From an uncultured Thermoanaerobaculia bacterium (GTDB lineage: Bacteria > Acidobacteriota > Thermoanaerobaculia > Multivoradales > Multivoraceae): a stretch of DNA of 64,000 nt. Below, piece by piece: positions 1 to 64,000 of the stretch. A program made the position numbers and the translations under genes. Below the pieces are notes generated by a model. That model was not told the origin of the DNA and did not search any database. It was given only the letters and a program-made list of their open reading frames with translations. The stretch is taken from the NCBI GenBank assembly GCA_951813015.1, contig CATOTG010000011.1:129889-193888 (forward strand), read 5' to 3'. Numbering within the stretch: position 1 is the stretch's first letter; each line of letters opens with the position of its first letter.

Positions 1-1005
1 CTACCGGCGGTCGCCCATCACGAGGCCGCCCAGACCTCCGAGCACCGAGCCCTCGCCCTTGCTCTTGCCGCCGCCCTGGGCCGCGGCCGCGAACACCCGA
101 CTCGCCAGGCGGCTGAACGGGAGCGACTGGATCCACACCTTGCCTGGTCCGGTCAGGCTGGCGAAGAACAGCCCCTCGCCGCCGAACAGCGCAGTCTTGA
201 CCCCGCTGACCATCTGAATGTCGTAGTCGATCTGGTTCTCGAAAGCCACCAGACAGCCGGTATCCAGCCGCAGCGTCTCGCCGGCCGCCAGATCCCGTTC
301 GACGACCGTGCCGCCGGCATGGACGAAGGCGAGCCCATCTCCCTCCAGCTTCTGCAGGATGAACCCCTCGCCGCCGAACAGCCCGGCGCCCAGCTTGCGC
401 TGGAACGCGATACCGACCGACACGCCCTTGGCGGCGCACAGGAACGCGTCCTTCTGGCAGAGGATCCGGTTGTGGTGAGAAGAGAGATCGAGCGGGATGA
501 TGCGGCCCGGGTAGGGAGACGCAAAGGCCACGTTGCGGCGACCCCCGCCGCTGTTTCCGAACACGGTCATGAACAGCGACTCGCCCGTCAGCACCCGCTT
601 GCCGGCGGAGAGCAGCTTGTCCATGAAGCCGCCACCCCCACGTTCGGAGCCGTCGCCGAAGATCGTGTTCATCTCGATGCCGGGATCCATGTACATGAAC
701 GAGCCGGCCTCCGCGACGCAGGCCTCGCCGGGATCGAGGGTGATCTCGACGAACTGCATCTCCTCGCCCACGATCACGTAGTCGATCTCGTCCGCCACGC
801 CCCCGGGCGGCCGCGGGATCGAACTCCCGAAGGCGGAAGCGAACCGGGGCTCGCTGACCACGGGGGCCCAGTTGCCCAGGCCTTCCCGATACACGTGCGC
901 GCTGCGGGATACGGCGCCGGCACGGATCTTCTCCGCGATCTCGTCGGCCAGAAACGGCCCCTCCTGCTTGCCGGAGGTGGCCAGGTACCAGATACGGTCG
1001 CTCAT
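1..1005 (-). CDS. TIGR00266/DUF124 (AIM24-like) family protein with N-terminal GYF-like DUF4339 domain
   Basis: ORF 1..1104, minus. The internal ATG at 1005 gives [18 protein letters not shown]... (GYF-like N-terminus) followed by the DUF124 body. The stop codon (cta on the plus strand) sits at 1-3. GGAG lies 12 nt upstream of the ATG. Confidence 0.6.
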
Positions 1006-1052
1006 TCGTTTCAACTCCGTGGTGGGCGGCGCCCGGGTTCGCGGATGACCGC

Positions 1053-1886
1053 CTATCGTGGGGCGTCGGGATCGTAGCCCACGATCCGTACCTCGAACAC
1101 CCACGGCCAGTACTTCCCGGTCAGCAGGAACGTTCCCGGGCCGGGCCGGTAGGCGATGCCGTTCAGGACATCGGCCGCAGCCGCCTCTTCCTCCGTCAAC
1201 AGACCCGAGGCGTCGACGATGGCGGTCACCGTGCCAGTGGTCAGTTCGATCACGGCGATCTCGTCGCTGCCATAGAGGTTCGCGAAGAGGAGGTCACCGA
1301 CCAGCTCCAGCTCGTTCAGATCGGGGAGCGGCATGCCCTGGTTCGTCACCCGCAGCCGCCGGTGAACGTCAAGCGTAAGCGGATCACGGAAAGTCAGGAC
1401 CGGCGTGCCGTCACTCATGATCAGGTCGGAACCGTCGTACGCCAGGCCCCAGCCCTCCCCCTCGTACCGAACACGCCGCCGCTGCCGCAGCGGGTCGAGC
1501 GACCAGACCAGAGCCTCGCCCCGCCGCCAGGTGAGTTGAACCAACCGCTCCTCGACACCCGGCAGGATGGCGATGCCCTCTCCGAACAGTCGCCGGTCCA
1601 GGTCCACCCGCGCCAGTTGCTCGCCGTCGCTCCAGCGCCACGCCCGCATGCTGGAAGAGCCGTACGACCCGGTGCTCTCATAGACCACTCCCTCACGCCA
1701 GAGCAGACCCTGCGTGTAGGCCTCGAGATCGTGCGGACGCCGGTCCAGGACTTCGACGCGCCACAGCTCGGGCGGCCGCGAAGGCTGCGCGCCGGTCCCC
1801 TCCGGCATCGAACTGCCGGACCCGGCAGGCGAACACCCAACCGCCCAGGAGAAGCTCAGGGCCAGAGCCAGACAGCCATCCCGCAT
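1053..1886 (-). CDS. glutaminyl-peptide cyclotransferase (glutamine cyclotransferase family), probable lipoprotein
   Basis: C-terminal 277 aa of ORF 1053..2459. The start is taken at the ATG at 1886, giving [19 protein letters not shown] (signal peptide with lipobox). The body shows beta-propeller glutamine-cyclotransferase-like sequence ([20 protein letters not shown]...). Upstream ORF sequence is low-complexity read-through. Confidence 0.6.
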
Positions 1887-2022
1887 CCGGGCCACGCTAG
1901 CAGTCGCGGCTGCCTCCTTGGCCCTTAGCCCTTGACCGTTCCTCGTGCCGGCAAACGTGCTGTGCGCGGATGCCACGTCGCGACCGCCTCCTGCGCCCCG
2001 CCCTTGACCGTTCCGCCACGGG

Positions 2023-3630
2023 TTGGAAGAGTGGCGCCCCGTGCACGCGTCCTTCCTTCGCAGGATCTCCCTGCTCGCCGTCGGCGCTCTGCTCGCGGCC
2101 GCCTGGTTCGCCTTCGCGCAGCCGGCCGCCGACACCTCGCTGACAAGTCCTCGGGAGACGATGCGCGTCTTCCTTGAAGCGTTCGCGACGGAAGGCGGCC
2201 GGCCGGATCTGGATGCCGCCGCGTCCTGCCTCGACCTCGGCGACCTTCCCTTCCCCGTCCGCGCGCGCCAGGGCCGGAACCTGGCGAACGAACTGAAGCA
2301 CGTGATCGACCGACTGGAGCTCGTGGAGTTCGACGCCATTCCGGACGACAGCGAGCTGGAACAGTGGGTGTTCAGCGACGAACTCTCGGCGCCCATCGTC
2401 CTGGCCCCCGACAGCGACGGCCGCTGGCTGTTCGATCGGTCGACCGTCGCCGCGATCACCGCCCTTTACCAGGAAACAAGCGAGCGTACGGTGGTCGAAG
2501 GCGTCGAGGAAGCACCGGTCACCGCGGCGCTCTGGCTCCGGGACCGAGTGCCCGAGTCGTTGCGCAGCGGCGGCTTCCTTCTCTACCCCTGGCAGTGGCT
2601 GGCGCTGCCGATCCTCCTCCTGCTCGGCCTCCTCATCGACCGGATCGTCGTCTGGATCTCTTACGGATTGCTCGCGAAGCCCCTGAGCGGACGCTACGAC
2701 AACCTTGACCTGCCGGGCGCCCGCCGCATTCTTCGCCCCACCGGACTGCTGGGCATGGCGGCCGCGTGGTGGCTCGGAATCCAGTGGCTCGGCCTGCCCC
2801 CGCAGGTCGACGTCTGGCTCGATACGACCCTCCTCGTTCTCCTGCTGCTGGCGCTGGGCCGGGCCGCCTTCGCCCAGATCGACCTCCTGGGGACGGCGCT
2901 GCGAGCCCGCGCCGCCAGGAGTGAGAACCGGTTCCAGGACCAGTTGGTTCCGTTCGTCACGAAGACCCTGAAGCTGGCTGTCGGCGTCTTCGGCGCCGTC
3001 TTTCTGATCGCCCGCCTGGGCGGGGATGTCACCGCGCTGCTCGCCGGCCTGGGCCTGAGCGGATTGGCGGTGGCGCTCGCGGCACAGGACCTGCTGAAGA
3101 ACCTCTTCGGTTCGATCACGGTGCTGCTGGACCGCCCCTTCCGGGTCGGCGACTGGATCAAGATCGGCGACGTGGAGGGTGTGGTCGAAGAGGTCGGCTT
3201 CCGGAGTACCAGGGTCCGCACCTTCTACGCCTCCCTGATCACCCTGCCCAACGCCCGCCTGATCGACGCCTCGGTCGACAACTACGGCGCCCGACAGTTC
3301 CGCCGCTGGAGCACCCGCATCGAGGTCACGTACGACACGCCGCCGGCCAGCGTCGATGCGTTCTGCGAAGGCATCCGGCAGCTCGTGCGCGACAACGAGT
3401 CGATGCGGAAGGACGCGTTCGAGATCCACCTGAACGAGTTCGGTCCCCACGCGCTCGAGATCATGGTCTACGTCTTCTTTCTCGCGCCGGACTGGAGCAC
3501 CGAGTTGCGCCTCCGCCACAGCCTGGCGCTGGACATTCTGCGCCTCGCCGACCGTCTGGGTGTCCGGATCGCCTTCCCCACGCAGACGATTCAGTTGGAA
3601 CCATCGTCCGGCGAGACGCCGGAAGCCTGA
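2023..3630 (+). CDS. mechanosensitive ion channel, MscS family
   Basis: MscS pore and beta domain: LAAQDLLKNLFGSITVLLDRPFRVGDWIKIGDVEGVVEEVGFRSTRVRT. N-terminal signal-like stretch and multiple TM helices. TTG start at 2023 in the ORF track; the start is uncertain. Confidence 0.8.
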   Translation: MEEWRPVHASFLRRISLLAVGALLAAAWFAFAQPAADTSLTSPRETMRVFLEAFATEGGRPDLDAAASCLDLGDLPFPVRARQGRNLANELKHVIDRLELVEFDAIPDDSELEQWVFSDELSAPIVLAPDSDGRWLFDRSTVAAITALYQETSERTVVEGVEEAPVTAALWLRDRVPESLRSGGFLLYPWQWLALPILLLLGLLIDRIVVWISYGLLAKPLSGRYDNLDLPGARRILRPTGLLGMAAAWWLGIQWLGLPPQVDVWLDTTLLVLLLLALGRAAFAQIDLLGTALRARAARSENRFQDQLVPFVTKTLKLAVGVFGAVFLIARLGGDVTALLAGLGLSGLAVALAAQDLLKNLFGSITVLLDRPFRVGDWIKIGDVEGVVEEVGFRSTRVRTFYASLITLPNARLIDASVDNYGARQFRRWSTRIEVTYDTPPASVDAFCEGIRQLVRDNESMRKDAFEIHLNEFGPHALEIMVYVFFLAPDWSTELRLRHSLALDILRLADRLGVRIAFPTQTIQLEPSSGETPEA

Positions 3631-6600
3631 CCGGCCGGCAGGACGATCCGTACGGACAGTCCCCCACCCGGCCTCCTGGAGGCTGCAATCGTGCCGCCGT
3701 GTTCCTCCACGATGCGCCGCGCGATCGGGAGGCCCAAACCCGTGCCGCCACTCGAAGTCGAAAAGTAGGGCTCGAAAATGCGTTCCAGGTCGGGATCCGG
3801 GACGCCCGGCCCCCTGTCGTCGACGGTCACGGCCAGGGCGCCGTCGTCGCCGACCGGCGCCACGGCGACACGGACCTCGCCGCCCCCCTCGCTCGCGCCG
3901 AGGGCGTTCTCCAGCAGGTTGCGGACGGCTCGCTGCACCAGGCGCCGGTCGAAGGCTGTCGGCGCCGCCCCCTCGTCCGATTCCGACTGGAACACGACGT
4001 CGACACCGTCCGGGGGCGGACGCCGGTAGCCGTCGACGACTTCCAGGACCGCGGCCGCCAGGTTCCCCGGCGCCGGCTGGGCCAGCGGAATCCTGCTGTA
4101 GGTCGAAAACTCACTCGCCGTGCGGGCCAGTTCGTCGACCTGCACGAGGATGTTGTCCGTGCAGCGCTCGAAGACTTCCTCCAGCCGCTCCGGGGCATCC
4201 CGCCACACCTGCCGCAGATGCTCGGTCGAGAGGCGAATCGGGGTCAGAGGGTTCTTCACTTCGTGGGCGATCAGCCGCGCCATCTCGGCCCAGGCCTCGA
4301 GTCGTTGCGCCTCCTCTTCCCGGGCCCGGTTCGAAGCGATGCGGGCCGCCATGCCGTCAATCGCGGCGCCCAGCGTCTTGAGTTCCGTCTCCTGCGGCTC
4401 GAAGCCGAGCGAGGATGCGCCGCCGGCAATTCGGCCTGCGCCATCGATCATTTGCATCAGCGGCCTGGTGAAGCCCCGGGCGAGACGGGCGCCGACGGTG
4501 ACGAGCAACAGGACCAGGGCCATCGTGATGACCAAGGCCTGCCGCCTCAGGGCGGCGAGTTCCCGGGTGGCCGCTTCCTGCTGCGCCAGCAGCGGTACCG
4601 ACACGAAGAGTCCCGATTCCCCCGGGCGCTCTTCTCCCAGGGAGACGGGCGTGTACAACTCCAGGTAGGAGGCGCCCCGACCGGCGGTCTGGACGCGGGC
4701 GGCTGTCGGGTGCCCCAACAGGGCCAGTCTGCTGTAGACGTTGCCGGGAATGCGCTTGGGCATCAGCCCGGCGGTAAAGAGGTCCGGCTTGCTCGACGCG
4801 TAGACGCTGCCTCGCCAGTACAGGTTCACTTCGTGCCCCACGACCTCGGCGAGCCAGGCCAGGAGTTCGTCGTCCAGTTGGGCGTCCATCGAGAACCCCG
4901 ACTCCAGGCCGAGGAGAAAGTCCGTCAGGACGTACTCGAGCGACACCAGGGCAGTGCGACCGGCCACTTCCTGCTCCGCCTGGATCCGGGCCCCCAGGTT
5001 GCGGAAGAGCAACACGTTGAGCAGCGTCAGCGGCACGATCGCAATCAGGGCCAGCACGGCCGTGAGCCGAACCGAGTAGCGACGGACGTCGGGCAGAAGG
5101 GTCTCCCGCAACGTCGCCGCCGGCAGGCTGATCACGAGAACCGCGAGGGCCGCCGCGGAACCAGCCAGCACGAGCCGCGCAGCGACCGTGGCGATCCGCC
5201 ACAGGCTCTCCGCCACGGACTGCTCGGGCAGCAGCGCGACAACCCATAGCCCTTCGAGGCCGGTGGGCCTGAACCAGGCCAGGGCGGGTCCCGCCGGTGT
5301 CTCCACCCGGCGGGTCCGACTCGGATCCACGGCTTCGGAGGGCGCCGGCAACAGCCAGTCCTCCTGCCACCGCGATACGAGCGGTCGGCCTGCACCGTCG
5401 ACCCAGGCGAGGAGCGCCTGCGCCGGCGGACTGGCGCCGCTCCGGCCCGGGCCACCCCGGAGCAGACGCAACTCGAGTTCGGCGCCAGCTCCCGAGCCGA
5501 CGCCGCCCCAGACGTCGAGGCGCGGGAACGCTTCCGTCCAGAAGCGAACCGAGCCCCAGCCCTGTCCCGCGGAAGTAACCGTGACCTCATCCGACGCGCT
5601 GCGCCGCTGCTGCCAGACTGGCAGCTCGCTTCGCGGCCAACGGGCGCTGTCGACCGCCAGGTCCCCGGTCGCGGTCTCGACCGGCAGGCCGTACGAGAAG
5701 GTCGACGAAACCCCGTCCTCCCGAATCACGACGAGGGCCGAGAACAGCTCGGAAACGGCGAGAGGCGACCGGCGCCAGAGCTCCAGCGCCAGGTCCTGGT
5801 GATCGTCGAGTTCGTTCGGGTCGCCGAGAGCCAGTTCCCTCAGGTCGCTCGATGCGAGGAAGGAACGCGTCGCCTCGGCCAGCGATGCGACGTCCTCGGG
5901 CGCGGGAGCGTCGAGACCGCCTCGAGCGCTCTCCAGGAGCAGCGCACGGACCGCGGGCCGATGAGTGATCTCGGCAAGCAGGCCCACGCCCAGGGCCGCC
6001 GCGGTGGCGATCAGCAGAAGATGCATCCAGTCCCGGCCATCCCGCCAACCGGTGACCCACAGCGCGGTTCCGGCGAGCAGGACCCAGGCCGCCAGCAGGA
6101 CCGCCCAGTGACCGATCGGCCCTCCGAACGAACCTCCGGGATCGACCGGCGCCCCCGCCGCGTCCGCAGCCCCGATCTGCCAGCGATAGAGGCCGTAGCC
6201 CACTGCCGACGCGACTCCCGCCAGGCCGACGGCCGCCGCGGCGCGCCCGGGCCGCTTCCGGGTACCACCGCTCCAACGGCGAAAGACCCAGGCCAGCGAC
6301 AGACCAGCCCCCAGGCTGACGGCCGCCAGCGCGAGCCAGCCCGCTAGTCCTCGTTGCCGCTGCGACGCCGGTTCGAATCGGAGCCTCAGCCACGGCGCCG
6401 GAACGCCCTCCGGGGGAGCGAGTTCCCGAATCCCGATTGCCTCCAGGGCCGGCGCCATGGGCTCCGCCGAGTAGTCCCGAACGGACCACCGGACACCGTA
6501 ACGCCGCAGTCCGAACGGCGTCGGGATCGGCAACGCGTCGGTCGGAAAGCTGTTGCCGACGACCAGTCTCCATCCGCCCTCGCCCGTGCTCATGTCGACG

Positions 6601-7049
6601 GCCGCGTAGAGCGAGACTGCGGTGAAGCCGGCCGTCTGGTTGACGCCGCCGGGAAGCAGGCGATCGAGAGGCAGATCGTGCCTCAGCCCTGAGCCGCCCC
6701 AGGCCTGCGCCAGGCCGTCAGGATCAACCAGCACGAGAGTGCGGTCGCCCTCGTGACTTGCCCGATCCAGCTCCTCGAAGACCCTTTGCCTGGACAATGC
6801 CGATTCGAGCGGGAGCGTCCCGGTCCGGCGGACGCCGTCGGCCGCCCGTTCAGCGCCCGCGAGCAGATCCAGGAGCAGATCCTGGTACCCAGCCTCCATC
6901 GCGGCCATCTGCCGTTGACTCGGAAGCGGTGATCCGTCGGCCCGCGGCCAACGCTCGACCGCCAGCAGAATCGCGGCCAGAACGAACAGGCCGACGATCA
7001 CGCGAAGCTCGACCGTCCCCCGGCCGCGCTCCGCCCCGGCGGTCGTCAT
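3591..7049 (-). CDS. large multi-TM sensor histidine kinase (HisKA + HATPase_c)
   Basis: H-box AHEVKNPLTPI. N/G boxes: RNLLENALGAS...DDRGPGVP...GGTGLGLPIARRIVEEHGG. About 700 aa of periplasmic/TM sensor region lies upstream. The ATG overlaps the cmk stop (ATGA). No response regulator is adjacent. Confidence 0.8.
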   Translation of the reverse strand: MTTAGAERGRGTVELRVIVGLFVLAAILLAVERWPRADGSPLPSQRQMAAMEAGYQDLLLDLLAGAERAADGVRRTGTLPLESALSRQRVFEELDRASHEGDRTLVLVDPDGLAQAWGGSGLRHDLPLDRLLPGGVNQTAGFTAVSLYAAVDMSTGEGGWRLVVGNSFPTDALPIPTPFGLRRYGVRWSVRDYSAEPMAPALEAIGIRELAPPEGVPAPWLRLRFEPASQRQRGLAGWLALAAVSLGAGLSLAWVFRRWSGGTRKRPGRAAAAVGLAGVASAVGYGLYRWQIGAADAAGAPVDPGGSFGGPIGHWAVLLAAWVLLAGTALWVTGWRDGRDWMHLLLIATAAALGVGLLAEITHRPAVRALLLESARGGLDAPAPEDVASLAEATRSFLASSDLRELALGDPNELDDHQDLALELWRRSPLAVSELFSALVVIREDGVSSTFSYGLPVETATGDLAVDSARWPRSELPVWQQRRSASDEVTVTSAGQGWGSVRFWTEAFPRLDVWGGVGSGAGAELELRLLRGGPGRSGASPPAQALLAWVDGAGRPLVSRWQEDWLLPAPSEAVDPSRTRRVETPAGPALAWFRPTGLEGLWVVALLPEQSVAESLWRIATVAARLVLAGSAAALAVLVISLPAATLRETLLPDVRRYSVRLTAVLALIAIVPLTLLNVLLFRNLGARIQAEQEVAGRTALVSLEYVLTDFLLGLESGFSMDAQLDDELLAWLAEVVGHEVNLYWRGSVYASSKPDLFTAGLMPKRIPGNVYSRLALLGHPTAARVQTAGRGASYLELYTPVSLGEERPGESGLFVSVPLLAQQEAATRELAALRRQALVITMALVLLLVTVGARLARGFTRPLMQMIDGAGRIAGGASSLGFEPQETELKTLGAAIDGMAARIASNRAREEEAQRLEAWAEMARLIAHEVKNPLTPIRLSTEHLRQVWRDAPERLEEVFERCTDNILVQVDELARTASEFSTYSRIPLAQPAPGNLAAAVLEVVDGYRRPPPDGVDVVFQSESDEGAAPTAFDRRLVQRAVRNLLENALGASEGGGEVRVAVAPVGDDGALAVTVDDRGPGVPDPDLERIFEPYFSTSSGGTGLGLPIARRIVEEHGGTIAASRRPGGGLSVRIVLPAGQASGVSPDDGSN

Positions 7050-7720
7050 CGTTCAGCCGCTGCAACCGCCGCGCGGACCGACGCGAGAATCCGGGCCGCG
7101 ATCTGATCGGCCGCTCCGGTCGAGGTGTCGATCGTCTCGTAGCTCGCATCGTGCCGCAACGGCGAGGCGCTGCGCTGGCGGTCGCGCTCGTCCCGGGCCT
7201 GAATCTGCCGCCTCAGGCGCTCGCGGTCGTCGGCATCCGGGCCGCCCAGCTGCCGCAGGCGCCGTTCGGTCCGGACTTCAAGCGGCGCGTCAAGATAGAA
7301 CTTGTACCTCGTGCGAGGAAACACGACCGTGCCGATATCGCGACCCTCGACCACCGCGCCCTTTCTGGCCGCGAACTCCCGCTGCCTCGCCACCAGCCAG
7401 GAACGCACCCGGGGGTGAACCGCGACCCGGGAGGTCGCCGCGTCGACTTGGGGGGTGCGAAGCGACGCTCCGGGAGCGAAGCCGTCGACAACCACGTCCG
7501 CTTCAGCCTCCCGAATGCGCAACTCGAACCTGATCCTGCCGATCAACTCCTCCATGGCCGACTCGTCGGCCGGATCCAGACCGTCCTCCAACGCCTTCCA
7601 CGCGACGGCCCGGTACATGGCGCCCGTGTCGAGATAGGGAACGCCAAGTTCCGCCGCAACCCTGCGGGCCACGGTGCTCTTTCCGACACCGGCCGGGCCG
7701 TCGATGGCGATGACCGTCAC
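7046..7720 (-). CDS. cmk: cytidylate kinase
   Basis: P-loop VIAIDGPAGVGKSTVARRVA. 224 aa from a GTG at 7720. GTGA overlap with the rluB stop. The upstream part of ORF 7046..8227 is read-through. Confidence 0.85.
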   Translation of the reverse strand: MTVIAIDGPAGVGKSTVARRVAAELGVPYLDTGAMYRAVAWKALEDGLDPADESAMEELIGRIRFELRIREAEADVVVDGFAPGASLRTPQVDAATSRVAVHPRVRSWLVARQREFAARKGAVVEGRDIGTVVFPRTRYKFYLDAPLEVRTERRLRQLGGPDADDRERLRRQIQARDERDRQRSASPLRHDASYETIDTSTGAADQIAARILASVRAAVAAAER

Positions 7721-8529
7721 CGGCGCCGCGGTCCCCGCCGCCGGCCACTGGAACGCGGTCGCGAGCCCGGCCCCGAACCGGCCCGCAGGGTCGCCACCTC
7801 GCCCGACGAGAGTTCGCGCCAGCTCCCGGGCCGCAACCCGCCATCCTCGAGACGGCCGATCGCGACTCGTCGCAGTCGCTGCACCGGGTGCCCGACCCGG
7901 AAGAACATCTCCCTGATCTGTCTGGTCTTGCCTTCGCGCAGCTCCATCGACCACCAGCTCGACGACCGCGCGGTCCTGCCGCCCCTGCGGGTTCGCACCG
8001 GACGCGGCGTCACCGGCCTGGTTCGCCGACCGCCGATGAACATGCCCCGTCCGAGTCGCTCGAGCGCCGCCTTGCCGGGGAAGCCCCGCACCTTGACGAG
8101 ATAACGCTTGGAGCAGCCGAAGCGGGGATGGGTCAGCCGGTTCGCGAGATCGCCGTCGTCGGTGAAGAGCAGCAGGCCCTCGGTGCGGTAGTCCAGTCGC
8201 CCCACGGGCTTGAGCCGTCCGCGCCATCTCTCGGGGAGAAGGTCCATCACCGTGGGCCGCCCTTCCGGGTCACTGCGGGTCGTCACGTGGCCGGCCGGCT
8301 TGTTGAGCAGAAGGTAGAGCGCCGCGGCAGTCTGCACGATCGGCTCGCCGTCGACGCACACCGTCGCCGTTGCCCTTCCCCGCTGCTCGACGCGGTCGCC
8401 CAGCACCGCGGTCCGATCGCCGATCGTGACCCGTCCGGCCCGGATCAACTCCTCGGACCCGCGCCGCGAGGCGATGCCGGCCCGGGAGAGGATCTTCTGC
8501 AGCCGCTCTCCTCGGGGCTCCTCAGCCAT
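7717..8529 (-). CDS. rluB: 23S rRNA pseudouridine synthase, RsuA/RluB family with S4 domain
   Basis: S4 domain (ERLQKILSRAGIASRR). Catalytic motif GRLDYRTEGLLLFTDDG. Confidence 0.85.
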   Translation of the reverse strand: MAEEPRGERLQKILSRAGIASRRGSEELIRAGRVTIGDRTAVLGDRVEQRGRATATVCVDGEPIVQTAAALYLLLNKPAGHVTTRSDPEGRPTVMDLLPERWRGRLKPVGRLDYRTEGLLLFTDDGDLANRLTHPRFGCSKRYLVKVRGFPGKAALERLGRGMFIGGRRTRPVTPRPVRTRRGGRTARSSSWWSMELREGKTRQIREMFFRVGHPVQRLRRVAIGRLEDGGLRPGSWRELSSGEVATLRAGSGPGSRPRSSGRRRGPRRR

Positions 8530-9139
8530 CGTCCGGTTCCACCGGCGCCAGGGCGATCGCGGCCTGGGTCGGTTCCTCCTCGGCCGCGGCCAGGAACGTC
8601 TCCTCGAACTCCTCGAGCGGCGGCAGCTCCGACAGCGAACGCAGACCGAAGTGCAACAGAAAGTCGCGCGTCGTGGCGTACAGAAACGGACTCCCGACCA
8701 CCTCCTTGCGGCCGGAGATGCGGATCAACCGGCGCTCGAGGAGGGTCTTCAACACGCCCGAGGAATTCCTGCCCCGCAGCTCCTGGATCTCCGGACTCGT
8801 GACCGGCTGTCGGTACGCCACGATCGCCAGGGTTTCGACCGCCGCGGTCGACAACCTGCTGCGGCCCGCCACCTCGAAGAACCGGCGAAGGTAGGGATGA
8901 AGGTCGGACCGGGTCACCAGGCGGTAACCGCCGCCGGCCCGGTCCAGGACGATGCCGCGGTCCGGCGATCCGCCCGTATCGTCTGGCCGGTAGCGGTCGA
9001 GAACCGCCTGAAGCGCCTCCATCGCGCGTTCCCGATCCTGTTCGGGGAACACCTCCAGGAGCTTCTCCTCCGGCTGAGGGTCGGGGCTGGCAAAGAGCAG
9101 CGCCTCGAACACCGCCTCCATCTCGGCCGCGTCGGTCAT
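8522..9139 (-). CDS. scpB: segregation and condensation protein B
   Basis: ScpB winged-helix repeats (AIVAYRQPVTSPEIQELRG). Overlaps the scpA stop (ATGA). Confidence 0.85.
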   Translation of the reverse strand: MTDAAEMEAVFEALLFASPDPQPEEKLLEVFPEQDRERAMEALQAVLDRYRPDDTGGSPDRGIVLDRAGGGYRLVTRSDLHPYLRRFFEVAGRSRLSTAAVETLAIVAYRQPVTSPEIQELRGRNSSGVLKTLLERRLIRISGRKEVVGSPFLYATTRDFLLHFGLRSLSELPPLEEFEETFLAAAEEEPTQAAIALAPVEPDDG

Positions 9140-9939
9140 CCGGCCAGATCCTCAAGCAAGATCGGATCCAGCGCGCGCGTCGTGCGGAACAGGAACACCG
9201 AGCCGCCGTCCGATGCGTGGAGGCGAACCAGATTGAGACGGGCCATCTCCAGCACGGCCAGGAAACACGCGATCGCTTCCGCCCGGCTCGACAGGGCGAA
9301 CAGATCGTCCTTCAGGTCGAGCGACCGGCCACCCTCGAAGCGGCCGAGGAGGCGCTCGACCTGGTCCCGGACGCCGAACGTCTCGCCCTGGTAGATCAAC
9401 GGACCGGGGTGCTCCTCGTCGTAGCGGGTGAGCACTCCCCGCAACACCTGGAGCAGGTCGAACAGCGAAAGATCGCCCAGGTCGAACTCCTCGTCCCCGT
9501 CATCTCCCAACGTTTCCGTGGCGCCGCGGATCCACAGCCCGTGGCGCAGGTCGTCGACCTCGGCCAGCGTCTGGGCGGCCTCCTTGAGCCGCTGGAACTC
9601 CAGCAGCCGTTCGATCAGTTCACGGCGCGGATCTTCCGGCTCCTCGCCGGGCGCGGGCTCGGGCTGCGGCAGCAACACCCTGGCCTTGAGTTGAATCAGG
9701 AGGGCCGCCTCGTAGATGTACTCGGCGGCGATGTCGAGGTCGAGACCGTCCATCAGGCCGAGGTACTCATGGAACTGATCGCAGATTGTGGCGACCGGGA
9801 TATCCGTGATCTCGATCTCGTTGATTCGGACCAGGTGAAGCAACAGATCGAGTGGACCCTCGAACTGCGGCAACTCGACCCGCCAGGAGGCCGGCAGCAG
9901 ACTGGTTGCCGCCCGGGCGCTGGCCGGTCCTGTACTCAT
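9136..9939 (-). CDS. scpA: segregation and condensation protein A
   Basis: Start at the ATG at 9939 (MSTGPASARAATSLLP...). ScpA motif LPQFEGPLDLLLHLVRINEIEI. Upstream ORF extension judged spurious. Confidence 0.85.
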   Translation of the reverse strand: MSTGPASARAATSLLPASWRVELPQFEGPLDLLLHLVRINEIEITDIPVATICDQFHEYLGLMDGLDLDIAAEYIYEAALLIQLKARVLLPQPEPAPGEEPEDPRRELIERLLEFQRLKEAAQTLAEVDDLRHGLWIRGATETLGDDGDEEFDLGDLSLFDLLQVLRGVLTRYDEEHPGPLIYQGETFGVRDQVERLLGRFEGGRSLDLKDDLFALSSRAEAIACFLAVLEMARLNLVRLHASDGGSVFLFRTTRALDPILLEDLAG

Positions 9940-10115
9940 CTGCGCGGATTCTTCCACACCGGCGACACCGATCCGGCGATTCCCTCCAGCGCCCCCCAGG
10001 ACCATTCCTTTAGTCCTGCGCTCCACTCCGGGCGCGGGCGGGAGGCATTCATTCCCGAGAATCGAGAGCCGTGCCGGCGCCGAGTGCCGATACCGGAGTG
10101 GTTTCCTCACATCGG

Positions 10116-11369
10116 TCACCGAAGTTCCCGACTTTGGAACGGCTCTGCCAGCGCCTCCAGCCACTGTTGCGCGGCGTGCTCCGGCCGGTAGCGGCGGTCC
10201 AGCCGGCGGCGTCCCGCCGCGCCGCGCCGGCGCGCTTCCGCGGGATCGGAGGTCGCCGCGATCAATGCGTCGGCGAGAGCGCCGGAACGCTCCGGCGGCG
10301 CCAGCCAGCCGGTCTCCCCGTCGACCACGACCTCCGGAATGCCGCTGACGGCCGAAGCGATGACGGGGATCCCGTCGTCCATCGCCTCGAGGACGACCAG
10401 CGGCATCCCCTCGTAGGTGGAGGGAACGACGAGGGCCGCTGCGCGCTGCCGCAACCGGGCGACTTCCGAGCGTGAGCAGCGGCCGGCAAAGTGCACCGCG
10501 GTTCCCAGCCGAAGACCGCGCGCCAGGGCCGCCAGGGACTCGCGCCGCTCCCCGTCGCCCGCGATGACCAGCCGCGGCGCGTGTCCCCGTTCACGGACCG
10601 CCGCCAGCGCGTGGAGCAGGATCTCGAATCCCTTGCGGATCCGCATCCGGCCGACCGCAAGCAGGAACGGCTCCGGGCCGAAGACAACCTCGCCCGGACT
10701 CTCCCCTCTCTGCCGATCGTCCGAGTGGTACAGGGATGCTCCGACCACCACCTGCTGGCGATCAACGAACGGCTCGGCTCTCTCCCGATCGTCCGGGCGG
10801 TCCAGGGATGCTCCTGTCGCGTTGGGTACCACTCGAACCCCGTTGACGCCGTAGTCGCTTTCGATTTCCCTCGCCGTGGCCCGGCTCGGCGCCAGGCAGA
10901 CGTCCGCGCACCTGGCCGACATCCGGCCCAGGGCGATGTGCACCGGCGTACGCAGGGCACGAAAGACACGCTCGCTCCCCCGAGGCCGCGCAACCACTGC
11001 AAAGCGGCGGTCGGCGTCGACCAGCGGCCGGACCGCCCGGCGCTCGCGGACGTAGCTCACCTGCTGCAGAGCGGCAAGCAGCGGCCGGTCGGCCGCGCGC
11101 AACCGGGCAAGGTCCCGGATCACCAGACCGCCGTCGCTCTCGTGGACCTGCACGACATCCGGCGCCCATTCGGCGACCCGGCGGGCAACGGCCCGCCTCG
11201 CGTACCAGGGAAACGCGGTCTTCGAGACCCTCGGGCCACACCGGTCGCGGCCCAGGACCTCGACCTCGCAGCCGGCATCACGCAGGCCCCAGGCGAGCTG
11301 CAGCACCTGTTCGCCGGCGCCCGAGAGATCGCGGGGGGGCAGGACGTTGGCAACCAGGAGAACCTTCAC
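10116..11369 (-). CDS. glycosyltransferase family 4 (GT-B, group 1)
   Basis: EX7E region VVPSTYEGMPLVVLEAMDDGIPVIASAVSGIPEVVVDGETG. GTG start at 11369 lies inside a repeat copied from the recG terminus. Contains an internal ~37-bp segment duplicated at 10706 and 10780. Confidence 0.8.
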   Translation of the reverse strand: MKVLLVANVLPPRDLSGAGEQVLQLAWGLRDAGCEVEVLGRDRCGPRVSKTAFPWYARRAVARRVAEWAPDVVQVHESDGGLVIRDLARLRAADRPLLAALQQVSYVRERRAVRPLVDADRRFAVVARPRGSERVFRALRTPVHIALGRMSARCADVCLAPSRATAREIESDYGVNGVRVVPNATGASLDRPDDRERAEPFVDRQQVVVGASLYHSDDRQRGESPGEVVFGPEPFLLAVGRMRIRKGFEILLHALAAVRERGHAPRLVIAGDGERRESLAALARGLRLGTAVHFAGRCSRSEVARLRQRAAALVVPSTYEGMPLVVLEAMDDGIPVIASAVSGIPEVVVDGETGWLAPPERSGALADALIAATSDPAEARRRGAAGRRRLDRRYRPEHAAQQWLEALAEPFQSRELR

Positions 11370-11600
11370 GGCTCCACGGTCCCCTGGGACGAGAGAGGCG
11401 CCCGGGGCGAGAGATGCGCGATCCGCGCACGGGCGCCGTAGATGTCGAAGCGCGAATCTCGCCGGGGAGGCCGAGGACGCGTTCGGGGCGCGTTCCGCGC
11501 ACGGGCGCCGTACATGTCGAAGCCCTTCACGGCTCCGCCGTCCTCTGGGACGGGAGAGGCTCCCGGGACGGGAGAGGCTCCCGGGACGAGAGGGCGATCC
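11363..11600. repeat. complex ~160-bp segmental direct repeat spanning the recG 3' end and the glycosyltransferase 5' end
   Basis: X unit ([43 protein letters not shown]) occurs at 11365 and 11525. Y unit (ccgcgcacgggcgccgtaSatgtcgaag) occurs at 11425 and 11495. Confidence 0.8.
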
Positions 11601-13698
11601 CGGGAATCCGGCGCTCCAAACGGCGCCGCAGCGCCTCGTTCTCCGGCGCCGCGAGCCGGTCCAGAAGCACCGAGGCGTCGGTACGAGCCGCCACGAGCCA
11701 CTTCCAGTCCCGGGCCGGGTCGCCGAAGCGGAACTGCGGCAGACCGGCCTGGCGCGTGCCGAGCACCTCGCCCGGCCCCCGCTGCCGCAGGTCCTCCTCG
11801 GCGATGCGGAAGCCGTCGTTCGATTCCTCGAAAACGGCCAGCCGTCGCTCGGCCTCGGCCGAAGACCCGCCCGAGACCGCGATGCAGATGGACTCCCCGA
11901 GGGCTCGATTTGTTCCGCGGCCGATGCGCCCCCGAAGTTGATGAAGCTGGGCCAGCCCGAAGCGCTCGGCGCCGAGGATCACCATCGCGGTCGCCTCGGG
12001 TACATCGACGCCGACCTCGATCACGGTCGTCGCCAGCAGCACCTCGATCGAACCGTCTAGGAAGCGACTCATCGTCCCGTCGCGCTCGTCGCGCCCCACA
12101 CGACCGTGGACGACGCCGCACGGCGCTCCAAGCGCATCGGCCCACCAGGAAGCCGACTCCTCGAGCGACGGCAACGCGGCTGCGCTCCCCTCCCCGGCGT
12201 CGATCAGGGGAAACACGACGTATGCCCGGCCACCGCGACGAAGCCGCTCGCGCACGAGCTCCACAGCCTGATCCCGCTGGTCCGCGCTGATCACCCGGGT
12301 CTCGACCGGACTGCGGCCAGGCGGCATCTCGTCCAGAATCGACACGTCGAGGTCACCGTACACGGTCAGCGCCAACGACCTGGGAATCGGCGTCGCGGTC
12401 ATCACCAGGAGGTCCGGTCGCTGCCCCTTCTCCGCCAGGGACTGCCGCTGGGCGACACCGAAGCGATGCTGCTCGTCGATCACGGCCAGTCCCAGGCGCG
12501 CAAAGCGGGTTCGTTCCTGGATCAACGCGTGCGTGCCGACCGTCAGGTCGACCCGGCCGGCGGCGATGCGCTCCCTCACCGCCGCGCCCCCGTCACTGGC
12601 GACGTGCTGGCTGGAGGTCACCAGGGCCAGGGTGAGATGCGACTCCAGCAGCCGCGCCAGGGAAGTGAAGTGCTGTTCCGCGAGCAGCTCCGTCGGCGCC
12701 ATCAGGGCCGACTGCAGGCCGCTTTGCGCCGCGACCAGGCAGGCCAGGGCGGCAATCACCGTCTTGCCGCTGCCGACATCCCCCTGCACCAGGCGCAGCA
12801 TCGGCCGCGGGCCGGACAGGTCCCCGACGATCTCCTGGAGCACGCGTTCCTGGGCACCGGTCAACTGGAACGGCAGCAGACCCCGCGCCTCGCGCCACGC
12901 CGAATCGCAGATCCGGTAGCCGTGCGGCTTCCCCTGCCGCCGGCGGCGCCTGCGAACGGCGGCAAGCTGCAACTGCTGGAGCAGGAACTCCCCGTAAGCG
13001 AGGCGCGCGTGGGCCGGACTCCGCCGCTCGTTCAGTTCGCCAACCGATGCCTCCGGTGAAGGTCGATGGACCTCGGTCAGGGCTTCCGCCAGGCTCGGCA
13101 GGCCGTGCCGGGCCCGTTCTTCCTCGGGCAACCACTCGTCGATCCACTCGGCTCCGCGGGACGCCGCCAGATCCCGCACGACCCCGCCCGCCAGCCGCTC
13201 CACCCGCGACGGCGGCACGTCTCCGATGCGCCCGTAGACCGGCCGTACGCCGCCCCTGGGCGTTTCCTCGCCCACCCGCTCGACGGTCGGGTTCGCCAGT
13301 TCCCAGGCGCCGTCGCCGCCCCGGCGCCGGGGCACGCCGTGGAGCAGGTAGGAGGCGCCCTCCTCCAGTTGATTCAGCAGATAGGGCCGGTTGAACCAGA
13401 CCACGCCGGCCCGGTTCTCGCCGTCGTCCGCGATCGCCTGCACGCGCGAGAACCGGCCGCGGCCGAACACCCGCCGCGGCTTCTCAAGGCGCACGACGAC
13501 GGTCAACGCGCCAGGCGCGGTTTCGGGCGACGCCTCCTCCTCCGGCCCCGGCAACCGCCCGAGCGTGCGCCGGTCCTCGTAGCGGATCGGCAGGTGGGCC
13601 AGGAGGTCCCTTATCCGCCGGCAACCCGCGTCCGCCAGTTTGCCGCCCAGCACGGGGCCAACACCGCGCGCACTGGTGATCGGGTCGCCCGCTTCCAT
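11527..13698 (-). CDS. recG: ATP-dependent DNA helicase RecG
   Basis: Wedge/OB N-terminus. SF2 motifs: GDVGSGKT, DEQHRFG, QLHQLRGRIGR. C-terminal tail SREPLPSREPLPS is encoded by the repeat. Confidence 0.9.
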   Translation of the reverse strand: MEAGDPITSARGVGPVLGGKLADAGCRRIRDLLAHLPIRYEDRRTLGRLPGPEEEASPETAPGALTVVVRLEKPRRVFGRGRFSRVQAIADDGENRAGVVWFNRPYLLNQLEEGASYLLHGVPRRRGGDGAWELANPTVERVGEETPRGGVRPVYGRIGDVPPSRVERLAGGVVRDLAASRGAEWIDEWLPEEERARHGLPSLAEALTEVHRPSPEASVGELNERRSPAHARLAYGEFLLQQLQLAAVRRRRRRQGKPHGYRICDSAWREARGLLPFQLTGAQERVLQEIVGDLSGPRPMLRLVQGDVGSGKTVIAALACLVAAQSGLQSALMAPTELLAEQHFTSLARLLESHLTLALVTSSQHVASDGGAAVRERIAAGRVDLTVGTHALIQERTRFARLGLAVIDEQHRFGVAQRQSLAEKGQRPDLLVMTATPIPRSLALTVYGDLDVSILDEMPPGRSPVETRVISADQRDQAVELVRERLRRGGRAYVVFPLIDAGEGSAAALPSLEESASWWADALGAPCGVVHGRVGRDERDGTMSRFLDGSIEVLLATTVIEVGVDVPEATAMVILGAERFGLAQLHQLRGRIGRGTNRALGESICIAVSGGSSAEAERRLAVFEESNDGFRIAEEDLRQRGPGEVLGTRQAGLPQFRFGDPARDWKWLVAARTDASVLLDRLAAPENEALRRRLERRIPGIALSSREPLPSREPLPSQRTAEP

Positions 13699-13744
13699 TG
13701 CTGCGCCGGATGCTATGCGTCGGGCGGAAACAGGTGCGCCGTCC

Positions 13745-14626
13745 TCAGCCGATCACTTCGAGCATCCCCGACTTCGGGTCGAGCCGGACCGGCGCTCCCA
13801 GGGGCAACGTGTGATTGGGCGCCTGGTGGCCCGCCGGCAACCCGACCAGAAGCGGCACATCCAGCGCCTCGGCAAAGTCGATCAAGCTGTCGCGCGCGTC
13901 GCAGTTGGTGAAGTGGCCGGCGACCACGGCCCGCACACCCGCGATGTGACGGGAAGTCCGGAGCTGGGTCAACAGGCGGTCGATCCGGTACTCGGGCTCG
14001 TCGATGTCCTCCAGCAAGAGGACGCAGTCCCGAAGATCGGGAAGGAAACCCGTTCCGGTCGTCGCTGCCAGCATCGTCAGACAGCCACCGAGCAGACGCC
14101 CCTCGATCACCTCCGGTCGGCCGGCCGACACCCCGACGACCGGCGCCAACTGCCAGGCCGGGCCCGGTTTCCCGGCCAGCGCCTCAAGAAAGGACGTCCG
14201 CTCCTCCGAACGCAGCCCGCGGGCGAAGTCAACCACCATCGGGCCGTGGTAGGCCACCGTACCGGCGCGAGACACGAGGCCCAGGAGCAAGGGCGTCAGG
14301 TCGGAGTAGCCCACGCAGGGCCGCGGACGGGAGGCAAGCAACGACCAGTCGATCCCCCCCAGCAGCCTGGTCACGCCGTATCCGCCCCGGGCGAAGACGA
14401 TGGCCGCGACCCTGTGGTCCGCAGCCAGTTCGTGGAACGCAGCCAGGCGCTGACGGTCCGAGCCCGCGAACAGCGACCTTCCTTCGCGAATCGCCCCGGA
14501 CCGCAGGTTGGACGCGAGCACCACCTCGAAGCCGAGGTCTTCGAGCGCCTGCACCCCGCCGGAAAGGCGCTCCGGGTCGATCGGTCCGGAGAGCGCCGCA
14601 ATGCCGATCCGGTCGCCGGGCCGCAC
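13745..14626 (-). CDS. ldcA: LD-carboxypeptidase (peptidase S66 family)
   Basis: S66 motifs: AIVFARGGYG, CVGYSDLTPLL, and VGLPAGH with H near the C-terminus. The track ORF starts at TTG 14677, which would touch the RNase P RNA 3' end. The GTG at 14626 (VRPGDRIGIAALSG) is preferred; the start is uncertain. Confidence 0.75.
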   Translation of the reverse strand: MRPGDRIGIAALSGPIDPERLSGGVQALEDLGFEVVLASNLRSGAIREGRSLFAGSDRQRLAAFHELAADHRVAAIVFARGGYGVTRLLGGIDWSLLASRPRPCVGYSDLTPLLLGLVSRAGTVAYHGPMVVDFARGLRSEERTSFLEALAGKPGPAWQLAPVVGVSAGRPEVIEGRLLGGCLTMLAATTGTGFLPDLRDCVLLLEDIDEPEYRIDRLLTQLRTSRHIAGVRAVVAGHFTNCDARDSLIDFAEALDVPLLVGLPAGHQAPNHTLPLGAPVRLDPKSGMLEVIG

Positions 14627-14677
14627 GGCAGGCGGACGCGCCGCGCCACGCCGCGTTCCTTTGCTACGAAGGGTCAA

Positions 14678-15097
14678 GTGCCGGAGGACCTCGTAAGCCG
14701 GATTCTGTTCGTCCCGTCACCGTCAGGCGAAAGGAGGCGGCCATTCATCTTTGCGACCTACCCGGAGAGCGTCCCGGACTGCGAACAACCCGGCATCGGG
14801 ACGGACAGCCCGAACCGCACTCCCTATTTGGTCTTGCTCCACATGGGGTTTGCCATCGCCTCGCACCGTCGCCGGCCGAGCGGTGCGCTCTTACCGCACC
14901 GTTTCACCCTTGCCGGCGCTGCGGCCCTGAAGCCCTGGGTGGGCGCCGGAACCACTGCGCCGGCGGTCTGCTCTCTGTTGCACTTTCCGTCGCGTCACCA
15001 CGCCTTGCCGTTAGCAAGCATGCCGTCCGTTGGAGTCCGGACTTTCCTCCCCCGGCGGGCAAGCCGCCGGGAGCGACCGCATCCGGTCCTCCGGCAG
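14678..15097 (-). ncRNA. rnpB: RNase P RNA (bacterial type A)
   Basis: Universally conserved segments on the reverse complement: GGAGGAAAGTCCGGAC (P4), AGTGCAACAGAGAGCAGACCGCC, AAGGGTGAAACGGTGCGGTAAGAGCGCACCG, GGAGCAAGACCAAATAGGGAG, ACAGAATCCGGCTTAC (P4 3' strand). A 12-bp P1 helix joins CCGGAGGACC with GGTCCTCCGG. Confidence 0.85.
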
Positions 15098-15202
15098 GCA
15101 GGAGGTTAGCAGTATCCATTCAGGACGTTGGGAATGGCGGTGGCGGCCAAACTGCTCAACGGCCCTGTTGGCCACAGCCCGAAACGGTCCGACCACCACT
15201 CC

Positions 15203-15232
15203 CCATCGGCGCCCCCGCGAGGGCGCCGATGG
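15203..15232. terminator. perfect 12-bp inverted repeat (ccatcggcgccc-ccgcga-gggcgccgatgg) between the mod stop and the rnpB 5' end
   Basis: Palindrome seen directly. No U-tract follows. It could terminate mod transcription or insulate the rnpB promoter. Confidence 0.4.
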
Positions 15233-15324
15233 GCCGGGTTCTCCCTCAGGCGCCGGAAGGCCAAGCTGAACAGACAAGCCCGCCAACCACTCATGTGGCG
15301 CCGGAATCGACGGGCGGCGGGAGG

Positions 15325-18062
15325 TCACCGGTCAGCGGAAGGAAGTTCGACGACGGCCAACATCTCGTCGCCGAAGGTGGTCACGATCCGCACGGCAATC
15401 CGGCCGCGCTCCGGGCGGCGGAACGGCGCCGAGGTGAGGGACTCCATGAACTCCCACTGTTTCGGGTCCACCCGCGCACCGAGCCGCTGCTTGAACGCCT
15501 TGATCTGCCTGTCGTTCGACTTGCCCGGGAAGTGAATCCGGCGGGCGAAGAAGGAGCGCCCGTCGTAGTCCGTGTCCAGCATCCAGCAGTCGATGTCGCT
15601 TGTCTTGCCCGCAGGCCGGACATTGCCTGTGCCCGGATCGTAGACCTGGTAGCCGCGCACCCGGACCTGCCAGGCGCCGTCCTCTCTTCGAATCGGCTCG
15701 AGATCCGGCTCGCCAACCAGGACGAAGGCCGTGTCCTCCCGTCCGGACTTCAGTGCCCGGATCGTCAGGTCACGGTTTGCGCGAACCAGCACGATCTGCA
15801 GCCTGCCCCGCTCCTCGTTCGTCGCCTGGGCATCGAAGTGGAAGGCAACGATCAGCAGTTTGGCAAAGCCGCGGCGCGCCGCCACAAGGGCTGCATCGTC
15901 GATCAGCTGCCGGGTGGCGGTACGGTCATCGGGGACCGTGGCGATCGCCACGCGCTCGCCCGCTGGTTCAGGAGCTCCTCTTGACAGCCCGGCAAACTCT
16001 CCGCCGCGTTCGTCTGCACCGCCGCCGCGTGCGACTTGCCTGGCGGCTTTCCCTTCCCGCCTCCCCGGCGCTGCGGGCGGCCCGTCAGGGGTCGACCCGG
16101 GCTCCTCCGCCACGACGACTCGCAGCGTTGCCTCGTGGGTCAGGAAGACGGGAGGGGCCGCGTCCTCCGAAAGTTCGATGCCGTCGAAACGCCACCGCGC
16201 GCCCGCTGCGCCCTTAGGCCAATCGGGCGCTGCGATGCCGGCAACCTCCAGGGCGTGGACGACGTTCTCCCGTATCGCTGTCTCCCGCTCATCGTGTCGA
16301 GCCTCACGCTCCGGACGCTCGTCACCGCCCTCTGCTTCTCCGCTGGGCGACACGTACAGCCACGGCGAATGGGACTCGACGGTGAACGGCGAGGCGATCC
16401 GCTTGACGCCTCGTTTCGCCACCGGCTTGTTGACGAGCAGTGTCGCTCTTCGCGGTCGGTCGTAGGCGAGATGGGCGGCCGACACGTAGGGCACGCGCTC
16501 GTAGACGAACCCCGACGAAGGATCGCCCCCCCCCCCCCCCCCCCTGAGTCTCTCTCGCTCACATAATCGTCGAGCCGGTCCGCAAGCTTCGCCTCTTCCT
16601 TCCCACCCTCCGCGTCGTCCCGGGTCAGGAACCACTGGTGAACCGAGGAAAGGACGCGTTGCCGGCACAGGGCGACCGGAACGGCCGAAGCATCGATCGT
16701 GATCCACCGTCGCCCCCAGCGCTCGGCGACCGCGGCGGTGGTGCCGGAGCCGCAGGTCGGGTCGAGGACCAGATCGCCCGGGTCGGTCGCCATCAGCAGG
16801 CAGCGCTCGATCGTCTTCTCCGCCGTCTCGACGACATAGTGCATGTCGCTCGCGGATTGCTGTTGGCGCCAGAGGTTGTTGATCTGCTTTCCCGGCACTT
16901 CGTCCTCGTAGCGTTTCCACGCCAGCGTTCCCTTTGCCACCAGCCGGTTCGTCCGGGCAAGGTGGTCCATCCCCGCGGCATCGACCCGCCATTGCTCGCC
17001 GGGCGGGCACGAGAACACCGTCCCCTCCCATGCGTAGGGATCCGACCGGCCGGTCGTGGACACCTTGGCGGAAGCCAGGCGCATCCGCCGGAAGAGCCTG
17101 GCGCCTTCCGGCAGTTCGCCGTCGGGATCGAGCCGCTCGGCGGGCTGGAGGTCACGGCAGGCGCCGTCCGCCAGCTCGACCATCGCGTGCCACGACATGT
17201 GCTCCAGCTTCTCTTTCCGGTTCAGGGGGTCGTAGAGCTGGTGGTACGTCACCCGGCCCTTGTCCTTCGCGTACCAGAGCAGCCAGTCGGCGACCTGGGG
17301 CAGGTTCCTGGCCGATGTCGCCCCCGACTTCGCAAACGCGATCGTCGCCACGCGGTTCTCCGCGCCGAACACCTCGTCGAGCACGACGGACAGGCGATGC
17401 ACGTTCTCGGTGCCAATCTGCAGGAAGAACGAACCCCGGTCCCGGAGCAGCGCCCGGGCGTGAACGGCGGTGCGGAAGACGGTGTCCATGTACGAGTGCA
17501 GGCCGTCGACATAGGTATCCCGGAACGCCCGGCGCGAAGCCGCCTCGACGGGCGGGCTGTTCTCGGTCCGCTTCCGCGTGCTGCCCTGGTAGTTGCTGTT
17601 GAACCCGATGCCGTAGGGCGGGTCGAAGTAGATGAGTTGGACCTGGCCCGCCATGCCCTCCTTCTCCGCCAGTGACGCCATCACCTCGACCGAATTGCCG
17701 CGGATGATCCGGTTCTGCCAGTTCCCCTCGTACCGGTACCAGTCGTAGCGGGCCTCCTGCGGCAGGCCATTGAAGTCGGCGAAGAAGCTGCGCTGCTCGT
17801 CTTCGGCGCCATCCCTGGAGATCTGCTCGACGAAGGCGGCGGGGCTGACCTTCTCGTGGATGTACAGGGGCATCGCGTCCGTTTCGATGCGCTGCGCATC
17901 CGTTCCCCGCCGCCAGCTGAGGCGCGGTCCCTCCGTGCCGGCCGGCTGGGGCGAGAACGGGACCCGCTCACGCACCTCGTCGACGTAGACCTCGTCCCGG
18001 TCCGTCGGAATGTTCCTTCGCTTGGCGCCGCTGTGCTCGTAAGGCCGTGTCTTCGGAGCCAT
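15325..18062 (-). pseudogene. mod: Type III R-M modification methyltransferase (beta-class N6-adenine MTase) mod, frameshifted at a G19 tract in this sequence; candidate phase-variable gene
   Basis: N-terminal segment (18062..~16545, ORF 16140..18062): motif IV DPPY (IYFDPPYGIGF), then motif I LVLDPTCGSGTTAAVA. Immediately 3' of the poly-G tract (16526-16544) the sense reading continues in another frame (ORF 15325..17031) for ~400 codons. That segment has a conserved-looking C-terminal region (CWMLDTDYDGRSFFARRIHFPG...GRIAVRIVTTFGDEMLAVVEL). The two ORFs differ by frame +1/-2. Confidence 0.75.
16526..16544 (-). repeat. homopolymeric tract C19 (plus strand) = G19 in the mod coding strand; putative slipped-strand phase-variation switch
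   Basis: Block counting gives 19 consecutive C. The ORF-track translations DSGGGGGGAIL (frame A) and LRGGGGGGDPSS (frame B) are both consistent with 19 G. Confidence 0.85.
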
Positions 18063-18065
18063 CTA

Positions 18066-18079
18066 CCCCCCCCCTTTTT
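18066..18079 (-). repeat. G9 + A5 homopolymer pair between the SD (GGAG) and the mod ATG
   Basis: Minus strand reads GGAG-AAAAA-GGGGGGGGG-TAG-ATG. The tract lengths set the SD-start spacing. Confidence 0.7.
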
Positions 18080-18251
18080 CTCCGCCGGTCCCTTGAGTCT
18101 TCGCAGCCCGTTCAACCCCGGCAGACCCGGAAGCCCCGGTACGCCCGGACCATCCCCGCTTCGCTGCGTTCCAGGGTGCGTTCCGCGACGCCGTCCTCGG
18201 CGCGACCGGCGCCGTGGGCCAGCGGTTCGCGAACTCCTGTTCGCAGCCCGT

Positions 18252-21197
18252 TCAACCTCGGCACGCCCGGGCGATCTGCTCGCGCGCGTCCCCGATGTTC
18301 TCGATCCACACGGCGCGCCAGGCGCCGTGGTCGTCCACCCCTCCCGGGCCGCCCGCGGGTCGCCGGGAAACGGCCGGGACCCAGCGCTGCTCCAGGTAGC
18401 GGCGCTTCTGCTCCTCGCTCACCTCACCGGCCCGCAGACCCTTGAACTCGATGACCAGGCAACGGCTGCGCCCGCCGGGCGCCTGCGCCTTCGCGCGGGC
18501 CACGAAGTCCGGTTCCGTGCGTGCCCAGCAGGCGTTCCCGCTGTCGTACCAGGGCACCGTCCAGCCCAGGCGGAAGTTACGCACCCAGGCTTCGACATCG
18601 GGGTGGCGGTCGAGAATCTCCGCAAGTCTGGCCTCGTCGCTCGAGTGGCAGGCGGCGGCGTTCAGTTCCGACTTCGCCGTGTCGTCGTACCAGTACCGCA
18701 GCGTGGTGCGAAAACGGACACTGCCGGTGTCGCTGGTCCGCCCGGCGCCCGGCGCGCGCTGATCCTCGAACACGGCGCCAACACAGGGTTCCCCATCGAG
18801 ACAACGCACGCGGGAGGCGATCGCGTGCAGCGTGTCCTCGTCGAACTGCAGGTCGGTCCAGTCCTCGCAGTCGAGGTTCGGCCGGCAGACGTCGAGGATC
18901 GCGAGAGCATCGAGGAAGGCCTGGCGCCGGTCATCCACGCCGCGCTCCAGCTTCGGCACCAGCTGAGCGGCGGCCTTCCACAGCGCCGTTCGTTCGTCCT
19001 CGGACTGCTGCCGGACGAGGATGGACTCTCCCAGCGGCCCCTCGACCGAGGTGCCGACCAGCGGCCCCCTCGGCGTCACGCGGCGACGCGGCGCGTCACG
19101 CGGCTCGATGCTCCAGCGCGGGGCGCCGCCGCCGTGAGCGTAGCCGGCCAGGTGCGGGAAGCGGAGTCGAAGGTGCTCGCGCCCCGGCAGCGTATGGACG
19201 TCCTGAGGCTCCACCGGAACCGGCGGCGTCCCCGGCGTCCTGCCTCCCGGCCAGGCAAAGGGGACGCCGAACAGATTCGCGTACTCGATGGGCTGCTTCT
19301 CGTCCCGGCCGCTGAACGCCGTCTTGCGCAGCGCGCGGCCGGTGACCTGCTCGCACAGCAGCTGGCTGCCGAAGGCGCGATAGCCGAATATGTGCGTCAC
19401 GTTTCGGGCGTCCCAGCCCTCGGTCAGCATGCCCACCGAGATGACGCAGCGAATGTGCTCTCCGGGTTCGCCCCGGCGACCGACGGACATGAAGACATCG
19501 CGGATCGCCTGCTGCTTCTCGGCCCGCGTGAGGGGCGCGTCAGCTTCGGCAGAGGGGGCGAACAACGCGGCCTGGTCCTCGATCGCCCTGCTGATCGCGT
19601 CGTTGCCGCCGGACGCCGGGTCGTCAAGGCGCGAGTGGACCAGGATGGTGGGTGGCCGTTCGACCGGTTGGCCGGTTGAGCGGTCGGCGTTCGAGAACAG
19701 CTCCAGGTTCCCCGCCTTCCAGACCTCGGCTTCGTCGTCATCCCCGCCGAGCGCCTCGCGGTAGCCGGCGATGTAGCGGTGAAGCGCCGTCGCGTTCCCG
19801 ATCGTGTTGGCGACCACGATCAGAACCGGAATCCGGCCCCTCGCCTCGTAGGCCGGCACGGTCTCTTCGGCATGGTGCTTGTAGAGTTCGTGCAGCGGTT
19901 CCGCGACCGCCGGCGCCAGCGGCTCGCCCAGCGCGCGCCTGTCGTTGTGCAGATACACGTTGCGATAGCGTGGCGCGAGGTGGATCGGCTGGCCGTCGGC
20001 GCCCAACGCCCGGTCGTCGACCGGCACGCGCGGCACCTTGACCAGGCCCGACTCCACGGCATCGAGCAGCGAGAAGTCGGAAACCGTCCACGGAAAGGTC
20101 TCCGCTTCGACCATCGCCGGTCGCCGCAGCCACATCGGCGTGGCCGACAGGTCGAAGACCTGGCCCAGCCGCCGGTGCGCGCGGAGCGCCCGCAGCGCGC
20201 CAAACCAGAGCTCGGCCCGTTTCCTGTCCTCCTTCTCCTCCGCGTCGGCTGCTCCCTTTGCCAGCCTGACGTCCCTCAGCGTGTAGCAGTGATGGGCCTC
20301 GTCGTTCAAAACGGCGATTGGCCCGCCGCCACGGTGGGCCTTGAGCAGGCGGTCGAGCATCTGCCGCTCGCTCTCGATCCATGAGTGGAGGTCCCTGCGG
20401 CCTCGCATCGGACCGTAGAGCAGGTCCTTCTCCTTCCCCGTCGCCGCCTTTCCACCGACGTGCAGGCTGGACTTCCGCTGGAAGGCCTGGAAGTTGAGGA
20501 TCGTCCAGCGCATGCGCTTCACGTCGCCCTGAAACCCGGGTGGCGCCACGGACCGCCAGAGCTCGTCCTTCGGGTTCCGCAGCACCTGCAACCGATCACG
20601 GATCACAAGACCGGGCGCGAGCGCCAGCAGGTCGATCGGACCGTCCGGCTGGCGCACGGCCCACCACAGGGCGATCATCGCCATCAGGTGCGTTTTCCCG
20701 GTGCCGGTCGCCATCTTCGCGGCCACGCGGGGAATGCAGTCGTTCCAGCGGCCGTTGGCCTGCTCAAGCCGCGCAGCGATCCTCGCGCGGGCGTCGGGAG
20801 CGTGTGCCCGACCCGCGTCGAACAGCCAGATCAGCGTCTCGACCGCCTCGCGCTGGCACCAGAACGGACGCATCTCGGCGCGCTCGCCGGCCCAGTCCTC
20901 GAGCAGGCGCCGCACGCGGGGGGCAACACCCTTCCAGCTGGCCGCCCGCCAGTCGTCAACCAGCTCGCGAAGCTCGTTGATCGTCCGGTGCGGCTCGACG
21001 CTCGGGTCAGGCGGCGTCCAGTCCGACTCGTCGCCACGAGGATTGGGCACCGGCAGCTGGGTTGAACTGGGCCGCCGCCCGCTCGCCGTGGCGGCCTTCG
21101 CGCGTCCGTGCCCGTCCAGCTCCCAGTGCCTGTCCGGCGCCGCGTAGGGCGTGTGAAGCACCCAATCCGGCCCAACGCCCTGCTCGCTGTCGCTCAC
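18252..21197 (-). CDS. res: Type III restriction enzyme Res subunit (SF2 helicase + C-terminal PD-(D/E)xK nuclease)
   Basis: Motif I MATGTGKTHLMAMIALW. Motif II VLNDEAHHC. Motif III LSATP. Motif VI VISVGMLTEGWDARNVTHIFGYRAF. C-terminal nuclease motif RCLVIEFKG. Apparent GTG start at 21197. Confidence 0.85.
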   Translation of the reverse strand: MSDSEQGVGPDWVLHTPYAAPDRHWELDGHGRAKAATASGRRPSSTQLPVPNPRGDESDWTPPDPSVEPHRTINELRELVDDWRAASWKGVAPRVRRLLEDWAGERAEMRPFWCQREAVETLIWLFDAGRAHAPDARARIAARLEQANGRWNDCIPRVAAKMATGTGKTHLMAMIALWWAVRQPDGPIDLLALAPGLVIRDRLQVLRNPKDELWRSVAPPGFQGDVKRMRWTILNFQAFQRKSSLHVGGKAATGKEKDLLYGPMRGRRDLHSWIESERQMLDRLLKAHRGGGPIAVLNDEAHHCYTLRDVRLAKGAADAEEKEDRKRAELWFGALRALRAHRRLGQVFDLSATPMWLRRPAMVEAETFPWTVSDFSLLDAVESGLVKVPRVPVDDRALGADGQPIHLAPRYRNVYLHNDRRALGEPLAPAVAEPLHELYKHHAEETVPAYEARGRIPVLIVVANTIGNATALHRYIAGYREALGGDDDEAEVWKAGNLELFSNADRSTGQPVERPPTILVHSRLDDPASGGNDAISRAIEDQAALFAPSAEADAPLTRAEKQQAIRDVFMSVGRRGEPGEHIRCVISVGMLTEGWDARNVTHIFGYRAFGSQLLCEQVTGRALRKTAFSGRDEKQPIEYANLFGVPFAWPGGRTPGTPPVPVEPQDVHTLPGREHLRLRFPHLAGYAHGGGAPRWSIEPRDAPRRRVTPRGPLVGTSVEGPLGESILVRQQSEDERTALWKAAAQLVPKLERGVDDRRQAFLDALAILDVCRPNLDCEDWTDLQFDEDTLHAIASRVRCLDGEPCVGAVFEDQRAPGAGRTSDTGSVRFRTTLRYWYDDTAKSELNAAACHSSDEARLAEILDRHPDVEAWVRNFRLGWTVPWYDSGNACWARTEPDFVARAKAQAPGGRSRCLVIEFKGLRAGEVSEEQKRRYLEQRWVPAVSRRPAGGPGGVDDHGAWRAVWIENIGDAREQIARACRG

Positions 21198-21871
21198 CGT
21201 CGCAGGATCGTAGCGTAGCGCAGCGTGCGGGGAGGAAGCGAAATTCGTCCCGGTAGGCCTCGTCCTGATCCCGGCGCAGCGCAGAGCGCGGGGCCGAAGC
21301 TCCGCGGCGGCGAAAGCAGTTCATCGTGCGCTCCGCCAAGACCCAGCAGCGTTTCGCAGCGACGTCGATCAGTCACTGCCCGCTGCCGTCCTTCAGGATC
21401 GAACTCCGGGATGGACTCTGGAGACCGCTGCCGCGGCCTTCTTCGCCGCTTCCTCTCCGGTCATGACCCGCGCAGAAAGACCTCCTCGACGGCAAGCGGA
21501 GCGAGGCGATCAGTCGAACCGGGCACCGCGTCGAGGCGCTCCGCTCCCCTTATCACACCGTCCGCCTGGTTTGACCAGTCTCCAAAGGGAACATGCCGGA
21601 ACACAAACCTGCCCTCAGCATCGGAAAGGCCTGCCGCGCCAGGTCCAACGCTTTCGCCTCGGCGCGCCGCGCGTCCGAAGCCGCGCTGAGGCCGCGGTTT
21701 CTTGTTGCGGCTCTGAGCGCGTTGAAATAGGGTCCGTCGCATTAGCCCCTCTCATGGCCGGTGTCCACGGTTTCCCGCCACCCTCTCTGCCAACGTACGT
21801 GACACAGGTTCCGTGCCCGTCGGCATCATTGTCACGATGGACTCGGTCATTGCTGCCTGTGGCCAGTTGGG

Positions 21872-22141
21872 GTGGTAGACATGGATCCTCTTCGGACTCG
21901 CATTCGAGACTTCATTCGGCCGCGCCGTCCGGCGCCCGGCTTCGCCTTCCGGTTGATTGCCTGCGCCCTGTTCGCTGCAATAGTCGTCTACGGGAACGTT
22001 CGGGACTCCTCGATGATCTCCGTGGGCGGGGTGCTGAGTTGGGGTTTGATCGTTGCAGCCATCGAGGCATGGCTCCGACGGCGGCGCATCGCTGGCGGAC
22101 TCCGGGAGTTACCCGACTCGGAACCGCCGTCACGCGAATAG
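21872..22141 (+). CDS. hypothetical small membrane protein (2 predicted TM helices)
   Basis: ORF of 89 aa in a locally lower-GC stretch upstream of res. Two hydrophobic helices (LIACALFAAIVVYG; ISVGGVLSWGLIVAAI). No family recognised. Confidence 0.3.
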   Translation: MVDMDPLRTRIRDFIRPRRPAPGFAFRLIACALFAAIVVYGNVRDSSMISVGGVLSWGLIVAAIEAWLRRRRIAGGLRELPDSEPPSRE

Positions 22142-22389
22142 GGGCGGCCGCTCGAGCAGCGGCCCGACCGCCCTGCCCGTCTCCTTGGGTACAACCTTCA
22201 TCCGCCCGTCTTCGAGTCATCGAAGGCGAGCGGATCAACTCCCGGCACGGGAGACGGATGACGATGTCCGCCAGCGGCGTAGCTCGTACGCGATCCGTGC
22301 GCGGAACGGCCGGATTGCGGTGACGGTGGACGTGGAACCGAAACGGCGATGGCCGAGGCCACGCGTTGCAGATGCTGGATCCGCAGACA

Positions 22390-24194
22390 CTACGAGGCGC
22401 CGTCCCGGCCACGGACCGAAGAGTAGACCGAACGGCCGAGCTTCGCGCCGAGAACCTCCCGGAGTTCCTCCTCCGACGCCCGGGTCACGCCGGTGTAGCT
22501 GCCGAACCGGCGCACGAGCAGCTTGCGCCGCTGCGGGCCGATGCCCCGCAGGTCGTCGAAGCGGCTTTGGAGGGTTCGCCGGGAGCGCCGACGGCGGTGG
22601 CGCGACACGGCGAACCGGTGCGCCTCGTCACGCACCTGCTGGAGGACGCGCAGGCCGGCATGGTTCCGCTTCAGCCGCAGCGGCGCGGGTCGCACCGGAA
22701 TGTAGATCTCCTCCTCCCGCTTGGCCAGTCCCACGACCGGCGTCTCGTCGACGCCCAGTTCGGCCAGTGCCTCGAGGGCCGCGTTCAACTGGCCGCGCCC
22801 GCCGTCGATCAGGATCAGGTCCGGCATCTCGCCGACTTCCTTCAGGCGGCGTCGGTAGCGGCGCTCCACCGCCTGCCGGATCGAGGCGAAGTCGTCCGCC
22901 TGCGCCAGGCCGCGGATGTTGAAGCTGCGGTACTCCTTCTTGACCATCCGGCCGTCGCTCCAGACCACCAGGGAGGCGACCGTCTCGCTGCCGCCGAAGG
23001 TCGAGATGTCGAAGCCCTCGATCCGCCGCGGCGGCTCTTCGAGGTCGAGTGCCGTCCGCAACGCCTCGCTGGCCTCGCCGGCGGCGGCGGCGCCGCGGAA
23101 CCGCCGGCGAAAGGCCATCCGGGCGTTGCGGTTCGCCAGCGCCACCCGCTCCGCCTTCGGTCCGCGCGATGGCATCCGGAGGTAGACCTTCGACTCGCGG
23201 CGTTCGCTCAGCCACTCCACCAGAGCCTGCTCACCCTCGATCGGCGCCGGCAGGTGGATCTCCCTGGGAATGAGCGTGGTCCGATCGTAGAGTTGCGGCA
23301 GCAGCTCCGACAGCAGGCGCTCGGCGGTGATCTTCGAAACGCCCTCCCAGAACAACTCGCGGCGATCGAGCACCTGGCCGCCGCGCATGACCAGGACGAC
23401 GACCGCCGCGTTGTCGCCGCGAACGTGGACGCCGAAGATGTCGACGTCCTCGCCCCGGTCCGAACTCAGCTTCCGTCGCTGGCTGATCGATGCGATCTCC
23501 TGCATCGTGTCGCGAAGACGGGCCGCCGTCTCGAACTCCAGGCGGGTCGCCTCTGTCCGCATCCGGCCGCGCAGGTCCCGCAGCAACTCGTCGTTCCTGC
23601 CTGCGAGAAACAGGCGCGCCTTCTCGACCGCCTCGGCATAGGCCTCGTCGGTCGTCAGGCCGTCGACGCAGGGCCCCAGGCAGCGCTTCATGTCGTGGTA
23701 GAGGCAGGGTCGCGGCAGGCTGCCGTCTATCTCGATCCGGCACACCCGGATGCCGAACAGCTTCTGCGTCAGCTTGATCGCCTTCCGCGCCAGACCGGCG
23801 GGAAGGTACGGGCCGTAGTACTCCGCGCCGTCGCGGCGAATGCGCCGGGTGAAGGCAAGGCGCGGATGCCCGTCGGCGAGGGTGAGCTTGAGATAGGGAT
23901 ACGTCTTGTCGTCTCGCAGCCGGATGTTGAACCGCGGCTGCCGGCGCTTGATCCAGTTGTTCTCGAGCAGCAGCGCCTCGGCCTCCGAGTCGGTGACGAC
24001 GAACTCGATATCGGCCGCGTCCTGGAGCATCAGGGCGATGCGTGGATCCTCCGCCCGCACTCGGTAGGACGCCGCACGCCGCCTGAGGGACTTCGCCTTG
24101 CCGACGTACAGCGCCTCGCCGACCTCCCCCTTGAAGATGTAGATCCCCGGCTGATCCGGAAGCTCTCCCAGCCGCTGCCGCAGCTCCCGGCGCA

Positions 24195-24195
<1 letters not shown>
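22390..24195 (-). CDS. uvrC: excinuclease ABC subunit C
   Basis: GIY-YIG N-terminus (PGIYIFKGEVGEALYVGKAKSLRRR...ENNWIKRRQPRFN). UvrBC-binding and endoV/HhH C-terminus. The ATG overlaps the uvrB stop. Confidence 0.9.
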
Positions 24196-26291
<2,096 letters not shown>

Positions 26292-26293
26292 GG

Positions 26294-26761
26294 TCAGACC
26301 TCCGGGCTGGAGGCCGCGGTCCGCTCGAGACGCTCGGTCAGGCGGCGCAAATCGTCGCGGTCAAGCAGTCCCCGCTCCGCCCGCCGCAGCGCGTCGGTGA
26401 GCGCCATCTGCAGCCGACGATTGTCGGCCGGCGTAGCCGGTCGGGTCCGGTAGCGCTCGCGCACGGAATCAAAGGCCCGCTCGAGACGGTTGCGTTCTTC
26501 CGACGTGATGTCCTCAGGCAGTGCCTCCATGATCCGTTCCCGACTCAGGTCCAGGACGAACTCGAGCAGTTCGTCGGCCTGCGTCAGAGCCACCGCGAGG
26601 CCGACCACGAGCAGGAGCGCGAGCAGCCCGCATCCGGCCAGACCCGCAATCAGACAGCCACGCCGCTTTCGGTCCGGATCCCGCGGCCCCGCCGGCGACG
26701 GCTCGGGAAAGGGTTCCGGCAGGGGCGGCAGGCCGCGCGGCTGCTCGGGTTCGGGAGTCAT
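26294..26761 (-). CDS. hypothetical membrane-anchored protein (Pro-rich N-terminus, one TM, helical C-terminal domain)
   Basis: ATG at 26761 gives [21 protein letters not shown]...[24 protein letters not shown]. No family recognised. Confidence 0.45.
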
Positions 26762-26784
26762 GAGTCGGGTCGTATGATACGCGC

Positions 26785-29268
26785 GTGATGGAGGCGCCGC
26801 GCAAAGCCCTGCAACCCCTGCGCGACTGGGGCTTGCGGCACTGGCGGTGGCTGACGCCGATCGTCGGTACGCCGGTCGCAGGCGTCCTGCTGGGGATCGG
26901 CGTCGCGGCGGCAATCGATCTGCCGCAGGTCGAAACGGTCGCCGAGTTGACGCCCAGCCAGATCACCCGGCTCCTGGACAGCGAGGGCGAGGTCTTCCGG
27001 AGCTACTCCGTCGAGAAGCGGATCATGCTCGCCGAAGGCGAGGTGCCGGAGGTCTTCGAGCGCGTCCTGCTCAGCGCGGAGGACCGGAACTTCTACGACC
27101 ACGTCGGCTTCGACATCGTCGGCGTGGTACGCGCAACGGTGCAGAACTGGCAGCGGGGCGAGCGGTTCTCCGGCGCTTCGACGATCACGATGCAGGTCGC
27201 GCGAACGCTGTATCTCGGCCGCGAGAAGGTCTGGAGCCGGAAGATCCGCGAGACGCTTCTCGCCATCGAGCTCGAAAAGCGCCTGAGCAAGCAGCAGATC
27301 CTCACGCTCTACTGCAACCTGACCTACTTCGGCCACGGCAACTACGGCCTCGAGGCAGCCTCCCGCTACTACTTCGGCAAACCGGCGGCCGAGCTGGATC
27401 ACGTCGAATCCGCCACTCTCGTGGCCATCTTGCCGGGGCCGAGCGTGTGGACGCCGTATCTGCGACCCGAGGTGGTACGCAACCGCCGCAACACGATCCT
27501 GGGCGTCGTGGCCCAACGCGGCGTGATCACGAGAGAGCAGGCCGAGGAGGCGGCGACGCTGCCGCTCAACGTGGTCAAGCAGCGCGAGACGAAGCCGTTG
27601 GCGCCGCACTTCGCCGAGCGGGTCCGGGTCGACCTGTACTCCACCTACGGCCGAAAGGGCCTCTACGAGCGGGGGCTCAAGGTCAGGACGACCCTGGATC
27701 CGCGGATGCAGAACGCCGCCGAGAAGGCGCTGCGCCAGGGCCTGGTCCGGATCGACCGGTTCCGGGGCTACCGTGGGCCAGCGTCCCACGTCGACCAGGA
27801 CGATCTCGAGGCGGAGGATCTCGCCGAGTCGGTCGGGGGTCTGCTCGCCGCCTGGGTCGGTTTCGAACCGGAGGTCGGCGCCTGGGCGCCCGGTGTCGTC
27901 CTCCGGCGCGGGCGGCGCGACGCGGAGATTCGGATCGGCGACCACCGCTTCGTCCTCCAGCCCGAGGGTTACGAATGGACCCGGCGGGACGCGCCGCCTC
28001 TCAAGAGGGGCGACATCGCCTGGTTCGAACTCCGTCCCGCCGCCGAGGGCGACCAGGACGGCGAAGCGGATCCGGAGATTTCCTTCGCGCTCGAGCTCGT
28101 CCAGGCGCCGACCCTCGAGGGCGCCGTGCTGCTGCTCGAATCGTCGACGGGCGCCATCCGGGCGTTGGTGGGCGGCTGGGACTACGAGCGAAGCGAGTTC
28201 AACCGCGCGATCCAGGCCCGGCGCCAGGTCGGCTCGCTGTTCAAGCCGTTCGTCTTCGGCGCCGCCTTCGAACACGGCTTCACCCCCGCCGACACCCTCT
28301 TCGATGCGCCGGCGGCGTTCGCGGGCGTCGACAACCTGCCCAGCTACAGTCCGCGCAACTACTACCGCAAGTACCTCGGCATCCTGACGTTGCGCAAGGC
28401 GCTCGAGAAGTCGATCAACGTCACCGCGGTCAAGCTCCAGGATGTCGTCGGCGCCGACAGGGTCGTCGATTTCGCCTACCGGACGGGCATCCGTTCGCCG
28501 CTGCCGCCGTATCCCAGTCTTGCCCTCGGCGCCGCCGACCTGACCGTGCTCGAGGTGGCCACCGCCTACGCCACGATCGCCAACCTGGGCGTCCACGTCG
28601 AGCCGTACCTGATCGAAAGCGTGGCGACCCGGGACGGCCGCGAACTCGAGGCCCACGTGCCCCAGGCGTCGACCGTGCTGACGCCGGAGGTCGCGTACCT
28701 GCTGACCCACGTGCTCTCCGGCGTGGTCCAGCGCGGGACGGCCCAGTCGGCCAGGAGCCTGGGACTCGCGGCCGTTGCCGGCAAGACCGGCACGACCGAC
28801 GGTTTCACCGACGCCTGGTTCGCCGGCTACACGCCCCGCTATACCCTCGTGGTCTGGGTCGGCCACGACCAGCAGCGGCGCATCGGCCGCAACATGACCG
28901 GCGCCGCGGCCGCCCTGCCGATCTGGAACGAGGTTCTGCGCCAGGGGGTCGAGGACGGCTGGATCGATCGTCGCGCCACCTTCACCCGACCGAACCGGGT
29001 CCGTCTGGAACGGATCGAGTACAACTCCGGCCTGCGGCCCGCGCGCCGTCCGGTCGGAGGGCAGCACCTGATCGACGAAGCGTTCATCGCCGGTACCGAA
29101 CCGGTGCTCTCCTTCGACCCCGACACGCGCCCCGTCTACGACCTCCCGTGGTACCAGCAGCGCGCCCTCTACGGCGAACCGAAGGCCGGCGAGAACATGC
29201 CCGAGGACGTCACCGACTGGACTCTCATCCGCCATGCCTGGAGGGAAGACGAGGAGGGGGGCTCCTGA
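26785..29268 (+). CDS. mrcA: penicillin-binding protein 1A (bifunctional transglycosylase/transpeptidase)
   Basis: GT51 motifs (EDRNFYDHVGFD; GASTITMQVAR; RKIRE). Transpeptidase SxxK and KTGT (AGKTGTTD). Confidence 0.9.
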   Translation: MMEAPRKALQPLRDWGLRHWRWLTPIVGTPVAGVLLGIGVAAAIDLPQVETVAELTPSQITRLLDSEGEVFRSYSVEKRIMLAEGEVPEVFERVLLSAEDRNFYDHVGFDIVGVVRATVQNWQRGERFSGASTITMQVARTLYLGREKVWSRKIRETLLAIELEKRLSKQQILTLYCNLTYFGHGNYGLEAASRYYFGKPAAELDHVESATLVAILPGPSVWTPYLRPEVVRNRRNTILGVVAQRGVITREQAEEAATLPLNVVKQRETKPLAPHFAERVRVDLYSTYGRKGLYERGLKVRTTLDPRMQNAAEKALRQGLVRIDRFRGYRGPASHVDQDDLEAEDLAESVGGLLAAWVGFEPEVGAWAPGVVLRRGRRDAEIRIGDHRFVLQPEGYEWTRRDAPPLKRGDIAWFELRPAAEGDQDGEADPEISFALELVQAPTLEGAVLLLESSTGAIRALVGGWDYERSEFNRAIQARRQVGSLFKPFVFGAAFEHGFTPADTLFDAPAAFAGVDNLPSYSPRNYYRKYLGILTLRKALEKSINVTAVKLQDVVGADRVVDFAYRTGIRSPLPPYPSLALGAADLTVLEVATAYATIANLGVHVEPYLIESVATRDGRELEAHVPQASTVLTPEVAYLLTHVLSGVVQRGTAQSARSLGLAAVAGKTGTTDGFTDAWFAGYTPRYTLVVWVGHDQQRRIGRNMTGAAAALPIWNEVLRQGVEDGWIDRRATFTRPNRVRLERIEYNSGLRPARRPVGGQHLIDEAFIAGTEPVLSFDPDTRPVYDLPWYQQRALYGEPKAGENMPEDVTDWTLIRHAWREDEEGGS

Positions 29269-29453
29269 ACCGGGGAGGCGCCGCTTCCAGGCCCCGGAAT
29301 GCCGTCTCTCATGAGCCTGGGAGCTTCGGCTCACCCGCCTCTCTCGGCCGCGGCTTTCTTGCGATCGCCGGGCTGAGCAGTCTCGCGTTCGGCCAGCCGA
29401 TCTTCGACCTGCTGAGGCGCACACCCGAGTTCTTCGCGATCAGGCAGCTCGCG

Positions 29454-32234
29454 ATGGGAGACCTGCTGTTCCTGGCCGCGGCGTTCACGCTCGCTCCGGC
29501 CGTGGCCCTGTCCGCTCCGGCCGCGGTCGCCTGGTCCCTGCGTCCGGCGTGGAGAGGATTCGCGCTCGCCGCACCCGTGGGCCTGCTTGCCGGCACGATC
29601 GTGCTGCAGGCCGGCCGCGCCCTCCCGGCGACCGCGGCGGCCGCTCTCGCCGCCGGCGTCGGTTCGGCCGCTCTCTGGAGCTTCCTCCGTCTTCCGGCCG
29701 CCCGCACCTTCGCGTCACTCCTTTCGGCGGCGGTCGTCGTCGCCCCGGGAATCCTGCTGCTCGACGAAGATGTCCGACGCAGTGTCCGGGTGCCGGACGG
29801 CGCCGTACCGGGTACCGGTACCGGAGCGACGGCCCCTGTCGTCCTCGTGGTCTTCGACGAGTGGTCCGTCATCTCCATTCTCGACGCCGAAGGCGAAATC
29901 GACCGCGAGCGGTTCCCCAACCTGGCCCGGCTCGCCGATCGAGCCACCTGGTACCCGAACGCCACCACGGCGTCCAACATGACGACCCACGCGGTGCCGG
30001 CGCTGCTCACCGGGGTGTCACCGGAACGAGACCGACTTCCGACCGCCTCCGATCACCCCGTCAATCTGTTCACCTCGCTTGCTCCGACTCACGATGTCGT
30101 CGCCATCGAGCCGATCACGTCCCTGTGCCCGCCGAACCTGAACCTGCTGGAGAGCGCGCGGCCGTCCTTCGCTGCGCGCGCAGGTCTGCTGATCTCCGAT
30201 CTCGGCTTCGTCTGGCTCCGTCTGACCGCGCCGGAGTCGTGGGCGGCCCGGCTGCCGCCAATCACTCGCGCCTGGAGCGGCTTCCGCGATGGCAGCTCCG
30301 ATGCCGGACGAGCGACTTTCGCCGAACGGGAACTCGTCCGATCCCAGCCTCATCGACGCAACGACGAGAGGGTGGCCGATTTCCGCCGGTTCGTCGACGC
30401 AATCGGGCCGTTCGGCGCTCGGCCCGCCCTGTACTTCGCCCATACGCTGCTGCCCCACGAGCCCTGGGAGTACCTTCCGTCCGGCCGCAGGTACGGCCGC
30501 ACCAGGGTCTACGGCCTCGTCGACGGCGCCTGGACGCGCGATCCATCGACCGTCGGACACCACCACAAGCGCTACCTCCTGCAGGTGGAATTCGTCGACC
30601 GGCTGATCGGCGAGTTGATCGCGAGACTGGAGTCGCTCGACCTGTTCGACCGGAGCGTCGTGGCCATCACCGCCGACCACGGCATCTCGTTCGAGCCCGG
30701 GGCGTCACTCCGACACCCTGACCCGGAAGCCTCCGAAGATCACGTTCTGGACCTCCTGGCGGTGCCGCTGATCGTCAAGGCGCCGTTCCAGGACCGCGCC
30801 CGGATCGACCGGCGCCCGTTGTCGCTGGTCGAGCTGATGCCGCGGCTGCTCTCGCTGGCGAGGGGCGAGTCCGGGGACCCGCCTGGTCTCCCGGCCGCCG
30901 CCGACAGACCGTTGCTGTTCGGCGAGCGCGCTTCCGAGGTTCGGATATCCGTCGACCAGGACTCCTGGCGGCGCGGGCGACTGGCGCGGCAGCGCAAGTT
31001 GCTCGGCGAGGAGAATACGCCGTGGGCCATCGGCGTGGCGCCCGAACTGCACGGTCGCGCGGTTGCCGACCTGCCGCAGCGCGACAGTGAGGTGGCCGCC
31101 CGGATGGGCTACGCCGACCTCTGGGAAGATGTCGACCCGGAAGCCGCGAGACTGCCCGCGATGGTCGACGCCGACATCGTGCCGCCCGACGCGGCCGGCG
31201 ACCGTTCCGTGGTCGTGGCGCTCAATGGAGTGGTCGCCGACTCCGTGCGTCCCTACCGCTACCCCGGCGGCCGGAACCGGATCCGCGCCTTCCTGCCCGA
31301 GGCCCTGTTCCGACCTGGCCGCAACCGGGTCGAGCTCTTCCTCACTTCCGGTCGGGGCGACGGCTTGACTCTTGAACGCCTTCGCTCCCCGCGCGTCTTC
31401 TCCTTCGAACGGGACGCCGGAAACCGGTACGAGCTGCTCCGTGGCGCGCGGGGCGAGGTCACGGGCCTGCGACGCAGCGATGCCGGCGAAACCACCCGCT
31501 CGCCACGGCATGTTCGAGTGGTACCGGGTTCGCCCGAGCTGCGCGGGCACGTCGATGCGGTCGTGCCCCTTGCGGGACGCGCCACGGATGCCGGCCTCCT
31601 GAGGATTCACGGGAGGGCATTCGACGCAGCGAATCCAGGAGAAACCAGCACGCTCGTCTTCGTTTCGGGCGATGGGACCGTGACCGCCTACACCGGTCGC
31701 GCACTGAAGGACAACGGATTCCGGCTGCAACTGCCGGCCGACCCGGAACTCGTGGAGAAGCAGGGCATTCTCGCCTTCCTGGTTGGTCATCGGGAGGTCG
31801 CGGCGCCGCTTCAGTTCTTCTATCGACCGCTCCAGGGAGTGCGCGGCGGCGGGGAGTTCCTGACCGTCTCCGATGGCCGCCGGCTCCCGGTGCGGTCGCC
31901 GGGCGACGGTCTCGAAGGCGCGGTCGAACTGGTCGAGGCCGCAGGCGAGACGACGCAGATCCGCGGTTGGGCGGCAGACCGTTCTCAACGAGAGGCGGCA
32001 CGGGAGATCGTCGTCTACCGGGACGGCAGCTCGCTCACCAATCTGGGGCCCGGCGAGCTTGAACGCTCCGACATCGCCGAGCGATTCGCCGATCCGCGCC
32101 TTCTGCGGACCGGCTTCGGCGGTCCGGTGCCGGGCAGCCCGCTGCCTTCAGCCTTCGCCAGGCGCCATCGCGTCTTCGCGCTGATGACCCGCGGCGTTGC
32201 CTTGGAACTGCCGCTCGAACCGCCGTCCGACTGA
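29454..32234 (+). CDS. membrane-anchored sulfatase / alkaline-phosphatase-superfamily protein (LTA-synthase/phosphotransferase-like) with long C-terminal extension
   Basis: Multi-TM N-terminus. Sulfatase core: VVLVVFDEWS...TTHAVPALLTG...ITADHGISF. Part of the alternate-frame mega-ORF 26847..32234. First in-frame ATG is at 29454; the true start may lie further upstream. Confidence 0.65.
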   Translation: MGDLLFLAAAFTLAPAVALSAPAAVAWSLRPAWRGFALAAPVGLLAGTIVLQAGRALPATAAAALAAGVGSAALWSFLRLPAARTFASLLSAAVVVAPGILLLDEDVRRSVRVPDGAVPGTGTGATAPVVLVVFDEWSVISILDAEGEIDRERFPNLARLADRATWYPNATTASNMTTHAVPALLTGVSPERDRLPTASDHPVNLFTSLAPTHDVVAIEPITSLCPPNLNLLESARPSFAARAGLLISDLGFVWLRLTAPESWAARLPPITRAWSGFRDGSSDAGRATFAERELVRSQPHRRNDERVADFRRFVDAIGPFGARPALYFAHTLLPHEPWEYLPSGRRYGRTRVYGLVDGAWTRDPSTVGHHHKRYLLQVEFVDRLIGELIARLESLDLFDRSVVAITADHGISFEPGASLRHPDPEASEDHVLDLLAVPLIVKAPFQDRARIDRRPLSLVELMPRLLSLARGESGDPPGLPAAADRPLLFGERASEVRISVDQDSWRRGRLARQRKLLGEENTPWAIGVAPELHGRAVADLPQRDSEVAARMGYADLWEDVDPEAARLPAMVDADIVPPDAAGDRSVVVALNGVVADSVRPYRYPGGRNRIRAFLPEALFRPGRNRVELFLTSGRGDGLTLERLRSPRVFSFERDAGNRYELLRGARGEVTGLRRSDAGETTRSPRHVRVVPGSPELRGHVDAVVPLAGRATDAGLLRIHGRAFDAANPGETSTLVFVSGDGTVTAYTGRALKDNGFRLQLPADPELVEKQGILAFLVGHREVAAPLQFFYRPLQGVRGGGEFLTVSDGRRLPVRSPGDGLEGAVELVEAAGETTQIRGWAADRSQREAAREIVVYRDGSSLTNLGPGELERSDIAERFADPRLLRTGFGGPVPGSPLPSAFARRHRVFALMTRGVALELPLEPPSD

Positions 32235-32251
32235 GCGAGGCACGGGCGGCT

Positions 32252-33670
32252 CTATCCGGGGCGCGTGCCGATCAGCGCGTAGTCGCGACAACCGTAAAGC
32301 AGGTCGTCGAGCTCGTCGCGGAGACGGTTGAGCCGGTCCGCCAGTTCCCGGGATTGCCCGTCCAGCCCATCGAGCGGGATCTCCGGCAGGCGCTCCTCTT
32401 CGGGGTAGGGACGCAGGTCGAATTGTTCGACGCGTGCAAACCCGGCGCTCTCGTAGCTGGCGCGCAGCGTTTCCGGGTGAACCGGCCGCACATGCGTCGG
32501 GTCGAGCCAGAAGCTGCCCGCGGTCACGGCCACCGAGAGTGGATTCGGCGTCTCGAGCAGGAGAATCCCCCCCGGGCGCAGGGCCGTCCAGGCGAGGCGC
32601 ACCAGCCGGTCAACCGCTTTCGGCGGCAGGTGTTCGATCACGTGGAAGGACACGATGCCGCCCAGCGATCCAGGCTCGACGCCGGCGAGGGCGCCCGGCA
32701 GTTCCCCCTGCTCGACCTGGAGGCCCTGCCGGGAGCAGCGCCGCACCATGGCGCCGGAGGAATCGATGCCGCGACAGCGGATGCCCTCCTCCTGAAGCAG
32801 CGCCAGCGCCTCGCCACGGCCGCAGCCGAGGTCCAGGACCGGCGCCGCCTGGCGAAGCCGTGGCAGCCAGGAACGGACGCGCTGCCGGATCTCCCGTTCG
32901 CCGCCGCGAAACCGGTTCTCGAAGTCCAGGTAGGAGGCGTCGTCGACGCTCGAGCGAAGCATGGCCGCCTCCTCGTCACCGTCCCTGGCCAGGGCCGAGC
33001 GCAGGAGGCCGGCGAGCTCATCCGCCTCGCGCCGGTACCGGTCCAGCTTGCGGTCGACGCGCCCGAAGAGCGCGTCATCGTGACGCATGACCTCGTCCAG
33101 GCCCTGGCGCAGGAAGTTCTCCAGATGGCTCGTCCGCCCATCCAGTTCTTCGATGCGCCGCTCAAGGTCCCGGTCGACCCGTTCCTGGTGCTCGAGACGT
33201 CGGCCGAGGTCCTGGACGTGCCCCAGCAGGATCAGGTTGAAGATCCGCTGGCGCTCCCACAGGTCCTTCTGCGGCAGGTGGACCAGCGGACGCAGCAGCC
33301 GCTTGAAGGCCACCAGGACCCGCCCGGCAAGGCCGCGGTGGCTACGAATGGGGAACGGGAGATCCCGTTCCCAGAGCTGGCGCCAGTCCTCGAGCCGACG
33401 GGTGGGCCGGTCGCCGAGAAAGGCCTCGACTTCCGGCGGTCCGCCATCGCGGCCAACCGCTTCGCCGCCGGCCGTTTCGCCGCCGGCCGTTTCGCCGCCG
33501 GCCGCTTCTCCGCCGGCCGTTTCGCCGCCGGCCGCTTCTCCGCCGGAGGGGGCGGTTTGCCCGGGTGTCCCGGCCGTGACCTTCCCTTCGCTGGAATCCT
33601 CAGGTCTCAGGCACAACCTCGACTGCGACTTCGGCGATGACCTCCGTGTGGAGGTCGACCCGAACGACAT
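32252..33670 (-). CDS. class I SAM-dependent methyltransferase with N-terminal (GGEAA/GGETA)n repeat
   Basis: Motif I VLDLGCGRGEAL. Methyltransf_11/23-like core. N-terminal pentapeptide repeats are encoded by the 15-bp tandem array at 33461-33546. The ATG at 33670 overlaps the rplI 3' end by 70 nt; the start is uncertain. Confidence 0.65.
   Translation of the reverse strand: MSFGSTSTRRSSPKSQSRLCLRPEDSSEGKVTAGTPGQTAPSGGEAAGGETAGGEAAGGETAGGETAGGEAVGRDGGPPEVEAFLGDRPTRRLEDWRQLWERDLPFPIRSHRGLAGRVLVAFKRLLRPLVHLPQKDLWERQRIFNLILLGHVQDLGRRLEHQERVDRDLERRIEELDGRTSHLENFLRQGLDEVMRHDDALFGRVDRKLDRYRREADELAGLLRSALARDGDEEAAMLRSSVDDASYLDFENRFRGGEREIRQRVRSWLPRLRQAAPVLDLGCGRGEALALLQEEGIRCRGIDSSGAMVRRCSRQGLQVEQGELPGALAGVEPGSLGGIVSFHVIEHLPPKAVDRLVRLAWTALRPGGILLLETPNPLSVAVTAGSFWLDPTHVRPVHPETLRASYESAGFARVEQFDLRPYPEEERLPEIPLDGLDGQSRELADRLNRLRDELDDLLYGCRDYALIGTRPG
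33461..33546. repeat. 15-bp tandem repeat (ttcgccgccggccgt-like unit, ~5.7 copies)
   Basis: Seen directly. Copies differ at 1-2 positions (cgtttcg vs cgcttct). Confidence 0.85.
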
Positions 33671-34046
33671 GCTTGCCCAAGGCCTTGATTCCGCCCGTCA
33701 GGTCCACCATCCGGCGATGGAGCTGGACACCTTTGGAGGCGAGCGCCTCGACGATCTCCGTCGGCGTCACGGAGCCGTAGAGAGTTCCCGTCTCGCTGGC
33801 CCGCTTGGCGATCTTGATCTTCAGCGCCGCCAGTTCGGCAGCGACCTCGGCGGCAGCCGAGCGTTCGGCCGCGTGCCGGACATCGAACTTCGATCGTTGC
33901 GACTCGAACCAGTGCCGGTTCGCCACCGTCGACGGCGCCGCAAGTTCCCTCGGATACAGGTAGTTCCGCGCGTAGCCGGGCTTCACGTCGACGACCTCGC
34001 CACGCCCGCCGAGCCCCCTCATGTCCTGGAGCAGGATGACTTCCAT
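33600..34046 (-). CDS. rplI: 50S ribosomal protein L9
   Basis: MEVILLQDMRGLGGRGEVVDVKPGYARNYLYP. Confidence 0.9.
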   Translation of the reverse strand: MEVILLQDMRGLGGRGEVVDVKPGYARNYLYPRELAAPSTVANRHWFESQRSKFDVRHAAERSAAAEVAAELAALKIKIAKRASETGTLYGSVTPTEIVEALASKGVQLHRRMVDLTGGIKALGKHVVRVDLHTEVIAEVAVEVVPET

Positions 34047-34082
34047 GTTGCGTTCCTCTTCCCTTCCCTGTCCTGCGGCCGT

Positions 34083-34313
34083 TCAGTCCGTGGTGTACGG
34101 AATCAGGGCCAGGAAGCGCGCACGCCGAATGGCGCGGGCCAGCATTCTCTGGTGGCGGGCTGAATTGCCCGAAATTCTGCGGGGGAGGACCTTCGCCCTC
34201 TCAGGCACGAAGGGCCGCAGGGTCGCTACGTCCTTGTAGTCGATGTACTCGATCCCGTCCACGGTGAACTTGCACACCTTGCGGCGGCGGAAGAAGGTCT
34301 TTCGTTTCGGCAT
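34083..34313 (-). CDS. rpsR: 30S ribosomal protein S18
   Basis: [27 protein letters not shown]...[21 protein letters not shown]. Confidence 0.9.
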
Positions 34314-34326
34314 TGTCTCTGTTCCC

Positions 34327-34698
34327 CTATTGGCCTGTGGCCTCGGCGAGGACCGTCGTCTGGACCGGCGCCTTGCCCTTGCTTGCCGCGCGCTTCAGGT
34401 CGCGGTCCGTCCGCACGACAAGATGGCGGAGCACGCGCTCGTTCTGGAGCATCCGCTGCCCGACCTCGGCGAGGCTGTTGTCGCCTCCGTCCGACTCCAG
34501 GTAGTAGATGTGGTACCGACCCTCGGTGAACTTCTTGATCGGATAGGCAAGCCGCCGCTTGCCCCAGGACTCTTCCTGGCTGATCCGGGTCTTGCCGTCC
34601 GCCACCAGCATCTCGCCAAAACCGTCGCTCAACTGCACCGCCTCCTCATCCGAGAGACGTGGGTCCGCAATGAAGACCAGTTCGTATGTCCGTGTCAA
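34327..34698 (-). CDS. rpsF: 30S ribosomal protein S6
   Basis: [19 protein letters not shown]...[12 protein letters not shown]. Confidence 0.9.
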
Positions 34699-34828
34699 TC
34701 GTTCATCCTCGTCAGGTTCTCCACGAAGCCGCGCATCGTCGCGAGTTCGGTTGGCTGTTTCTCCGTTCCACGCCGGCAGGCGCCTGAGGCCGCAGCGAAT
34801 CGGCGGCGGAATTTATCACGGTTGTCGG

Positions 34829-36900
<2,072 letters not shown>

Positions 36901-36901
<1 letters not shown>

Positions 36902-36963
36902 TATCCGTTTCCCCTCAATCCCTGGTAAGAGTTCATCCGTTCCTGCCCCTGGTAAGAGTCCAT
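36901..36963 (-). CDS. putative 20-codon upstream ORF ([20 protein letters not shown]) formed by a 27-bp tandem repeat; its stop overlaps the hppA GTG (TAGTG)
   Basis: Derived by hand from the reverse complement of 36901-36976. AGGA lies 4 nt before the ATG. Speculative. Confidence 0.3.
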
Positions 36964-36973
36964 CCGTTCCTGC
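36920..36973. repeat. perfect-period 27-bp tandem direct repeat (ccctggtaagagtYcatccgttcctgc x2) filling the pth-hppA intergenic region
   Basis: Seen directly. One mismatch between copies. Confidence 0.85.
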
Positions 36974-36976
36974 AAC

Positions 36977-37549
36977 TCATCCGTTGTACTCGTTCATCGT
37001 GATGTCGACGCCCCGGTCGACCCAGCTCAGGACGCAGTCGGCGGCGCGGGCCACCATGCGTTCCGCGGCTTCGACTTCCCCGGCAGCGAACGGGGCGAGC
37101 ACGAAATCCGAGAGCACCGCCTCCCTGCCGCCGGCACGCCCGTCCGCCTGTCCCGCCTCGTCCGCCGCGATGCCCAGCCTCAGCCGGGGCACCGCCGTGG
37201 TGCGCAGATTCTCGATGATCGACTCCATTCCGCGATGGCCGCCCGGACTGCCCCTGCCGCGAAGGCGCAACCTTCCCAGAGGCAGATGGACTTCGTCGTA
37301 GACGACCAGGATGTTCTCGGGAGCATAGCCATTCCGTTCACTGAGGCATCGCGCGCTGTAGCCGCTGCGGTTCATGTAGGTCCGGGGAGTTGCCAGGTCG
37401 ACCCGCCCGCCGGCGGCCCAGAGTGCGCCGCAGACCTCCACGCCGAGGCGGACGTCGAGTCGCCGCGCCAGTTCCTCGACAACGCGGAAGCCGAGATTGT
37501 GACGGGTGCCGGCATACTCCTCTCCCGGATTGCCAAGACCGAGGACCAG
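36977..37549 (-). CDS. pth: peptidyl-tRNA hydrolase
   Basis: LVLGLGNPGEEYAGTRHNLGF N-terminus. No ATG/GTG/TTG lies between the rplY stop (37560) and the conserved N-terminus. An in-frame CTG sits at 37549. The track ORF start at 37759 runs through rplY. Confidence 0.75.
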   Translation of the reverse strand: MVLGLGNPGEEYAGTRHNLGFRVVEELARRLDVRLGVEVCGALWAAGGRVDLATPRTYMNRSGYSARCLSERNGYAPENILVVYDEVHLPLGRLRLRGRGSPGGHRGMESIIENLRTTAVPRLRLGIAADEAGQADGRAGGREAVLSDFVLAPFAAGEVEAAERMVARAADCVLSWVDRGVDITMNEYNG

Positions 37550-37559
37550 CCGCGACGTG

Positions 37560-38228
37560 CTAGTCGTCTTCGCCCTCCGCCTCGTCGCTGGCGCCGACCA
37601 TGGCGGGCTCCTCGCCGAACGCCTCGAGCAGATCGTCCTCCCCGGTCGTCTCTTCCTCCTCTTCCACGAGTCTCGGGGCGGCGACCGACACGACAACGCG
37701 GCTTTCGTCGTCTTCGAGCCGCACCGCATCCGGAAGCGTGAGCTCGCCGGTTTCCACATGCTGGCCGATGTGCAGCGGCGCCACGTCGAGTTCGATCGAA
37801 GACGGAATGTCGCCGGGCAGGCAGACGACGGCGATCTCGCGGGTGACGAACTCCACGATGCCGCCCTCGTTCCTGACTCCTTCGGGAGTTCCGATCAGCG
37901 CGATCGGGACCGAGACCTGGACTTCCTGATCCATCTTGACTCGTTGAAAGTCGATGTGGACCAGCGCGCCGGTCAGAGGATTCCACTGCAGGTCGCGGAT
38001 CATCGTGTGGCGCGTGCGATCCGTTCCCTCCAACTGAAGCTGGAAGACGGCGTTCTCGCCGCCCTCCCGGATCAGGGTCTGCACGCTCTTGCCGTCGATG
38101 CGTATCGCAGCCGAGTCCGCGTCGCCGCCGTAGACCACGGCCGGGATTTCACCCGCCGCGCGCAGGCGGCGGTTGGCGTTCTTGCCGGTCTGCTCGCGCA
38201 GCCGCACACTGACTGTCGGTTCGCTCAC
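37560..38228 (-). CDS. rplY: 50S ribosomal protein L25 / general stress protein Ctc
   Basis: L25 N-terminal domain (RLRAAGEIPAVVYGG) plus Ctc-type C-terminal extension with an acidic tail. Confidence 0.85.
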   Translation of the reverse strand: MSEPTVSVRLREQTGKNANRRLRAAGEIPAVVYGGDADSAAIRIDGKSVQTLIREGGENAVFQLQLEGTDRTRHTMIRDLQWNPLTGALVHIDFQRVKMDQEVQVSVPIALIGTPEGVRNEGGIVEFVTREIAVVCLPGDIPSSIELDVAPLHIGQHVETGELTLPDAVRLEDDESRVVVSVAAPRLVEEEEETTGEDDLLEAFGEEPAMVGASDEAEGEDD

Positions 38229-38258
38229 TTCGAGCTCCTTGAGGGGAAAACGAACAGC

Positions 38259-39200
38259 TCAGACGAAAAGGGACGTCACCGAGCTGTTGTCGTGGATTCT
38301 GCGGATTGCCTCGCCCAGCAGGGCCGCGACGCTATGGGGACGCAGCCGCGTGCTCCGGGCGAGCTTGTCCTCGAGCGGCGTCGTGTTCGTCACCAGCACG
38401 CCCTCGAGCTTCGAGTCTTCGATTCGTTCGATCGCGGAAGCCGAGAGGACACCGTGTACTCCGGCGGCGAAGATCCTCCGAGCTCCCTGCACGGCCAGCG
38501 ACTCGACCGAGTTGAGCAACGTGCCGCCGGTATCGACGATGTCGTCGAGGATCAGGACGTCCCGGCCCCTCACGTCGCCGATCACGTTCATCACCTCGGC
38601 CTTGTTCGCGGCCACCCGCCGCTTGTCGATGATCGCGAGTTCCGTGTCCAGGCGCTTGGCGATGGCCCGCGCCCTCGCCACGCCGCCGGCGTCCGGCGCC
38701 ACGATCATCAGGTCGTCGATGCCCAGCGCCCTGATCGCGTCGAGGAGCACCGGCGCCGCGAAGAGGTGATCGACCGGAATGTCGAAGTAGCCCGAGATCT
38801 GCCCGGCGTGAACGTCCATCGTCAGCAGCCGGTCCGCTCCCGCAGCGGTGATGACGTCCGCGACCAGCTTGGCCGTGATCGGCACCCGCGGCTTGTCCTT
38901 CTTGTCCTGGCGGGCGTACCCGTAGTACGGAATCACGGCGGTCACCCGCGCCGCCGAGGCTCGCTTGACCGCGTCCAGCATGATGAGCAGCTCAACGAGG
39001 TTGTCGTTGACCGGAGTACAGGTCGGCTGGACGATGAACACGTCGGTGCCGCGAACGTTCTCCTGGATCTGACAGAAGATTTCGCCGTCGGCAAAGTTGT
39101 AGGCCGTGACCTGCCCCGGCGCCATGCCCAGATAGCTGCAGATCTCGTTCGTCAGTGCCGGGTGCGCCCGGCCACCGAAGATCTTCAGCTCCGTGTACAT
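38259..39200 (-). CDS. prs: ribose-phosphate pyrophosphokinase
   Basis: MYTELKIFGG... PRPP-binding site DLMIVAPDAGGVARA. Divalent-cation site HGVLS. The preferred start is the internal ATG (313 aa). Confidence 0.85.
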   Translation of the reverse strand: MYTELKIFGGRAHPALTNEICSYLGMAPGQVTAYNFADGEIFCQIQENVRGTDVFIVQPTCTPVNDNLVELLIMLDAVKRASAARVTAVIPYYGYARQDKKDKPRVPITAKLVADVITAAGADRLLTMDVHAGQISGYFDIPVDHLFAAPVLLDAIRALGIDDLMIVAPDAGGVARARAIAKRLDTELAIIDKRRVAANKAEVMNVIGDVRGRDVLILDDIVDTGGTLLNSVESLAVQGARRIFAAGVHGVLSASAIERIEDSKLEGVLVTNTTPLEDKLARSTRLRPHSVAALLGEAIRRIHDNSSVTSLFV

Positions 39201-39374
39201 GGCCTGCTCAACCTTGCTGGCGTGAACCGTCATCAAGCCGCCCCGTCGCGGAGCCGCGCACCATTGCAGGGACCTTCGCGCCAGCCGCGACAATCGACGC
39301 GTACGGAGACTCTCGACACGAACAACCTCGGGCTCTGAATCTGTTGCAAGGGGGAGGAGGCCGGCGCATCCCCG

Positions 39375-39449
39375 TGGTTGGGGCGGGAGGATTCGAACCC
39401 CCGATAGCGAGATCCAAAGTCTCGTGCCTTACCACTTGGCGACGCCCCA
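39375..39449 (-). tRNA. tRNA-Gln (anticodon UUG)
   Basis: Reverse complement TGGGGCGTCGCCAAGTGGTAAGGCACGAGACTTTGGATCTCGCTATCGGGGGTTCGAATCCTCCCGCCCCAACCA. Cloverleaf folds with a 7-bp acceptor stem and U1:A72 (a Gln identity feature). Anticodon loop CUUUGGA. T-loop GGTTCGAAT. CCA is encoded. Confidence 0.85.
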
Positions 39450-39485
39450 GACGGGCCGGCGGATTGTACATGAAGCACGCGAGCC

Positions 39486-40424
39486 TCACGAGTCCGAATT
39501 CGCGCAGCGCCGCCGGCGTCGGGTCGAGGTTCGAATCACTCGCACGCCGAGGCCTTCGACCGCGCGCTCCGCGCCCTTCCAGCTACCGATCCCGAATACC
39601 GCCCCGCCGCTGCCGGAGAGCTGGGGGCCCCGGTCCGACGGGCCGGTTGCGGCGCCCCGCAACGCGAGGAGGAGCCGGTCCACCTCCGGATGCAGCCTTC
39701 GCGCGACGGGCTCCAGATCGTTTCCCCGAAGCCACGAAGCGGCTTCCGCACGCGCTGCCTCCGCGGGCAGCACGTCCACTCCCCGGTGCTCCCCGACCGG
39801 CGCCCGGACACCGCTCCAGCACCGGTAGACCTCCTCGGTGGAAACCTCCACCGCAGGCGCCGCGACGACGACCGAAGCGGCCCCGATGTCCGGCAGGGGC
39901 CTCAGTTTCTCGCCGCGGCCGGTCGCCAGCACCGTCCCGCCGACGAGGAAGAACGGAACATCCGAGCCGACCGCGGCGGCAACCGCGCGCAGATCGTCCG
40001 AGCTCAGGGGTTCGCCCCGGAGTTCCTGCAGAGCAGCCAGAGTCTCCGCCGCGTCGCTGCTCCCGCCGCCCAGGCCGCTGCCGGCCGGAATGCTCTTCCT
40101 CAGTTCGAACCGGACGCCCCGCGCCGGCTCGCCGATCGCTTCGAAGAAGGCTCGCGCGGCCACCAGGACGAGGTTCGAGTCATCCTCTGGCGCACCGCCG
40201 TCCGGCAACTCGAGAGCCAGGGGCGCGGCCGAGTCGGTCCGGCTCACCTTCAGCCGATCGCAGAGATCGATCGTCTGCAGCACGGTCGTGATCGCGTGGA
40301 AGCCGTCCGGGCGGCGACCGTGAACCCGCAGGCTCAGGTTCACCTTGGCGGGACACTCCAGACAGACACTGGTCTTCGACGGTCGCCGCCCGGCCGGTCG
40401 CGACTTCGCCAGTCGCGACGTCAC
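39486..40424 (-). CDS. ispE: 4-diphosphocytidyl-2-C-methyl-D-erythritol kinase
   Basis: PAKVNLSLRV. GHMP kinase motif PAGSGLGGGSSDAAETL. GTG start at 40424 overlaps the stop of the upstream lipoprotein gene (GTGA). The 5' 700 nt of ORF 39486..41126 are read-through. Confidence 0.8.
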   Translation of the reverse strand: MTSRLAKSRPAGRRPSKTSVCLECPAKVNLSLRVHGRRPDGFHAITTVLQTIDLCDRLKVSRTDSAAPLALELPDGGAPEDDSNLVLVAARAFFEAIGEPARGVRFELRKSIPAGSGLGGGSSDAAETLAALQELRGEPLSSDDLRAVAAAVGSDVPFFLVGGTVLATGRGEKLRPLPDIGAASVVVAAPAVEVSTEEVYRCWSGVRAPVGEHRGVDVLPAEAARAEAASWLRGNDLEPVARRLHPEVDRLLLALRGAATGPSDRGPQLSGSGGAVFGIGSWKGAERAVEGLGVRVIRTSTRRRRRCANSDS

Positions 40425-41191
40425 GGATCGCCCGCCTGGCAGGCGCCCGGCAAGAAACCGTTCGGCGCCTCCGGTGGCGGCAGCGCGCCCGCCAGGTCCC
40501 GTGCCGGCCCTCTCTGTTCCCAGAGCAGTTCGAGACCGGTCTCGGGCTCGACCAGCCGGGAGAGACCGTCCGCGTCGAGATCCCACGAGGCTCTCGTCTC
40601 CGTTCCCCGGTGAAGAGTCCAGCGGCGCGGGCCGTTCGCGGCCGTCGCAGCCGTCCAGCGCCGACCCCAACGGTCCTCGAAGTCGAGTTCGACGATGGCG
40701 GCGCCGGACCTGGCTGCCGCCGCCACCGTTTTCGTGTCGAGCGGCGGCGCCGGCAGTCGCCCCAGCAGCAGCGCGGCAACGGCGCCGGCGGGCGCCGGGC
40801 CCAGGGACAGGGCGGGAACTTCCAACTCGCCGCGATAACGGCAGAAGGTTCGCTCGCGCACCCACAACACCAGGGCATCGCTTTCCTGGACGTTCAGATC
40901 CCACCATCGGCGCCCCAACCGATCCGAGGCCTCCACCTGAAAGCGCTCCGGCGACTCGAAACGCAACACCAGGCGTAACGTGCCTCTCCCCTGCGGACCG
41001 GCGTACCGCATCCGAAAGATGCGTTGGCTGCGCCACTCCCCCGCCGGAATCTCCCACGGCAACACAGCGGCAGCAGCGCCGTCGCCGCGCGCGGACAAGC
41101 TCAGACCCGAGCCGCCAGTGGCACAAGCCGCAAGCCAGACGAGCAGTCCCGGCAGCAGCAGCGCCGCCGCCGGCCGGTTCGCGGGTGTCAG
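40421..41191 (-). CDS. putative outer-membrane lipoprotein (LolB-like position upstream of ispE)
   Basis: An in-frame CTG at 41191 is preceded by GGAGG. It gives MTPANRPAAALLLPGLLVWLAAC-ATGG, a canonical lipoprotein signal with lipobox. The alternative ATG at 41272 overlaps the TPR gene by 58 nt. Confidence 0.55.
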   Translation of the reverse strand: MTPANRPAAALLLPGLLVWLAACATGGSGLSLSARGDGAAAAVLPWEIPAGEWRSQRIFRMRYAGPQGRGTLRLVLRFESPERFQVEASDRLGRRWWDLNVQESDALVLWVRERTFCRYRGELEVPALSLGPAPAGAVAALLLGRLPAPPLDTKTVAAAARSGAAIVELDFEDRWGRRWTAATAANGPRRWTLHRGTETRASWDLDADGLSRLVEPETGLELLWEQRGPARDLAGALPPPEAPNGFLPGACQAGDP

Positions 41192-41213
41192 CGGACCTCC
41201 AGCAGCCGCCCGG

Positions 41214-43304
41214 CTAACGCCGGGCCAGTTCGCCCAGCTTGCGACGCACGGATTCGACGTTCTCCTCGTCATCGATCGCCAGTGCGTGCTCGTAAGCCTC
41301 CCGAGCTCGCCGGATATCGCCGAGCGCGACATAGACATCGCCGAGATGCTCCAGGATGGTGGAATCCTCCGGCGCCAACTCGTTCGCCCGCTCCAGGTGA
41401 CGGCTGGCCTCCTCGAACTGACCCAACCGGAACAGCGCCCAGCCCAGCGAGTCGACGTAGGCGCCGTTGTTCGGTTCGAGCGCCACGGCCCGACGCACGA
41501 GTTCAAGCGCCTGCTCCAGGTTCTCCCCGTTGTCGGCCCACATGTAGCCCAGGTAGTTCATCGCCGTGCTGTTCTCGGGCTGGATCTCGAGCACCGCCTG
41601 GAACTGCTCGGCCGCCTCCTCGAACCGGCGCGTGCGCTCGTACGCCTCGCCGAGCTGGAAGAACAGACCCGCCCTGAGCGTCTCCGGGTCCAGATCGAAG
41701 CCGGTCTCCGCGCCGCTGCCCATCCGCACCAACGCCAGCTCGATCAGGGGCGCGGACTCCTCGAACCGGCCGCGTGCGCGCCAGAAATCGGCGATCCCGA
41801 CCAACTGCCGGACGTCTCCAGCCGCCGCGAACCGATCCAGCACCCGGACGGCGTGACGCGCCTCGTCGAGGTCGACGTAGATCCCGGCCTTCCTGAGGAT
41901 GGCCTGCACGTCGGGGTCACCGGCCTCGCCGCCACGGAGCAACCGCTTGGTGGCCATCGTGTCGCGACGGAGGATGGCCATCGCACGCCGCTTTCGGCCC
42001 GCCTCTGCAAGCAACTCCGCCTGACTCAGCAGGAGTTCCACCGATTCACCGCGCCGCTCGGTTTCGGACTCCAGTTCGGCCAGGGCCTGATCGGTCTTGC
42101 CCAACCGCCGAAGCGCCTCGACCAGAAGACCGAGACCGAAATCCGCGCTGTCCCGGCCCTGCTGCGTTCCCCGGTCGGCGCGGTCGACCATGCCCCTGCC
42201 GATCTGGCGGATCCGCTCCCACTCACCCGCCTCCATCAGCCGTCCAACGAGCTCCCGGAGAAGCTGGGGGTCGTCCGGCTGCTCTCTTCGCAGTCCCTCG
42301 AGAAGGTCGATTGCCTCCGGTCCACGGCCCGAGGCGCCCAGGATGCGAGCTTCGAGTACCCGAGCTCCCGGGTTCCGACGCGCGACCCGCGGCAGTCCCC
42401 GCAGAAGGCGGAGAGCCTCGGCAAGGTCCGCTGCGCGCTGATCCGGCGTGCGCCCGGGAGACGTGGCGCGCCGGTAGTACTCCTCCGCCAGAGCCCCCTG
42501 AACGGGGATGCTGTCGGCCAACTCCGCGGCCAGGCCCTCCAGCATCTCTATCGCCCTGGTGTGGTTGCCCTGGCGACTCTCCCGCCCCGCGAGCTCCAGC
42601 CGCTCCTCGACCGAGCGCTCCTCGGCCGAACGTTCATCGAACCGGCGGATGTCGGCCTCGACCTGCCGCGCCCGTTCGTCCTCGCCGGCCTCCCTCAGGG
42701 CGCCGGCCAGCATGCGCTGGAGTTGACGGTTGCCGTTGTGGTAGCTGACCAGCTCCTCGAGCACGGCCGCCGCCTCCCCCTGCTGCCCCAGAGCCACACG
42801 GATCTGGGACAGAAGCAGCATGCCCTCGATATCGTTCGGCGCCAGCTCGCGCAGCGCTTCGAGCGCTTCCAGGGCGCGGTCCACCGCTTCCCGGTCCCGG
42901 GCCCGGTCGGAGAGGCCCATCTGAATCCGCCCGTATCTGCGCAACACGTCGACGTCATCGGGCGCGTTCCGGTACGCAACGTCCAGGTGTTCCGCCGCCT
43001 CCTCGAGCCGCTGAAGCTGAATCAGGAAGTCGGCGAGTCCAACCCTGAGAAAGGGCGCGTCCGGATCCATGACGACCGCCCGCTCGAAGAGCTCCAGCGC
43101 CTCGTCGGTTCGGCCTTGCTCGCCGGCCAGCATGCGGGCTGCCGCGAACAGGAACGGACCACTTTCGGCGGTCGGCTCATCGCCCTCCTGGCCAGCGGCG
43201 CCCAAGGCGCCAAGGCACAGCAGAACAAGCCATGCCGCGACTGTCTTTCGACGCCGCGTCCCTGGGGTCGAAGACGCCTGGTTGAGTATCGGGGAGTCCA
43301 TGCG
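41214..43304 (-). CDS. secreted TPR-repeat protein
   Basis: Signal peptide (WLVLLCLGALGAAGQ), then about 15 TPR-like repeats. The start is at ATG 43304 or 43352. Confidence 0.7.
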   Translation of the reverse strand, partial: RMDSPILNQASSTPGTRRRKTVAAWLVLLCLGALGAAGQEGDEPTAESGPFLFAAARMLAGEQGRTDEALELFERAVVMDPDAPFLRVGLADFLIQLQRLEEAAEHLDVAYRNAPDDVDVLRRYGRIQMGLSDRARDREAVDRALEALEALRELAPNDIEGMLLLSQIRVALGQQGEAAAVLEELVSYHNGNRQLQRMLAGALREAGEDERARQVEADIRRFDERSAEERSVEERLELAGRESRQGNHTRAIEMLEGLAAELADSIPVQGALAEEYYRRATSPGRTPDQRAADLAEALRLLRGLPRVARRNPGARVLEARILGASGRGPEAIDLLEGLRREQPDDPQLLRELVGRLMEAGEWERIRQIGRGMVDRADRGTQQGRDSADFGLGLLVEALRRLGKTDQALAELESETERRGESVELLLSQAELLAEAGRKRRAMAILRRDTMATKRLLRGGEAGDPDVQAILRKAGIYVDLDEARHAVRVLDRFAAAGDVRQLVGIADFWRARGRFEESAPLIELALVRMGSGAETGFDLDPETLRAGLFFQLGEAYERTRRFEEAAEQFQAVLEIQPENSTAMNYLGYMWADNGENLEQALELVRRAVALEPNNGAYVDSLGWALFRLGQFEEASRHLERANELAPEDSTILEHLGDVYVALGDIRRAREAYEHALAIDDEENVESVRRKLGELARR

Positions 43305-43553
43305 GCCGCCAAGGTTAGCAGTCCCGGCGACCGGTCCTCGGCGGATTCGCAACCTCGGTGCAGCCGCTCGCGGAAGACGATCAAGACGGATCCATCGCAG
43401 TCCCGGCGACCGGTCTTCGGCGGATTCGCGGCCCCGTGATGCCTTTACCGAAACCGCCCCCAGGCGCTAGAATGACCGATTCACGGCCAGTCGCCCGGCG
43501 GTCTTCGACATACCGCCCGCAGCCTGGCCAACGGCTTTCAGGAGGCGCTCCAG

Positions 43554-43820
43554 ATGATCAAGGCGGACATCGTGAACCGGGTCGCCGAGAACTCGGATCT
43601 TCCCCGCGTCAAGGCCGCCCGAGCCGTCGACACGATCCTCGGCGCGATGAAGACCGCCCTCGGCGACGGCAAGCGAATCGAGCTCCGCGGCTTCGGCGTC
43701 TTCCAGGTTCGCAACCGCAAGCGCGGCGTGGGGCGCAACCCGAAGACCGGCGTCGAGGTGACGATCGCGCCCGGCAAGACGGTCCGGTTCAAGCCGGGCA
43801 AGGAACTCAAGAACCTCTAG
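43554..43820 (+). CDS. HU/IHF family nucleoid DNA-binding protein
   Basis: GFGVFQVRNRKRGVGRNPKTGVEVTIAPGKTVRFKPGKEL. AGGAGG SD. TAGAAT -10-like at 43466. Confidence 0.85.
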   Translation: MIKADIVNRVAENSDLPRVKAARAVDTILGAMKTALGDGKRIELRGFGVFQVRNRKRGVGRNPKTGVEVTIAPGKTVRFKPGKELKNL

Positions 43821-43902
43821 AGGCCTGACCTGTACAGTTGACGCAAGTTCCGCCGAGTGGGTGCGCCGGCCTGCACGCTCGGCGGTCTGAGGCGAAGCCT
43901 CG

Positions 43903-44352
43903 CTAGTTCTTCCGTCGAAACTCCAGCACGAACGTCACCGGTCCGTCGTTCACCAGGCGCACCTCCATCCGGGCGCCGAAACGGCCGCCTTCGACGACCA
44001 GTCCCGCCTCCTCCAGCCGCCCGCGCAGCCTGGCCAGCAGCGGCTCTGCCACCTCCGGACGTGCCGCCCGGTCGAAGGAAGGACGTCTTCCCTTCCGTGT
44101 CGAGGCCGCGAGCGTGAACTGCGAAACGAGCAGGATCGCGCCGCCTGCCTGCCTCACGTCGAGGTTCATCCTCCCCTGCCCGTCGTCGAAGATGCGCAGA
44201 CGGGCCAGTCTGGCCGCCGCGGCAGCCGCCTGGTCCTCGCCGTCGCCGACCTCCACTCCCGCCAGCACAAGCAGACCGCCGTCGATCCGGCCGACGGTCC
44301 GGCCGTCGACCGTCACCGACGCTGAACTGACCCGCTGCACGACCAGGCGCAC
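43903..44352 (-). CDS. dtd: D-aminoacyl-tRNA deacylase
   Basis: [17 protein letters not shown]...SQFTL...[10 protein letters not shown]. 149 aa from GTG 44352. The rest of ORF 43903..45378 is spurious. Confidence 0.85.
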
Positions 44353-44606
44353 GCCGGAACGATACAGCCGAACTGACGCCCGTCGCCGCGATGCCTTCGC
44401 TCTCCAGGCAGTGACTTGCCGCGCCAAGCCGCTCCCCGGCCCGCTCGTCCAGCGGTTACGATCCAGGCCCCGGGCCGGGCGACGCTCCGGACCCGGCTTC
44501 CGTACAACAAGGCGAGAGACACGATGCCGGTCGTCCCGGGGACACTCGCCTGCCGAACACCAACCGCCCTCCCTCCCGAAACACCAGAAAGGACGCCTCT
44601 CCCGCC

Positions 44607-45059
44607 ATGTTGAACCACGTGATCCTGATCGGCCACCTCGGCCGCGACCCGGAACTCCGCACGACCCAATCCGGCCAGACCGTCGCCAACCTGAGGCTCG
44701 CCACGAGCCGGCGCTGGACCGACCGCGACGGCAACCGCCAGGAACAGACGGAATGGCACACGATCGTCTGCTGGGGCCGTCAGGCGGAAGTCGCCGGCCA
44801 GTACCTGACCAGAGGCAAGCTGGTGTCGGTCGAAGGCCGTCTGCAAACCCGTTCGTGGGAGGACAAGCAGACCGGCCAGAAGCGCTACGCGACCGAAATC
44901 GTCTGCCGAAACTTCCAGATGCTCGGCGGCCGCGGCGACACCGGCGGACAGCAGGACGGTCAGCCCGGCCATGGGCGAAACCAGAGCGCAGCCGCCCAGT
45001 CAGCGCCCCAGGACCCCGGCTTCGATCCCGCCGGCGCCGACGACGACATCCCCTTCTGA
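44607..45059 (+). CDS. ssb: single-stranded DNA-binding protein
   Basis: [18 protein letters not shown]...[14 protein letters not shown] fold. Acidic C-terminus ending DDDIPF. Confidence 0.9.
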
Positions 45060-45136
45060 ACAACTGCGGTGCGCCGGGTCGCCCCCGCCCGCGTGCCGGT
45101 CGTGGCGCAGAATCGAGACCACTTGCAAGCGCGCTC

Positions 45137-45160
45137 TCCGACCTGTTTGCCGCGGGTCTT
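45137..45160. terminator. 8-bp-stem hairpin (gccgcggg-tcttctgg-cccgcggc) between convergent ssb and mutS
   Basis: Inverted repeat seen directly. Candidate bidirectional terminator. Confidence 0.35.
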
Positions 45161-45221
45161 CTGGCCCGCGGCAGACAGCGGCCGGCGCCGCGAAGCGGCG
45201 AGTTCGAGGCGTCGAGCCCGT

Positions 45222-47891
45222 CTACCCGCCGCCGGACCCTGAAGTCTCCGGCGGCTTCACGCCGGACCTGAGCCGATCCTGAAGGGTCTGCAGGAGGTTC
45301 AAAGCGGCCACCGGCGTCAACTTGTTCACGTCGACCGCCCGCAGCGCCTCGATCACCGCCTCGTCCTGGCCATCCCATAGCGCGAGCTGGTCGGGAAGCT
45401 GGTCAAGCGGCGCGCCGGCCGCGCCGAGTGCGACCCGCGGCTTGCCGGAGAAGCTGAACTGCTGGGATTCGATGTTGGCCAGTACCGCCGCCGCTCGCTC
45501 GACCACCTCCACGGGGACTCCGGCCAGGCGCGCGACGTGCAGTCCGTAGGACTTGTCCGCGCGGCCGGCCGCGACCCGGTGAAGGAACAGGATCCGGTCC
45601 TGCCATTCCTTGACCGCCATCCGGCGATTCGCAACCCGAACGAGCGTGGCCGGCAGACCGGTCAACTCGTGGTAGTGGGTGGCAAAGAGCGCCAGGCACC
45701 CGTTGTGCTCGTGGAGGCGCTCGACGATCGCCCAGGCCAGCGACAGCCCGTCGTAGGTCGAGGTGCCGCGCCCCACTTCGTCGAGCACGACCAGGCTGTC
45801 GCGTGTCGCGTGGCGCAGGATGTTCGCGGTTTCGACCATTTCCACCATGAACGTGGACTCCCCGCGCGCCAGATCGTCGCTCGCGCCGACGCGGGTGAAG
45901 ATGCGGTCGACCAGACCGATCTCAGCGCTCTCGGCGGGCACGAAGCTGCCGGCGTGGGCCATCAGCACGATCAGCGCGACCTGTCTCAGGTAGGTCGACT
46001 TGCCGCCCATGTTGGGACCCGTGAGCAGCACGATCTGCTCCTTCTCGCGGTCGAGTGCGGCATCGTTCGGAACGAAGCCCGAGGCGCCGCGCACCGCCGC
46101 CGAGGACCGTTCGACCACCGGATGGCGCCCTTCGCGAATGTCGACCCGGCCGCCGGCCGGCAGCATCCGCGGCCGCACATAGGCGTAGCGGCCGGCAGCC
46201 TCGGCCAGAGCCACCAGGCAGTCGACCTCAGCCAGCGCGGCGGCGAGTTCCAGGAGCCCCGGCGCCTGGCCCGCAGCCTCCCTGCGCAAGTTCTCGAACA
46301 ACTCCTGTTCCAGCGCCAGTTGCCCGCTCTCCGCGCCGAGGATCTGTTCCTCCAGCGTCTTCAGCTCGTCCGTCACGTAACGCTCGGCGTTGGTCAGCGT
46401 CTGCCGGCGGACATAGTGGTCGGGAACGCGATCCTGCTGGGTCTTGCGGACCTCGAAGTAGTAGCCGAAGACCCGGTTGTAGCCAACCTTGAGCGTCGCG
46501 ATGCCGGTCGCCTCGCGCTCGCCGGCTTCAAGCGCCGCAATGTGGCCCTTGCCGTCCCGCGCCAGCGACCGGAGACGGTCCAGCTCGTCGTCGACGCCAG
46601 CGGCGATCACGCCGCCTTCCGTCAGGGACCCGGGCGTCTCCGCCAGCACCGCGTCCAGCCTCGCGCGGAGCCTGGCCAGCGGATTCACTGCCCGCAGACG
46701 TTCCAGCCGGTCCGCCTGAAGCCCCTCGAGGGCCCCCAGCACGCACGGCGCCTCGCGCAGGGTGTCCCGCAGCGCGCCCGCCTCCCGCGGCGTGATTCGC
46801 CCCAGGACCGCACGCGAAGTGAGACGCTCCAGATCGCCAATCCGCTTCAAGCGCGACCGGAGCGCCTCCCTCCGGGCAATGCCCGAGAGCAGGGCGGCCA
46901 CTGCGTCATGACGGTCGCCAAGCGCGGCCAGATCCCGCAGCGGCCGGCCCAGCCAGCGCCGCAGCATGCGCGCCCCCGGCCCGGTGAGGGTCAGGTCGAG
47001 CACCTCGACCAGGGTCCGGCCCGCCTGATGCCGGAGGTGGCGGAAGACCTCCAGGTTGCGCAGCGTCGTCTCGTCCAGAACGACACACCGGTCGTCATGC
47101 TGGACCTCGAGGGCGGCAACGTGGTCGACGTCGGACCGGGCGGCGCGGCGGGCATAGTCCAGGACCAGGGCCGCCGCGGTCACCGCGGCCTCGCCCTCCA
47201 CCAGCCCGAAGCCGCGCAGATTCTCAACGCCGAACTGCCGCCGCAGCGCACGTTCGGCGGACGTGGGCCGGGGCGCCTCGGGCTCGTCGAGTTCCGTGTG
47301 CGGTGTGCCGGCGCGCGCTATCCACGCCGCCAGATGGCCGTCCGGGTCGCCCCCGCCGACCTCGAAGTCGGCGGCGCGGGTGAGGACTTCGCGCGGCGCC
47401 AGCCGTTCCAGGTCCTCGACCGCCTCCGCGGCGTCCGGCCAACGTCGCACGAAGAACTCGCCGGTCGAGACGTCGAGAAAGGCGCCCGCCCCGGACTCCC
47501 CGTCAAACCGGATTCCGGCCAGGTAGTTCGGACGGGCCTGGTCCAGCATTTCGAGGTCGTTGATCGTGCCCGGCGTCACAATCCGCGTCACCTCGCGACG
47601 GACCAAACCACGCGCCTGCGCCGGATCCTCCACCTGATCGCAGACCGCGACCTTGAAGCCGGCCTCCAGCAACCGTCCGATGTAGGCGTCGGCCGCATGA
47701 TGGGGGACGCCGCACATCGGCGCCTCGCTGGCCGTCCCCTTCTGGCGCGCGGTCAGGGCCAGGTCGAGCACCTGCGCCGCGGTCACCGCGTCCTCGAAGA
47801 ACATCTCGAAGAAGTCGCCCATCCGGTAGAGGAGGATGGCATCGGGATGCTCCGCCTTCACCGTCAGGTAGTGCCGGAGCATCGGCGTCAT
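45222..47891 (-). CDS. mutS: DNA mismatch repair protein MutS
   Basis: [17 protein letters not shown]...GDFFEMF. Walker [27 protein letters not shown]. Start at the internal ATG (M45 of the track ORF). Confidence 0.9.
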
Positions 47892-48004
47892 CGCCGAGAG
47901 CTCCCGCGCCGGCGCCCGCGATCCGGCGGCCGACGCCCGCGAATCCTCCGCGTCTTCGGCGGTGCTCGATGTAACCACGGGCGACCGGCAGTATATTGAC
48001 CGGC

Positions 48005-48706
48005 ATGGCGCCGCTGCTCGCACTCGACACCGGCTCGGCGGTCGTCAGCGTGGCGGTCGGCGAACCGGGCAACTTCGAGGTCCTGTCCGCGCCCCAGGGG
48101 CGTTCGTCGCGCGAGTTGATCGCGATGATCGACGAGCTGCTGGGCCGCGGCGGCATGACGCCGCGGGACCTCGCGGGCATCGGGGCCGCTCGCGGACCGG
48201 GGAGCTTCACCGGTCTGCGGGTTGGATTGGCCACGGCGCTGGGACTTCACCAGGCCTCCGGCGTTCTGGCGGGCGCCGCATCGACGTTCGAGATCCTGGC
48301 CGCCCACTACTTCGAGCGCACGGGCAACGGCGCGTCCGAGGTGGTGGCCGTCATCGACGCCCTGCGTGAGCGCTGGTACGCCCAGCCCATGCGACGGCGG
48401 GAGAACGGCAGGATCGAAGTCGTCGGTCCGCCGGAGATCAGAGATCAGGCCGACCTCATCCGCGGCCGGCTGCCGCTCGTCGGGCAGGGCGTGTTCCGGC
48501 TTCCCGGCCCGGCCGGTGGTGCGATCGAAGCGTCCGAGCTCGCGCCGACCCTGCTCCAGCTCATGGCGGACGGCGACGTGAGCCGGGATGGCCGAACGCT
48601 GACCGAGCCGCTCTACCTGCGCTCGCCGGCCACCAGCCCGTCGACTCGCCCACCCGGCAGCCCGCGCCCGAATCGACAGCGTCTCCGCGCCCGCAGACCG
48701 ACCTGA
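48005..48706 (+). CDS. tsaB: tRNA threonylcarbamoyladenosine biosynthesis protein TsaB (YeaZ)
   Basis: MAPLLALDTGSAVVSVAV... GPGSFTGLRVGLATALGL. Confidence 0.7.
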   Translation: MAPLLALDTGSAVVSVAVGEPGNFEVLSAPQGRSSRELIAMIDELLGRGGMTPRDLAGIGAARGPGSFTGLRVGLATALGLHQASGVLAGAASTFEILAAHYFERTGNGASEVVAVIDALRERWYAQPMRRRENGRIEVVGPPEIRDQADLIRGRLPLVGQGVFRLPGPAGGAIEASELAPTLLQLMADGDVSRDGRTLTEPLYLRSPATSPSTRPPGSPRPNRQRLRARRPT

Positions 48707-48793
48707 CGGAAGCGGGTTCAAACCTGCTAGCTGCTAGTCTCCTTGCAGAGACTGTTCGGAGCCGGGACAACCACGAAGGGAGGCGCGTACCGA

Positions 48794-49021
48794 ATGAGCG
48801 ATGACGCAGTCAAGGAAGAGCTTCTGGCCCAGGAGGGTGAGTTCCGCAAGCTCTACGACGAGCATCAGGCCTGTGAGAGCCAACTCGAAGAACTGGTCGG
48901 TCGTCCCGTCCTGTCGCCGATCGACCACTCCGAGGCCAAGCGCATCAAGCTTCACAAACTCGCCCTCAAGGACCGCATGGAGTCGATCCTCCGGTCACAC
49001 GCTCTTCAAGCCGCCAGGTAG
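48794..49021 (+). CDS. DUF465/YdcH-family small protein
   Basis: MSDDAVKEELLAQEGEFRKLYDEHQACESQLEEL... The ATG is preceded by GAAGGGAGG. Confidence 0.6.
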   Translation: MSDDAVKEELLAQEGEFRKLYDEHQACESQLEELVGRPVLSPIDHSEAKRIKLHKLALKDRMESILRSHALQAAR

Positions 49022-49090
49022 CGCGGCAAGGCCCCACCCCCCGCCGTTTCACGCCCGGCGATACGGACGCGTCGGGGCGGACCTGAACGG

Positions 49091-49789
49091 ATGAGATTCA
49101 CACGGGAAGCCTGGCCCTTCGTGCTGCCGTTCCTGGCTCTTGCCGGCGTGTTCTGGCTGGTCGGCGTTCTTCCGGCTGCTGTCGCGATGACAGCGCTCGG
49201 TCTTCTGGTGCTTCTCTTCTTCCGCGATCCGACGCGGAACTATGACGGCCCCCCCGACGTCGTTCTCGCGCCCGCCGAGGGCACGGTCACCGCGGTCGAG
49301 GTCATCACCGACAGCGCTCTCGGTGACGAAACGTGGCGCCGCATCTCGATCTTTCTGTCGGTGTTCAACGTGCATACCCAGAAGACGCCCGTGGAGGGGG
49401 TCGTGATCGGCAGCATCGCGACACCGGGCAAGAAGCTGCCGGCGTACCGCAAGGAGGCGGGCGACGTGAACGAGAACCACCTGACCCTGCTCCGCCGCAC
49501 CCAGGGCGACCTGATCGCGGTGCGCCAGATTGCCGGCCTGGTCGCGCGTCGCGTCGTCTCCCGCCTGCAGGCAGGTCAACGGGTGATCCAGGGAGAGCCC
49601 CTCGGCCTGATCAAGTTCGGTTCCAGAGTCGATGTGTTCGTACCGATGTCCTACGACCCGCTGGTTGAGAAGGGACAGCGCGTGATCTCCGGGGAGACGC
49701 CGATTGCCATGCCCACCGATCCGTCGACCCCGCCGCCCGGCGACTTCCCCGTCAGCAGGCCCTCGACCCGCCCTTCAGGCGCCCAATGA
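49091..49789 (+). CDS. psd: phosphatidylserine decarboxylase (short archaetidyl-type proenzyme)
   Basis: FLSVFNVH...cleavage-site motif GS(I/T). LIKFGSRVDVFVP. Confidence 0.8.
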   Translation: MRFTREAWPFVLPFLALAGVFWLVGVLPAAVAMTALGLLVLLFFRDPTRNYDGPPDVVLAPAEGTVTAVEVITDSALGDETWRRISIFLSVFNVHTQKTPVEGVVIGSIATPGKKLPAYRKEAGDVNENHLTLLRRTQGDLIAVRQIAGLVARRVVSRLQAGQRVIQGEPLGLIKFGSRVDVFVPMSYDPLVEKGQRVISGETPIAMPTDPSTPPPGDFPVSRPSTRPSGAQ

Positions 49790-50628
49790 CCTGGAAGCGG
49801 CCCGGAAGACGCGGCAGGCCCTTGCGAGCAGGGGCCAACTCCAGGTTCGATACGGGGTCGTCGGCCCCACCGCGCAGACCTTTGCGAGCGGGGGCCTACC
49901 TCATCCCCAGCCTGTTCACGACGGCGAACATGCTGCTCGGTTTCTACGCTCTGCTGGCAGGCCTGGAAGGACAGTTTCGGGCCGCAGTTCTGATGCTCTT
50001 CGCGGCCGCCGTGCTCGACACGCTGGACGGCCGGATCGCGCGTCTGACCAGTACCGCAAGCCCTTTCGGACGGGAGTACGACTCGCTCGCCGACCTGGTT
50101 TCCTTCGGCCTCGCGCCCGCCCTGCTCTGCTACCTGTGGGGCCTGGACGAACTCGGCCGGGTCGGCTTCGCGGCCCCCGCCGTCTACCTCCTCTGCAGCG
50201 CGGCAAGGCTCGCCCGCTTCAACGTCAGCCGGAGCACGACCGATCCCAGGTACTTCATCGGCTTGCCCGCGCCCGCGGCAGCCGGCGCCATCGGCTCGAT
50301 CCTCTTCTTCGTCGACACCAGGGGCGACTCCTTCGTGCTCCAGCTCGCGGTCCTCGGCGCCCTGGTCCTCGTCGGCCTGCTCTCGGTGTCCACCTTCCGC
50401 TACCTGAGCTTCAAGGAAATCGACTTCCGGCGCCGCAGGGGCTTCCGCGTCGTCGTGGTCATCGCCGCGATCACGGTCCTCGCCCTGATCCACATCGGTC
50501 TCTTCTTCCTCGTGGGCGCCTGGAGCTACGCACTTTCGGGACCGACGGCCTGGCTGGGAAGAAGGCTGCGCCGACGAGGCCGGACCGGTCGCACCGAGGC
50601 CGAGGCGGCAGCCGACCCCGGCGCCTGA
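49786..50628 (+). CDS. pssA: CDP-diacylglycerol--serine O-phosphatidyltransferase
   Basis: CDP-alcohol phosphatidyltransferase motif DTLDGRIARLT...GREYDSLADLVSFG. ATGA overlap with psd. Confidence 0.8.
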   Translation: MTWKRPGRRGRPLRAGANSRFDTGSSAPPRRPLRAGAYLIPSLFTTANMLLGFYALLAGLEGQFRAAVLMLFAAAVLDTLDGRIARLTSTASPFGREYDSLADLVSFGLAPALLCYLWGLDELGRVGFAAPAVYLLCSAARLARFNVSRSTTDPRYFIGLPAPAAAGAIGSILFFVDTRGDSFVLQLAVLGALVLVGLLSVSTFRYLSFKEIDFRRRRGFRVVVVIAAITVLALIHIGLFFLVGAWSYALSGPTAWLGRRLRRRGRTGRTEAEAAADPGA

Positions 50629-50712
50629 CGCGGCCGATTCGCGGCCGATACACCGACTTGCAGAATGGTGGGGAGTCCCGGTTCAGCCGCCCGCTGCTAC
50701 TCTCCGCGGCCC

Positions 50713-51654
50713 ATGACGACTGCCTCGCCCAGCAACCATCACCGCCTCACGATTCTCGGCTCGGGGCCGGCCGGTCTCACCGCGGCCCTCTACGCCGCCC
50801 GGGCCGACCTGGCGCCCCTCGTCCTCGAGGGCAGCCAGCCCGGCGGCCAGCTGACGATCACCACCGATGTCGAGAACTACCCGGGATTCCCCGAGGGGAT
50901 CATGGGACCCGAGCTGATCGACCAGATGCGGGCCCAGGCCCGGCGCTTCGGCGCCGACACCCGATTCGAGACCGGCGCCTTCGTCGCTCTGAACGAGCGG
51001 CCGTTCCGGATCGAGACGGACGGCGGCGAGTACTCGACCGACGCCCTGATCATCGCCACCGGCGCCTCGGCCCGCCAGTTGGGCCTTTCCTCGGAGGCGG
51101 AGCTCATGGGGTACGGCGTCTCGGCCTGCGCCACCTGCGACGGCTTCTTCTTCCGCGACAAGGAGCTCGTCGTGGTGGGCGGCGGCGACACGGCGATGGA
51201 AGAGGCCACCTTCCTGACCAGGTTCGCCAGCAAGGTGACGATCGTTCACCGTCGCGGCGAACTGCGGGCCTCGGCGATCATGCGCGACCGCGCTGCCGCC
51301 AACGAGAAGATCGACTGGCGATTCCACGCCACGGTAGAGGAAATCCACGGTTCCCGGGCGGAGGGCGTGCGAGGCGTGCGCCTGCGCGACCCCCGCTCGG
51401 GCGACGAATCGGACTTCGCCTGCCAGGGCGTCTTCATGGCCATCGGCCATACCCCGAACACCGAGCTGTTCCGGGACAAGCTGGCGATGGACGAGGTGGG
51501 CTACCTCAAGGTGCACCATCCGGGCACCGCGACGGACATCGAGGGCGTATTCGCCTGCGGCGACGTGATGGATCCGACCTACCGCCAGGCGGTCACCGCC
51601 GCCGGCACCGGCTGCCAGGCCGCAATCGACGCCGAACGCTGGCTGAGCGAGTGA
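50713..51654 (+). CDS. trxB: thioredoxin-disulfide reductase
   Basis: [17 protein letters not shown]. Redox-active CATC ([10 protein letters not shown]). [12 protein letters not shown]. Confidence 0.9.
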
Positions 51655-51869
51655 TGGACGAGGTCCCGCTCGACGGGCAAGGGCCAGCCCTTCACCCACA
51701 TCAAGGTTTGAGGCGATGATCTGCGTCCGGGCGCGGGCCACCGACTCCGCTGCGGTCGAGGCGCTGATGGCGGAGACCGGCAGTCTGCCGCCCAACGGGT
51801 AATCGCAGGTCCAGCCGGGCGCAGTAGACTGACCGCCCACAACCGCACCACCTGACGAGGACGGCACGC

Positions 51870-52991
51870 ATGACCAAGCTGAGACGCAGGGACTTCCTGG
51901 GCAAAGCCGCCCTGGCCACCGCCGGAGCGGGCGTCGCCACCGCCTGCGGCGGACCCGAAGCGGGACCGGACGGCGCCCCCGCCGTCGTGACGAAACCGCG
52001 CCTGAACTGGCGCCTGGCCTCGAGCTTCCCGCGCGGACTCGACACGATCTTCGGCGGCGCGGAAGTCCTCGCGGAGCGGGTCGAGAGCCTGTCCGAGGGC
52101 CGGTTCCGGATCCGCGCCTACCCCGCCGGCGAACTGGTTCCCGGGCTCGGCGTGCTGGACGCGGTCCAGCAGGGCACGGTCGAACTCGGCCACACGGCAA
52201 GCTACTACTACACTGGCAAGAACCCGGCCGTCGCCTTCGACACGGCGATGCCCTTCGGCCTGAACACCCGCCAGCAGAACGCCTGGCTCTACCACGGCGG
52301 CGGCCTGGAGTTGATGCGCGAGGTGTTCGCCGACTTCAGCATCGTGAACTTCCCGGCCGGCAACACGGGCAGCCAGATGGGTGGATGGTTCCGGCGCGAG
52401 GTCAGCACGCTGGATGAGTTGCGCGGTCTGAAGATGCGCATTCCCGGCCTCGGCGCCGAGGTCCTGAGTCGGCTGGGCGTCACGGTCCAGACGATTCCGG
52501 GCGGCGAGATCTACCCCGCCCTCGAGCGCGGCGTGGTCGACGCCGCCGAGTGGGTCGGTCCCTACGACGACGAGAAGCTCGGCTTCCAGCGCGTCGCGAA
52601 GAACTACTACTACCCCGGCTGGTGGGAGCCCGGCCCGACCCTCTCCGCGTACGTCAACCGGACCGCCTGGGACTCCCTGCCCGCCGCGTACCAGGAGATC
52701 TTCCAGTCCGCCGCCGCCGAGGCGAACATCGACATGATCGCCCGCTACGACGCACTCAACCCGGAAGCGCTCCAGCGGCTGGTCGACGGCGGCGTCTCGC
52801 TGCGGCCGTTCTCCGACGAGATTCTGAACGCGGCCCGGACCGCCGCGTTCGATCTGATGAACGAGAACGCGGCCGCCGATCCCGCCTACCGCAGGATCTT
52901 CGACTCCTGGGATGAGGTGCGCAAGTCGTCCTTCCGCTGGTTCAGCACCGCCGAGCAGGCCTATGCGCGGTTCTCGTTTGGAGGCGGTTGA
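51870..52991 (+). CDS. dctP: TRAP transporter substrate-binding protein (DctP family) with Tat signal
   Basis: RRRDFLGKAALATAGAG. DctP-fold motifs (LRGLKMRIPG; YPALERGVVDAAE). Confidence 0.85.
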   Translation: MTKLRRRDFLGKAALATAGAGVATACGGPEAGPDGAPAVVTKPRLNWRLASSFPRGLDTIFGGAEVLAERVESLSEGRFRIRAYPAGELVPGLGVLDAVQQGTVELGHTASYYYTGKNPAVAFDTAMPFGLNTRQQNAWLYHGGGLELMREVFADFSIVNFPAGNTGSQMGGWFRREVSTLDELRGLKMRIPGLGAEVLSRLGVTVQTIPGGEIYPALERGVVDAAEWVGPYDDEKLGFQRVAKNYYYPGWWEPGPTLSAYVNRTAWDSLPAAYQEIFQSAAAEANIDMIARYDALNPEALQRLVDGGVSLRPFSDEILNAARTAAFDLMNENAAADPAYRRIFDSWDEVRKSSFRWFSTAEQAYARFSFGGG

Positions 52992-53053
52992 GGCAGCCGA
53001 TTCAGTCCGCCGGCAACCGGCGCGAAAGCGCCGGCTTCCGGACCTTTGCCGTG

Positions 53054-54373
53054 CTAGAGCAACGCCGTGACCAGCTCCGGATACAGGCAGATCAGCGCCA
53101 GCCCGATCAGCTGAATGACGATGAAGGGGATCACGCCCCGGTACATCTGAACCGTCGTGATCCGGCGTGGCGCCACCCCCCGCAGGTAGAAGATCGCGAA
53201 GCCGAATGGCGGCGTCAGGAAGGACGTCTGCAGGTTCATGCCGATCATCACGCCGAACCACACCATGTCGACATCGAGGATGCGCGCCGCCGGCGCGATC
53301 AACGGGATGACGATGAAGGCGATCTCGAAGAAGTCGATGAAGAACCCGAGAATGAAGATCGCGAGATTCGCGACGATCAGCAGGCCGATCTTGCCGCCCG
53401 GCAGGCCGGTCAGCAGATCCTCGATCCAGATGTCCCCGTAGAGGCCCCGGAAGACGAGCGCGAAGGCGGTCGAGCCGATGAGCAGGAAGATGACCATCGT
53501 GGTCAGTTTCGCCGTCGCGTCCATCGTCTCCTTGACGGCCTTCATCGTCAGTCGCCCGCGCGACAGGGCCAGCGCTATCGCGCCGACGGCGCCCAGGGCC
53601 CCTGCCTCCGTCGGCGTCGCGATGCCGGCGAAGATGCTGCCCAAGACGACCAGGATCAGCACCATCGGCGGCAGCATGACGACGGCCACCTGCCGAGCCA
53701 GCGCGGCGCCGCCGAGCGTCCGCTCCTCGGCGGGCAGCGCCGGGGCGGCGGCCGGTTTGGCGATCGCGACACCAACGACATACACAGCGTAGAAGCCCGC
53801 CAGCATCAGGCCCGGAATCAAGGAGCCGATGAACAGGTCGCCAACCGAGATGCCGAGCTGGTCGGCAAGCACGACGAGCACGACGCTGGGCGGAATGATC
53901 TGGCCCAGCGTGCCCGCGGCGCTGATCACGCCCGTGGCGAGCATCGGCGAGTAGTCGTAGCGCAGCATGACCGGCAGCGAGATCAGCCCCATCGCGACGA
54001 CCGACGCGCCGACGACGCCGGTTGCCGCGGCGAGCATCGCACCGACCACGACCACCGCCAGCGCCAGGCCTCCGCGCAAGCGCCCGAACAGCATCCCGAT
54101 CGTGCGCAGGAGATCCTCCGCCAGCTTCGACTTCTCGAGCATCGTGCCCATGAAGATGAAGAAGGGCACAGCGAGCAGGACGCCGTTCGACATGACGCCG
54201 AAGACCCGCTCAGGGAATGCGTAGAGGAGGTTCCAGGAGAAGAGCCCGAGCTCGATGCCGATGAAGGCGAAGATCAGGGCCGTGCCGCCGAGCGAGAAGG
54301 CGACCGGATAGCCCGCGAAGATGAACAGAAAGACGACGACGAACATCAGCGGGCCGAGGAAGTCGCCGCTCAC
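53054..54373 (-). CDS. dctM: TRAP transporter large permease subunit (DctM)
   Basis: 439 aa from a GTG at 54373 (GTGA overlap with dctQ). Typical DctM TM profile (LEKSKLAEDLL...GGLALA). Confidence 0.85.
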   Translation of the reverse strand: MSGDFLGPLMFVVVFLFIFAGYPVAFSLGGTALIFAFIGIELGLFSWNLLYAFPERVFGVMSNGVLLAVPFFIFMGTMLEKSKLAEDLLRTIGMLFGRLRGGLALAVVVVGAMLAAATGVVGASVVAMGLISLPVMLRYDYSPMLATGVISAAGTLGQIIPPSVVLVVLADQLGISVGDLFIGSLIPGLMLAGFYAVYVVGVAIAKPAAAPALPAEERTLGGAALARQVAVVMLPPMVLILVVLGSIFAGIATPTEAGALGAVGAIALALSRGRLTMKAVKETMDATAKLTTMVIFLLIGSTAFALVFRGLYGDIWIEDLLTGLPGGKIGLLIVANLAIFILGFFIDFFEIAFIVIPLIAPAARILDVDMVWFGVMIGMNLQTSFLTPPFGFAIFYLRGVAPRRITTVQMYRGVIPFIVIQLIGLALICLYPELVTALL

Positions 54374-54954
54374 AACAGCCCCTCCTGCTCCATCTCTTCC
54401 TCTTCGGCCCCGGCCTTGAGCGCGCGCAGGCGCTGCCAGTTCCGCACCGCCTCGGCAAGCCCCTGCAGTGCCAGGAGCGTGAACGCGACGAGCAGCACGC
54501 TCTTGATCGGGTAGCGCGGCAAGCCGCCGGGATCCGACGACACCTCGAGCACCGCCCAGGAATTCCGTACCGCCGGCCACGACATGATGAGCCCGAAGAC
54601 CGCGAACGGGATCAGAAACAGCAGCGAGCCCCACAGGTCGATGTGCCGCCGCCACCGCTCCGGCAATCGGCTGTAGACCACGTCGACCCGGACGTGGGCG
54701 TTGGTCTGCAGCGCGTAGGCGGCGCCGAGCAGGAAGACCAGGCTGAACATGTACCACTGCAACTCGAGGTACGCGTTCGAGCTCAGGTTCCAGCCCGTGA
54801 AACGACCCAGGTAGCGGACCACCGCGTTGTACGCTCCGACGACGACCATGGCCAGGGTCAGCCAGGAGACAGCGACCCCGAGTCGCGAGTTGAAGCGATC
54901 GACCCGGCCGACGAACCGGTCCAGGAAGACGCCCGAAGCACGTTCTGACGCCAT
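54370..54954 (-). CDS. dctQ: TRAP transporter small permease subunit (DctQ)
   Basis: ATG at 54954 gives MASERASGVFLDRFVGRVDRFNSRLGVAVSWLT... 4 TM helices. Confidence 0.8.
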   Translation of the reverse strand: MASERASGVFLDRFVGRVDRFNSRLGVAVSWLTLAMVVVGAYNAVVRYLGRFTGWNLSSNAYLELQWYMFSLVFLLGAAYALQTNAHVRVDVVYSRLPERWRRHIDLWGSLLFLIPFAVFGLIMSWPAVRNSWAVLEVSSDPGGLPRYPIKSVLLVAFTLLALQGLAEAVRNWQRLRALKAGAEEEEMEQEGLL

Positions 54955-55133
54955 GAGCGGGCGCAGGTTAGCAGCCCGTGGCAGAAGTCGCGCTGCATTC
55001 GAGCGGCCATGCATCTCAGCCCGGCATCGTGCCATCCGGGTGCTCGATGACTCGCACCCGGAGGTGGGGCGCGTGTGGCGCGTGACGCGCCACACGGGCA
55101 AGCTCCTCGGTCGAACATGGCCCGCAGCCGGCC

Positions 55134-56447
55134 GTGACTGAGGCGGCGACACCCGGCCTGACCCGCCGATTCGCGCGGCTGACGGCGCTCAACGCGGCTT
55201 CCAACCTGACCGTGCCGGTGGCCGGTCTGGCCGACATGGTGATGCTCGGCCGACTCGACGACGTGCGCTTTCTGGCCGGCGTGGTCCTGGGCGCCCTGAT
55301 CTTCGACTACCTGTACTTCGGGTTCGCCTTTCTGCGCATGGGGACCACCGGAGTCACCGCCCAGTCCTGGGGCCGCGGCGACACCGTGGAGGTCGCCGCA
55401 CACCTCTATCGCGCGCTCCTGCTGGCAGCCCTTTTCGGCCTCGTGACGGTCGCGCTTCGCGGCCCGCTCGGCGACCTCGGCTTCCGACTTCTTTCCGGCG
55501 CCGCGGAGGTAGAAGACGCCGGCCGCCGCTACTACGACGCCCGCATCTGGGGTGCGCCCGCGACCTTCGCGAATCTGGCGTTCGTCGGCTGGTTCCTGGG
55601 CAGAGGCGAAGCGGGACGAGCTCTGCTCGTCGTCGCGGCAGCGAACGTCGGCAACATCGTGCTGAACTGGTGGTTCATCCTTCAACTGGGTTGGGCCGCG
55701 TTCGGCGCCGGAGTCGCCACCGCCGCCGCACAGTGGCTGGCAGCCGGCATCGGTCTGGCGCTGACCCTCGGCGCGGGCGCCGCGTCGTGCTCCTGGCGGA
55801 CCGTGCTCGACCGTGCCGCGTTGCGCCGGCTCGTTGCCCTGAGCGGCCACCTGGTCGTCCGGACCCTGCTCCTGGTCACGGCCTTCGCCCTGTTCACGAA
55901 CGCCAGCGCGCTCTTCGGCACCGCCCGCCTGGCGGCGAACGGCCTGATCCTCCGCATGTTGAGTCTGGCTTCCTACCTCGTCGACGGCGCGGCCTTCGCC
56001 GGCGAGACTCTCGCCGGCATGGCCTTCGGCGCCGGCGACCGCAGAGAACTGCGGCGCGTTCTGATCCTGACGGTGACGGCAGCCGAAGTCTGCGCCGTCG
56101 CCTTCCTGTTGCCGGTGTTGATCTTTCCCCGCGGCACGTACGGCCTTCTGGTCGGTTACGACGATGTCGTCGCACTCGCCGCCGACAGCAACGTCTGGCT
56201 GCTGCCCGTGCTCCTCTTCGCCGCCCTCGCCTACGCGTTCGACGGCTTCTTCGTCGGTCTCACCCAGGGCAAGCTGCTCAGCCGGGCGATGGTGATCAGC
56301 CTGGGGCTCGGTTTCGCGCCGCTCGCCTGGGCCGCGGTCCACTTCCGCGACAGCAACCTGCTCTGGCTCAGCATGGTCGGCATGATGGCCGGCCGGGCGG
56401 CCACCCTGGGCTTCGCCGCCCGGAGTTACCTGCTGCCGAAGCGGTGA
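55134..56447 (+). CDS. MATE family efflux transporter
   Basis: 12-TM profile. GTG start. MATE signature region (ARIWGAPATFANLAFVGWFLGRGEA). Confidence 0.8.
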   Translation: MTEAATPGLTRRFARLTALNAASNLTVPVAGLADMVMLGRLDDVRFLAGVVLGALIFDYLYFGFAFLRMGTTGVTAQSWGRGDTVEVAAHLYRALLLAALFGLVTVALRGPLGDLGFRLLSGAAEVEDAGRRYYDARIWGAPATFANLAFVGWFLGRGEAGRALLVVAAANVGNIVLNWWFILQLGWAAFGAGVATAAAQWLAAGIGLALTLGAGAASCSWRTVLDRAALRRLVALSGHLVVRTLLLVTAFALFTNASALFGTARLAANGLILRMLSLASYLVDGAAFAGETLAGMAFGAGDRRELRRVLILTVTAAEVCAVAFLLPVLIFPRGTYGLLVGYDDVVALAADSNVWLLPVLLFAALAYAFDGFFVGLTQGKLLSRAMVISLGLGFAPLAWAAVHFRDSNLLWLSMVGMMAGRAATLGFAARSYLLPKR

Positions 56448-56713
56448 GCGCGGGAATGGTGTTCTCCAGACGGACCGCGGCCACCGGGCTACGCAGCGCG
56501 CCGAAGCCGCGCTCCAACTGTTCCCAGGCCGACAGAGAGGCCGGCGACGATGCAGATTCTGAGGATGCGCGAGTCAACTGGCGCCGCGCGCCAACTCTCC
56601 CCGGGCTCACCCGACAGGAGTTCGCAGGCCCGGCCACGAGCCCCGGGATGTGAGCGGCGGCTAGACTTCGGGCCGCGACCGGAATTGGGACCAGCCAGGG
56701 AGGCGATTGCGGA

Positions 56714-57499
56714 ATGGGAAAGCTCGAAGGAAAGATCACCCTCGTCACCGGGGGCGGCACCGGCATCGGCCGAGCGACCGCGCTGCTCTTCGCCCGTGAA
56801 GGCGCGACCGTCATCGTGTCGGGCCGGCGGCTCGAACCACTTGAAGCCGTCGCCGGCGAGATCGAGGAGGCGGGCGGCGACGCCTGGGCCCATTCCGCCG
56901 ACATGGAGGACCCCGGCGCCGTCCGCGGCCTCGCGGAGGCGGTGCTCGACCGCCACCCCACGGTCGACGTCCTGGTCCACAACGCGGGTCACAGCTCCAA
57001 GGTCCGCAGCACGCGCTACATCTCCCAGGAAGAATGGGACAGCGTGATCGCGGTCAACGCGACCGGGCCGGCGATGCTGACGAAGGCCCTGCTGCCGGCG
57101 ATGCTCGCTCACGGCGGCGCCACCGTGATCATGGTCTCGTCGATGGCGGCAATCCGCCCGGGCGTGATGGCCGGCACCGCCTACGGCGCCGCGAAGGCCG
57201 CCTCCCGCAACTACATCTTCGGCCTCGGCGCGGAACTCCGCCAGCTCGGCATCCGCGCCACCAGCGTCCTGCCCGGCGAGGTCGACACGCCGATTCTCGA
57301 CAACCGGCCGCGGCCGCCGTCAACCGAGGAGCGGGCGAACATGATGGCCGCCGAGGACATCGCCGAGGCGATCCTGACCGCCGCCGCCCTCCCCGAACGC
57401 ACCGTGATCGAGGAAATGACCCTGATGCCGACAAGGCTCCGCGACTACTCCGCCGACATCGCGGCGGCGCGGACTCTCGGCGCGCCGGAAGACGACTGA
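56714..57499 (+). CDS. SDR family oxidoreductase
   Basis: TGGGTGIGRATA (Rossmann). NAGHSS...catalytic YGAAK. Confidence 0.8.
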   Translation: MGKLEGKITLVTGGGTGIGRATALLFAREGATVIVSGRRLEPLEAVAGEIEEAGGDAWAHSADMEDPGAVRGLAEAVLDRHPTVDVLVHNAGHSSKVRSTRYISQEEWDSVIAVNATGPAMLTKALLPAMLAHGGATVIMVSSMAAIRPGVMAGTAYGAAKAASRNYIFGLGAELRQLGIRATSVLPGEVDTPILDNRPRPPSTEERANMMAAEDIAEAILTAAALPERTVIEEMTLMPTRLRDYSADIAAARTLGAPEDD

Positions 57500-57640
57500 G
57501 GCGCCGGCGCCACCTGATCATCAATCCCTGGACGGACGCCCAGCGAGGACGCATCGGCGCGCCGGAGGACGACGGAGGCGCCGGCGGCACCGCTCTACCG
57601 GCCGGGCGCCATCCTCAGCCGCTGACCCCTACCGGAGGGG

Positions 57641-58102
57641 CTACTCCGCCGCGGGCGCCTTCCTGTGCACCACGGTCGCTCCGATTACGCCGCCGATCGT
57701 CGAGAAGACGACGTTGATCACCAGCGAGAAAGCGACGATCGCGATGATGCCAAGCCCGGCAATCGTGCTGAAGAGGCTCAGGGCCTCGAAGTCCTCGGTG
57801 GATTCCGCGGCGAGAGCGCCGATCCCCATCGCACCCGTAAGGCCCCCAAGGATCAGGAGCCCCAGCAGAATGCTCAGCACGGAGCCGAAGACGCCGGCCA
57901 GCGCTCCGATCTTCGCGCCCTCGCCGTACGGCGTCTTCGCGGCGGGCGGGTCGTCCTTCAGCGCGAGGTAGACGGCCAGGATGCCGCCGCCCACGACCAG
58001 GGCGCAGCAGGCGAGGTTCAGCAGTTGGAAGCCGGGAATCTGCGAGGCGATCGCTCCCGCGCCGCCACCGATCGCTGCGGCGCCGATCTTCTTTCCTGTC
58101 AT
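57641..58102 (-). CDS. hypothetical small membrane protein (paralog B)
   Basis: 153 aa. The N-terminal 75 aa are near-identical to the 58136..58609 protein, including AAAIGGGA...CCALVVGGG..LAVYLA. Confidence 0.5.
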   Translation of the reverse strand: MTGKKIGAAAIGGGAGAIASQIPGFQLLNLACCALVVGGGILAVYLALKDDPPAAKTPYGEGAKIGALAGVFGSVLSILLGLLILGGLTGAMGIGALAAESTEDFEALSLFSTIAGLGIIAIVAFSLVINVVFSTIGGVIGATVVHRKAPAAE

Positions 58103-58135
58103 GGCGTCTCCTCAGGTTCGGGTGAAGCCGGCCTG

Positions 58136-58609
58136 CTAGGCCGAGGGCTTCTTGTGGAACACCGCGGCGCCGATCACGCCGCCGATAGCGGAAAAGATCA
58201 CGTCGACCACGAGGCTCACCAGGAACGTTACCGCACCGAAAGCGGCCACCGCGCCGGCCTCCTCGCCTGACATCGCATCGAGCACTTCCGGCGGCAGCCC
58301 CTCGATGCCCTCCATGACCCCCCGGATCATCTCCATCGGATCGCCGACGATCATCGTCATCGGTATCGCGACAATCGTGCCGACGACCGCCGCGACAACA
58401 CCGGCCAGAACGCCGATCATCGCACCGTCGCCGTAGGGGGTCGCGGGCGCAGGGGGTTCATCCCTCATCGCCAGGTAGACCGCCAGCATGCCGCCGCCGA
58501 CCACCAGCGCGCAGCAAAGGCAGTTGACGAAGTTCAGGAGCGGAATCTGCGAGGCGATCCCCGCCGCTCCACCGCCAATGGCCGCCGCTTTCAGTTTCTT
58601 CGGTGTCAT
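58136..58609 (-). CDS. hypothetical small membrane protein (paralog A)
   Basis: 157 aa. Tandem paralog of 57641..58102. Confidence 0.5.
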   Translation of the reverse strand: MTPKKLKAAAIGGGAAGIASQIPLLNFVNCLCCALVVGGGMLAVYLAMRDEPPAPATPYGDGAMIGVLAGVVAAVVGTIVAIPMTMIVGDPMEMIRGVMEGIEGLPPEVLDAMSGEEAGAVAAFGAVTFLVSLVVDVIFSAIGGVIGAAVFHKKPSA

Positions 58610-58658
58610 GGAATCTCCTCAGACGGGTCGAACCCGAGCAAGCGCCGGTCAAGACGCT

Positions 58659-59234
58659 CTACGGGTTCTCACGTGGCAAGTTTCGGGGCATTTGTTGGAC
58701 GATCTGGCCGACTGCGGCCCAGACCAGGACGGCGATGGCCGCCGCCGCCAGCACGCCGGTCAGGAAACGGCTCGCCGGCGTGTTGATCGGCAGTAGCCAG
58801 TCGATCGCGGCGGGCGCCAGGAACAGCAGTACGCGCCTGGGCTTCTCGAGCAGCCAGTCACGTGCCGGACGAAGAAGCGGCAGCACGATCAGTCCCAGGG
58901 TGAAGCCGACGTAGAAACCGAAGCAGCGGTGGCAGACGGCCAGGGGGTGGCCCGCCACATGGAAGCTGCGTTCGGCGATCTGATGGCAGACCCGAGCGAA
59001 GAACTCATAGAGCAGCGACGCGGAAAGACCGCCGGCAGCGGCCAGGAGCGGCGCGGCAACGACCAGGCCGATCGCCAGACAGCAGAGGATCGCGAGCGCC
59101 GCAACAGCCGCCGATATCGCCGGACCGCGCGTGAACGGAACGGCCGGTTCCGTTGTCGCAGCTCGGGCGCCGAGGCCCCCGGGAGGCCCGGCAGCTACCG
59201 GAGGGGCCGGAGCCCCAAACCGCTGACCACGCAT
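58659..59234 (-). CDS. DUF2085-family membrane protein
   Basis: ARVCHQIAERSFHVAGHPLAVCHRCFGFY (Cys/His cluster typical of DUF2085). Confidence 0.6.
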   Translation of the reverse strand: MRGQRFGAPAPPVAAGPPGGLGARAATTEPAVPFTRGPAISAAVAALAILCCLAIGLVVAAPLLAAAGGLSASLLYEFFARVCHQIAERSFHVAGHPLAVCHRCFGFYVGFTLGLIVLPLLRPARDWLLEKPRRVLLFLAPAAIDWLLPINTPASRFLTGVLAAAAIAVLVWAAVGQIVQQMPRNLPRENP

Positions 59235-59455
59235 GGCGATCTAGTGTAGCGGCTGACAACCGCGGTTGCCTCGCGGCCACTGTCTGGCCGTTTCGGAACG
59301 GTCCGCCAATGTCCGCCACTCCCGGAGTTTGACAGCGCCAGCAGGTCGTCCGTCGTCTGGTCCATCGCGCCGCCAACTACCGCAGCAAGGTCGAGCCGGA
59401 AGACGGCGCCCCTGACCATTCGCCGCCGGTATGATCGCGTCGTGAGGAGCGACCC

Positions 59456-60754
59456 GTGAGCGGCTGGAATTCGATCCCCGAGCTGGGCGCGCTCGTCGGT
59501 GAGGAAATTCGCCTGCGCGGCTGGGTCGACAGGCGGCGCTCGAGCGGCCGGATCGGCTTCATCCAGCTCCGGGAATCGGGCGCCACGGTGCAGCTCGTCA
59601 TCAGTCGCAAGGAGGTCGACGAGGCGTCGTGGGAGGCGCTCCAGAGCGCCACCCAGGAATCGACCGTCGCGGTGACCGGCACCGCCGTCGCCGATCCGCG
59701 ATCGCCGGGCGGAGTCGAGATCCACGTGTCGTCGCTGGCACTGGTCCACGGCGCCGACGGCTATCCGATCACGCCGAAAGAGCACGGCGCCGCCTTCCTG
59801 ATGGACCACCGCCACCTCTGGCTGCGCTCGAGCCGGCAGCGGGCCGTGCTGCGGATCCGCAGCGAGGTCTGCCAGGCGATTCACGACTTCCACCGCGAGC
59901 GGGGCTACTACCTGGTCGACTCGCCGATCCTGACGCCTGCGGCCTGCGAGGGAACGTCGACCCTGTTCGAGACCCCGTACTTCGACCACGGCAACGCCTA
60001 CCTCAGCCAGTCCGGCCAGCTCTACCTCGAGCCCGCGGCCGCCGCACTCGGCAAGGTCTACTGCTTCGGTCCCACGTTCCGGGCCGAGAAGTCGAAGACC
60101 CGGCGCCACCTGATGGAGTTCTGGATGGTCGAGCCGGAGGCCGCCTTCCTCGACTTCAAGGGCCTGACCGAGCTTGCCGAGGACTTCGTCGTCTATCTCG
60201 CGGGGCGGGTCCTGGAGCACTGCGCCGAGCCGCTCAAGCTCCTTGAGCGCGACACCTCCAGGCTCGAGGCGATCCGCAAGCCGTTCCCCCGGCTCCGCTA
60301 CGCGGAAGCGATCGATCTTCTTCGCGGCCAGGGCTCCGCCATCGAGTTCGGCGACGACTTCGGCGCTCCCGAAGAGACCTCGATCGCCGAGGCGTTCGAT
60401 CGGCCGGTCATGGTCACCCACTACCCAACCTCGCTCAAGGCCTTCTACATGCAGCCCGACCCGGACGATCCGACCCTCGCTCTGGCCCTCGACGTGATCG
60501 CCCCCGAGGGCTGCGGCGAGATCATCGGCGGCAGCCAGCGCATCCACGACCACGACCTGCTCCTGTCCCGACTCAAGGAGCATGATCTGCCGATCGAGGC
60601 CTTTCAGTGGTACCTCGACATCCGCCGTTACGGCACGTTCGAGCACAGCGGCTTCGGCATGGGCGTCGAACGCTTCGTCGCCTGGATGGCCGGCGTCCCC
60701 CATCTGCGGGAGACGATCCCCTATCCCCGAACGATGGACCGGATCTACCCCTGA
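59456..60754 (+). CDS. asnS: asparagine--tRNA ligase (class IIb)
   Basis: OB anticodon-binding N-terminus. Motif 2 FGPTFRAEKSKTRRHLMEFWMVEPE. Motif 3 EHSGFGMGVERFVAWMAG. Ends YPRT. GTG start with a GAGGAG SD. Confidence 0.8.
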   Translation: MSGWNSIPELGALVGEEIRLRGWVDRRRSSGRIGFIQLRESGATVQLVISRKEVDEASWEALQSATQESTVAVTGTAVADPRSPGGVEIHVSSLALVHGADGYPITPKEHGAAFLMDHRHLWLRSSRQRAVLRIRSEVCQAIHDFHRERGYYLVDSPILTPAACEGTSTLFETPYFDHGNAYLSQSGQLYLEPAAAALGKVYCFGPTFRAEKSKTRRHLMEFWMVEPEAAFLDFKGLTELAEDFVVYLAGRVLEHCAEPLKLLERDTSRLEAIRKPFPRLRYAEAIDLLRGQGSAIEFGDDFGAPEETSIAEAFDRPVMVTHYPTSLKAFYMQPDPDDPTLALALDVIAPEGCGEIIGGSQRIHDHDLLLSRLKEHDLPIEAFQWYLDIRRYGTFEHSGFGMGVERFVAWMAGVPHLRETIPYPRTMDRIYP

Positions 60755-61509
60755 CGCTTCGCACCGACGAACTCGAAGAGCGGATCGGCTACCGCTTCAG
60801 GAACCGCGACCTGCTCGAGCAGGCCGTGACCCACACCTCCTTCGCCAACGAACAGGGATTGGAGAAGCACAACGAGCGGCTGGAGTTCCTGGGAGATTCG
60901 GTGCTCGAGCTGGTCGTGGCGGACTGGCTCTTCCGGTCTCGGCCGGCGGCGCCCGAAGGCGTCCTGTCGCGGATCAGGTCCCATGTCGTCAGCGCCGAGG
61001 CTCTGGCCCGGCGCGCCCGGAAGCTCGAGCTCGGCCCGGCGCTTCGGCTCGGCCACGGCGAAGACCGGTCGGGCGGCCGCGAGAAGCAGTCTCTGCTGGC
61101 GAACGCGCTCGAAGCCGTGATCGGGGCGGTGTTCGTCGACGGCGGCCTCCAGGCCGCCCGCAGCCTGCTCGAACCATGGACCGAGGCAGAGGTCGCCGAA
61201 ACGATGGACGCCGTGGACGCGAAGTCGGTCCTGCAGGAGTCGCTCCAGGGTCGGGGACTCGAGCTCCCGTCCTACCGCCATGTCGGCCGCGAGGGGCCCG
61301 ACCACGACCCCACCTTTCACGTCGAGTGCTGGGTCGGGGGCCGCGCCGTGGCCGCGGCGTCGGGTCGCTCGAAGAAGGCCGCGGAGTTCAGCGCGGCCCG
61401 ACGGGCCCTTCGCGACGTCGCCCCGAGCGAAGGCCCGGCCACTTCATCCGGAAGCGGCGAACGGCGAGCGGCGAGCGGAGCAGAAGCACCGAGACTGGAC
61501 GGCAGGTAG
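60751..61509 (+). CDS. rnc: ribonuclease III
   Basis: ERLEFLGDSVLELVVADWLF signature. dsRBD C-terminus. The only near-cognate start before the conserved N-terminus (TDELEERIGYRF) is a CTG overlapping the asnS stop (CTGA). Confidence 0.8.
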   Translation: MTLRTDELEERIGYRFRNRDLLEQAVTHTSFANEQGLEKHNERLEFLGDSVLELVVADWLFRSRPAAPEGVLSRIRSHVVSAEALARRARKLELGPALRLGHGEDRSGGREKQSLLANALEAVIGAVFVDGGLQAARSLLEPWTEAEVAETMDAVDAKSVLQESLQGRGLELPSYRHVGREGPDHDPTFHVECWVGGRAVAAASGRSKKAAEFSAARRALRDVAPSEGPATSSGSGERRAASGAEAPRLDGR

Positions 61510-61513
61510 CCGG

Positions 61514-62314
61514 ATGGCCGGCGCGAGGACTCTCCTTCAGCGCTGCTGGAGGATTCCGCTAACGGCCATGTCGTTTCTTCTTTTCGGCTTGGGTGGCCTC
61601 GTTCTGGGCGCCGTCGTCTTCCCCGCCATCCGTCTGCTGAGCCCGCGAGAAGCCACCGGGCGACGCTGCCGCAGAGCAATTCAGCTGTCCTTTCGCCTGT
61701 TCCTGGCGTTCCTGTCCATGCTGCGTCTCATGCGGTTAGAGTTTCGCGGAGAAGAGCGCCTGCTTGATCTTCGCGGTCGTCTGGTGATCGCCAATCACCC
61801 ATCGCTGATGGATGTCGTGGTTCTGGTCTCCCGCCTTCCCGACGCGCGCTGCGTCGTCAAGCGGGAGGTGTGGAACAGTCCGTTTCTGGGCACGGTCGTC
61901 CGTCTCGCCGGCTACGTGCCGAGCGTGGACCCGCATGACGTCGTCGACCGGACGGTACGTCTCCTGCGGGCCGGCGAGACGGTTGTCCTGTTTCCGGAAG
62001 GGACGCGCACGAGGAAGGACCGTCCCGTCGCCATTCGGCGCGGAGCGGCGTTGATCCTCGTGCGGTCCGATCGGCCGGCGGTTCCGATCCGCCTGCGGGT
62101 TCGCCCGCCTGCCCTCGGCAAGACGGACTCCCTCGCACGCCTTCCTCCGCAGGCCGTGGGCTTCACAATGAGCGTCGGCGAGGAGATCCATCCGTCCGCG
62201 TTCGGAACCCACGGCAGCGAGCGCGAGAGGTCCCGGTCGGGCTGCAGGATTCTTGAGCGGACGCTGGGATTGCCGTCTGCGGACCGCCTTGAAGCAAGGA
62301 CGGCCAGTTGTTAG
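61514..62314 (+). CDS. lysophospholipid/1-acyl-sn-glycerol-3-phosphate acyltransferase (LPLAT family)
   Basis: Motif I VIANHPSLMDVVVL (HX4D). Motif III FPEGTRT. N-terminal TM. Confidence 0.8.
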   Translation: MAGARTLLQRCWRIPLTAMSFLLFGLGGLVLGAVVFPAIRLLSPREATGRRCRRAIQLSFRLFLAFLSMLRLMRLEFRGEERLLDLRGRLVIANHPSLMDVVVLVSRLPDARCVVKREVWNSPFLGTVVRLAGYVPSVDPHDVVDRTVRLLRAGETVVLFPEGTRTRKDRPVAIRRGAALILVRSDRPAVPIRLRVRPPALGKTDSLARLPPQAVGFTMSVGEEIHPSAFGTHGSERERSRSGCRILERTLGLPSADRLEARTASC

Positions 62315-62360
62315 AGTTCAGCGTTGCTGGAGCGAGCCCCCTAAGGAGGCGCAGGGGAAG

Positions 62361-62609
62361 ATGACGCGCGACGAGATCGAGGCGCAGCTGACGGCGATTC
62401 TGGTCGAGATGTACGAGCTCGAGCCAGACCGGATCGTCTTGGACGCCCGCCTCTACGAGGACTTGGCCCTCGACAGCATCGACGCGGTGGACCTGATCGT
62501 CCGACTCAAGGAGTTCACCCAGGCCGACATCACTCCGGAGCGGGTCAAGGAGATGCGTACGGTCGGGGACGTGGTCGACCTCGTGGCCGAGATGTTGCGG
62601 ACCTCGTAA
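62361..62609 (+). CDS. acyl carrier protein
   Basis: LALDSIDAVDLIVRLKEF (phosphopantetheine-Ser motif DSI/L). AAGGAGG SD lies 10 nt upstream of the ATG. Confidence 0.85.
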   Translation: MTRDEIEAQLTAILVEMYELEPDRIVLDARLYEDLALDSIDAVDLIVRLKEFTQADITPERVKEMRTVGDVVDLVAEMLRTS

Positions 62610-63185
62610 GTGAGTGTTCTGGCCAACGCAGTCGAGGGTCTGGAGTTCGTCGAAAGCGCCCGGGTCCACGCCGGACAAATCCTCGTCGTGCCGACGGAGG
62701 CTGGTTGGGAGACCTTGGCGCACCAGGGCAAGACCGGCCTGATCCGGGAACTGAGCGACCTTCTTTCTTCCGCAGTGGACGCAGGGGCGCGCTGGCGCTT
62801 CGTGCGGCGGCTTCCCCCCGCCGGGAAGGCCGGTCGCGACCGTCCTCTCCACCCGCGATGGGAGGAACTCGACCGCACTGCCGCGACGTGGCTGGGCGAG
62901 GCCGCGGTAACCGGCGACCTGGCGGTCCTGGAGGGACATTTTCCGAGCGAGCCGATCGTTCCCGGCCTCGCCCAGTTGCTGTGGGCGGACACTCTCTCAC
63001 GCCGGTTCTTTGCCGGTTACACCACGACCGCCGAGATTCGCAACCTGAAGTTCGCGCAAGTGGTCGTGCCGGGCGTCAGGCTTCGGATCGCACTCGTCCA
63101 CGAGTTCCGGGCGCGGTCCCGGGCCGTATTCAGGTTCACCTCGGACGCGGGCACGCACAGCAGCGGCGTGCTCATCGGTGCGTAG
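62610..63185 (+). CDS. hypothetical protein with C-terminal hotdog-fold (FabA/FabZ-like dehydratase-like) region
   Basis: GTG start immediately after the ACP stop. C-terminal LEGHFPSEPIVPGLAQLLWADTL...EIRNLKF resembles hotdog dehydratases. Confidence 0.45.
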   Translation: MSVLANAVEGLEFVESARVHAGQILVVPTEAGWETLAHQGKTGLIRELSDLLSSAVDAGARWRFVRRLPPAGKAGRDRPLHPRWEELDRTAATWLGEAAVTGDLAVLEGHFPSEPIVPGLAQLLWADTLSRRFFAGYTTTAEIRNLKFAQVVVPGVRLRIALVHEFRARSRAVFRFTSDAGTHSSGVLIGA

Positions 63186-63200
63186 CGTCGCTCCCCGTAC

Positions 63201-63662
63201 GTGCCAAGTCCAGCCGCAGCGGCCCGGCCGCCCAACCTCGAGACGCTGGTGCCACACGCCGCGCCGATGATTCTGATTGACAGCGTCGCGGCGCAGGGGC
63301 CCGCGTCGACCCGAAGCACCGTCCGCATTGGTGAAGACTCGATGTTCTACGAGGCGCCGCACGGGGTGCCCTCCTACTTCGGCATCGAGTACATCGCCCA
63401 GACCGTAGCTGCTCACGCCGGACTCCGGGCCCTTCGGCGAGGGGAACCGGTGCGGGTCGGTTTTCTGCTCGGCACGCGGGAGTACAAGTGCGCCGAGAGT
63501 TGGTTCCGTCTTGGCGCCCAGCTGACGATCGACGTGTCTCCCGTCCTCGAAACGACCGACGTTTCCAAGTTTCGAGGCGTCATCGCCGATCAGCTCAGGG
63601 GTGAACTGGCGGACTGCGCAGTGACCGTCTACCTACGCTTCGGAAGCGAGCGAACTCGTTGA
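63201..63662 (+). CDS. hotdog-fold dehydratase-like protein (ApeI/FabZ-like)
   Basis: LVPHAAPMILIDSV...YFGIEYIAQ. Confidence 0.5.
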   Translation: MPSPAAAARPPNLETLVPHAAPMILIDSVAAQGPASTRSTVRIGEDSMFYEAPHGVPSYFGIEYIAQTVAAHAGLRALRRGEPVRVGFLLGTREYKCAESWFRLGAQLTIDVSPVLETTDVSKFRGVIADQLRGELADCAVTVYLRFGSERTR

Positions 63663-64000
63663 CCGGCCCGCGTCGAGTGCTCGTGACAGGGGCGTCGCGC
63701 GGCATCGGCCGCGCAGTCGCCCTGGTCCTGGCCGAGGACGGGTTCGACGTGGCCTGCAACGCGCGAGGCGATGTGGAGGACGTCGTGGGCGAGATTCGCG
63801 CGCGCGGCGGCGCCGCCAGCGCGCTCAGCGGCGACGTCTCGGACCGCGCCGCCATTCGCGCCGCCCTCGACCACGACATGAAGGGCCGGGGCGCGTTTTA
63901 CGGCATCGTCTGCAACGCCGGCAGCCACTCCGACGCCGCGTTTCCCGCGCTGACGGAGACGGACTGGGACGACGTTCTGCGCACCAACCTGGACTCCTTC
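63658..64000 (+). CDS. 3-oxoacyl-ACP reductase-like SDR (FabG family), 3'-truncated by the window end
   Basis: Translated by hand from the TTG at 63658 (TTGA overlap with the upstream stop): LTGPRRVLVTGASRGIGRAVALVLAEDGFDV...GIVCNAG. The ORF runs to position 64000. Confidence 0.7.

Follow-up and report, generated by a model that had tools for sequence, protein, structure and literature searches.

A length-variable G19 homopolymer in a Type III-like mod gene of an uncultured acidobacterium: a very probable phase-variation switch

Introduction

In the 64,000-nucleotide stretch of DNA analyzed here (the window), a gene for a Type III-like DNA methyltransferase (mod) is split into two reading frames by a run of 19 G nucleotides. 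The question raised by this locus is whether the run acts as a reversible genetic switch, reflects a miscounted homopolymer or marks a gene that is being lost. The host, an uncultured relative of Candidatus Multivorans within the Thermoanaerobaculia (Acidobacteriota), probably lives in association with sponges. Phase variation of Type III methyltransferases is well established, mostly in culturable, host-adapted pathogens. The G19 locus is very probably a new instance of this known kind of switch, namely phase variation of a Type III-like restriction-modification (R-M) system, and it is considered likely that the run is a real hypermutable tract that controls the production of full-length Mod.

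The tract and its reading frames

The mod gene lies on the minus strand and comprises 912 codons if its two parts are fused (18062 to 15325). An earlier note, made from the sequence of the window, had described a G19 homopolymer at positions 16526 to 16544 that divides mod, and exactly 19 C nucleotides are present there on the plus strand, with a different frame in use on each side. On the minus strand this hypermutable tract encodes a run of Gly residues in a linker. The 5′ segment of mod (16545 to 18062, minus strand) contains codons 1–506, which specify the N-terminal region, the beta-class methyltransferase (MTase) core and a target-recognition insert. The 3′ segment (15325 to 16525, minus strand) contains a C-terminal module of 399 codons and the stop codon, and its frame is reached with a tract of G17, G20 or G23.

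With G19, the open reading frame (ORF) that begins at 18062 passes through the tract and ends at 16140 (stop codon at 16140 to 16142, minus strand). Its product of 640 amino acids from the ATG matches the recorded protein P0038 exactly and is composed of 506 native residues, six Gly residues and an out-of-frame tail of 128 residues. The second frame remains open past the tract to the stop codon at 15325 to 15327. When the tract length is changed in silico, G17, G20 or G23 yields a single ORF of 911–913 codons, and G18, G19, G21 or G22 leads to an early stop, which for G19 is located 134 codons from the start of the tract. The frame arithmetic of the earlier note, in which G17 or G20 fuses the two segments and G19 leads through about 134 out-of-frame codons to a stop at 16140, is reproduced by these translations.

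The window has a G+C content of 69% and contains seven C runs of 6 nucleotides, four of 7, one of 9 and one of 19. Because these counts fall approximately four- to fivefold with each additional base, the expectation for a 19-mer is approximately 1e-7 per window, and chance does not account for G19. Apart from it, just one run reaches 9 or more, a C9 at 18066 to 18074 (plus strand), which forms a second G tract on the minus strand, 3 nucleotides upstream of the mod ATG, at a place where relatives have a Shine-Dalgarno-like element. This tract is itself length-polymorphic (G9 or G10). The res-mod spacer also contains two copies of a 31-nucleotide direct repeat (18100–18130 and 18240–18270), the second of which spans the res stop codon, and the pair marks a duplication of 140 nucleotides. 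A scan of positions 14600 to 22600 for promoters and terminators gave none above background.

The Mod and Res proteins

The identification of the gene as a Type III mod, proposed in the earlier note, is borne out by homology searches and by the adjacent res-like gene. The Pfam family PF01555 (N6_N4_Mtase) matches residues 141–459 of Mod with 98.8 bits (cutoff 26.7), the best PADLOC match is MTase_III (E 2.7e-136), and the Mod subunit of EcoP15I (4zcf) is the top relative of solved structure, both by sequence (E 3e-11) and by Foldseek (E 2e-15). The motifs DPPY (147–150) and DPTCGSGTT (434–442) can be read directly from the sequence, both upstream of the tract. The placement of DPPY ahead of the AdoMet-binding motif, with the target-recognition insert between them, is the order of a beta-class amino-MTase.

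More than 100 homologues are single proteins of 840–915 amino acids that cover 99–100% of the fused ORF, and the 3′ segment therefore belongs to mod, as the earlier note had assumed. The candidate reading of this segment as an independent gene is ruled out, since every homologue is a fused protein and the vicinity of the tract contains no in-frame start. The tract lies at codon 507 of 912, with the complete MTase core upstream of it. In the AF2 model of an in-frame orthologue, P0003, the corresponding Gly run (508–510) forms a low-confidence loop (pLDDT <50) between a helix (498–504) and a strand (522–527). The linker is hypervariable across 120 homologues, and tract-free relatives have the residues ‘SGGQND’ at this place, a plausible seed for the G run. 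The C-terminal module matched no Pfam family, and its fold matches are generic.

These features qualify the earlier description of mod as currently switched OFF, a label that also depends on the exact count of 19 in a single assembly. Full-length Mod would indeed be lost in the G19 frame, but the MTase core (residues 141–459) and its catalytic motifs are retained and only the C-terminal module is removed. Because the frameshift lies downstream of the whole core, a loss of MTase activity is not implied by the sequence. The OFF state of a phasevarion, in which a phase-variable methyltransferase governs a regulon, would lack that activity, and methylation and expression across the genome would differ between ON and OFF variants.

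The res-like gene upstream of mod (18252 to 21197, minus strand) is intact and encodes 981 amino acids, with an SF2 helicase and, C-terminal to it, a PD-ExK motif. Residues 13–977 of Res align end to end with positions 5–968 of 970 in the NCBIfam model NF046055 (‘BPTD_3080 family restriction endonuclease’; 599.9 bits, E 8.6e-180). By this alignment Res is a relative of the family and is not called a member, since its score is under the cutoff of 800; a literature search found no paper that mentions BPTD_3080. The Pfam model ResIII matches 10 of 10 members of the Res family (best E 1e-9), with the window Res alone scoring 20.3 bits, slightly below the cutoff of 22.5, and PADLOC matches to REase_III are weak. 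An alignment of the ten members contains the invariant motifs KMATGTGKT (Walker A), NDEAHHC, SAT, QxxGRALR and EPDF...ExK, which together describe an SF2 helicase with a C-terminal PD-(D/E)xK nuclease, encoded next to mod. Among PDB sequences, neither the single Res sequence nor a Res profile gave a significant hit.

Type III operons typically have the order mod then res and encode a Mod of approximately 600–650 amino acids, features that are typical and not strictly defining. Biochemically, Type III enzymes are marked by ATP-dependent cleavage at a pair of unmethylated sites in inverse orientation and by hemimethylation of one strand. In the window the order is res (21197 to 18252) and then mod (18062 to 15325), and the system is labeled ‘Type III-like’ because both this order and the 912-residue Mod are atypical. 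The window, L001 and L004 have the two genes at the same chromosomal site (uvrC, res, mod, S66 peptidase, recG), from which the operon is judged to be kept over genus-level divergence.

Tract lengths in relatives

Within the window species (97% nucleotide identity), the tract is G19 in the window, G19 in L006, G21 in L089 and G31 in L005, where the latter three sequences come from one metagenome assembly. All four alleles are out of frame, and in L089 the stop follows immediately after the seventh Gly. In a sister lineage, L002 and L003 have G10 and L090 has G11, both out of frame, and L007 has an in-frame G12. These three alleles show 0 mismatches over the 1.3–2.6 kb of flanks compared; G10 and G11 derive from short-read assemblies, and the assemblies with G10, G11 and G12 may share the same or related read sets. 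In another lineage, the out-of-frame C15 of L004, a circular genome of 396x coverage, is matched over 9 kb by the identical sequence of L008 with an in-frame C17. L001 and L009, which represent Candidatus Multivorans, have an in-frame G14. The in-frame alleles of L001 and L008 are on long-read contigs of 5–6x coverage.

Tract length is therefore polymorphic at the same linker site in four lineages, and both in-frame and out-of-frame alleles are present. In-frame alleles are confined to the sister lineages, with none among the four of the window species (chance p about 0.2). A mononucleotide run of at least 9 inside an ORF, with a unit that is not a multiple of 3, combined with different lengths in identical or nearly identical sequences and with alleles in both frame states, is the pattern of a simple sequence repeat (SSR) contingency locus. 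The proposal of a phase-variable switch gains support from these length differences between identical or 97% identical sequences and from the two frame states in sister lineages. A search of JGI metagenome contigs with a DNA pattern of flank, tract and flank found 0 further alleles, and a protein scan of the same contigs found one tract-free relative, L091, which reads ‘VSGGQND’.

Tracts also occur more widely in the res-mod family. Across 80 homologous loci, 12 of the 14 G or C runs of at least 9 fall in res or mod (p=0.014), including tracts directly after the res ATG. By the names of their metagenome-assembled genomes (MAGs), the homologous loci seem to be largely from sponge symbionts, archaea included. 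A search of the literature for phase variation by SSRs among sponge symbionts or in metagenomes turned up nothing directly relevant.

Selection and alternative explanations

The downstream module can be compared between the window and L089, in both of which it is out of frame. In the fused frame the comparison gives a dN/dS of 0.21 (18 synonymous and 11 non-synonymous changes, p=5e-5 against neutrality), with no indel in 1197 nucleotides and no stop, and the wrong frames give dN/dS >1. Comparisons of the module with L001 and L007 give 0.17–0.19. Between strains res is intact and free of indels, with a dN/dS of 0.15–0.20. In the fused frame, purifying selection acts on the 3′ segment of mod, which argues for a reversible switch and against a dead pseudogene.

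If mod were instead a decaying pseudogene, inactivated by a frameshift and on its way to being lost from the species, the tract would be a drifting scar of no function. This would fit the lack of in-frame alleles in the window species and the further damage seen there, since L005 (G31) is without the last ~680 nucleotides of mod as a result of a 4.1-kb insertion and the mod of L006 has two extra 1-nucleotide insertions, both frameshifts; in the L002/L007 lineage, moreover, res is split into 408 and 591 amino acids. The constraint on the uninterrupted module and on res speaks against decay, as do the in-frame alleles in three sister lineages and the tracts found at equivalent permissive sites in other phyla, and this explanation is regarded as very unlikely. 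A homopolymer miscount, in which the true length is in frame and G19 is a consensus error of long reads or assembly in an intact gene, is also improbable, if less so. An in-frame G20 is one base away, the contig names of relatives of the window species indicate hifiasm or metaMDBG-style long-read assemblies, L006 shows 1-nucleotide homopolymer differences elsewhere in mod, and a C4/C5 difference between L008 and the otherwise identical L004 indicates that low-coverage miscounts occur in such data. Out-of-frame lengths nevertheless recur independently: to produce both G21 and G31 within one species, errors would have to differ in size and sign, C15 is backed by the 396x genome, and G10 and G11 are backed by short-read assemblies. 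A wrong count would also leave a length-variable tract of 19–20 nucleotides in place, so that only the label ‘currently OFF’ would fall.

The remaining alternative is slippage of RNA polymerase on the G run of 19–31 nucleotides, by which each cell, at any length of the DNA tract, would make a mixture of truncated and full-length Mod and the tract would set an isoform ratio and not a heritable ON/OFF state. Such a process would be compatible with selection on the module though all assembled alleles of the window species are out of frame, and the occurrence of two different frames fits products of ±1 and ±2 but agrees poorly with a fixed ribosomal frameshift. A fixed programmed ribosomal frameshift was ruled out as a separate candidate, as one species has the tract in two out-of-frame registers (G19 and G31 versus G21). 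The G tract is longer than the RNA-DNA hybrid, which counts for polymerase slippage, and the known bacterial cases of productive slippage during transcription mainly involve A/T runs, which counts against it. Since changes of tract length are seen in the DNA and suffice by themselves, polymerase slippage in place of a DNA-level switch is judged to have a low probability, though it could operate alongside one.

Proposed mechanism and significance

In the preferred reading, a phase-variable contingency locus, the tract would gain or lose G nucleotides through slipped-strand mispairing within the Mod coding sequence. The tract sits in what is predicted to be a disordered linker of variable sequence that joins the MTase core to the C-terminal module of ~400 residues, where in-frame changes of length would add or remove glycines and nothing else. 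Lengths equal to 2 modulo 3 (17, 20, 23) would give the full-length Mod of 912 residues. All other lengths would give a product of 513–640 residues in which the N-terminal, MTase and target-recognition parts remain and the C-terminal module is missing. Switching between these states would be reversible within clones, at the high frequency that defines an SSR contingency locus.

The effect of the out-of-frame state is suggested by analogy with EcoP15I. From its position, the C-terminal module may be the putative Res-contacting part of Mod. Because the MTase core is upstream of the tract and the module sits where the Res-contacting domain of EcoP15I sits, methylation may persist while restriction is lost. 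It is tentatively suggested, with less than even confidence, that the out-of-frame state would mainly uncouple Res and turn restriction off while possibly leaving methylation on. A broader proposal is somewhat more doubtful: that the tract is placed exactly at the junction of a self-sufficient methyltransferase part and the Res-recruiting part, that it toggles the system between r+m+ and r-m+, that the family evolved G/C-tract switches repeatedly and that such switches are a general feature of probably sponge-associated microbiomes. Repeated evolution would then have produced switches at res 5′ ends, at mod 5′ ends and in the linker, among symbionts that belong to several phyla of bacteria and to the Thaumarchaeota (Cenarchaeum, Nitrosopumilus).

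The device known from cultured pathogens appears here in an uncultured acidobacterial lineage of high GC content and recurs in many homologous res-mod loci, which suggests that restriction barriers are switched stochastically in these probably sponge-associated communities. A testable idea follows from the location of the tract behind the MTase core, namely that the switch acts on restriction rather than on methylation. If true, the r+m+ to r-m+ toggle would be a self-safe means of opening and closing the barrier to foreign DNA, with the chromosome never left unmethylated, and SSR contingency loci would be a general defense feature of uncultured, probably sponge-associated microbiomes, archaea included. 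Long reads that carry a kinetic or nanopore methylation signal could tie tract length to methylation on each molecule. For annotation, the locus is a warning that an apparent ‘frameshifted pseudogene’ in a long-read MAG can in fact be an active contingency locus.

Comparison with known systems

In characterized phase-variable mod genes the tract is generally near the 5′ end, whereas the tract in the window follows the complete MTase core and lies in a domain linker, at codon 507 of 912. The window Mod further differs from these systems in its extra C-terminal module of ~400 residues and in the order res-mod, and it belongs to an uncultured acidobacterium of high GC content, environmental or symbiotic, and not to a small-genome pathogen. 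Simple sequence repeats are carried by 17.4% of the Type III mod genes in REBASE, and by the published in silico criterion a G run of at least 9 marks a mod gene as phase-variable (Atack et al., 2018; PMC5909438). Like modH, modJ and modL of H. pylori and modU of Campylobacter upsaliensis, the window gene has such a tract inside the ORF of a Type III-type beta-class N6-adenine/N4-cytosine MTase, and as in other phase-variable mod genes its length shifts the frame and several lengths are found within one species (PMC5909438).

In EcoP15I, Mod dimerizes via its N-terminal and MTase domains, methylates alone and holds Res with its C-terminal domain (PMC4490356). The window system resembles EcoP15I (Mod2Res1, PDB 4ZCF) in its beta-class motif order, in the target-recognition domain inserted in the MTase domain and in a Res whose SF2 helicase precedes a C-terminal PD-(D/E)xK nuclease. 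In both, the MTase domain is followed by a linker and then by a C-terminal domain, and in EcoP15I it is this last domain that touches Res (PMC4490356). The two differ in that Mod identity is ~15% and the gene order is reversed, and the C-terminal domain of ~105 residues in EcoP15I bears no detectable similarity to the window module of ~400 residues, which has beta-sandwich parts. A further parallel is Cj0031 of Campylobacter jejuni, reported as a Type IIG R-M enzyme that is phase-variable and has a polyG tract within its gene (PMC4889913). By that account, expression of an R-M enzyme is switched on and off by an intragenic G tract, as proposed for the window, but Cj0031 is a single-polypeptide Type IIG enzyme and the window encodes a two-subunit, Type III-like system (PMC4889913).

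Reading frames at the tract

The window carries exactly 19 C on the forward strand at 16526-16544, corresponding to G19 on the minus (coding) strand of mod, a 912-codon Type III-like methyltransferase gene running from 18062 to 15325. From the minus-strand ATG at 18062, a 640-codon ORF passes through the tract to a stop at 16140, and a second minus-strand frame is open from the tract to a stop at 15325-15327. Base count and ORF mapping confirm the claim of the earlier note that G19 splits mod into two frames, and its figure of about 134 out-of-frame codons before the stop at 16140 is right. Its frame arithmetic, by which G20 or G17 would fuse the segments, also holds: mod rebuilt in silico with 17, 20 or 23 G forms a single ORF of 911-913 codons, and 18, 19, 21 or 22 G lead to early stops. 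The window (69% G+C) contains seven C runs of length 6 and four of length 7, with 4-5 fold fewer per added base, and the C19 run is not explained by base composition.

Identity of Mod and Res

The fused 912-aa Mod matches Pfam N6_N4_Mtase at aa 141-459 (98.8 bits), carries DPPY (147-150) and DPTCGSGTT (434-442) in the beta-class order and has the long PADLOC profile 'MTase_III' as its top match in that collection (E 2.7e-136). EcoP15I Mod is its closest solved structure by sequence (E 3e-11) and is also the closest solved fold to the AlphaFold model (pTM 0.80) of the in-frame orthologue P0003 (Foldseek E 2e-15). Directly upstream on the same strand, res (21197 to 18252) encodes a 981-aa product that matches, over its full length, NCBIfam NF046055 'BPTD_3080 family restriction endonuclease' at 600 bits, under the 800-bit cutoff. 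Among ten aligned Res family members, all matched by Pfam ResIII (best E 1e-9), the helicase motifs (Walker A KMATGTGKT, DEAH-type NDEAHHC, SAT and QxxGRALR) and the C-terminal nuclease motif EPDF...ExK are invariant. Judged by these Mod motifs and profiles and the Res helicase and nuclease motifs, res and mod form a Type III-like R-M pair that is atypical in two respects: the gene order is res-mod, and Mod exceeds that of EcoP15I by ~270 aa. Over 100 homologues, each a single protein of 840-915 aa, cover 99-100% of the fused Mod query; both segments are therefore one gene, which rules out the 3' segment as an independent gene.

Among named relatives, a MAG of Candidatus Multivorans sp. (Acidobacteriota, Thermoanaerobaculia) is the nearest, at ~82% DNA identity; it and the window share the gene order uvrC - res - mod - S66 peptidase - recG. 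Judging by MAG names, sponge symbionts of several phyla, among them the archaea Cenarchaeum and Nitrosopumilus, account for many of the other homologous loci. In L005, a circular 4.63-Mb genome of the window species, a ZorA-like gene takes the place of uvrC upstream, and sister lineage B has a G10 tract in the spacer between recG and scpA (L004 13278-13287; L008 13281-13290).

The res-mod spacer contains a 31-nt direct repeat at 18100-18130 and 18240-18270 (90% identical, 140 nt apart), and the res stop codon lies within its second copy. The repeat reflects the duplication of 140 nt from the 3' end of res, which is found in the window species and is absent from L001 (Candidatus Multivorans), L002 and L004 (sister lineages A and B). 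The one further run of at least 9 in the window, C9 at 18066-18074, lies three bases upstream of the mod start codon and reads as G9 on the minus strand, where it replaces the Shine-Dalgarno-like GGGGAGAGGA of relatives; the start region reads GGAGAAAAA-G9-TAG-ATG. This tract is polymorphic, being one G longer in L005 (G10) than in the window, L006 and L089 (G9), is preceded by A5 or A6, and may tune translation initiation of mod.

Tract length across relatives

Allele lengths were taken from DNA on the coding strand. The window-species sequences share 97% nucleotide identity; none of their four alleles is in frame, and they occupy two different registers: G19 in the window and L006, G21 in L089 (TGA after the seventh Gly codon, 513-aa product) and G31 in L005, where L006, L089 and L005 represent one primary and two alternate contigs from a single metagenome assembly. 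Sister lineage A has G10 (L002/L003) and G11 (L090), both out of frame, and G12 (L007), in frame with 877 aa, with zero mismatches across the flanks compared. Sister lineage B has a C tract, not a G tract, at the equivalent place: C15 in L004 (circular 3.87-Mb genome, 396x coverage) is out of frame and C17 in L008 is in frame (891 aa), the two being identical across 7515 + 1552 nt. The Candidatus Multivorans loci (L001/L009) carry G14, in frame with 878 aa. A length-variable homopolymer at the equivalent site in relatives thus supports the candidate phase-variable switch proposed from the window.

At this site the closest relatives without a tract have '...SGGQNDP...', a plausible seed for the G run. 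Across 120 homologues the tract stretch is the most variable part of Mod in length and sequence, and in the P0003 model it forms a low-confidence loop between the last MTase-domain helices (485-504) and the first strand of the C-terminal module (522-527). A hypervariable linker modelled in this way is predicted to tolerate extra glycines, as a coding-region contingency tract needs.

Selection and alternative explanations

The 399-codon module downstream of the tract (15325..16525) has no indel and no stop between the window and L089, which are both out of frame; 18 synonymous and 11 non-synonymous changes separate the two (dN/dS 0.21, p=5e-5 against neutrality). Read in the two wrong frames, the module gives 5.0 and 1.3. 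Corresponding values are 0.26 for the part of mod upstream of the tract, 0.15-0.20 for res and 0.17-0.19 for the module against L001 and L007. The low dN/dS and the lack of indels and stops indicate that translation of the module used the fused frame over much of the period after the strains diverged. Such selection is consistent with reversible switching or leaky decoding and speaks against a pseudogene that died long ago; together with the intact res, it contradicts pseudogene decay of mod for the window. Decay is seen in some strains: a 4.1-kb insertion in L005 has replaced the final ~680 nt of mod, and the L006 mod has two additional 1-nt insertions, which could also be alternate-contig errors. 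RNA-polymerase slippage on the G run, which may produce mixed Mod isoforms in every cell, would be consistent with selection acting on the module even where the DNA is out of frame, and it may operate alongside switching at the DNA level. Because the alleles occupy two different registers, a fixed ribosomal frameshift is improbable.

The count of 19 may itself be wrong in this assembly, as low-coverage long-read contigs in the data set show small homopolymer differences. However, miscounting fails to explain recurrent out-of-frame lengths that differ in sign and size, C15 at 396x, or G10 and G11 in short-read assemblies, and if real would alter only the 'currently OFF' label.

The L005 insertion (8072-12207) contains a C18 homopolymer (8349-8366) together with a gene for a 965-aa protein that matches fn3 faintly. 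In sister lineage A, res is split into ORFs of 408 aa and 591 aa in all three assemblies (L002/L003/L007, 2974-5951). The window species also has a Gly/Ala/Arg/Pro-rich insertion, PDGPPAAPGRREGKAARQVARGGGADERGGEFAGLSRGAPEPAG, at window ~15870-16020 (Mod aa ~655-700), which makes a second variable linker of the C-terminal module ~35 aa longer and is absent from relatives; AlphaFold models it as disordered (module residues 155-183, pLDDT <50).

Predicted effect of the out-of-frame state

The label 'currently OFF' stands for the assembled consensus only. It implies a complete OFF, whereas the entire MTase core and target-recognition insert are encoded ahead of the tract. The switched output would be full-length Mod, with the C-terminal module lost; methyltransferase activity need not be affected. 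This module has no Pfam family match, and its fold matches are limited to generic beta-sandwiches. EcoP15I Mod comprises an NTD (aa 14-60), MTase (62-262 and 390-516), TRD (263-384) and CTD (539-644); it dimerises via its NTD and MTase domains, is a stand-alone methyltransferase and makes extensive contacts with Res through the CTD of one protomer (PMC4490356). The window tract lies at the equivalent MTase-to-CTD junction. By positional analogy with these domain roles, we tentatively suggest, as a possible but rather doubtful outcome, that Mod of out-of-frame length still methylates and fails to hold Res, leaving restriction off and modification on.

Other tracts in the family

Tracts within the first ~10 codons after the res ATG occur in L012 (1039-1051, C13), L016 (846-859, C14) and L026 (1046-1058, C13), from Longimicrobiales and Bryobacterales MAGs, and each of these tracts currently leaves the ATG and the res body in different frames. 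The three res genes look phase-variable, and their tracts would switch restriction alone, a pattern that agrees with the restriction-off, modification-on outcome. Within mod, L023 (Thermodesulfobacteriota) has an in-frame C10 (5499-5508) in the same linker as the window tract, L056 (Spongiisociaceae) has G16 (5560-5575) just after aa 564, slightly downstream of the linker, and L014 (Bryobacterales) has a frameshifted G19 (4491-4509) near aa 160-170. C runs also lie inside res in L042 (Acidimicrobiales; C11, 2075-2085, frameshifted) and L027 (C12). Among archaea, a Nitrosopumilus MAG (L072) has an in-frame C12 (4002-4013) at mod codons 9-12, and L034 (592-605) and L028 (501-513, Cenarchaeum MAG) have G14 and G13 upstream of res; to our knowledge, SSR-type phase variation is hardly documented in archaea. 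Over 80 homologous loci, 12 of the 14 G/C runs of at least 9 fall within res or mod or at most 200 nt upstream (p=0.014).

Comparison with known systems

Simple sequence repeats were reported in 17.4% (662/3805) of REBASE Type III mod genes, environmental species among them, using a mononucleotide criterion of G>=9; G[n] examples include H. pylori modH, modJ and modL and C. upsaliensis modU (Atack et al., 2018; PMC5909438). The window mod falls within this G>=9 class, so its switching mechanism would be of a known kind. One difference is that such tracts apparently recur across probably sponge-associated bacteria and archaea, a recurrence for which literature searches found no paper. The window subfamily further differs from known phase-variable Type III mod genes in its res-mod order and long Mod, in the placement of the tract after the MTase core and in its host, an uncultured high-GC acidobacterium.

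Follow-up and report, generated by a model that had tools for sequence, protein, structure and literature searches.

The window analysed here, a stretch of 64 kb (64,000 nucleotides, 69% GC) from an uncultured Thermoanaerobaculia bacterium, carries on its minus strand a restriction-modification cassette of two genes. The methyltransferase gene, mod (15325..18062, minus strand), encodes a Type III-like beta-class N6/N4 methyltransferase that matches PF01555 (N6_N4_Mtase, E 2e-28, residues 141-459), the PADLOC model MTase_III (PDLC03632, E 3e-136) and EcoP15I Mod (4zcf_A, E 3e-11). In the translation, DPPYG is found near residue 147 and DPTCGSGTT near residue 434, i.e., DPPY (motif IV) stands N-terminal to the SAM-binding motif, the beta-class order of Type III Mod proteins. 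Full-length homologues have 846-915 aa, and the similarity to them starts at the ATG (18060..18062), where the N-terminus MAPKTRPYEHS lines up with MRTKTRPYEHS and MPSKPKPYEHG. Upstream of mod lies res (18252..21197, minus strand), which encodes a putative SF2 helicase-nuclease of 981 aa. It was matched over its full length by NF046055, the BPTD_3080 family of restriction endonucleases (E 9e-180; 600 bits, below the 800-bit cutoff), and weakly by PF04851 (ResIII, 20.3 bits, under the cutoff of 22.5 bits) and PADLOC REase_III, while no PDB match to res was found. Inspection of its translation by eye identified GTGKT (Walker A), DEAH and a C-terminal PD...EFK. The two genes follow each other as res then mod on the same strand in the window and in all relatives examined, which is not the mod-then-res order of Type III systems.

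The cassette is surrounded by chromosomal housekeeping genes. Immediately downstream of mod is the RNase P RNA (bacterial class A, 230 bits; 14678-15093, minus strand), followed by an LD-carboxypeptidase gene (13745-14677) and recG (11527-13698), and on the other side is uvrC (22390-25776). In one relative, L001, the cassette is also located between uvrC and the same peptidase gene.

Between res and mod lies a spacer of 189 nt (18063..18251, minus strand), in which the ribosome-binding site of mod is located. For the most part this spacer consists of a decayed duplication (~140 nt) of the res 3' end, stop codon included, marked by a 31-nt direct repeat (18100-18130 and 18240-18270, 90% identity, spacing 140). 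The spacer has no excess structure (fold z-score of -0.04) and no match in Rfam at E <= 1; across the whole window, Rfam returned the RNase P RNA and one tRNA, and nothing else. No sigma-70-like promoter (-35/-10 pair) was found in 17900-18500 on either strand, and no terminator consensus in the spacer.

Read directly from the letters of the window, the end of the spacer on the minus strand is GGAG, A5, GGGGGGGGG, TAG and then ATGgctccg, the whole being preceded by ggc. The G9 homopolymer (18066..18074) abuts an A5 run (18075..18079), the distal GGAG (18080..18083) forms the 5' end of a polypurine box, and a TAG stop (18063..18065) is adjacent to, and in frame with, the start codon, which was taken from the list of open reading frames. 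This anatomy, with its coordinates, was exactly as given in the sequence-only reading that preceded this analysis, and so were the distances of 17 nt from the GGAG and 3 nt from the G-run to the ATG. The in-frame TAG directly before the ATG means that the mod reading frame has no upstream start, and an N-terminal extension through the tract was therefore ruled out. An upstream reading frame ending at the TAG, with stop-start coupling to mod, was also considered; no stop interrupts this frame as far back as that of res, but it has no ATG, GTG or TTG, and its 62 stop-free codons are not significant at 69% GC (P about 0.3, an estimate).

The choice of null model decides how unusual such a run is. 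With both tracts masked, Markov models of order 2-5 were trained on the window and evaluated analytically; they lead to an expectation of 0.12-0.17 runs of at least nine G or C per 64 kb and of 6-8e-5 (about 1e-4) for a given 30-nt target. A shuffle that preserves dinucleotides is less strict and yields 2.5 overlapping G9 matches on average, a value inflated by the G19 tract described below. By these estimates, the G9 run by itself is only moderately unusual. The two longest homopolymers of the 64 kb, however, are G19 and then G9, both in or at mod, and the occurrence of G9 at the start of the same gene that holds G19 is not chance. The abutting A5 (T5 on the plus strand) is the sole T5/A5 in the window. 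Runs of G7 are present elsewhere, for example at 14354-14360 and 26246-26252.

The G19 tract (16526..16544, minus strand; C19 on the plus strand) lies inside mod and acts as a reading-frame switch that is currently OFF. It splits the gene into a 640-aa open reading frame (16140-18062) and a downstream frame (15325-17031). The ON state requires a tract length n = 2 mod 3, such that G20 or G17 would restore a protein of 912 or 911 aa. Relatives of the cassette provided a view of both tracts in other genomes. A genome scan retrieved L004 (OX638294.1), from a MAG labelled uncultured Thermoanaerobaculia whose Mod is 96% identical to that of the window in its N-terminal half, together with more distant MAGs labelled Thermoanaerobaculia, Vicinamibacteraceae, Ca. 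Multivorans and others. All four members of the window's 90% protein cluster were examined, and contigs of this cluster from one sample (ERZ18545498) supplied two further haplotypes, L012 and L013; an exact-pattern scan of metagenome contigs found no further haplotypes. The record names of some relatives hint at coral or sponge hosts.

Over a core of 4.6 kb, the four haplotypes share 96.4-98.1% identity. Their upstream and internal tracts are A5 G9 and G19 in the window, A5 G10 and G31 in L004 (L004:5519-5549), A6 G9 and G21 in L012 (L012:4083-4103), and A6 G9 and G19 in L013 (L013:5519-5537). All four are out of frame at the internal tract. Farther away, L006 has G14 (5522-5535) and a full-length mod of 878 aa, i.e., it is ON, while mod is truncated in L007 (G10, 5519-5528) and L005 (C15, 5516-5530). 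The locus thus resembles a phasevarion in having a frame-setting repeat in the mod reading frame and natural ON and OFF alleles.

The downstream part of mod is constrained in spite of the OFF state. Values of dN/dS were 0.14-0.41 before the internal tract and 0.16-0.48 after it, read in the ON frame and using, for the part after the tract, the first 510 nt of the comparison with L013 (which falls out of register when taken over 1200 nt) plus the window-versus-L012 pair. With 0.14-0.48 on both sides of the tract, the whole of mod is under purifying selection, and its ribosome-binding site therefore serves a live gene. Possibly OFF is a common transient state, or else slippage, transcriptional or translational, partly rescues the long G-runs. 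It is most likely the internal tract that turns Mod, and by way of Mod also restriction, ON and OFF.

The linker position of the internal tract is occupied by a homopolymer in MAGs labelled as different orders or phyla (L006 with G14, L007 with G10 and L010 with G17 at 5760-5776). In L005 the run at this position is poly-C (C15), where other relatives have poly-G, and in the more distant relatives L016-L018 this place is taken by an ordinary linker rich in Gly, Ser and Pro. The homology of L004 to the window ends inside mod, at L004:6072, and the last ~220 mod codons are replaced by unrelated DNA (L004:6072-6420) with a C18 run (6349-6366), which leaves a mod copy that is truncated as well as frameshifted. 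In L017, a C12 run (L017:541-552) is located inside res, which was called as two open reading frames of 566 and 300 aa; judged from these letters, res may be the phase-variable gene in that lineage (~62% Mod identity). The flanks of the cassette also vary, those of L004 and L013 differing from those of the window and L012, and L013:1-42 belongs to a ZorA-like gene (Zorya defence) just upstream of the cassette, where the window has a different sequence.

Compared with the internal tract, whose lengths are 19, 19, 21 and 31, the upstream tract barely moves (A5 or A6, G9 or G10). Each pair of haplotypes differs by 86-165 SNPs in the 4.6-kb alignment, and internal indels occur only at the two tracts. 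At the upstream one a single indel is needed (14 nt in the window versus 15 nt), and it may lie in the A-run or in the G-run, the difference between A5G10 and A6G9 being one transition rather than an indel. Invariance across strains, which the sequence-only reading had named as part of what would refute it, is nevertheless not what was found, the four alleles being A5G9, A5G10, A6G9 and A6G9. With G9, and G10 in L004, the run exceeds the length of about 7-8 or more from which poly-G/C is regarded as hypermutable. Its tight G9-G10 range could come from stabilising selection on length or from a much lower slippage rate of a 9-mer. A dnaX-like slippery site (A AAA AAG) occurs only in the A6 alleles, with no reading frame translated across it, and was dropped.

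What the tract is becomes clearer from the same position in more distant relatives, a comparison with orthologous mod loci that had been proposed beforehand. In L016, L017 and L018 (Mod ~60-65% identical to that of the window), res and mod overlap at ATGA, an arrangement of translational coupling, and there is no tract. In L001, L002, L005, L006, L007 and L014 (Mod ~75-86%), mod starts 19-55 nt after the res stop and is preceded by a polypurine Shine-Dalgarno (SD) box of 10-17 nt. In the window, L004, L012 and L013 (Mod ~97-100%), the junction has 189 nt and A5-6 G9-10. Given this 189-nt spacer, as compared with 19-55 nt or an ATGA overlap, the window clade has uncoupled the translation of mod from that of res. 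The polypurine boxes of the six intermediate relatives read GGAGAGGAGAGGctcagaATG (L014), GGAGAGGGGGGAGAGGctcagaATG (L001), GGAGAACAGGGGAGAGGaatcggATG (L006), GAAGAGGGGGAGACtcggaATG (L007), GAAGAGGGGAGACtcggaATG (L002) and GGGGAGAGGGcggaATG (L005), as against GGAGAAAAAGGGGGGGGGtagATG in the window clade, and the SD boxes that orthologues have at the position of the tract include GGAGAGGAGAGG, GGAGAGGGGGGAGAGG, GGAGAACAGGGGAGAGG and GAAGAGGGGGAGAC. The G-run inside the box is 2, 4, 4, 4, 5 and 6 nt long in these six outgroups versus 9-10 in the window clade, and the differences within the box are almost all A/G transitions. The distal GGAG is conserved in the orthologues with a separate SD box: the box begins with GGAGA in all three of L001, L014 and L006, as it does in the window clade, and the first GGAG lies at a similar distance from the ATG (21-22 nt in the window clade, 18-23 nt in the outgroups). 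From the shared position, the GGAGA and the GGAG-ATG distance, it follows that the tract is the positional homologue of the SD box. It had earlier been placed between the SD sequence and the start codon, which does not agree with its occupying the position of the SD box itself.

Around the anti-SD, the 3' end of 16S rRNA is taken to consist entirely of pyrimidines (CCUCCUUUCU), and G can pair with C as well as with U. Other genes in the window have GAGGAG or GGAGG 6-9 nt before their starts, from which it follows that the organism uses SD pairing. With the tail taken as generic (CACCUCCUUUCU / ACCUCCUUA), which may not be the host's, duplexes between poly-G and anti-SD were calculated at -11 to -15 kcal/mol for G6-G16, which is comparable to the -12 to -16.6 kcal/mol obtained for the relatives' SD sequences. 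For G9, the CCUCC(UUUCU) tail is predicted to pair through G-C and G.U with its core 3-7 nt from the AUG; at the A/G junction, AAAGGGGG would give an 8-bp match to CCUCCUUU with one G.U pair and a 7-nt gap; and the best-scoring site in the model is AAAGGGGGG, at an aligned spacing of 6. With several registers thus predicted within 3-7 nt of the AUG, at duplex energies of -11 to -15 kcal/mol, the dilemma posed earlier, i.e., a GGAG too far from the start codon and a G-run too close to it, disappears.

These observations suggest the following mechanism. A5G9 would be the ribosome-binding site of mod, derived in the window clade from an SD box that was turned into two abutting homopolymers, A5-6 and G9-10. 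The G-run itself would pair with the pyrimidine-only 3' tail of 16S rRNA, and the pairing register could slide along the run, giving a productive SD-AUG distance at any length from about G7. Because of the sliding register, slippage by one unit would change initiation only a little. The length of the tract would probably not be under selection. The slippage-prone tract itself probably arose, like the internal G19-31, from one and the same local tendency of G-runs to grow.

The size of the length effect was estimated using a simplified RBS-calculator-style model, which combines suboptimal duplexes, a spacing penalty and the mRNA unfolding energy, has an error of ~2 kcal/mol and leaves out G-quadruplexes, standby sites and trans-acting RNA. 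The predicted relative initiation was 0.04 for G3-5, 0.25 for G6, 0.54 for G7, 0.89 for G8, 1.6 for G9, 3.1 for A6G9, 3.6 for G10 and 4.3-4.9 for G11-13. The response is therefore predicted to be graded, changing by ~2-fold with each G near G9, levelling off from G10 and showing a real loss only at G6 or below. The claim that tract length tunes initiation is not supported by this, the predicted difference between the observed alleles at G9-G10 being small (~2-fold) and within the model error. An espR-like refolding of the leader with tract length was rejected, as the predicted accessibility of tract and AUG is essentially the same from G8 to G11; whatever the length, the tract is predicted to be ~70% unpaired and the AUG ~50-58% unpaired.

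A difference next to the start codon was also noted. At mod codons 2-3 (18054-18059), the window alone has GCTCCG (Ala-Pro), and the other three haplotypes have GCTGCG (Ala-Ala). The CUCC of the window is predicted to be able to pair with the 3' end of the G-run, enclosing the AUG in a 5-nt loop, and the effect of this codon-3 SNP in the RBS model (~7-fold) exceeds that of tract length.

An 18-nt poly-G ribosome-binding site works poorly in E. coli, both in vitro and in vivo, according to the legend of Fig. S5 in PMC3310771. Going by that legend, poly-G may be a worse SD sequence than the energies suggest, in which case length would matter more. Likewise, the near-constant G9, G9, G9 and G10 at a dS of 0.06-0.13 could reflect stabilising selection, and length would then matter.

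The view of the sequence-only reading, in which selection maintains the upstream tract as a second contingency tract in its own right that tunes or switches mod initiation independently of the frame switch, is considered unlikely, if well short of negligible. In its favour, a run of G9-10 falls within the range of lengths that counts as phase-variable in known systems, just two sites in 4.6 kb vary by indels and the tract is one of them, and its placement at the start of a G19-bearing gene is far from chance. The model predicts a graded change of ~90-fold between G5 and G10, leader G-tracts have precedents in tlpB (PMC8295292) and espR (PMC11898584), and the narrow range of lengths might in itself mean selection on length. 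At the lengths that are in fact observed, however, a one-unit change has an effect of ~2-fold, which is within the model error and smaller than that of the nearby SNP. The four haplotypes differ by a single indel, maybe in the A-run, A5G10 versus A6G9 being a substitution, and the upstream tract is limited to one ~97% clade whereas the internal tract recurs in much deeper relatives. Moreover, with the internal tract OFF in four of four haplotypes, tuning of initiation has little to act on. A combined form of control, in which a hypermutable poly-G SD grades translation while the internal G19-31 sets the frame, the anti-SD tail reading the length of the tract, is a tentative proposal that we regard as rather improbable.

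It is also conceivable that the apparent length difference is a homopolymer error of long-read or other assemblies, and that the tract is fixed, an ordinary if odd ribosome-binding site. All the sequences, those of the four haplotypes included, come from metagenome assemblies, and for this reason the single 1-nt upstream indel could be an assembly error; several of the assemblies have long-read-style contig names, such data typically err by indels in homopolymers, and the true length difference is only 14 versus 15 nt, in one sequence, that of the window. Yet A5G10 versus A6G9 is a base substitution, so that the variation is real at least in part, G9 was obtained in three independent cases, and the 4.6-kb alignment has no other homopolymer-type indels, all of which makes an artefact distinctly unlikely. 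Two further explanations would give the run another partner. As a docking site for a trans-acting C/U-rich RNA, in the style of RepG and tlpB, or for another regulator, its length would set the strength or sign of control, as with the 6-16G leader repeat of H. pylori, to which RepG binds with its C/U-rich loop and whose length gives gradual control (PMC8295292). The run is predicted to be largely single-stranded here (P(unpaired) about 0.7), but the spacer has no Rfam match, the only ones in the window being the RNase P RNA and one tRNA, and for a tract that abuts the AUG the obvious C/U-rich partner is the ribosome itself; such docking is very improbable. In the tpr genes of Treponema and in Neisseria, transcription is modulated by poly-G tracts close to its start sites, and a mod-specific promoter that arose from the 140-nt duplication could similarly be affected at the DNA level, through the length of its spacer or discriminator (porA, opc or tpr style). 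A separate promoter is conceivable since the 189-nt spacer uncouples mod from res. This explanation has hardly any probability left in view of the lack of a sigma-70-like -35/-10 pair on either strand of 17900-18500, of a tract that ends 3 nt before the AUG, with no room for a -10 element and a leader, and of an orthologous position that is an SD box inside a res-mod operon.

The reading preferred here, and held with moderate confidence, is that the tract is the mod ribosome-binding site turned homopolymer, slippage-prone but nearly constant in length, and at most a weak rheostat rather than a second switch. Of the earlier interpretation there remains a tract in the initiation region of a mod gene that has an internal frame-switch tract; the independence of a second switch does not. 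The strong selection for reversible control that had been suggested finds no support here as far as the upstream tract is concerned. As the evidence stands, the result mainly refines the picture of one phase-variable restriction-modification locus, with the internal G19-31 as the switch and a drifted ribosome-binding site upstream, and it cautions that a homopolymer near a start codon should not automatically be counted as a second switch. If the tract does tune the synthesis of Mod, then the Shine-Dalgarno element itself would be the mutable repeat, and an ON/OFF phasevarion would gain a graded layer, in a lineage that is environmental, uncultivated and high in GC. Two-level control, if true, would make this a "rheostat plus switch" phasevarion outside the classical pathogens.

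The closest comparison is with the phasevarion mod genes of Haemophilus, Neisseria, Helicobacter and Moraxella, which share with this locus a Type III-like mod and a frame-setting repeat inside its reading frame. The present locus differs in the extra tract in the ribosome-binding site, which is absent from the classical phasevarion design, in the order res then mod, and in an extra C-terminal region of Mod, ~400 aa, after the tract. It comes from uncultivated Thermoanaerobaculia-type MAGs of 69% GC, whereas the classical hosts are host-adapted pathogens. An SD element that is itself the homopolymer, in the mod gene of an uncultivated high-GC lineage, may be new, and a limited literature search found no paper describing this arrangement in mod.

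Tracts in leaders have been described in other genes. [quoted passage not shown] The likeness lies in the length-variable homopolymeric G-repeat in an mRNA leader and in a C/U-rich RNA partner, the latter being the putative one here; in tlpB, however, the partner is an sRNA and the repeat is well upstream of the ribosome-binding site, whereas the run in mod abuts the AUG and its proposed partner is the 16S rRNA tail. In M. tuberculosis, another high-GC organism, one additional G in a poly-G tract of the espR 5'UTR raises translation, and indels recur there in natural isolates (PMC11898584). That tract is located 144 bp upstream and refolds the leader, in contrast to the one in mod, which is at the SD position and for which the predicted folding is insensitive to length. 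In H. pylori sabA, finally, slippage tracts are present in the promoter as well as in the coding region (PMC2715451, PMC4081817), a precedent for two tracts on one gene, which the earlier view had called unusual for a restriction-modification gene. As in mod, one gene there combines a regulatory tract, a graded rheostat in sabA, with a frame switch in the reading frame, but in sabA a promoter-proximal T-tract acts on the transcription of an adhesin gene, whereas here a putative ribosome-binding-site tract precedes a restriction-modification methylase.
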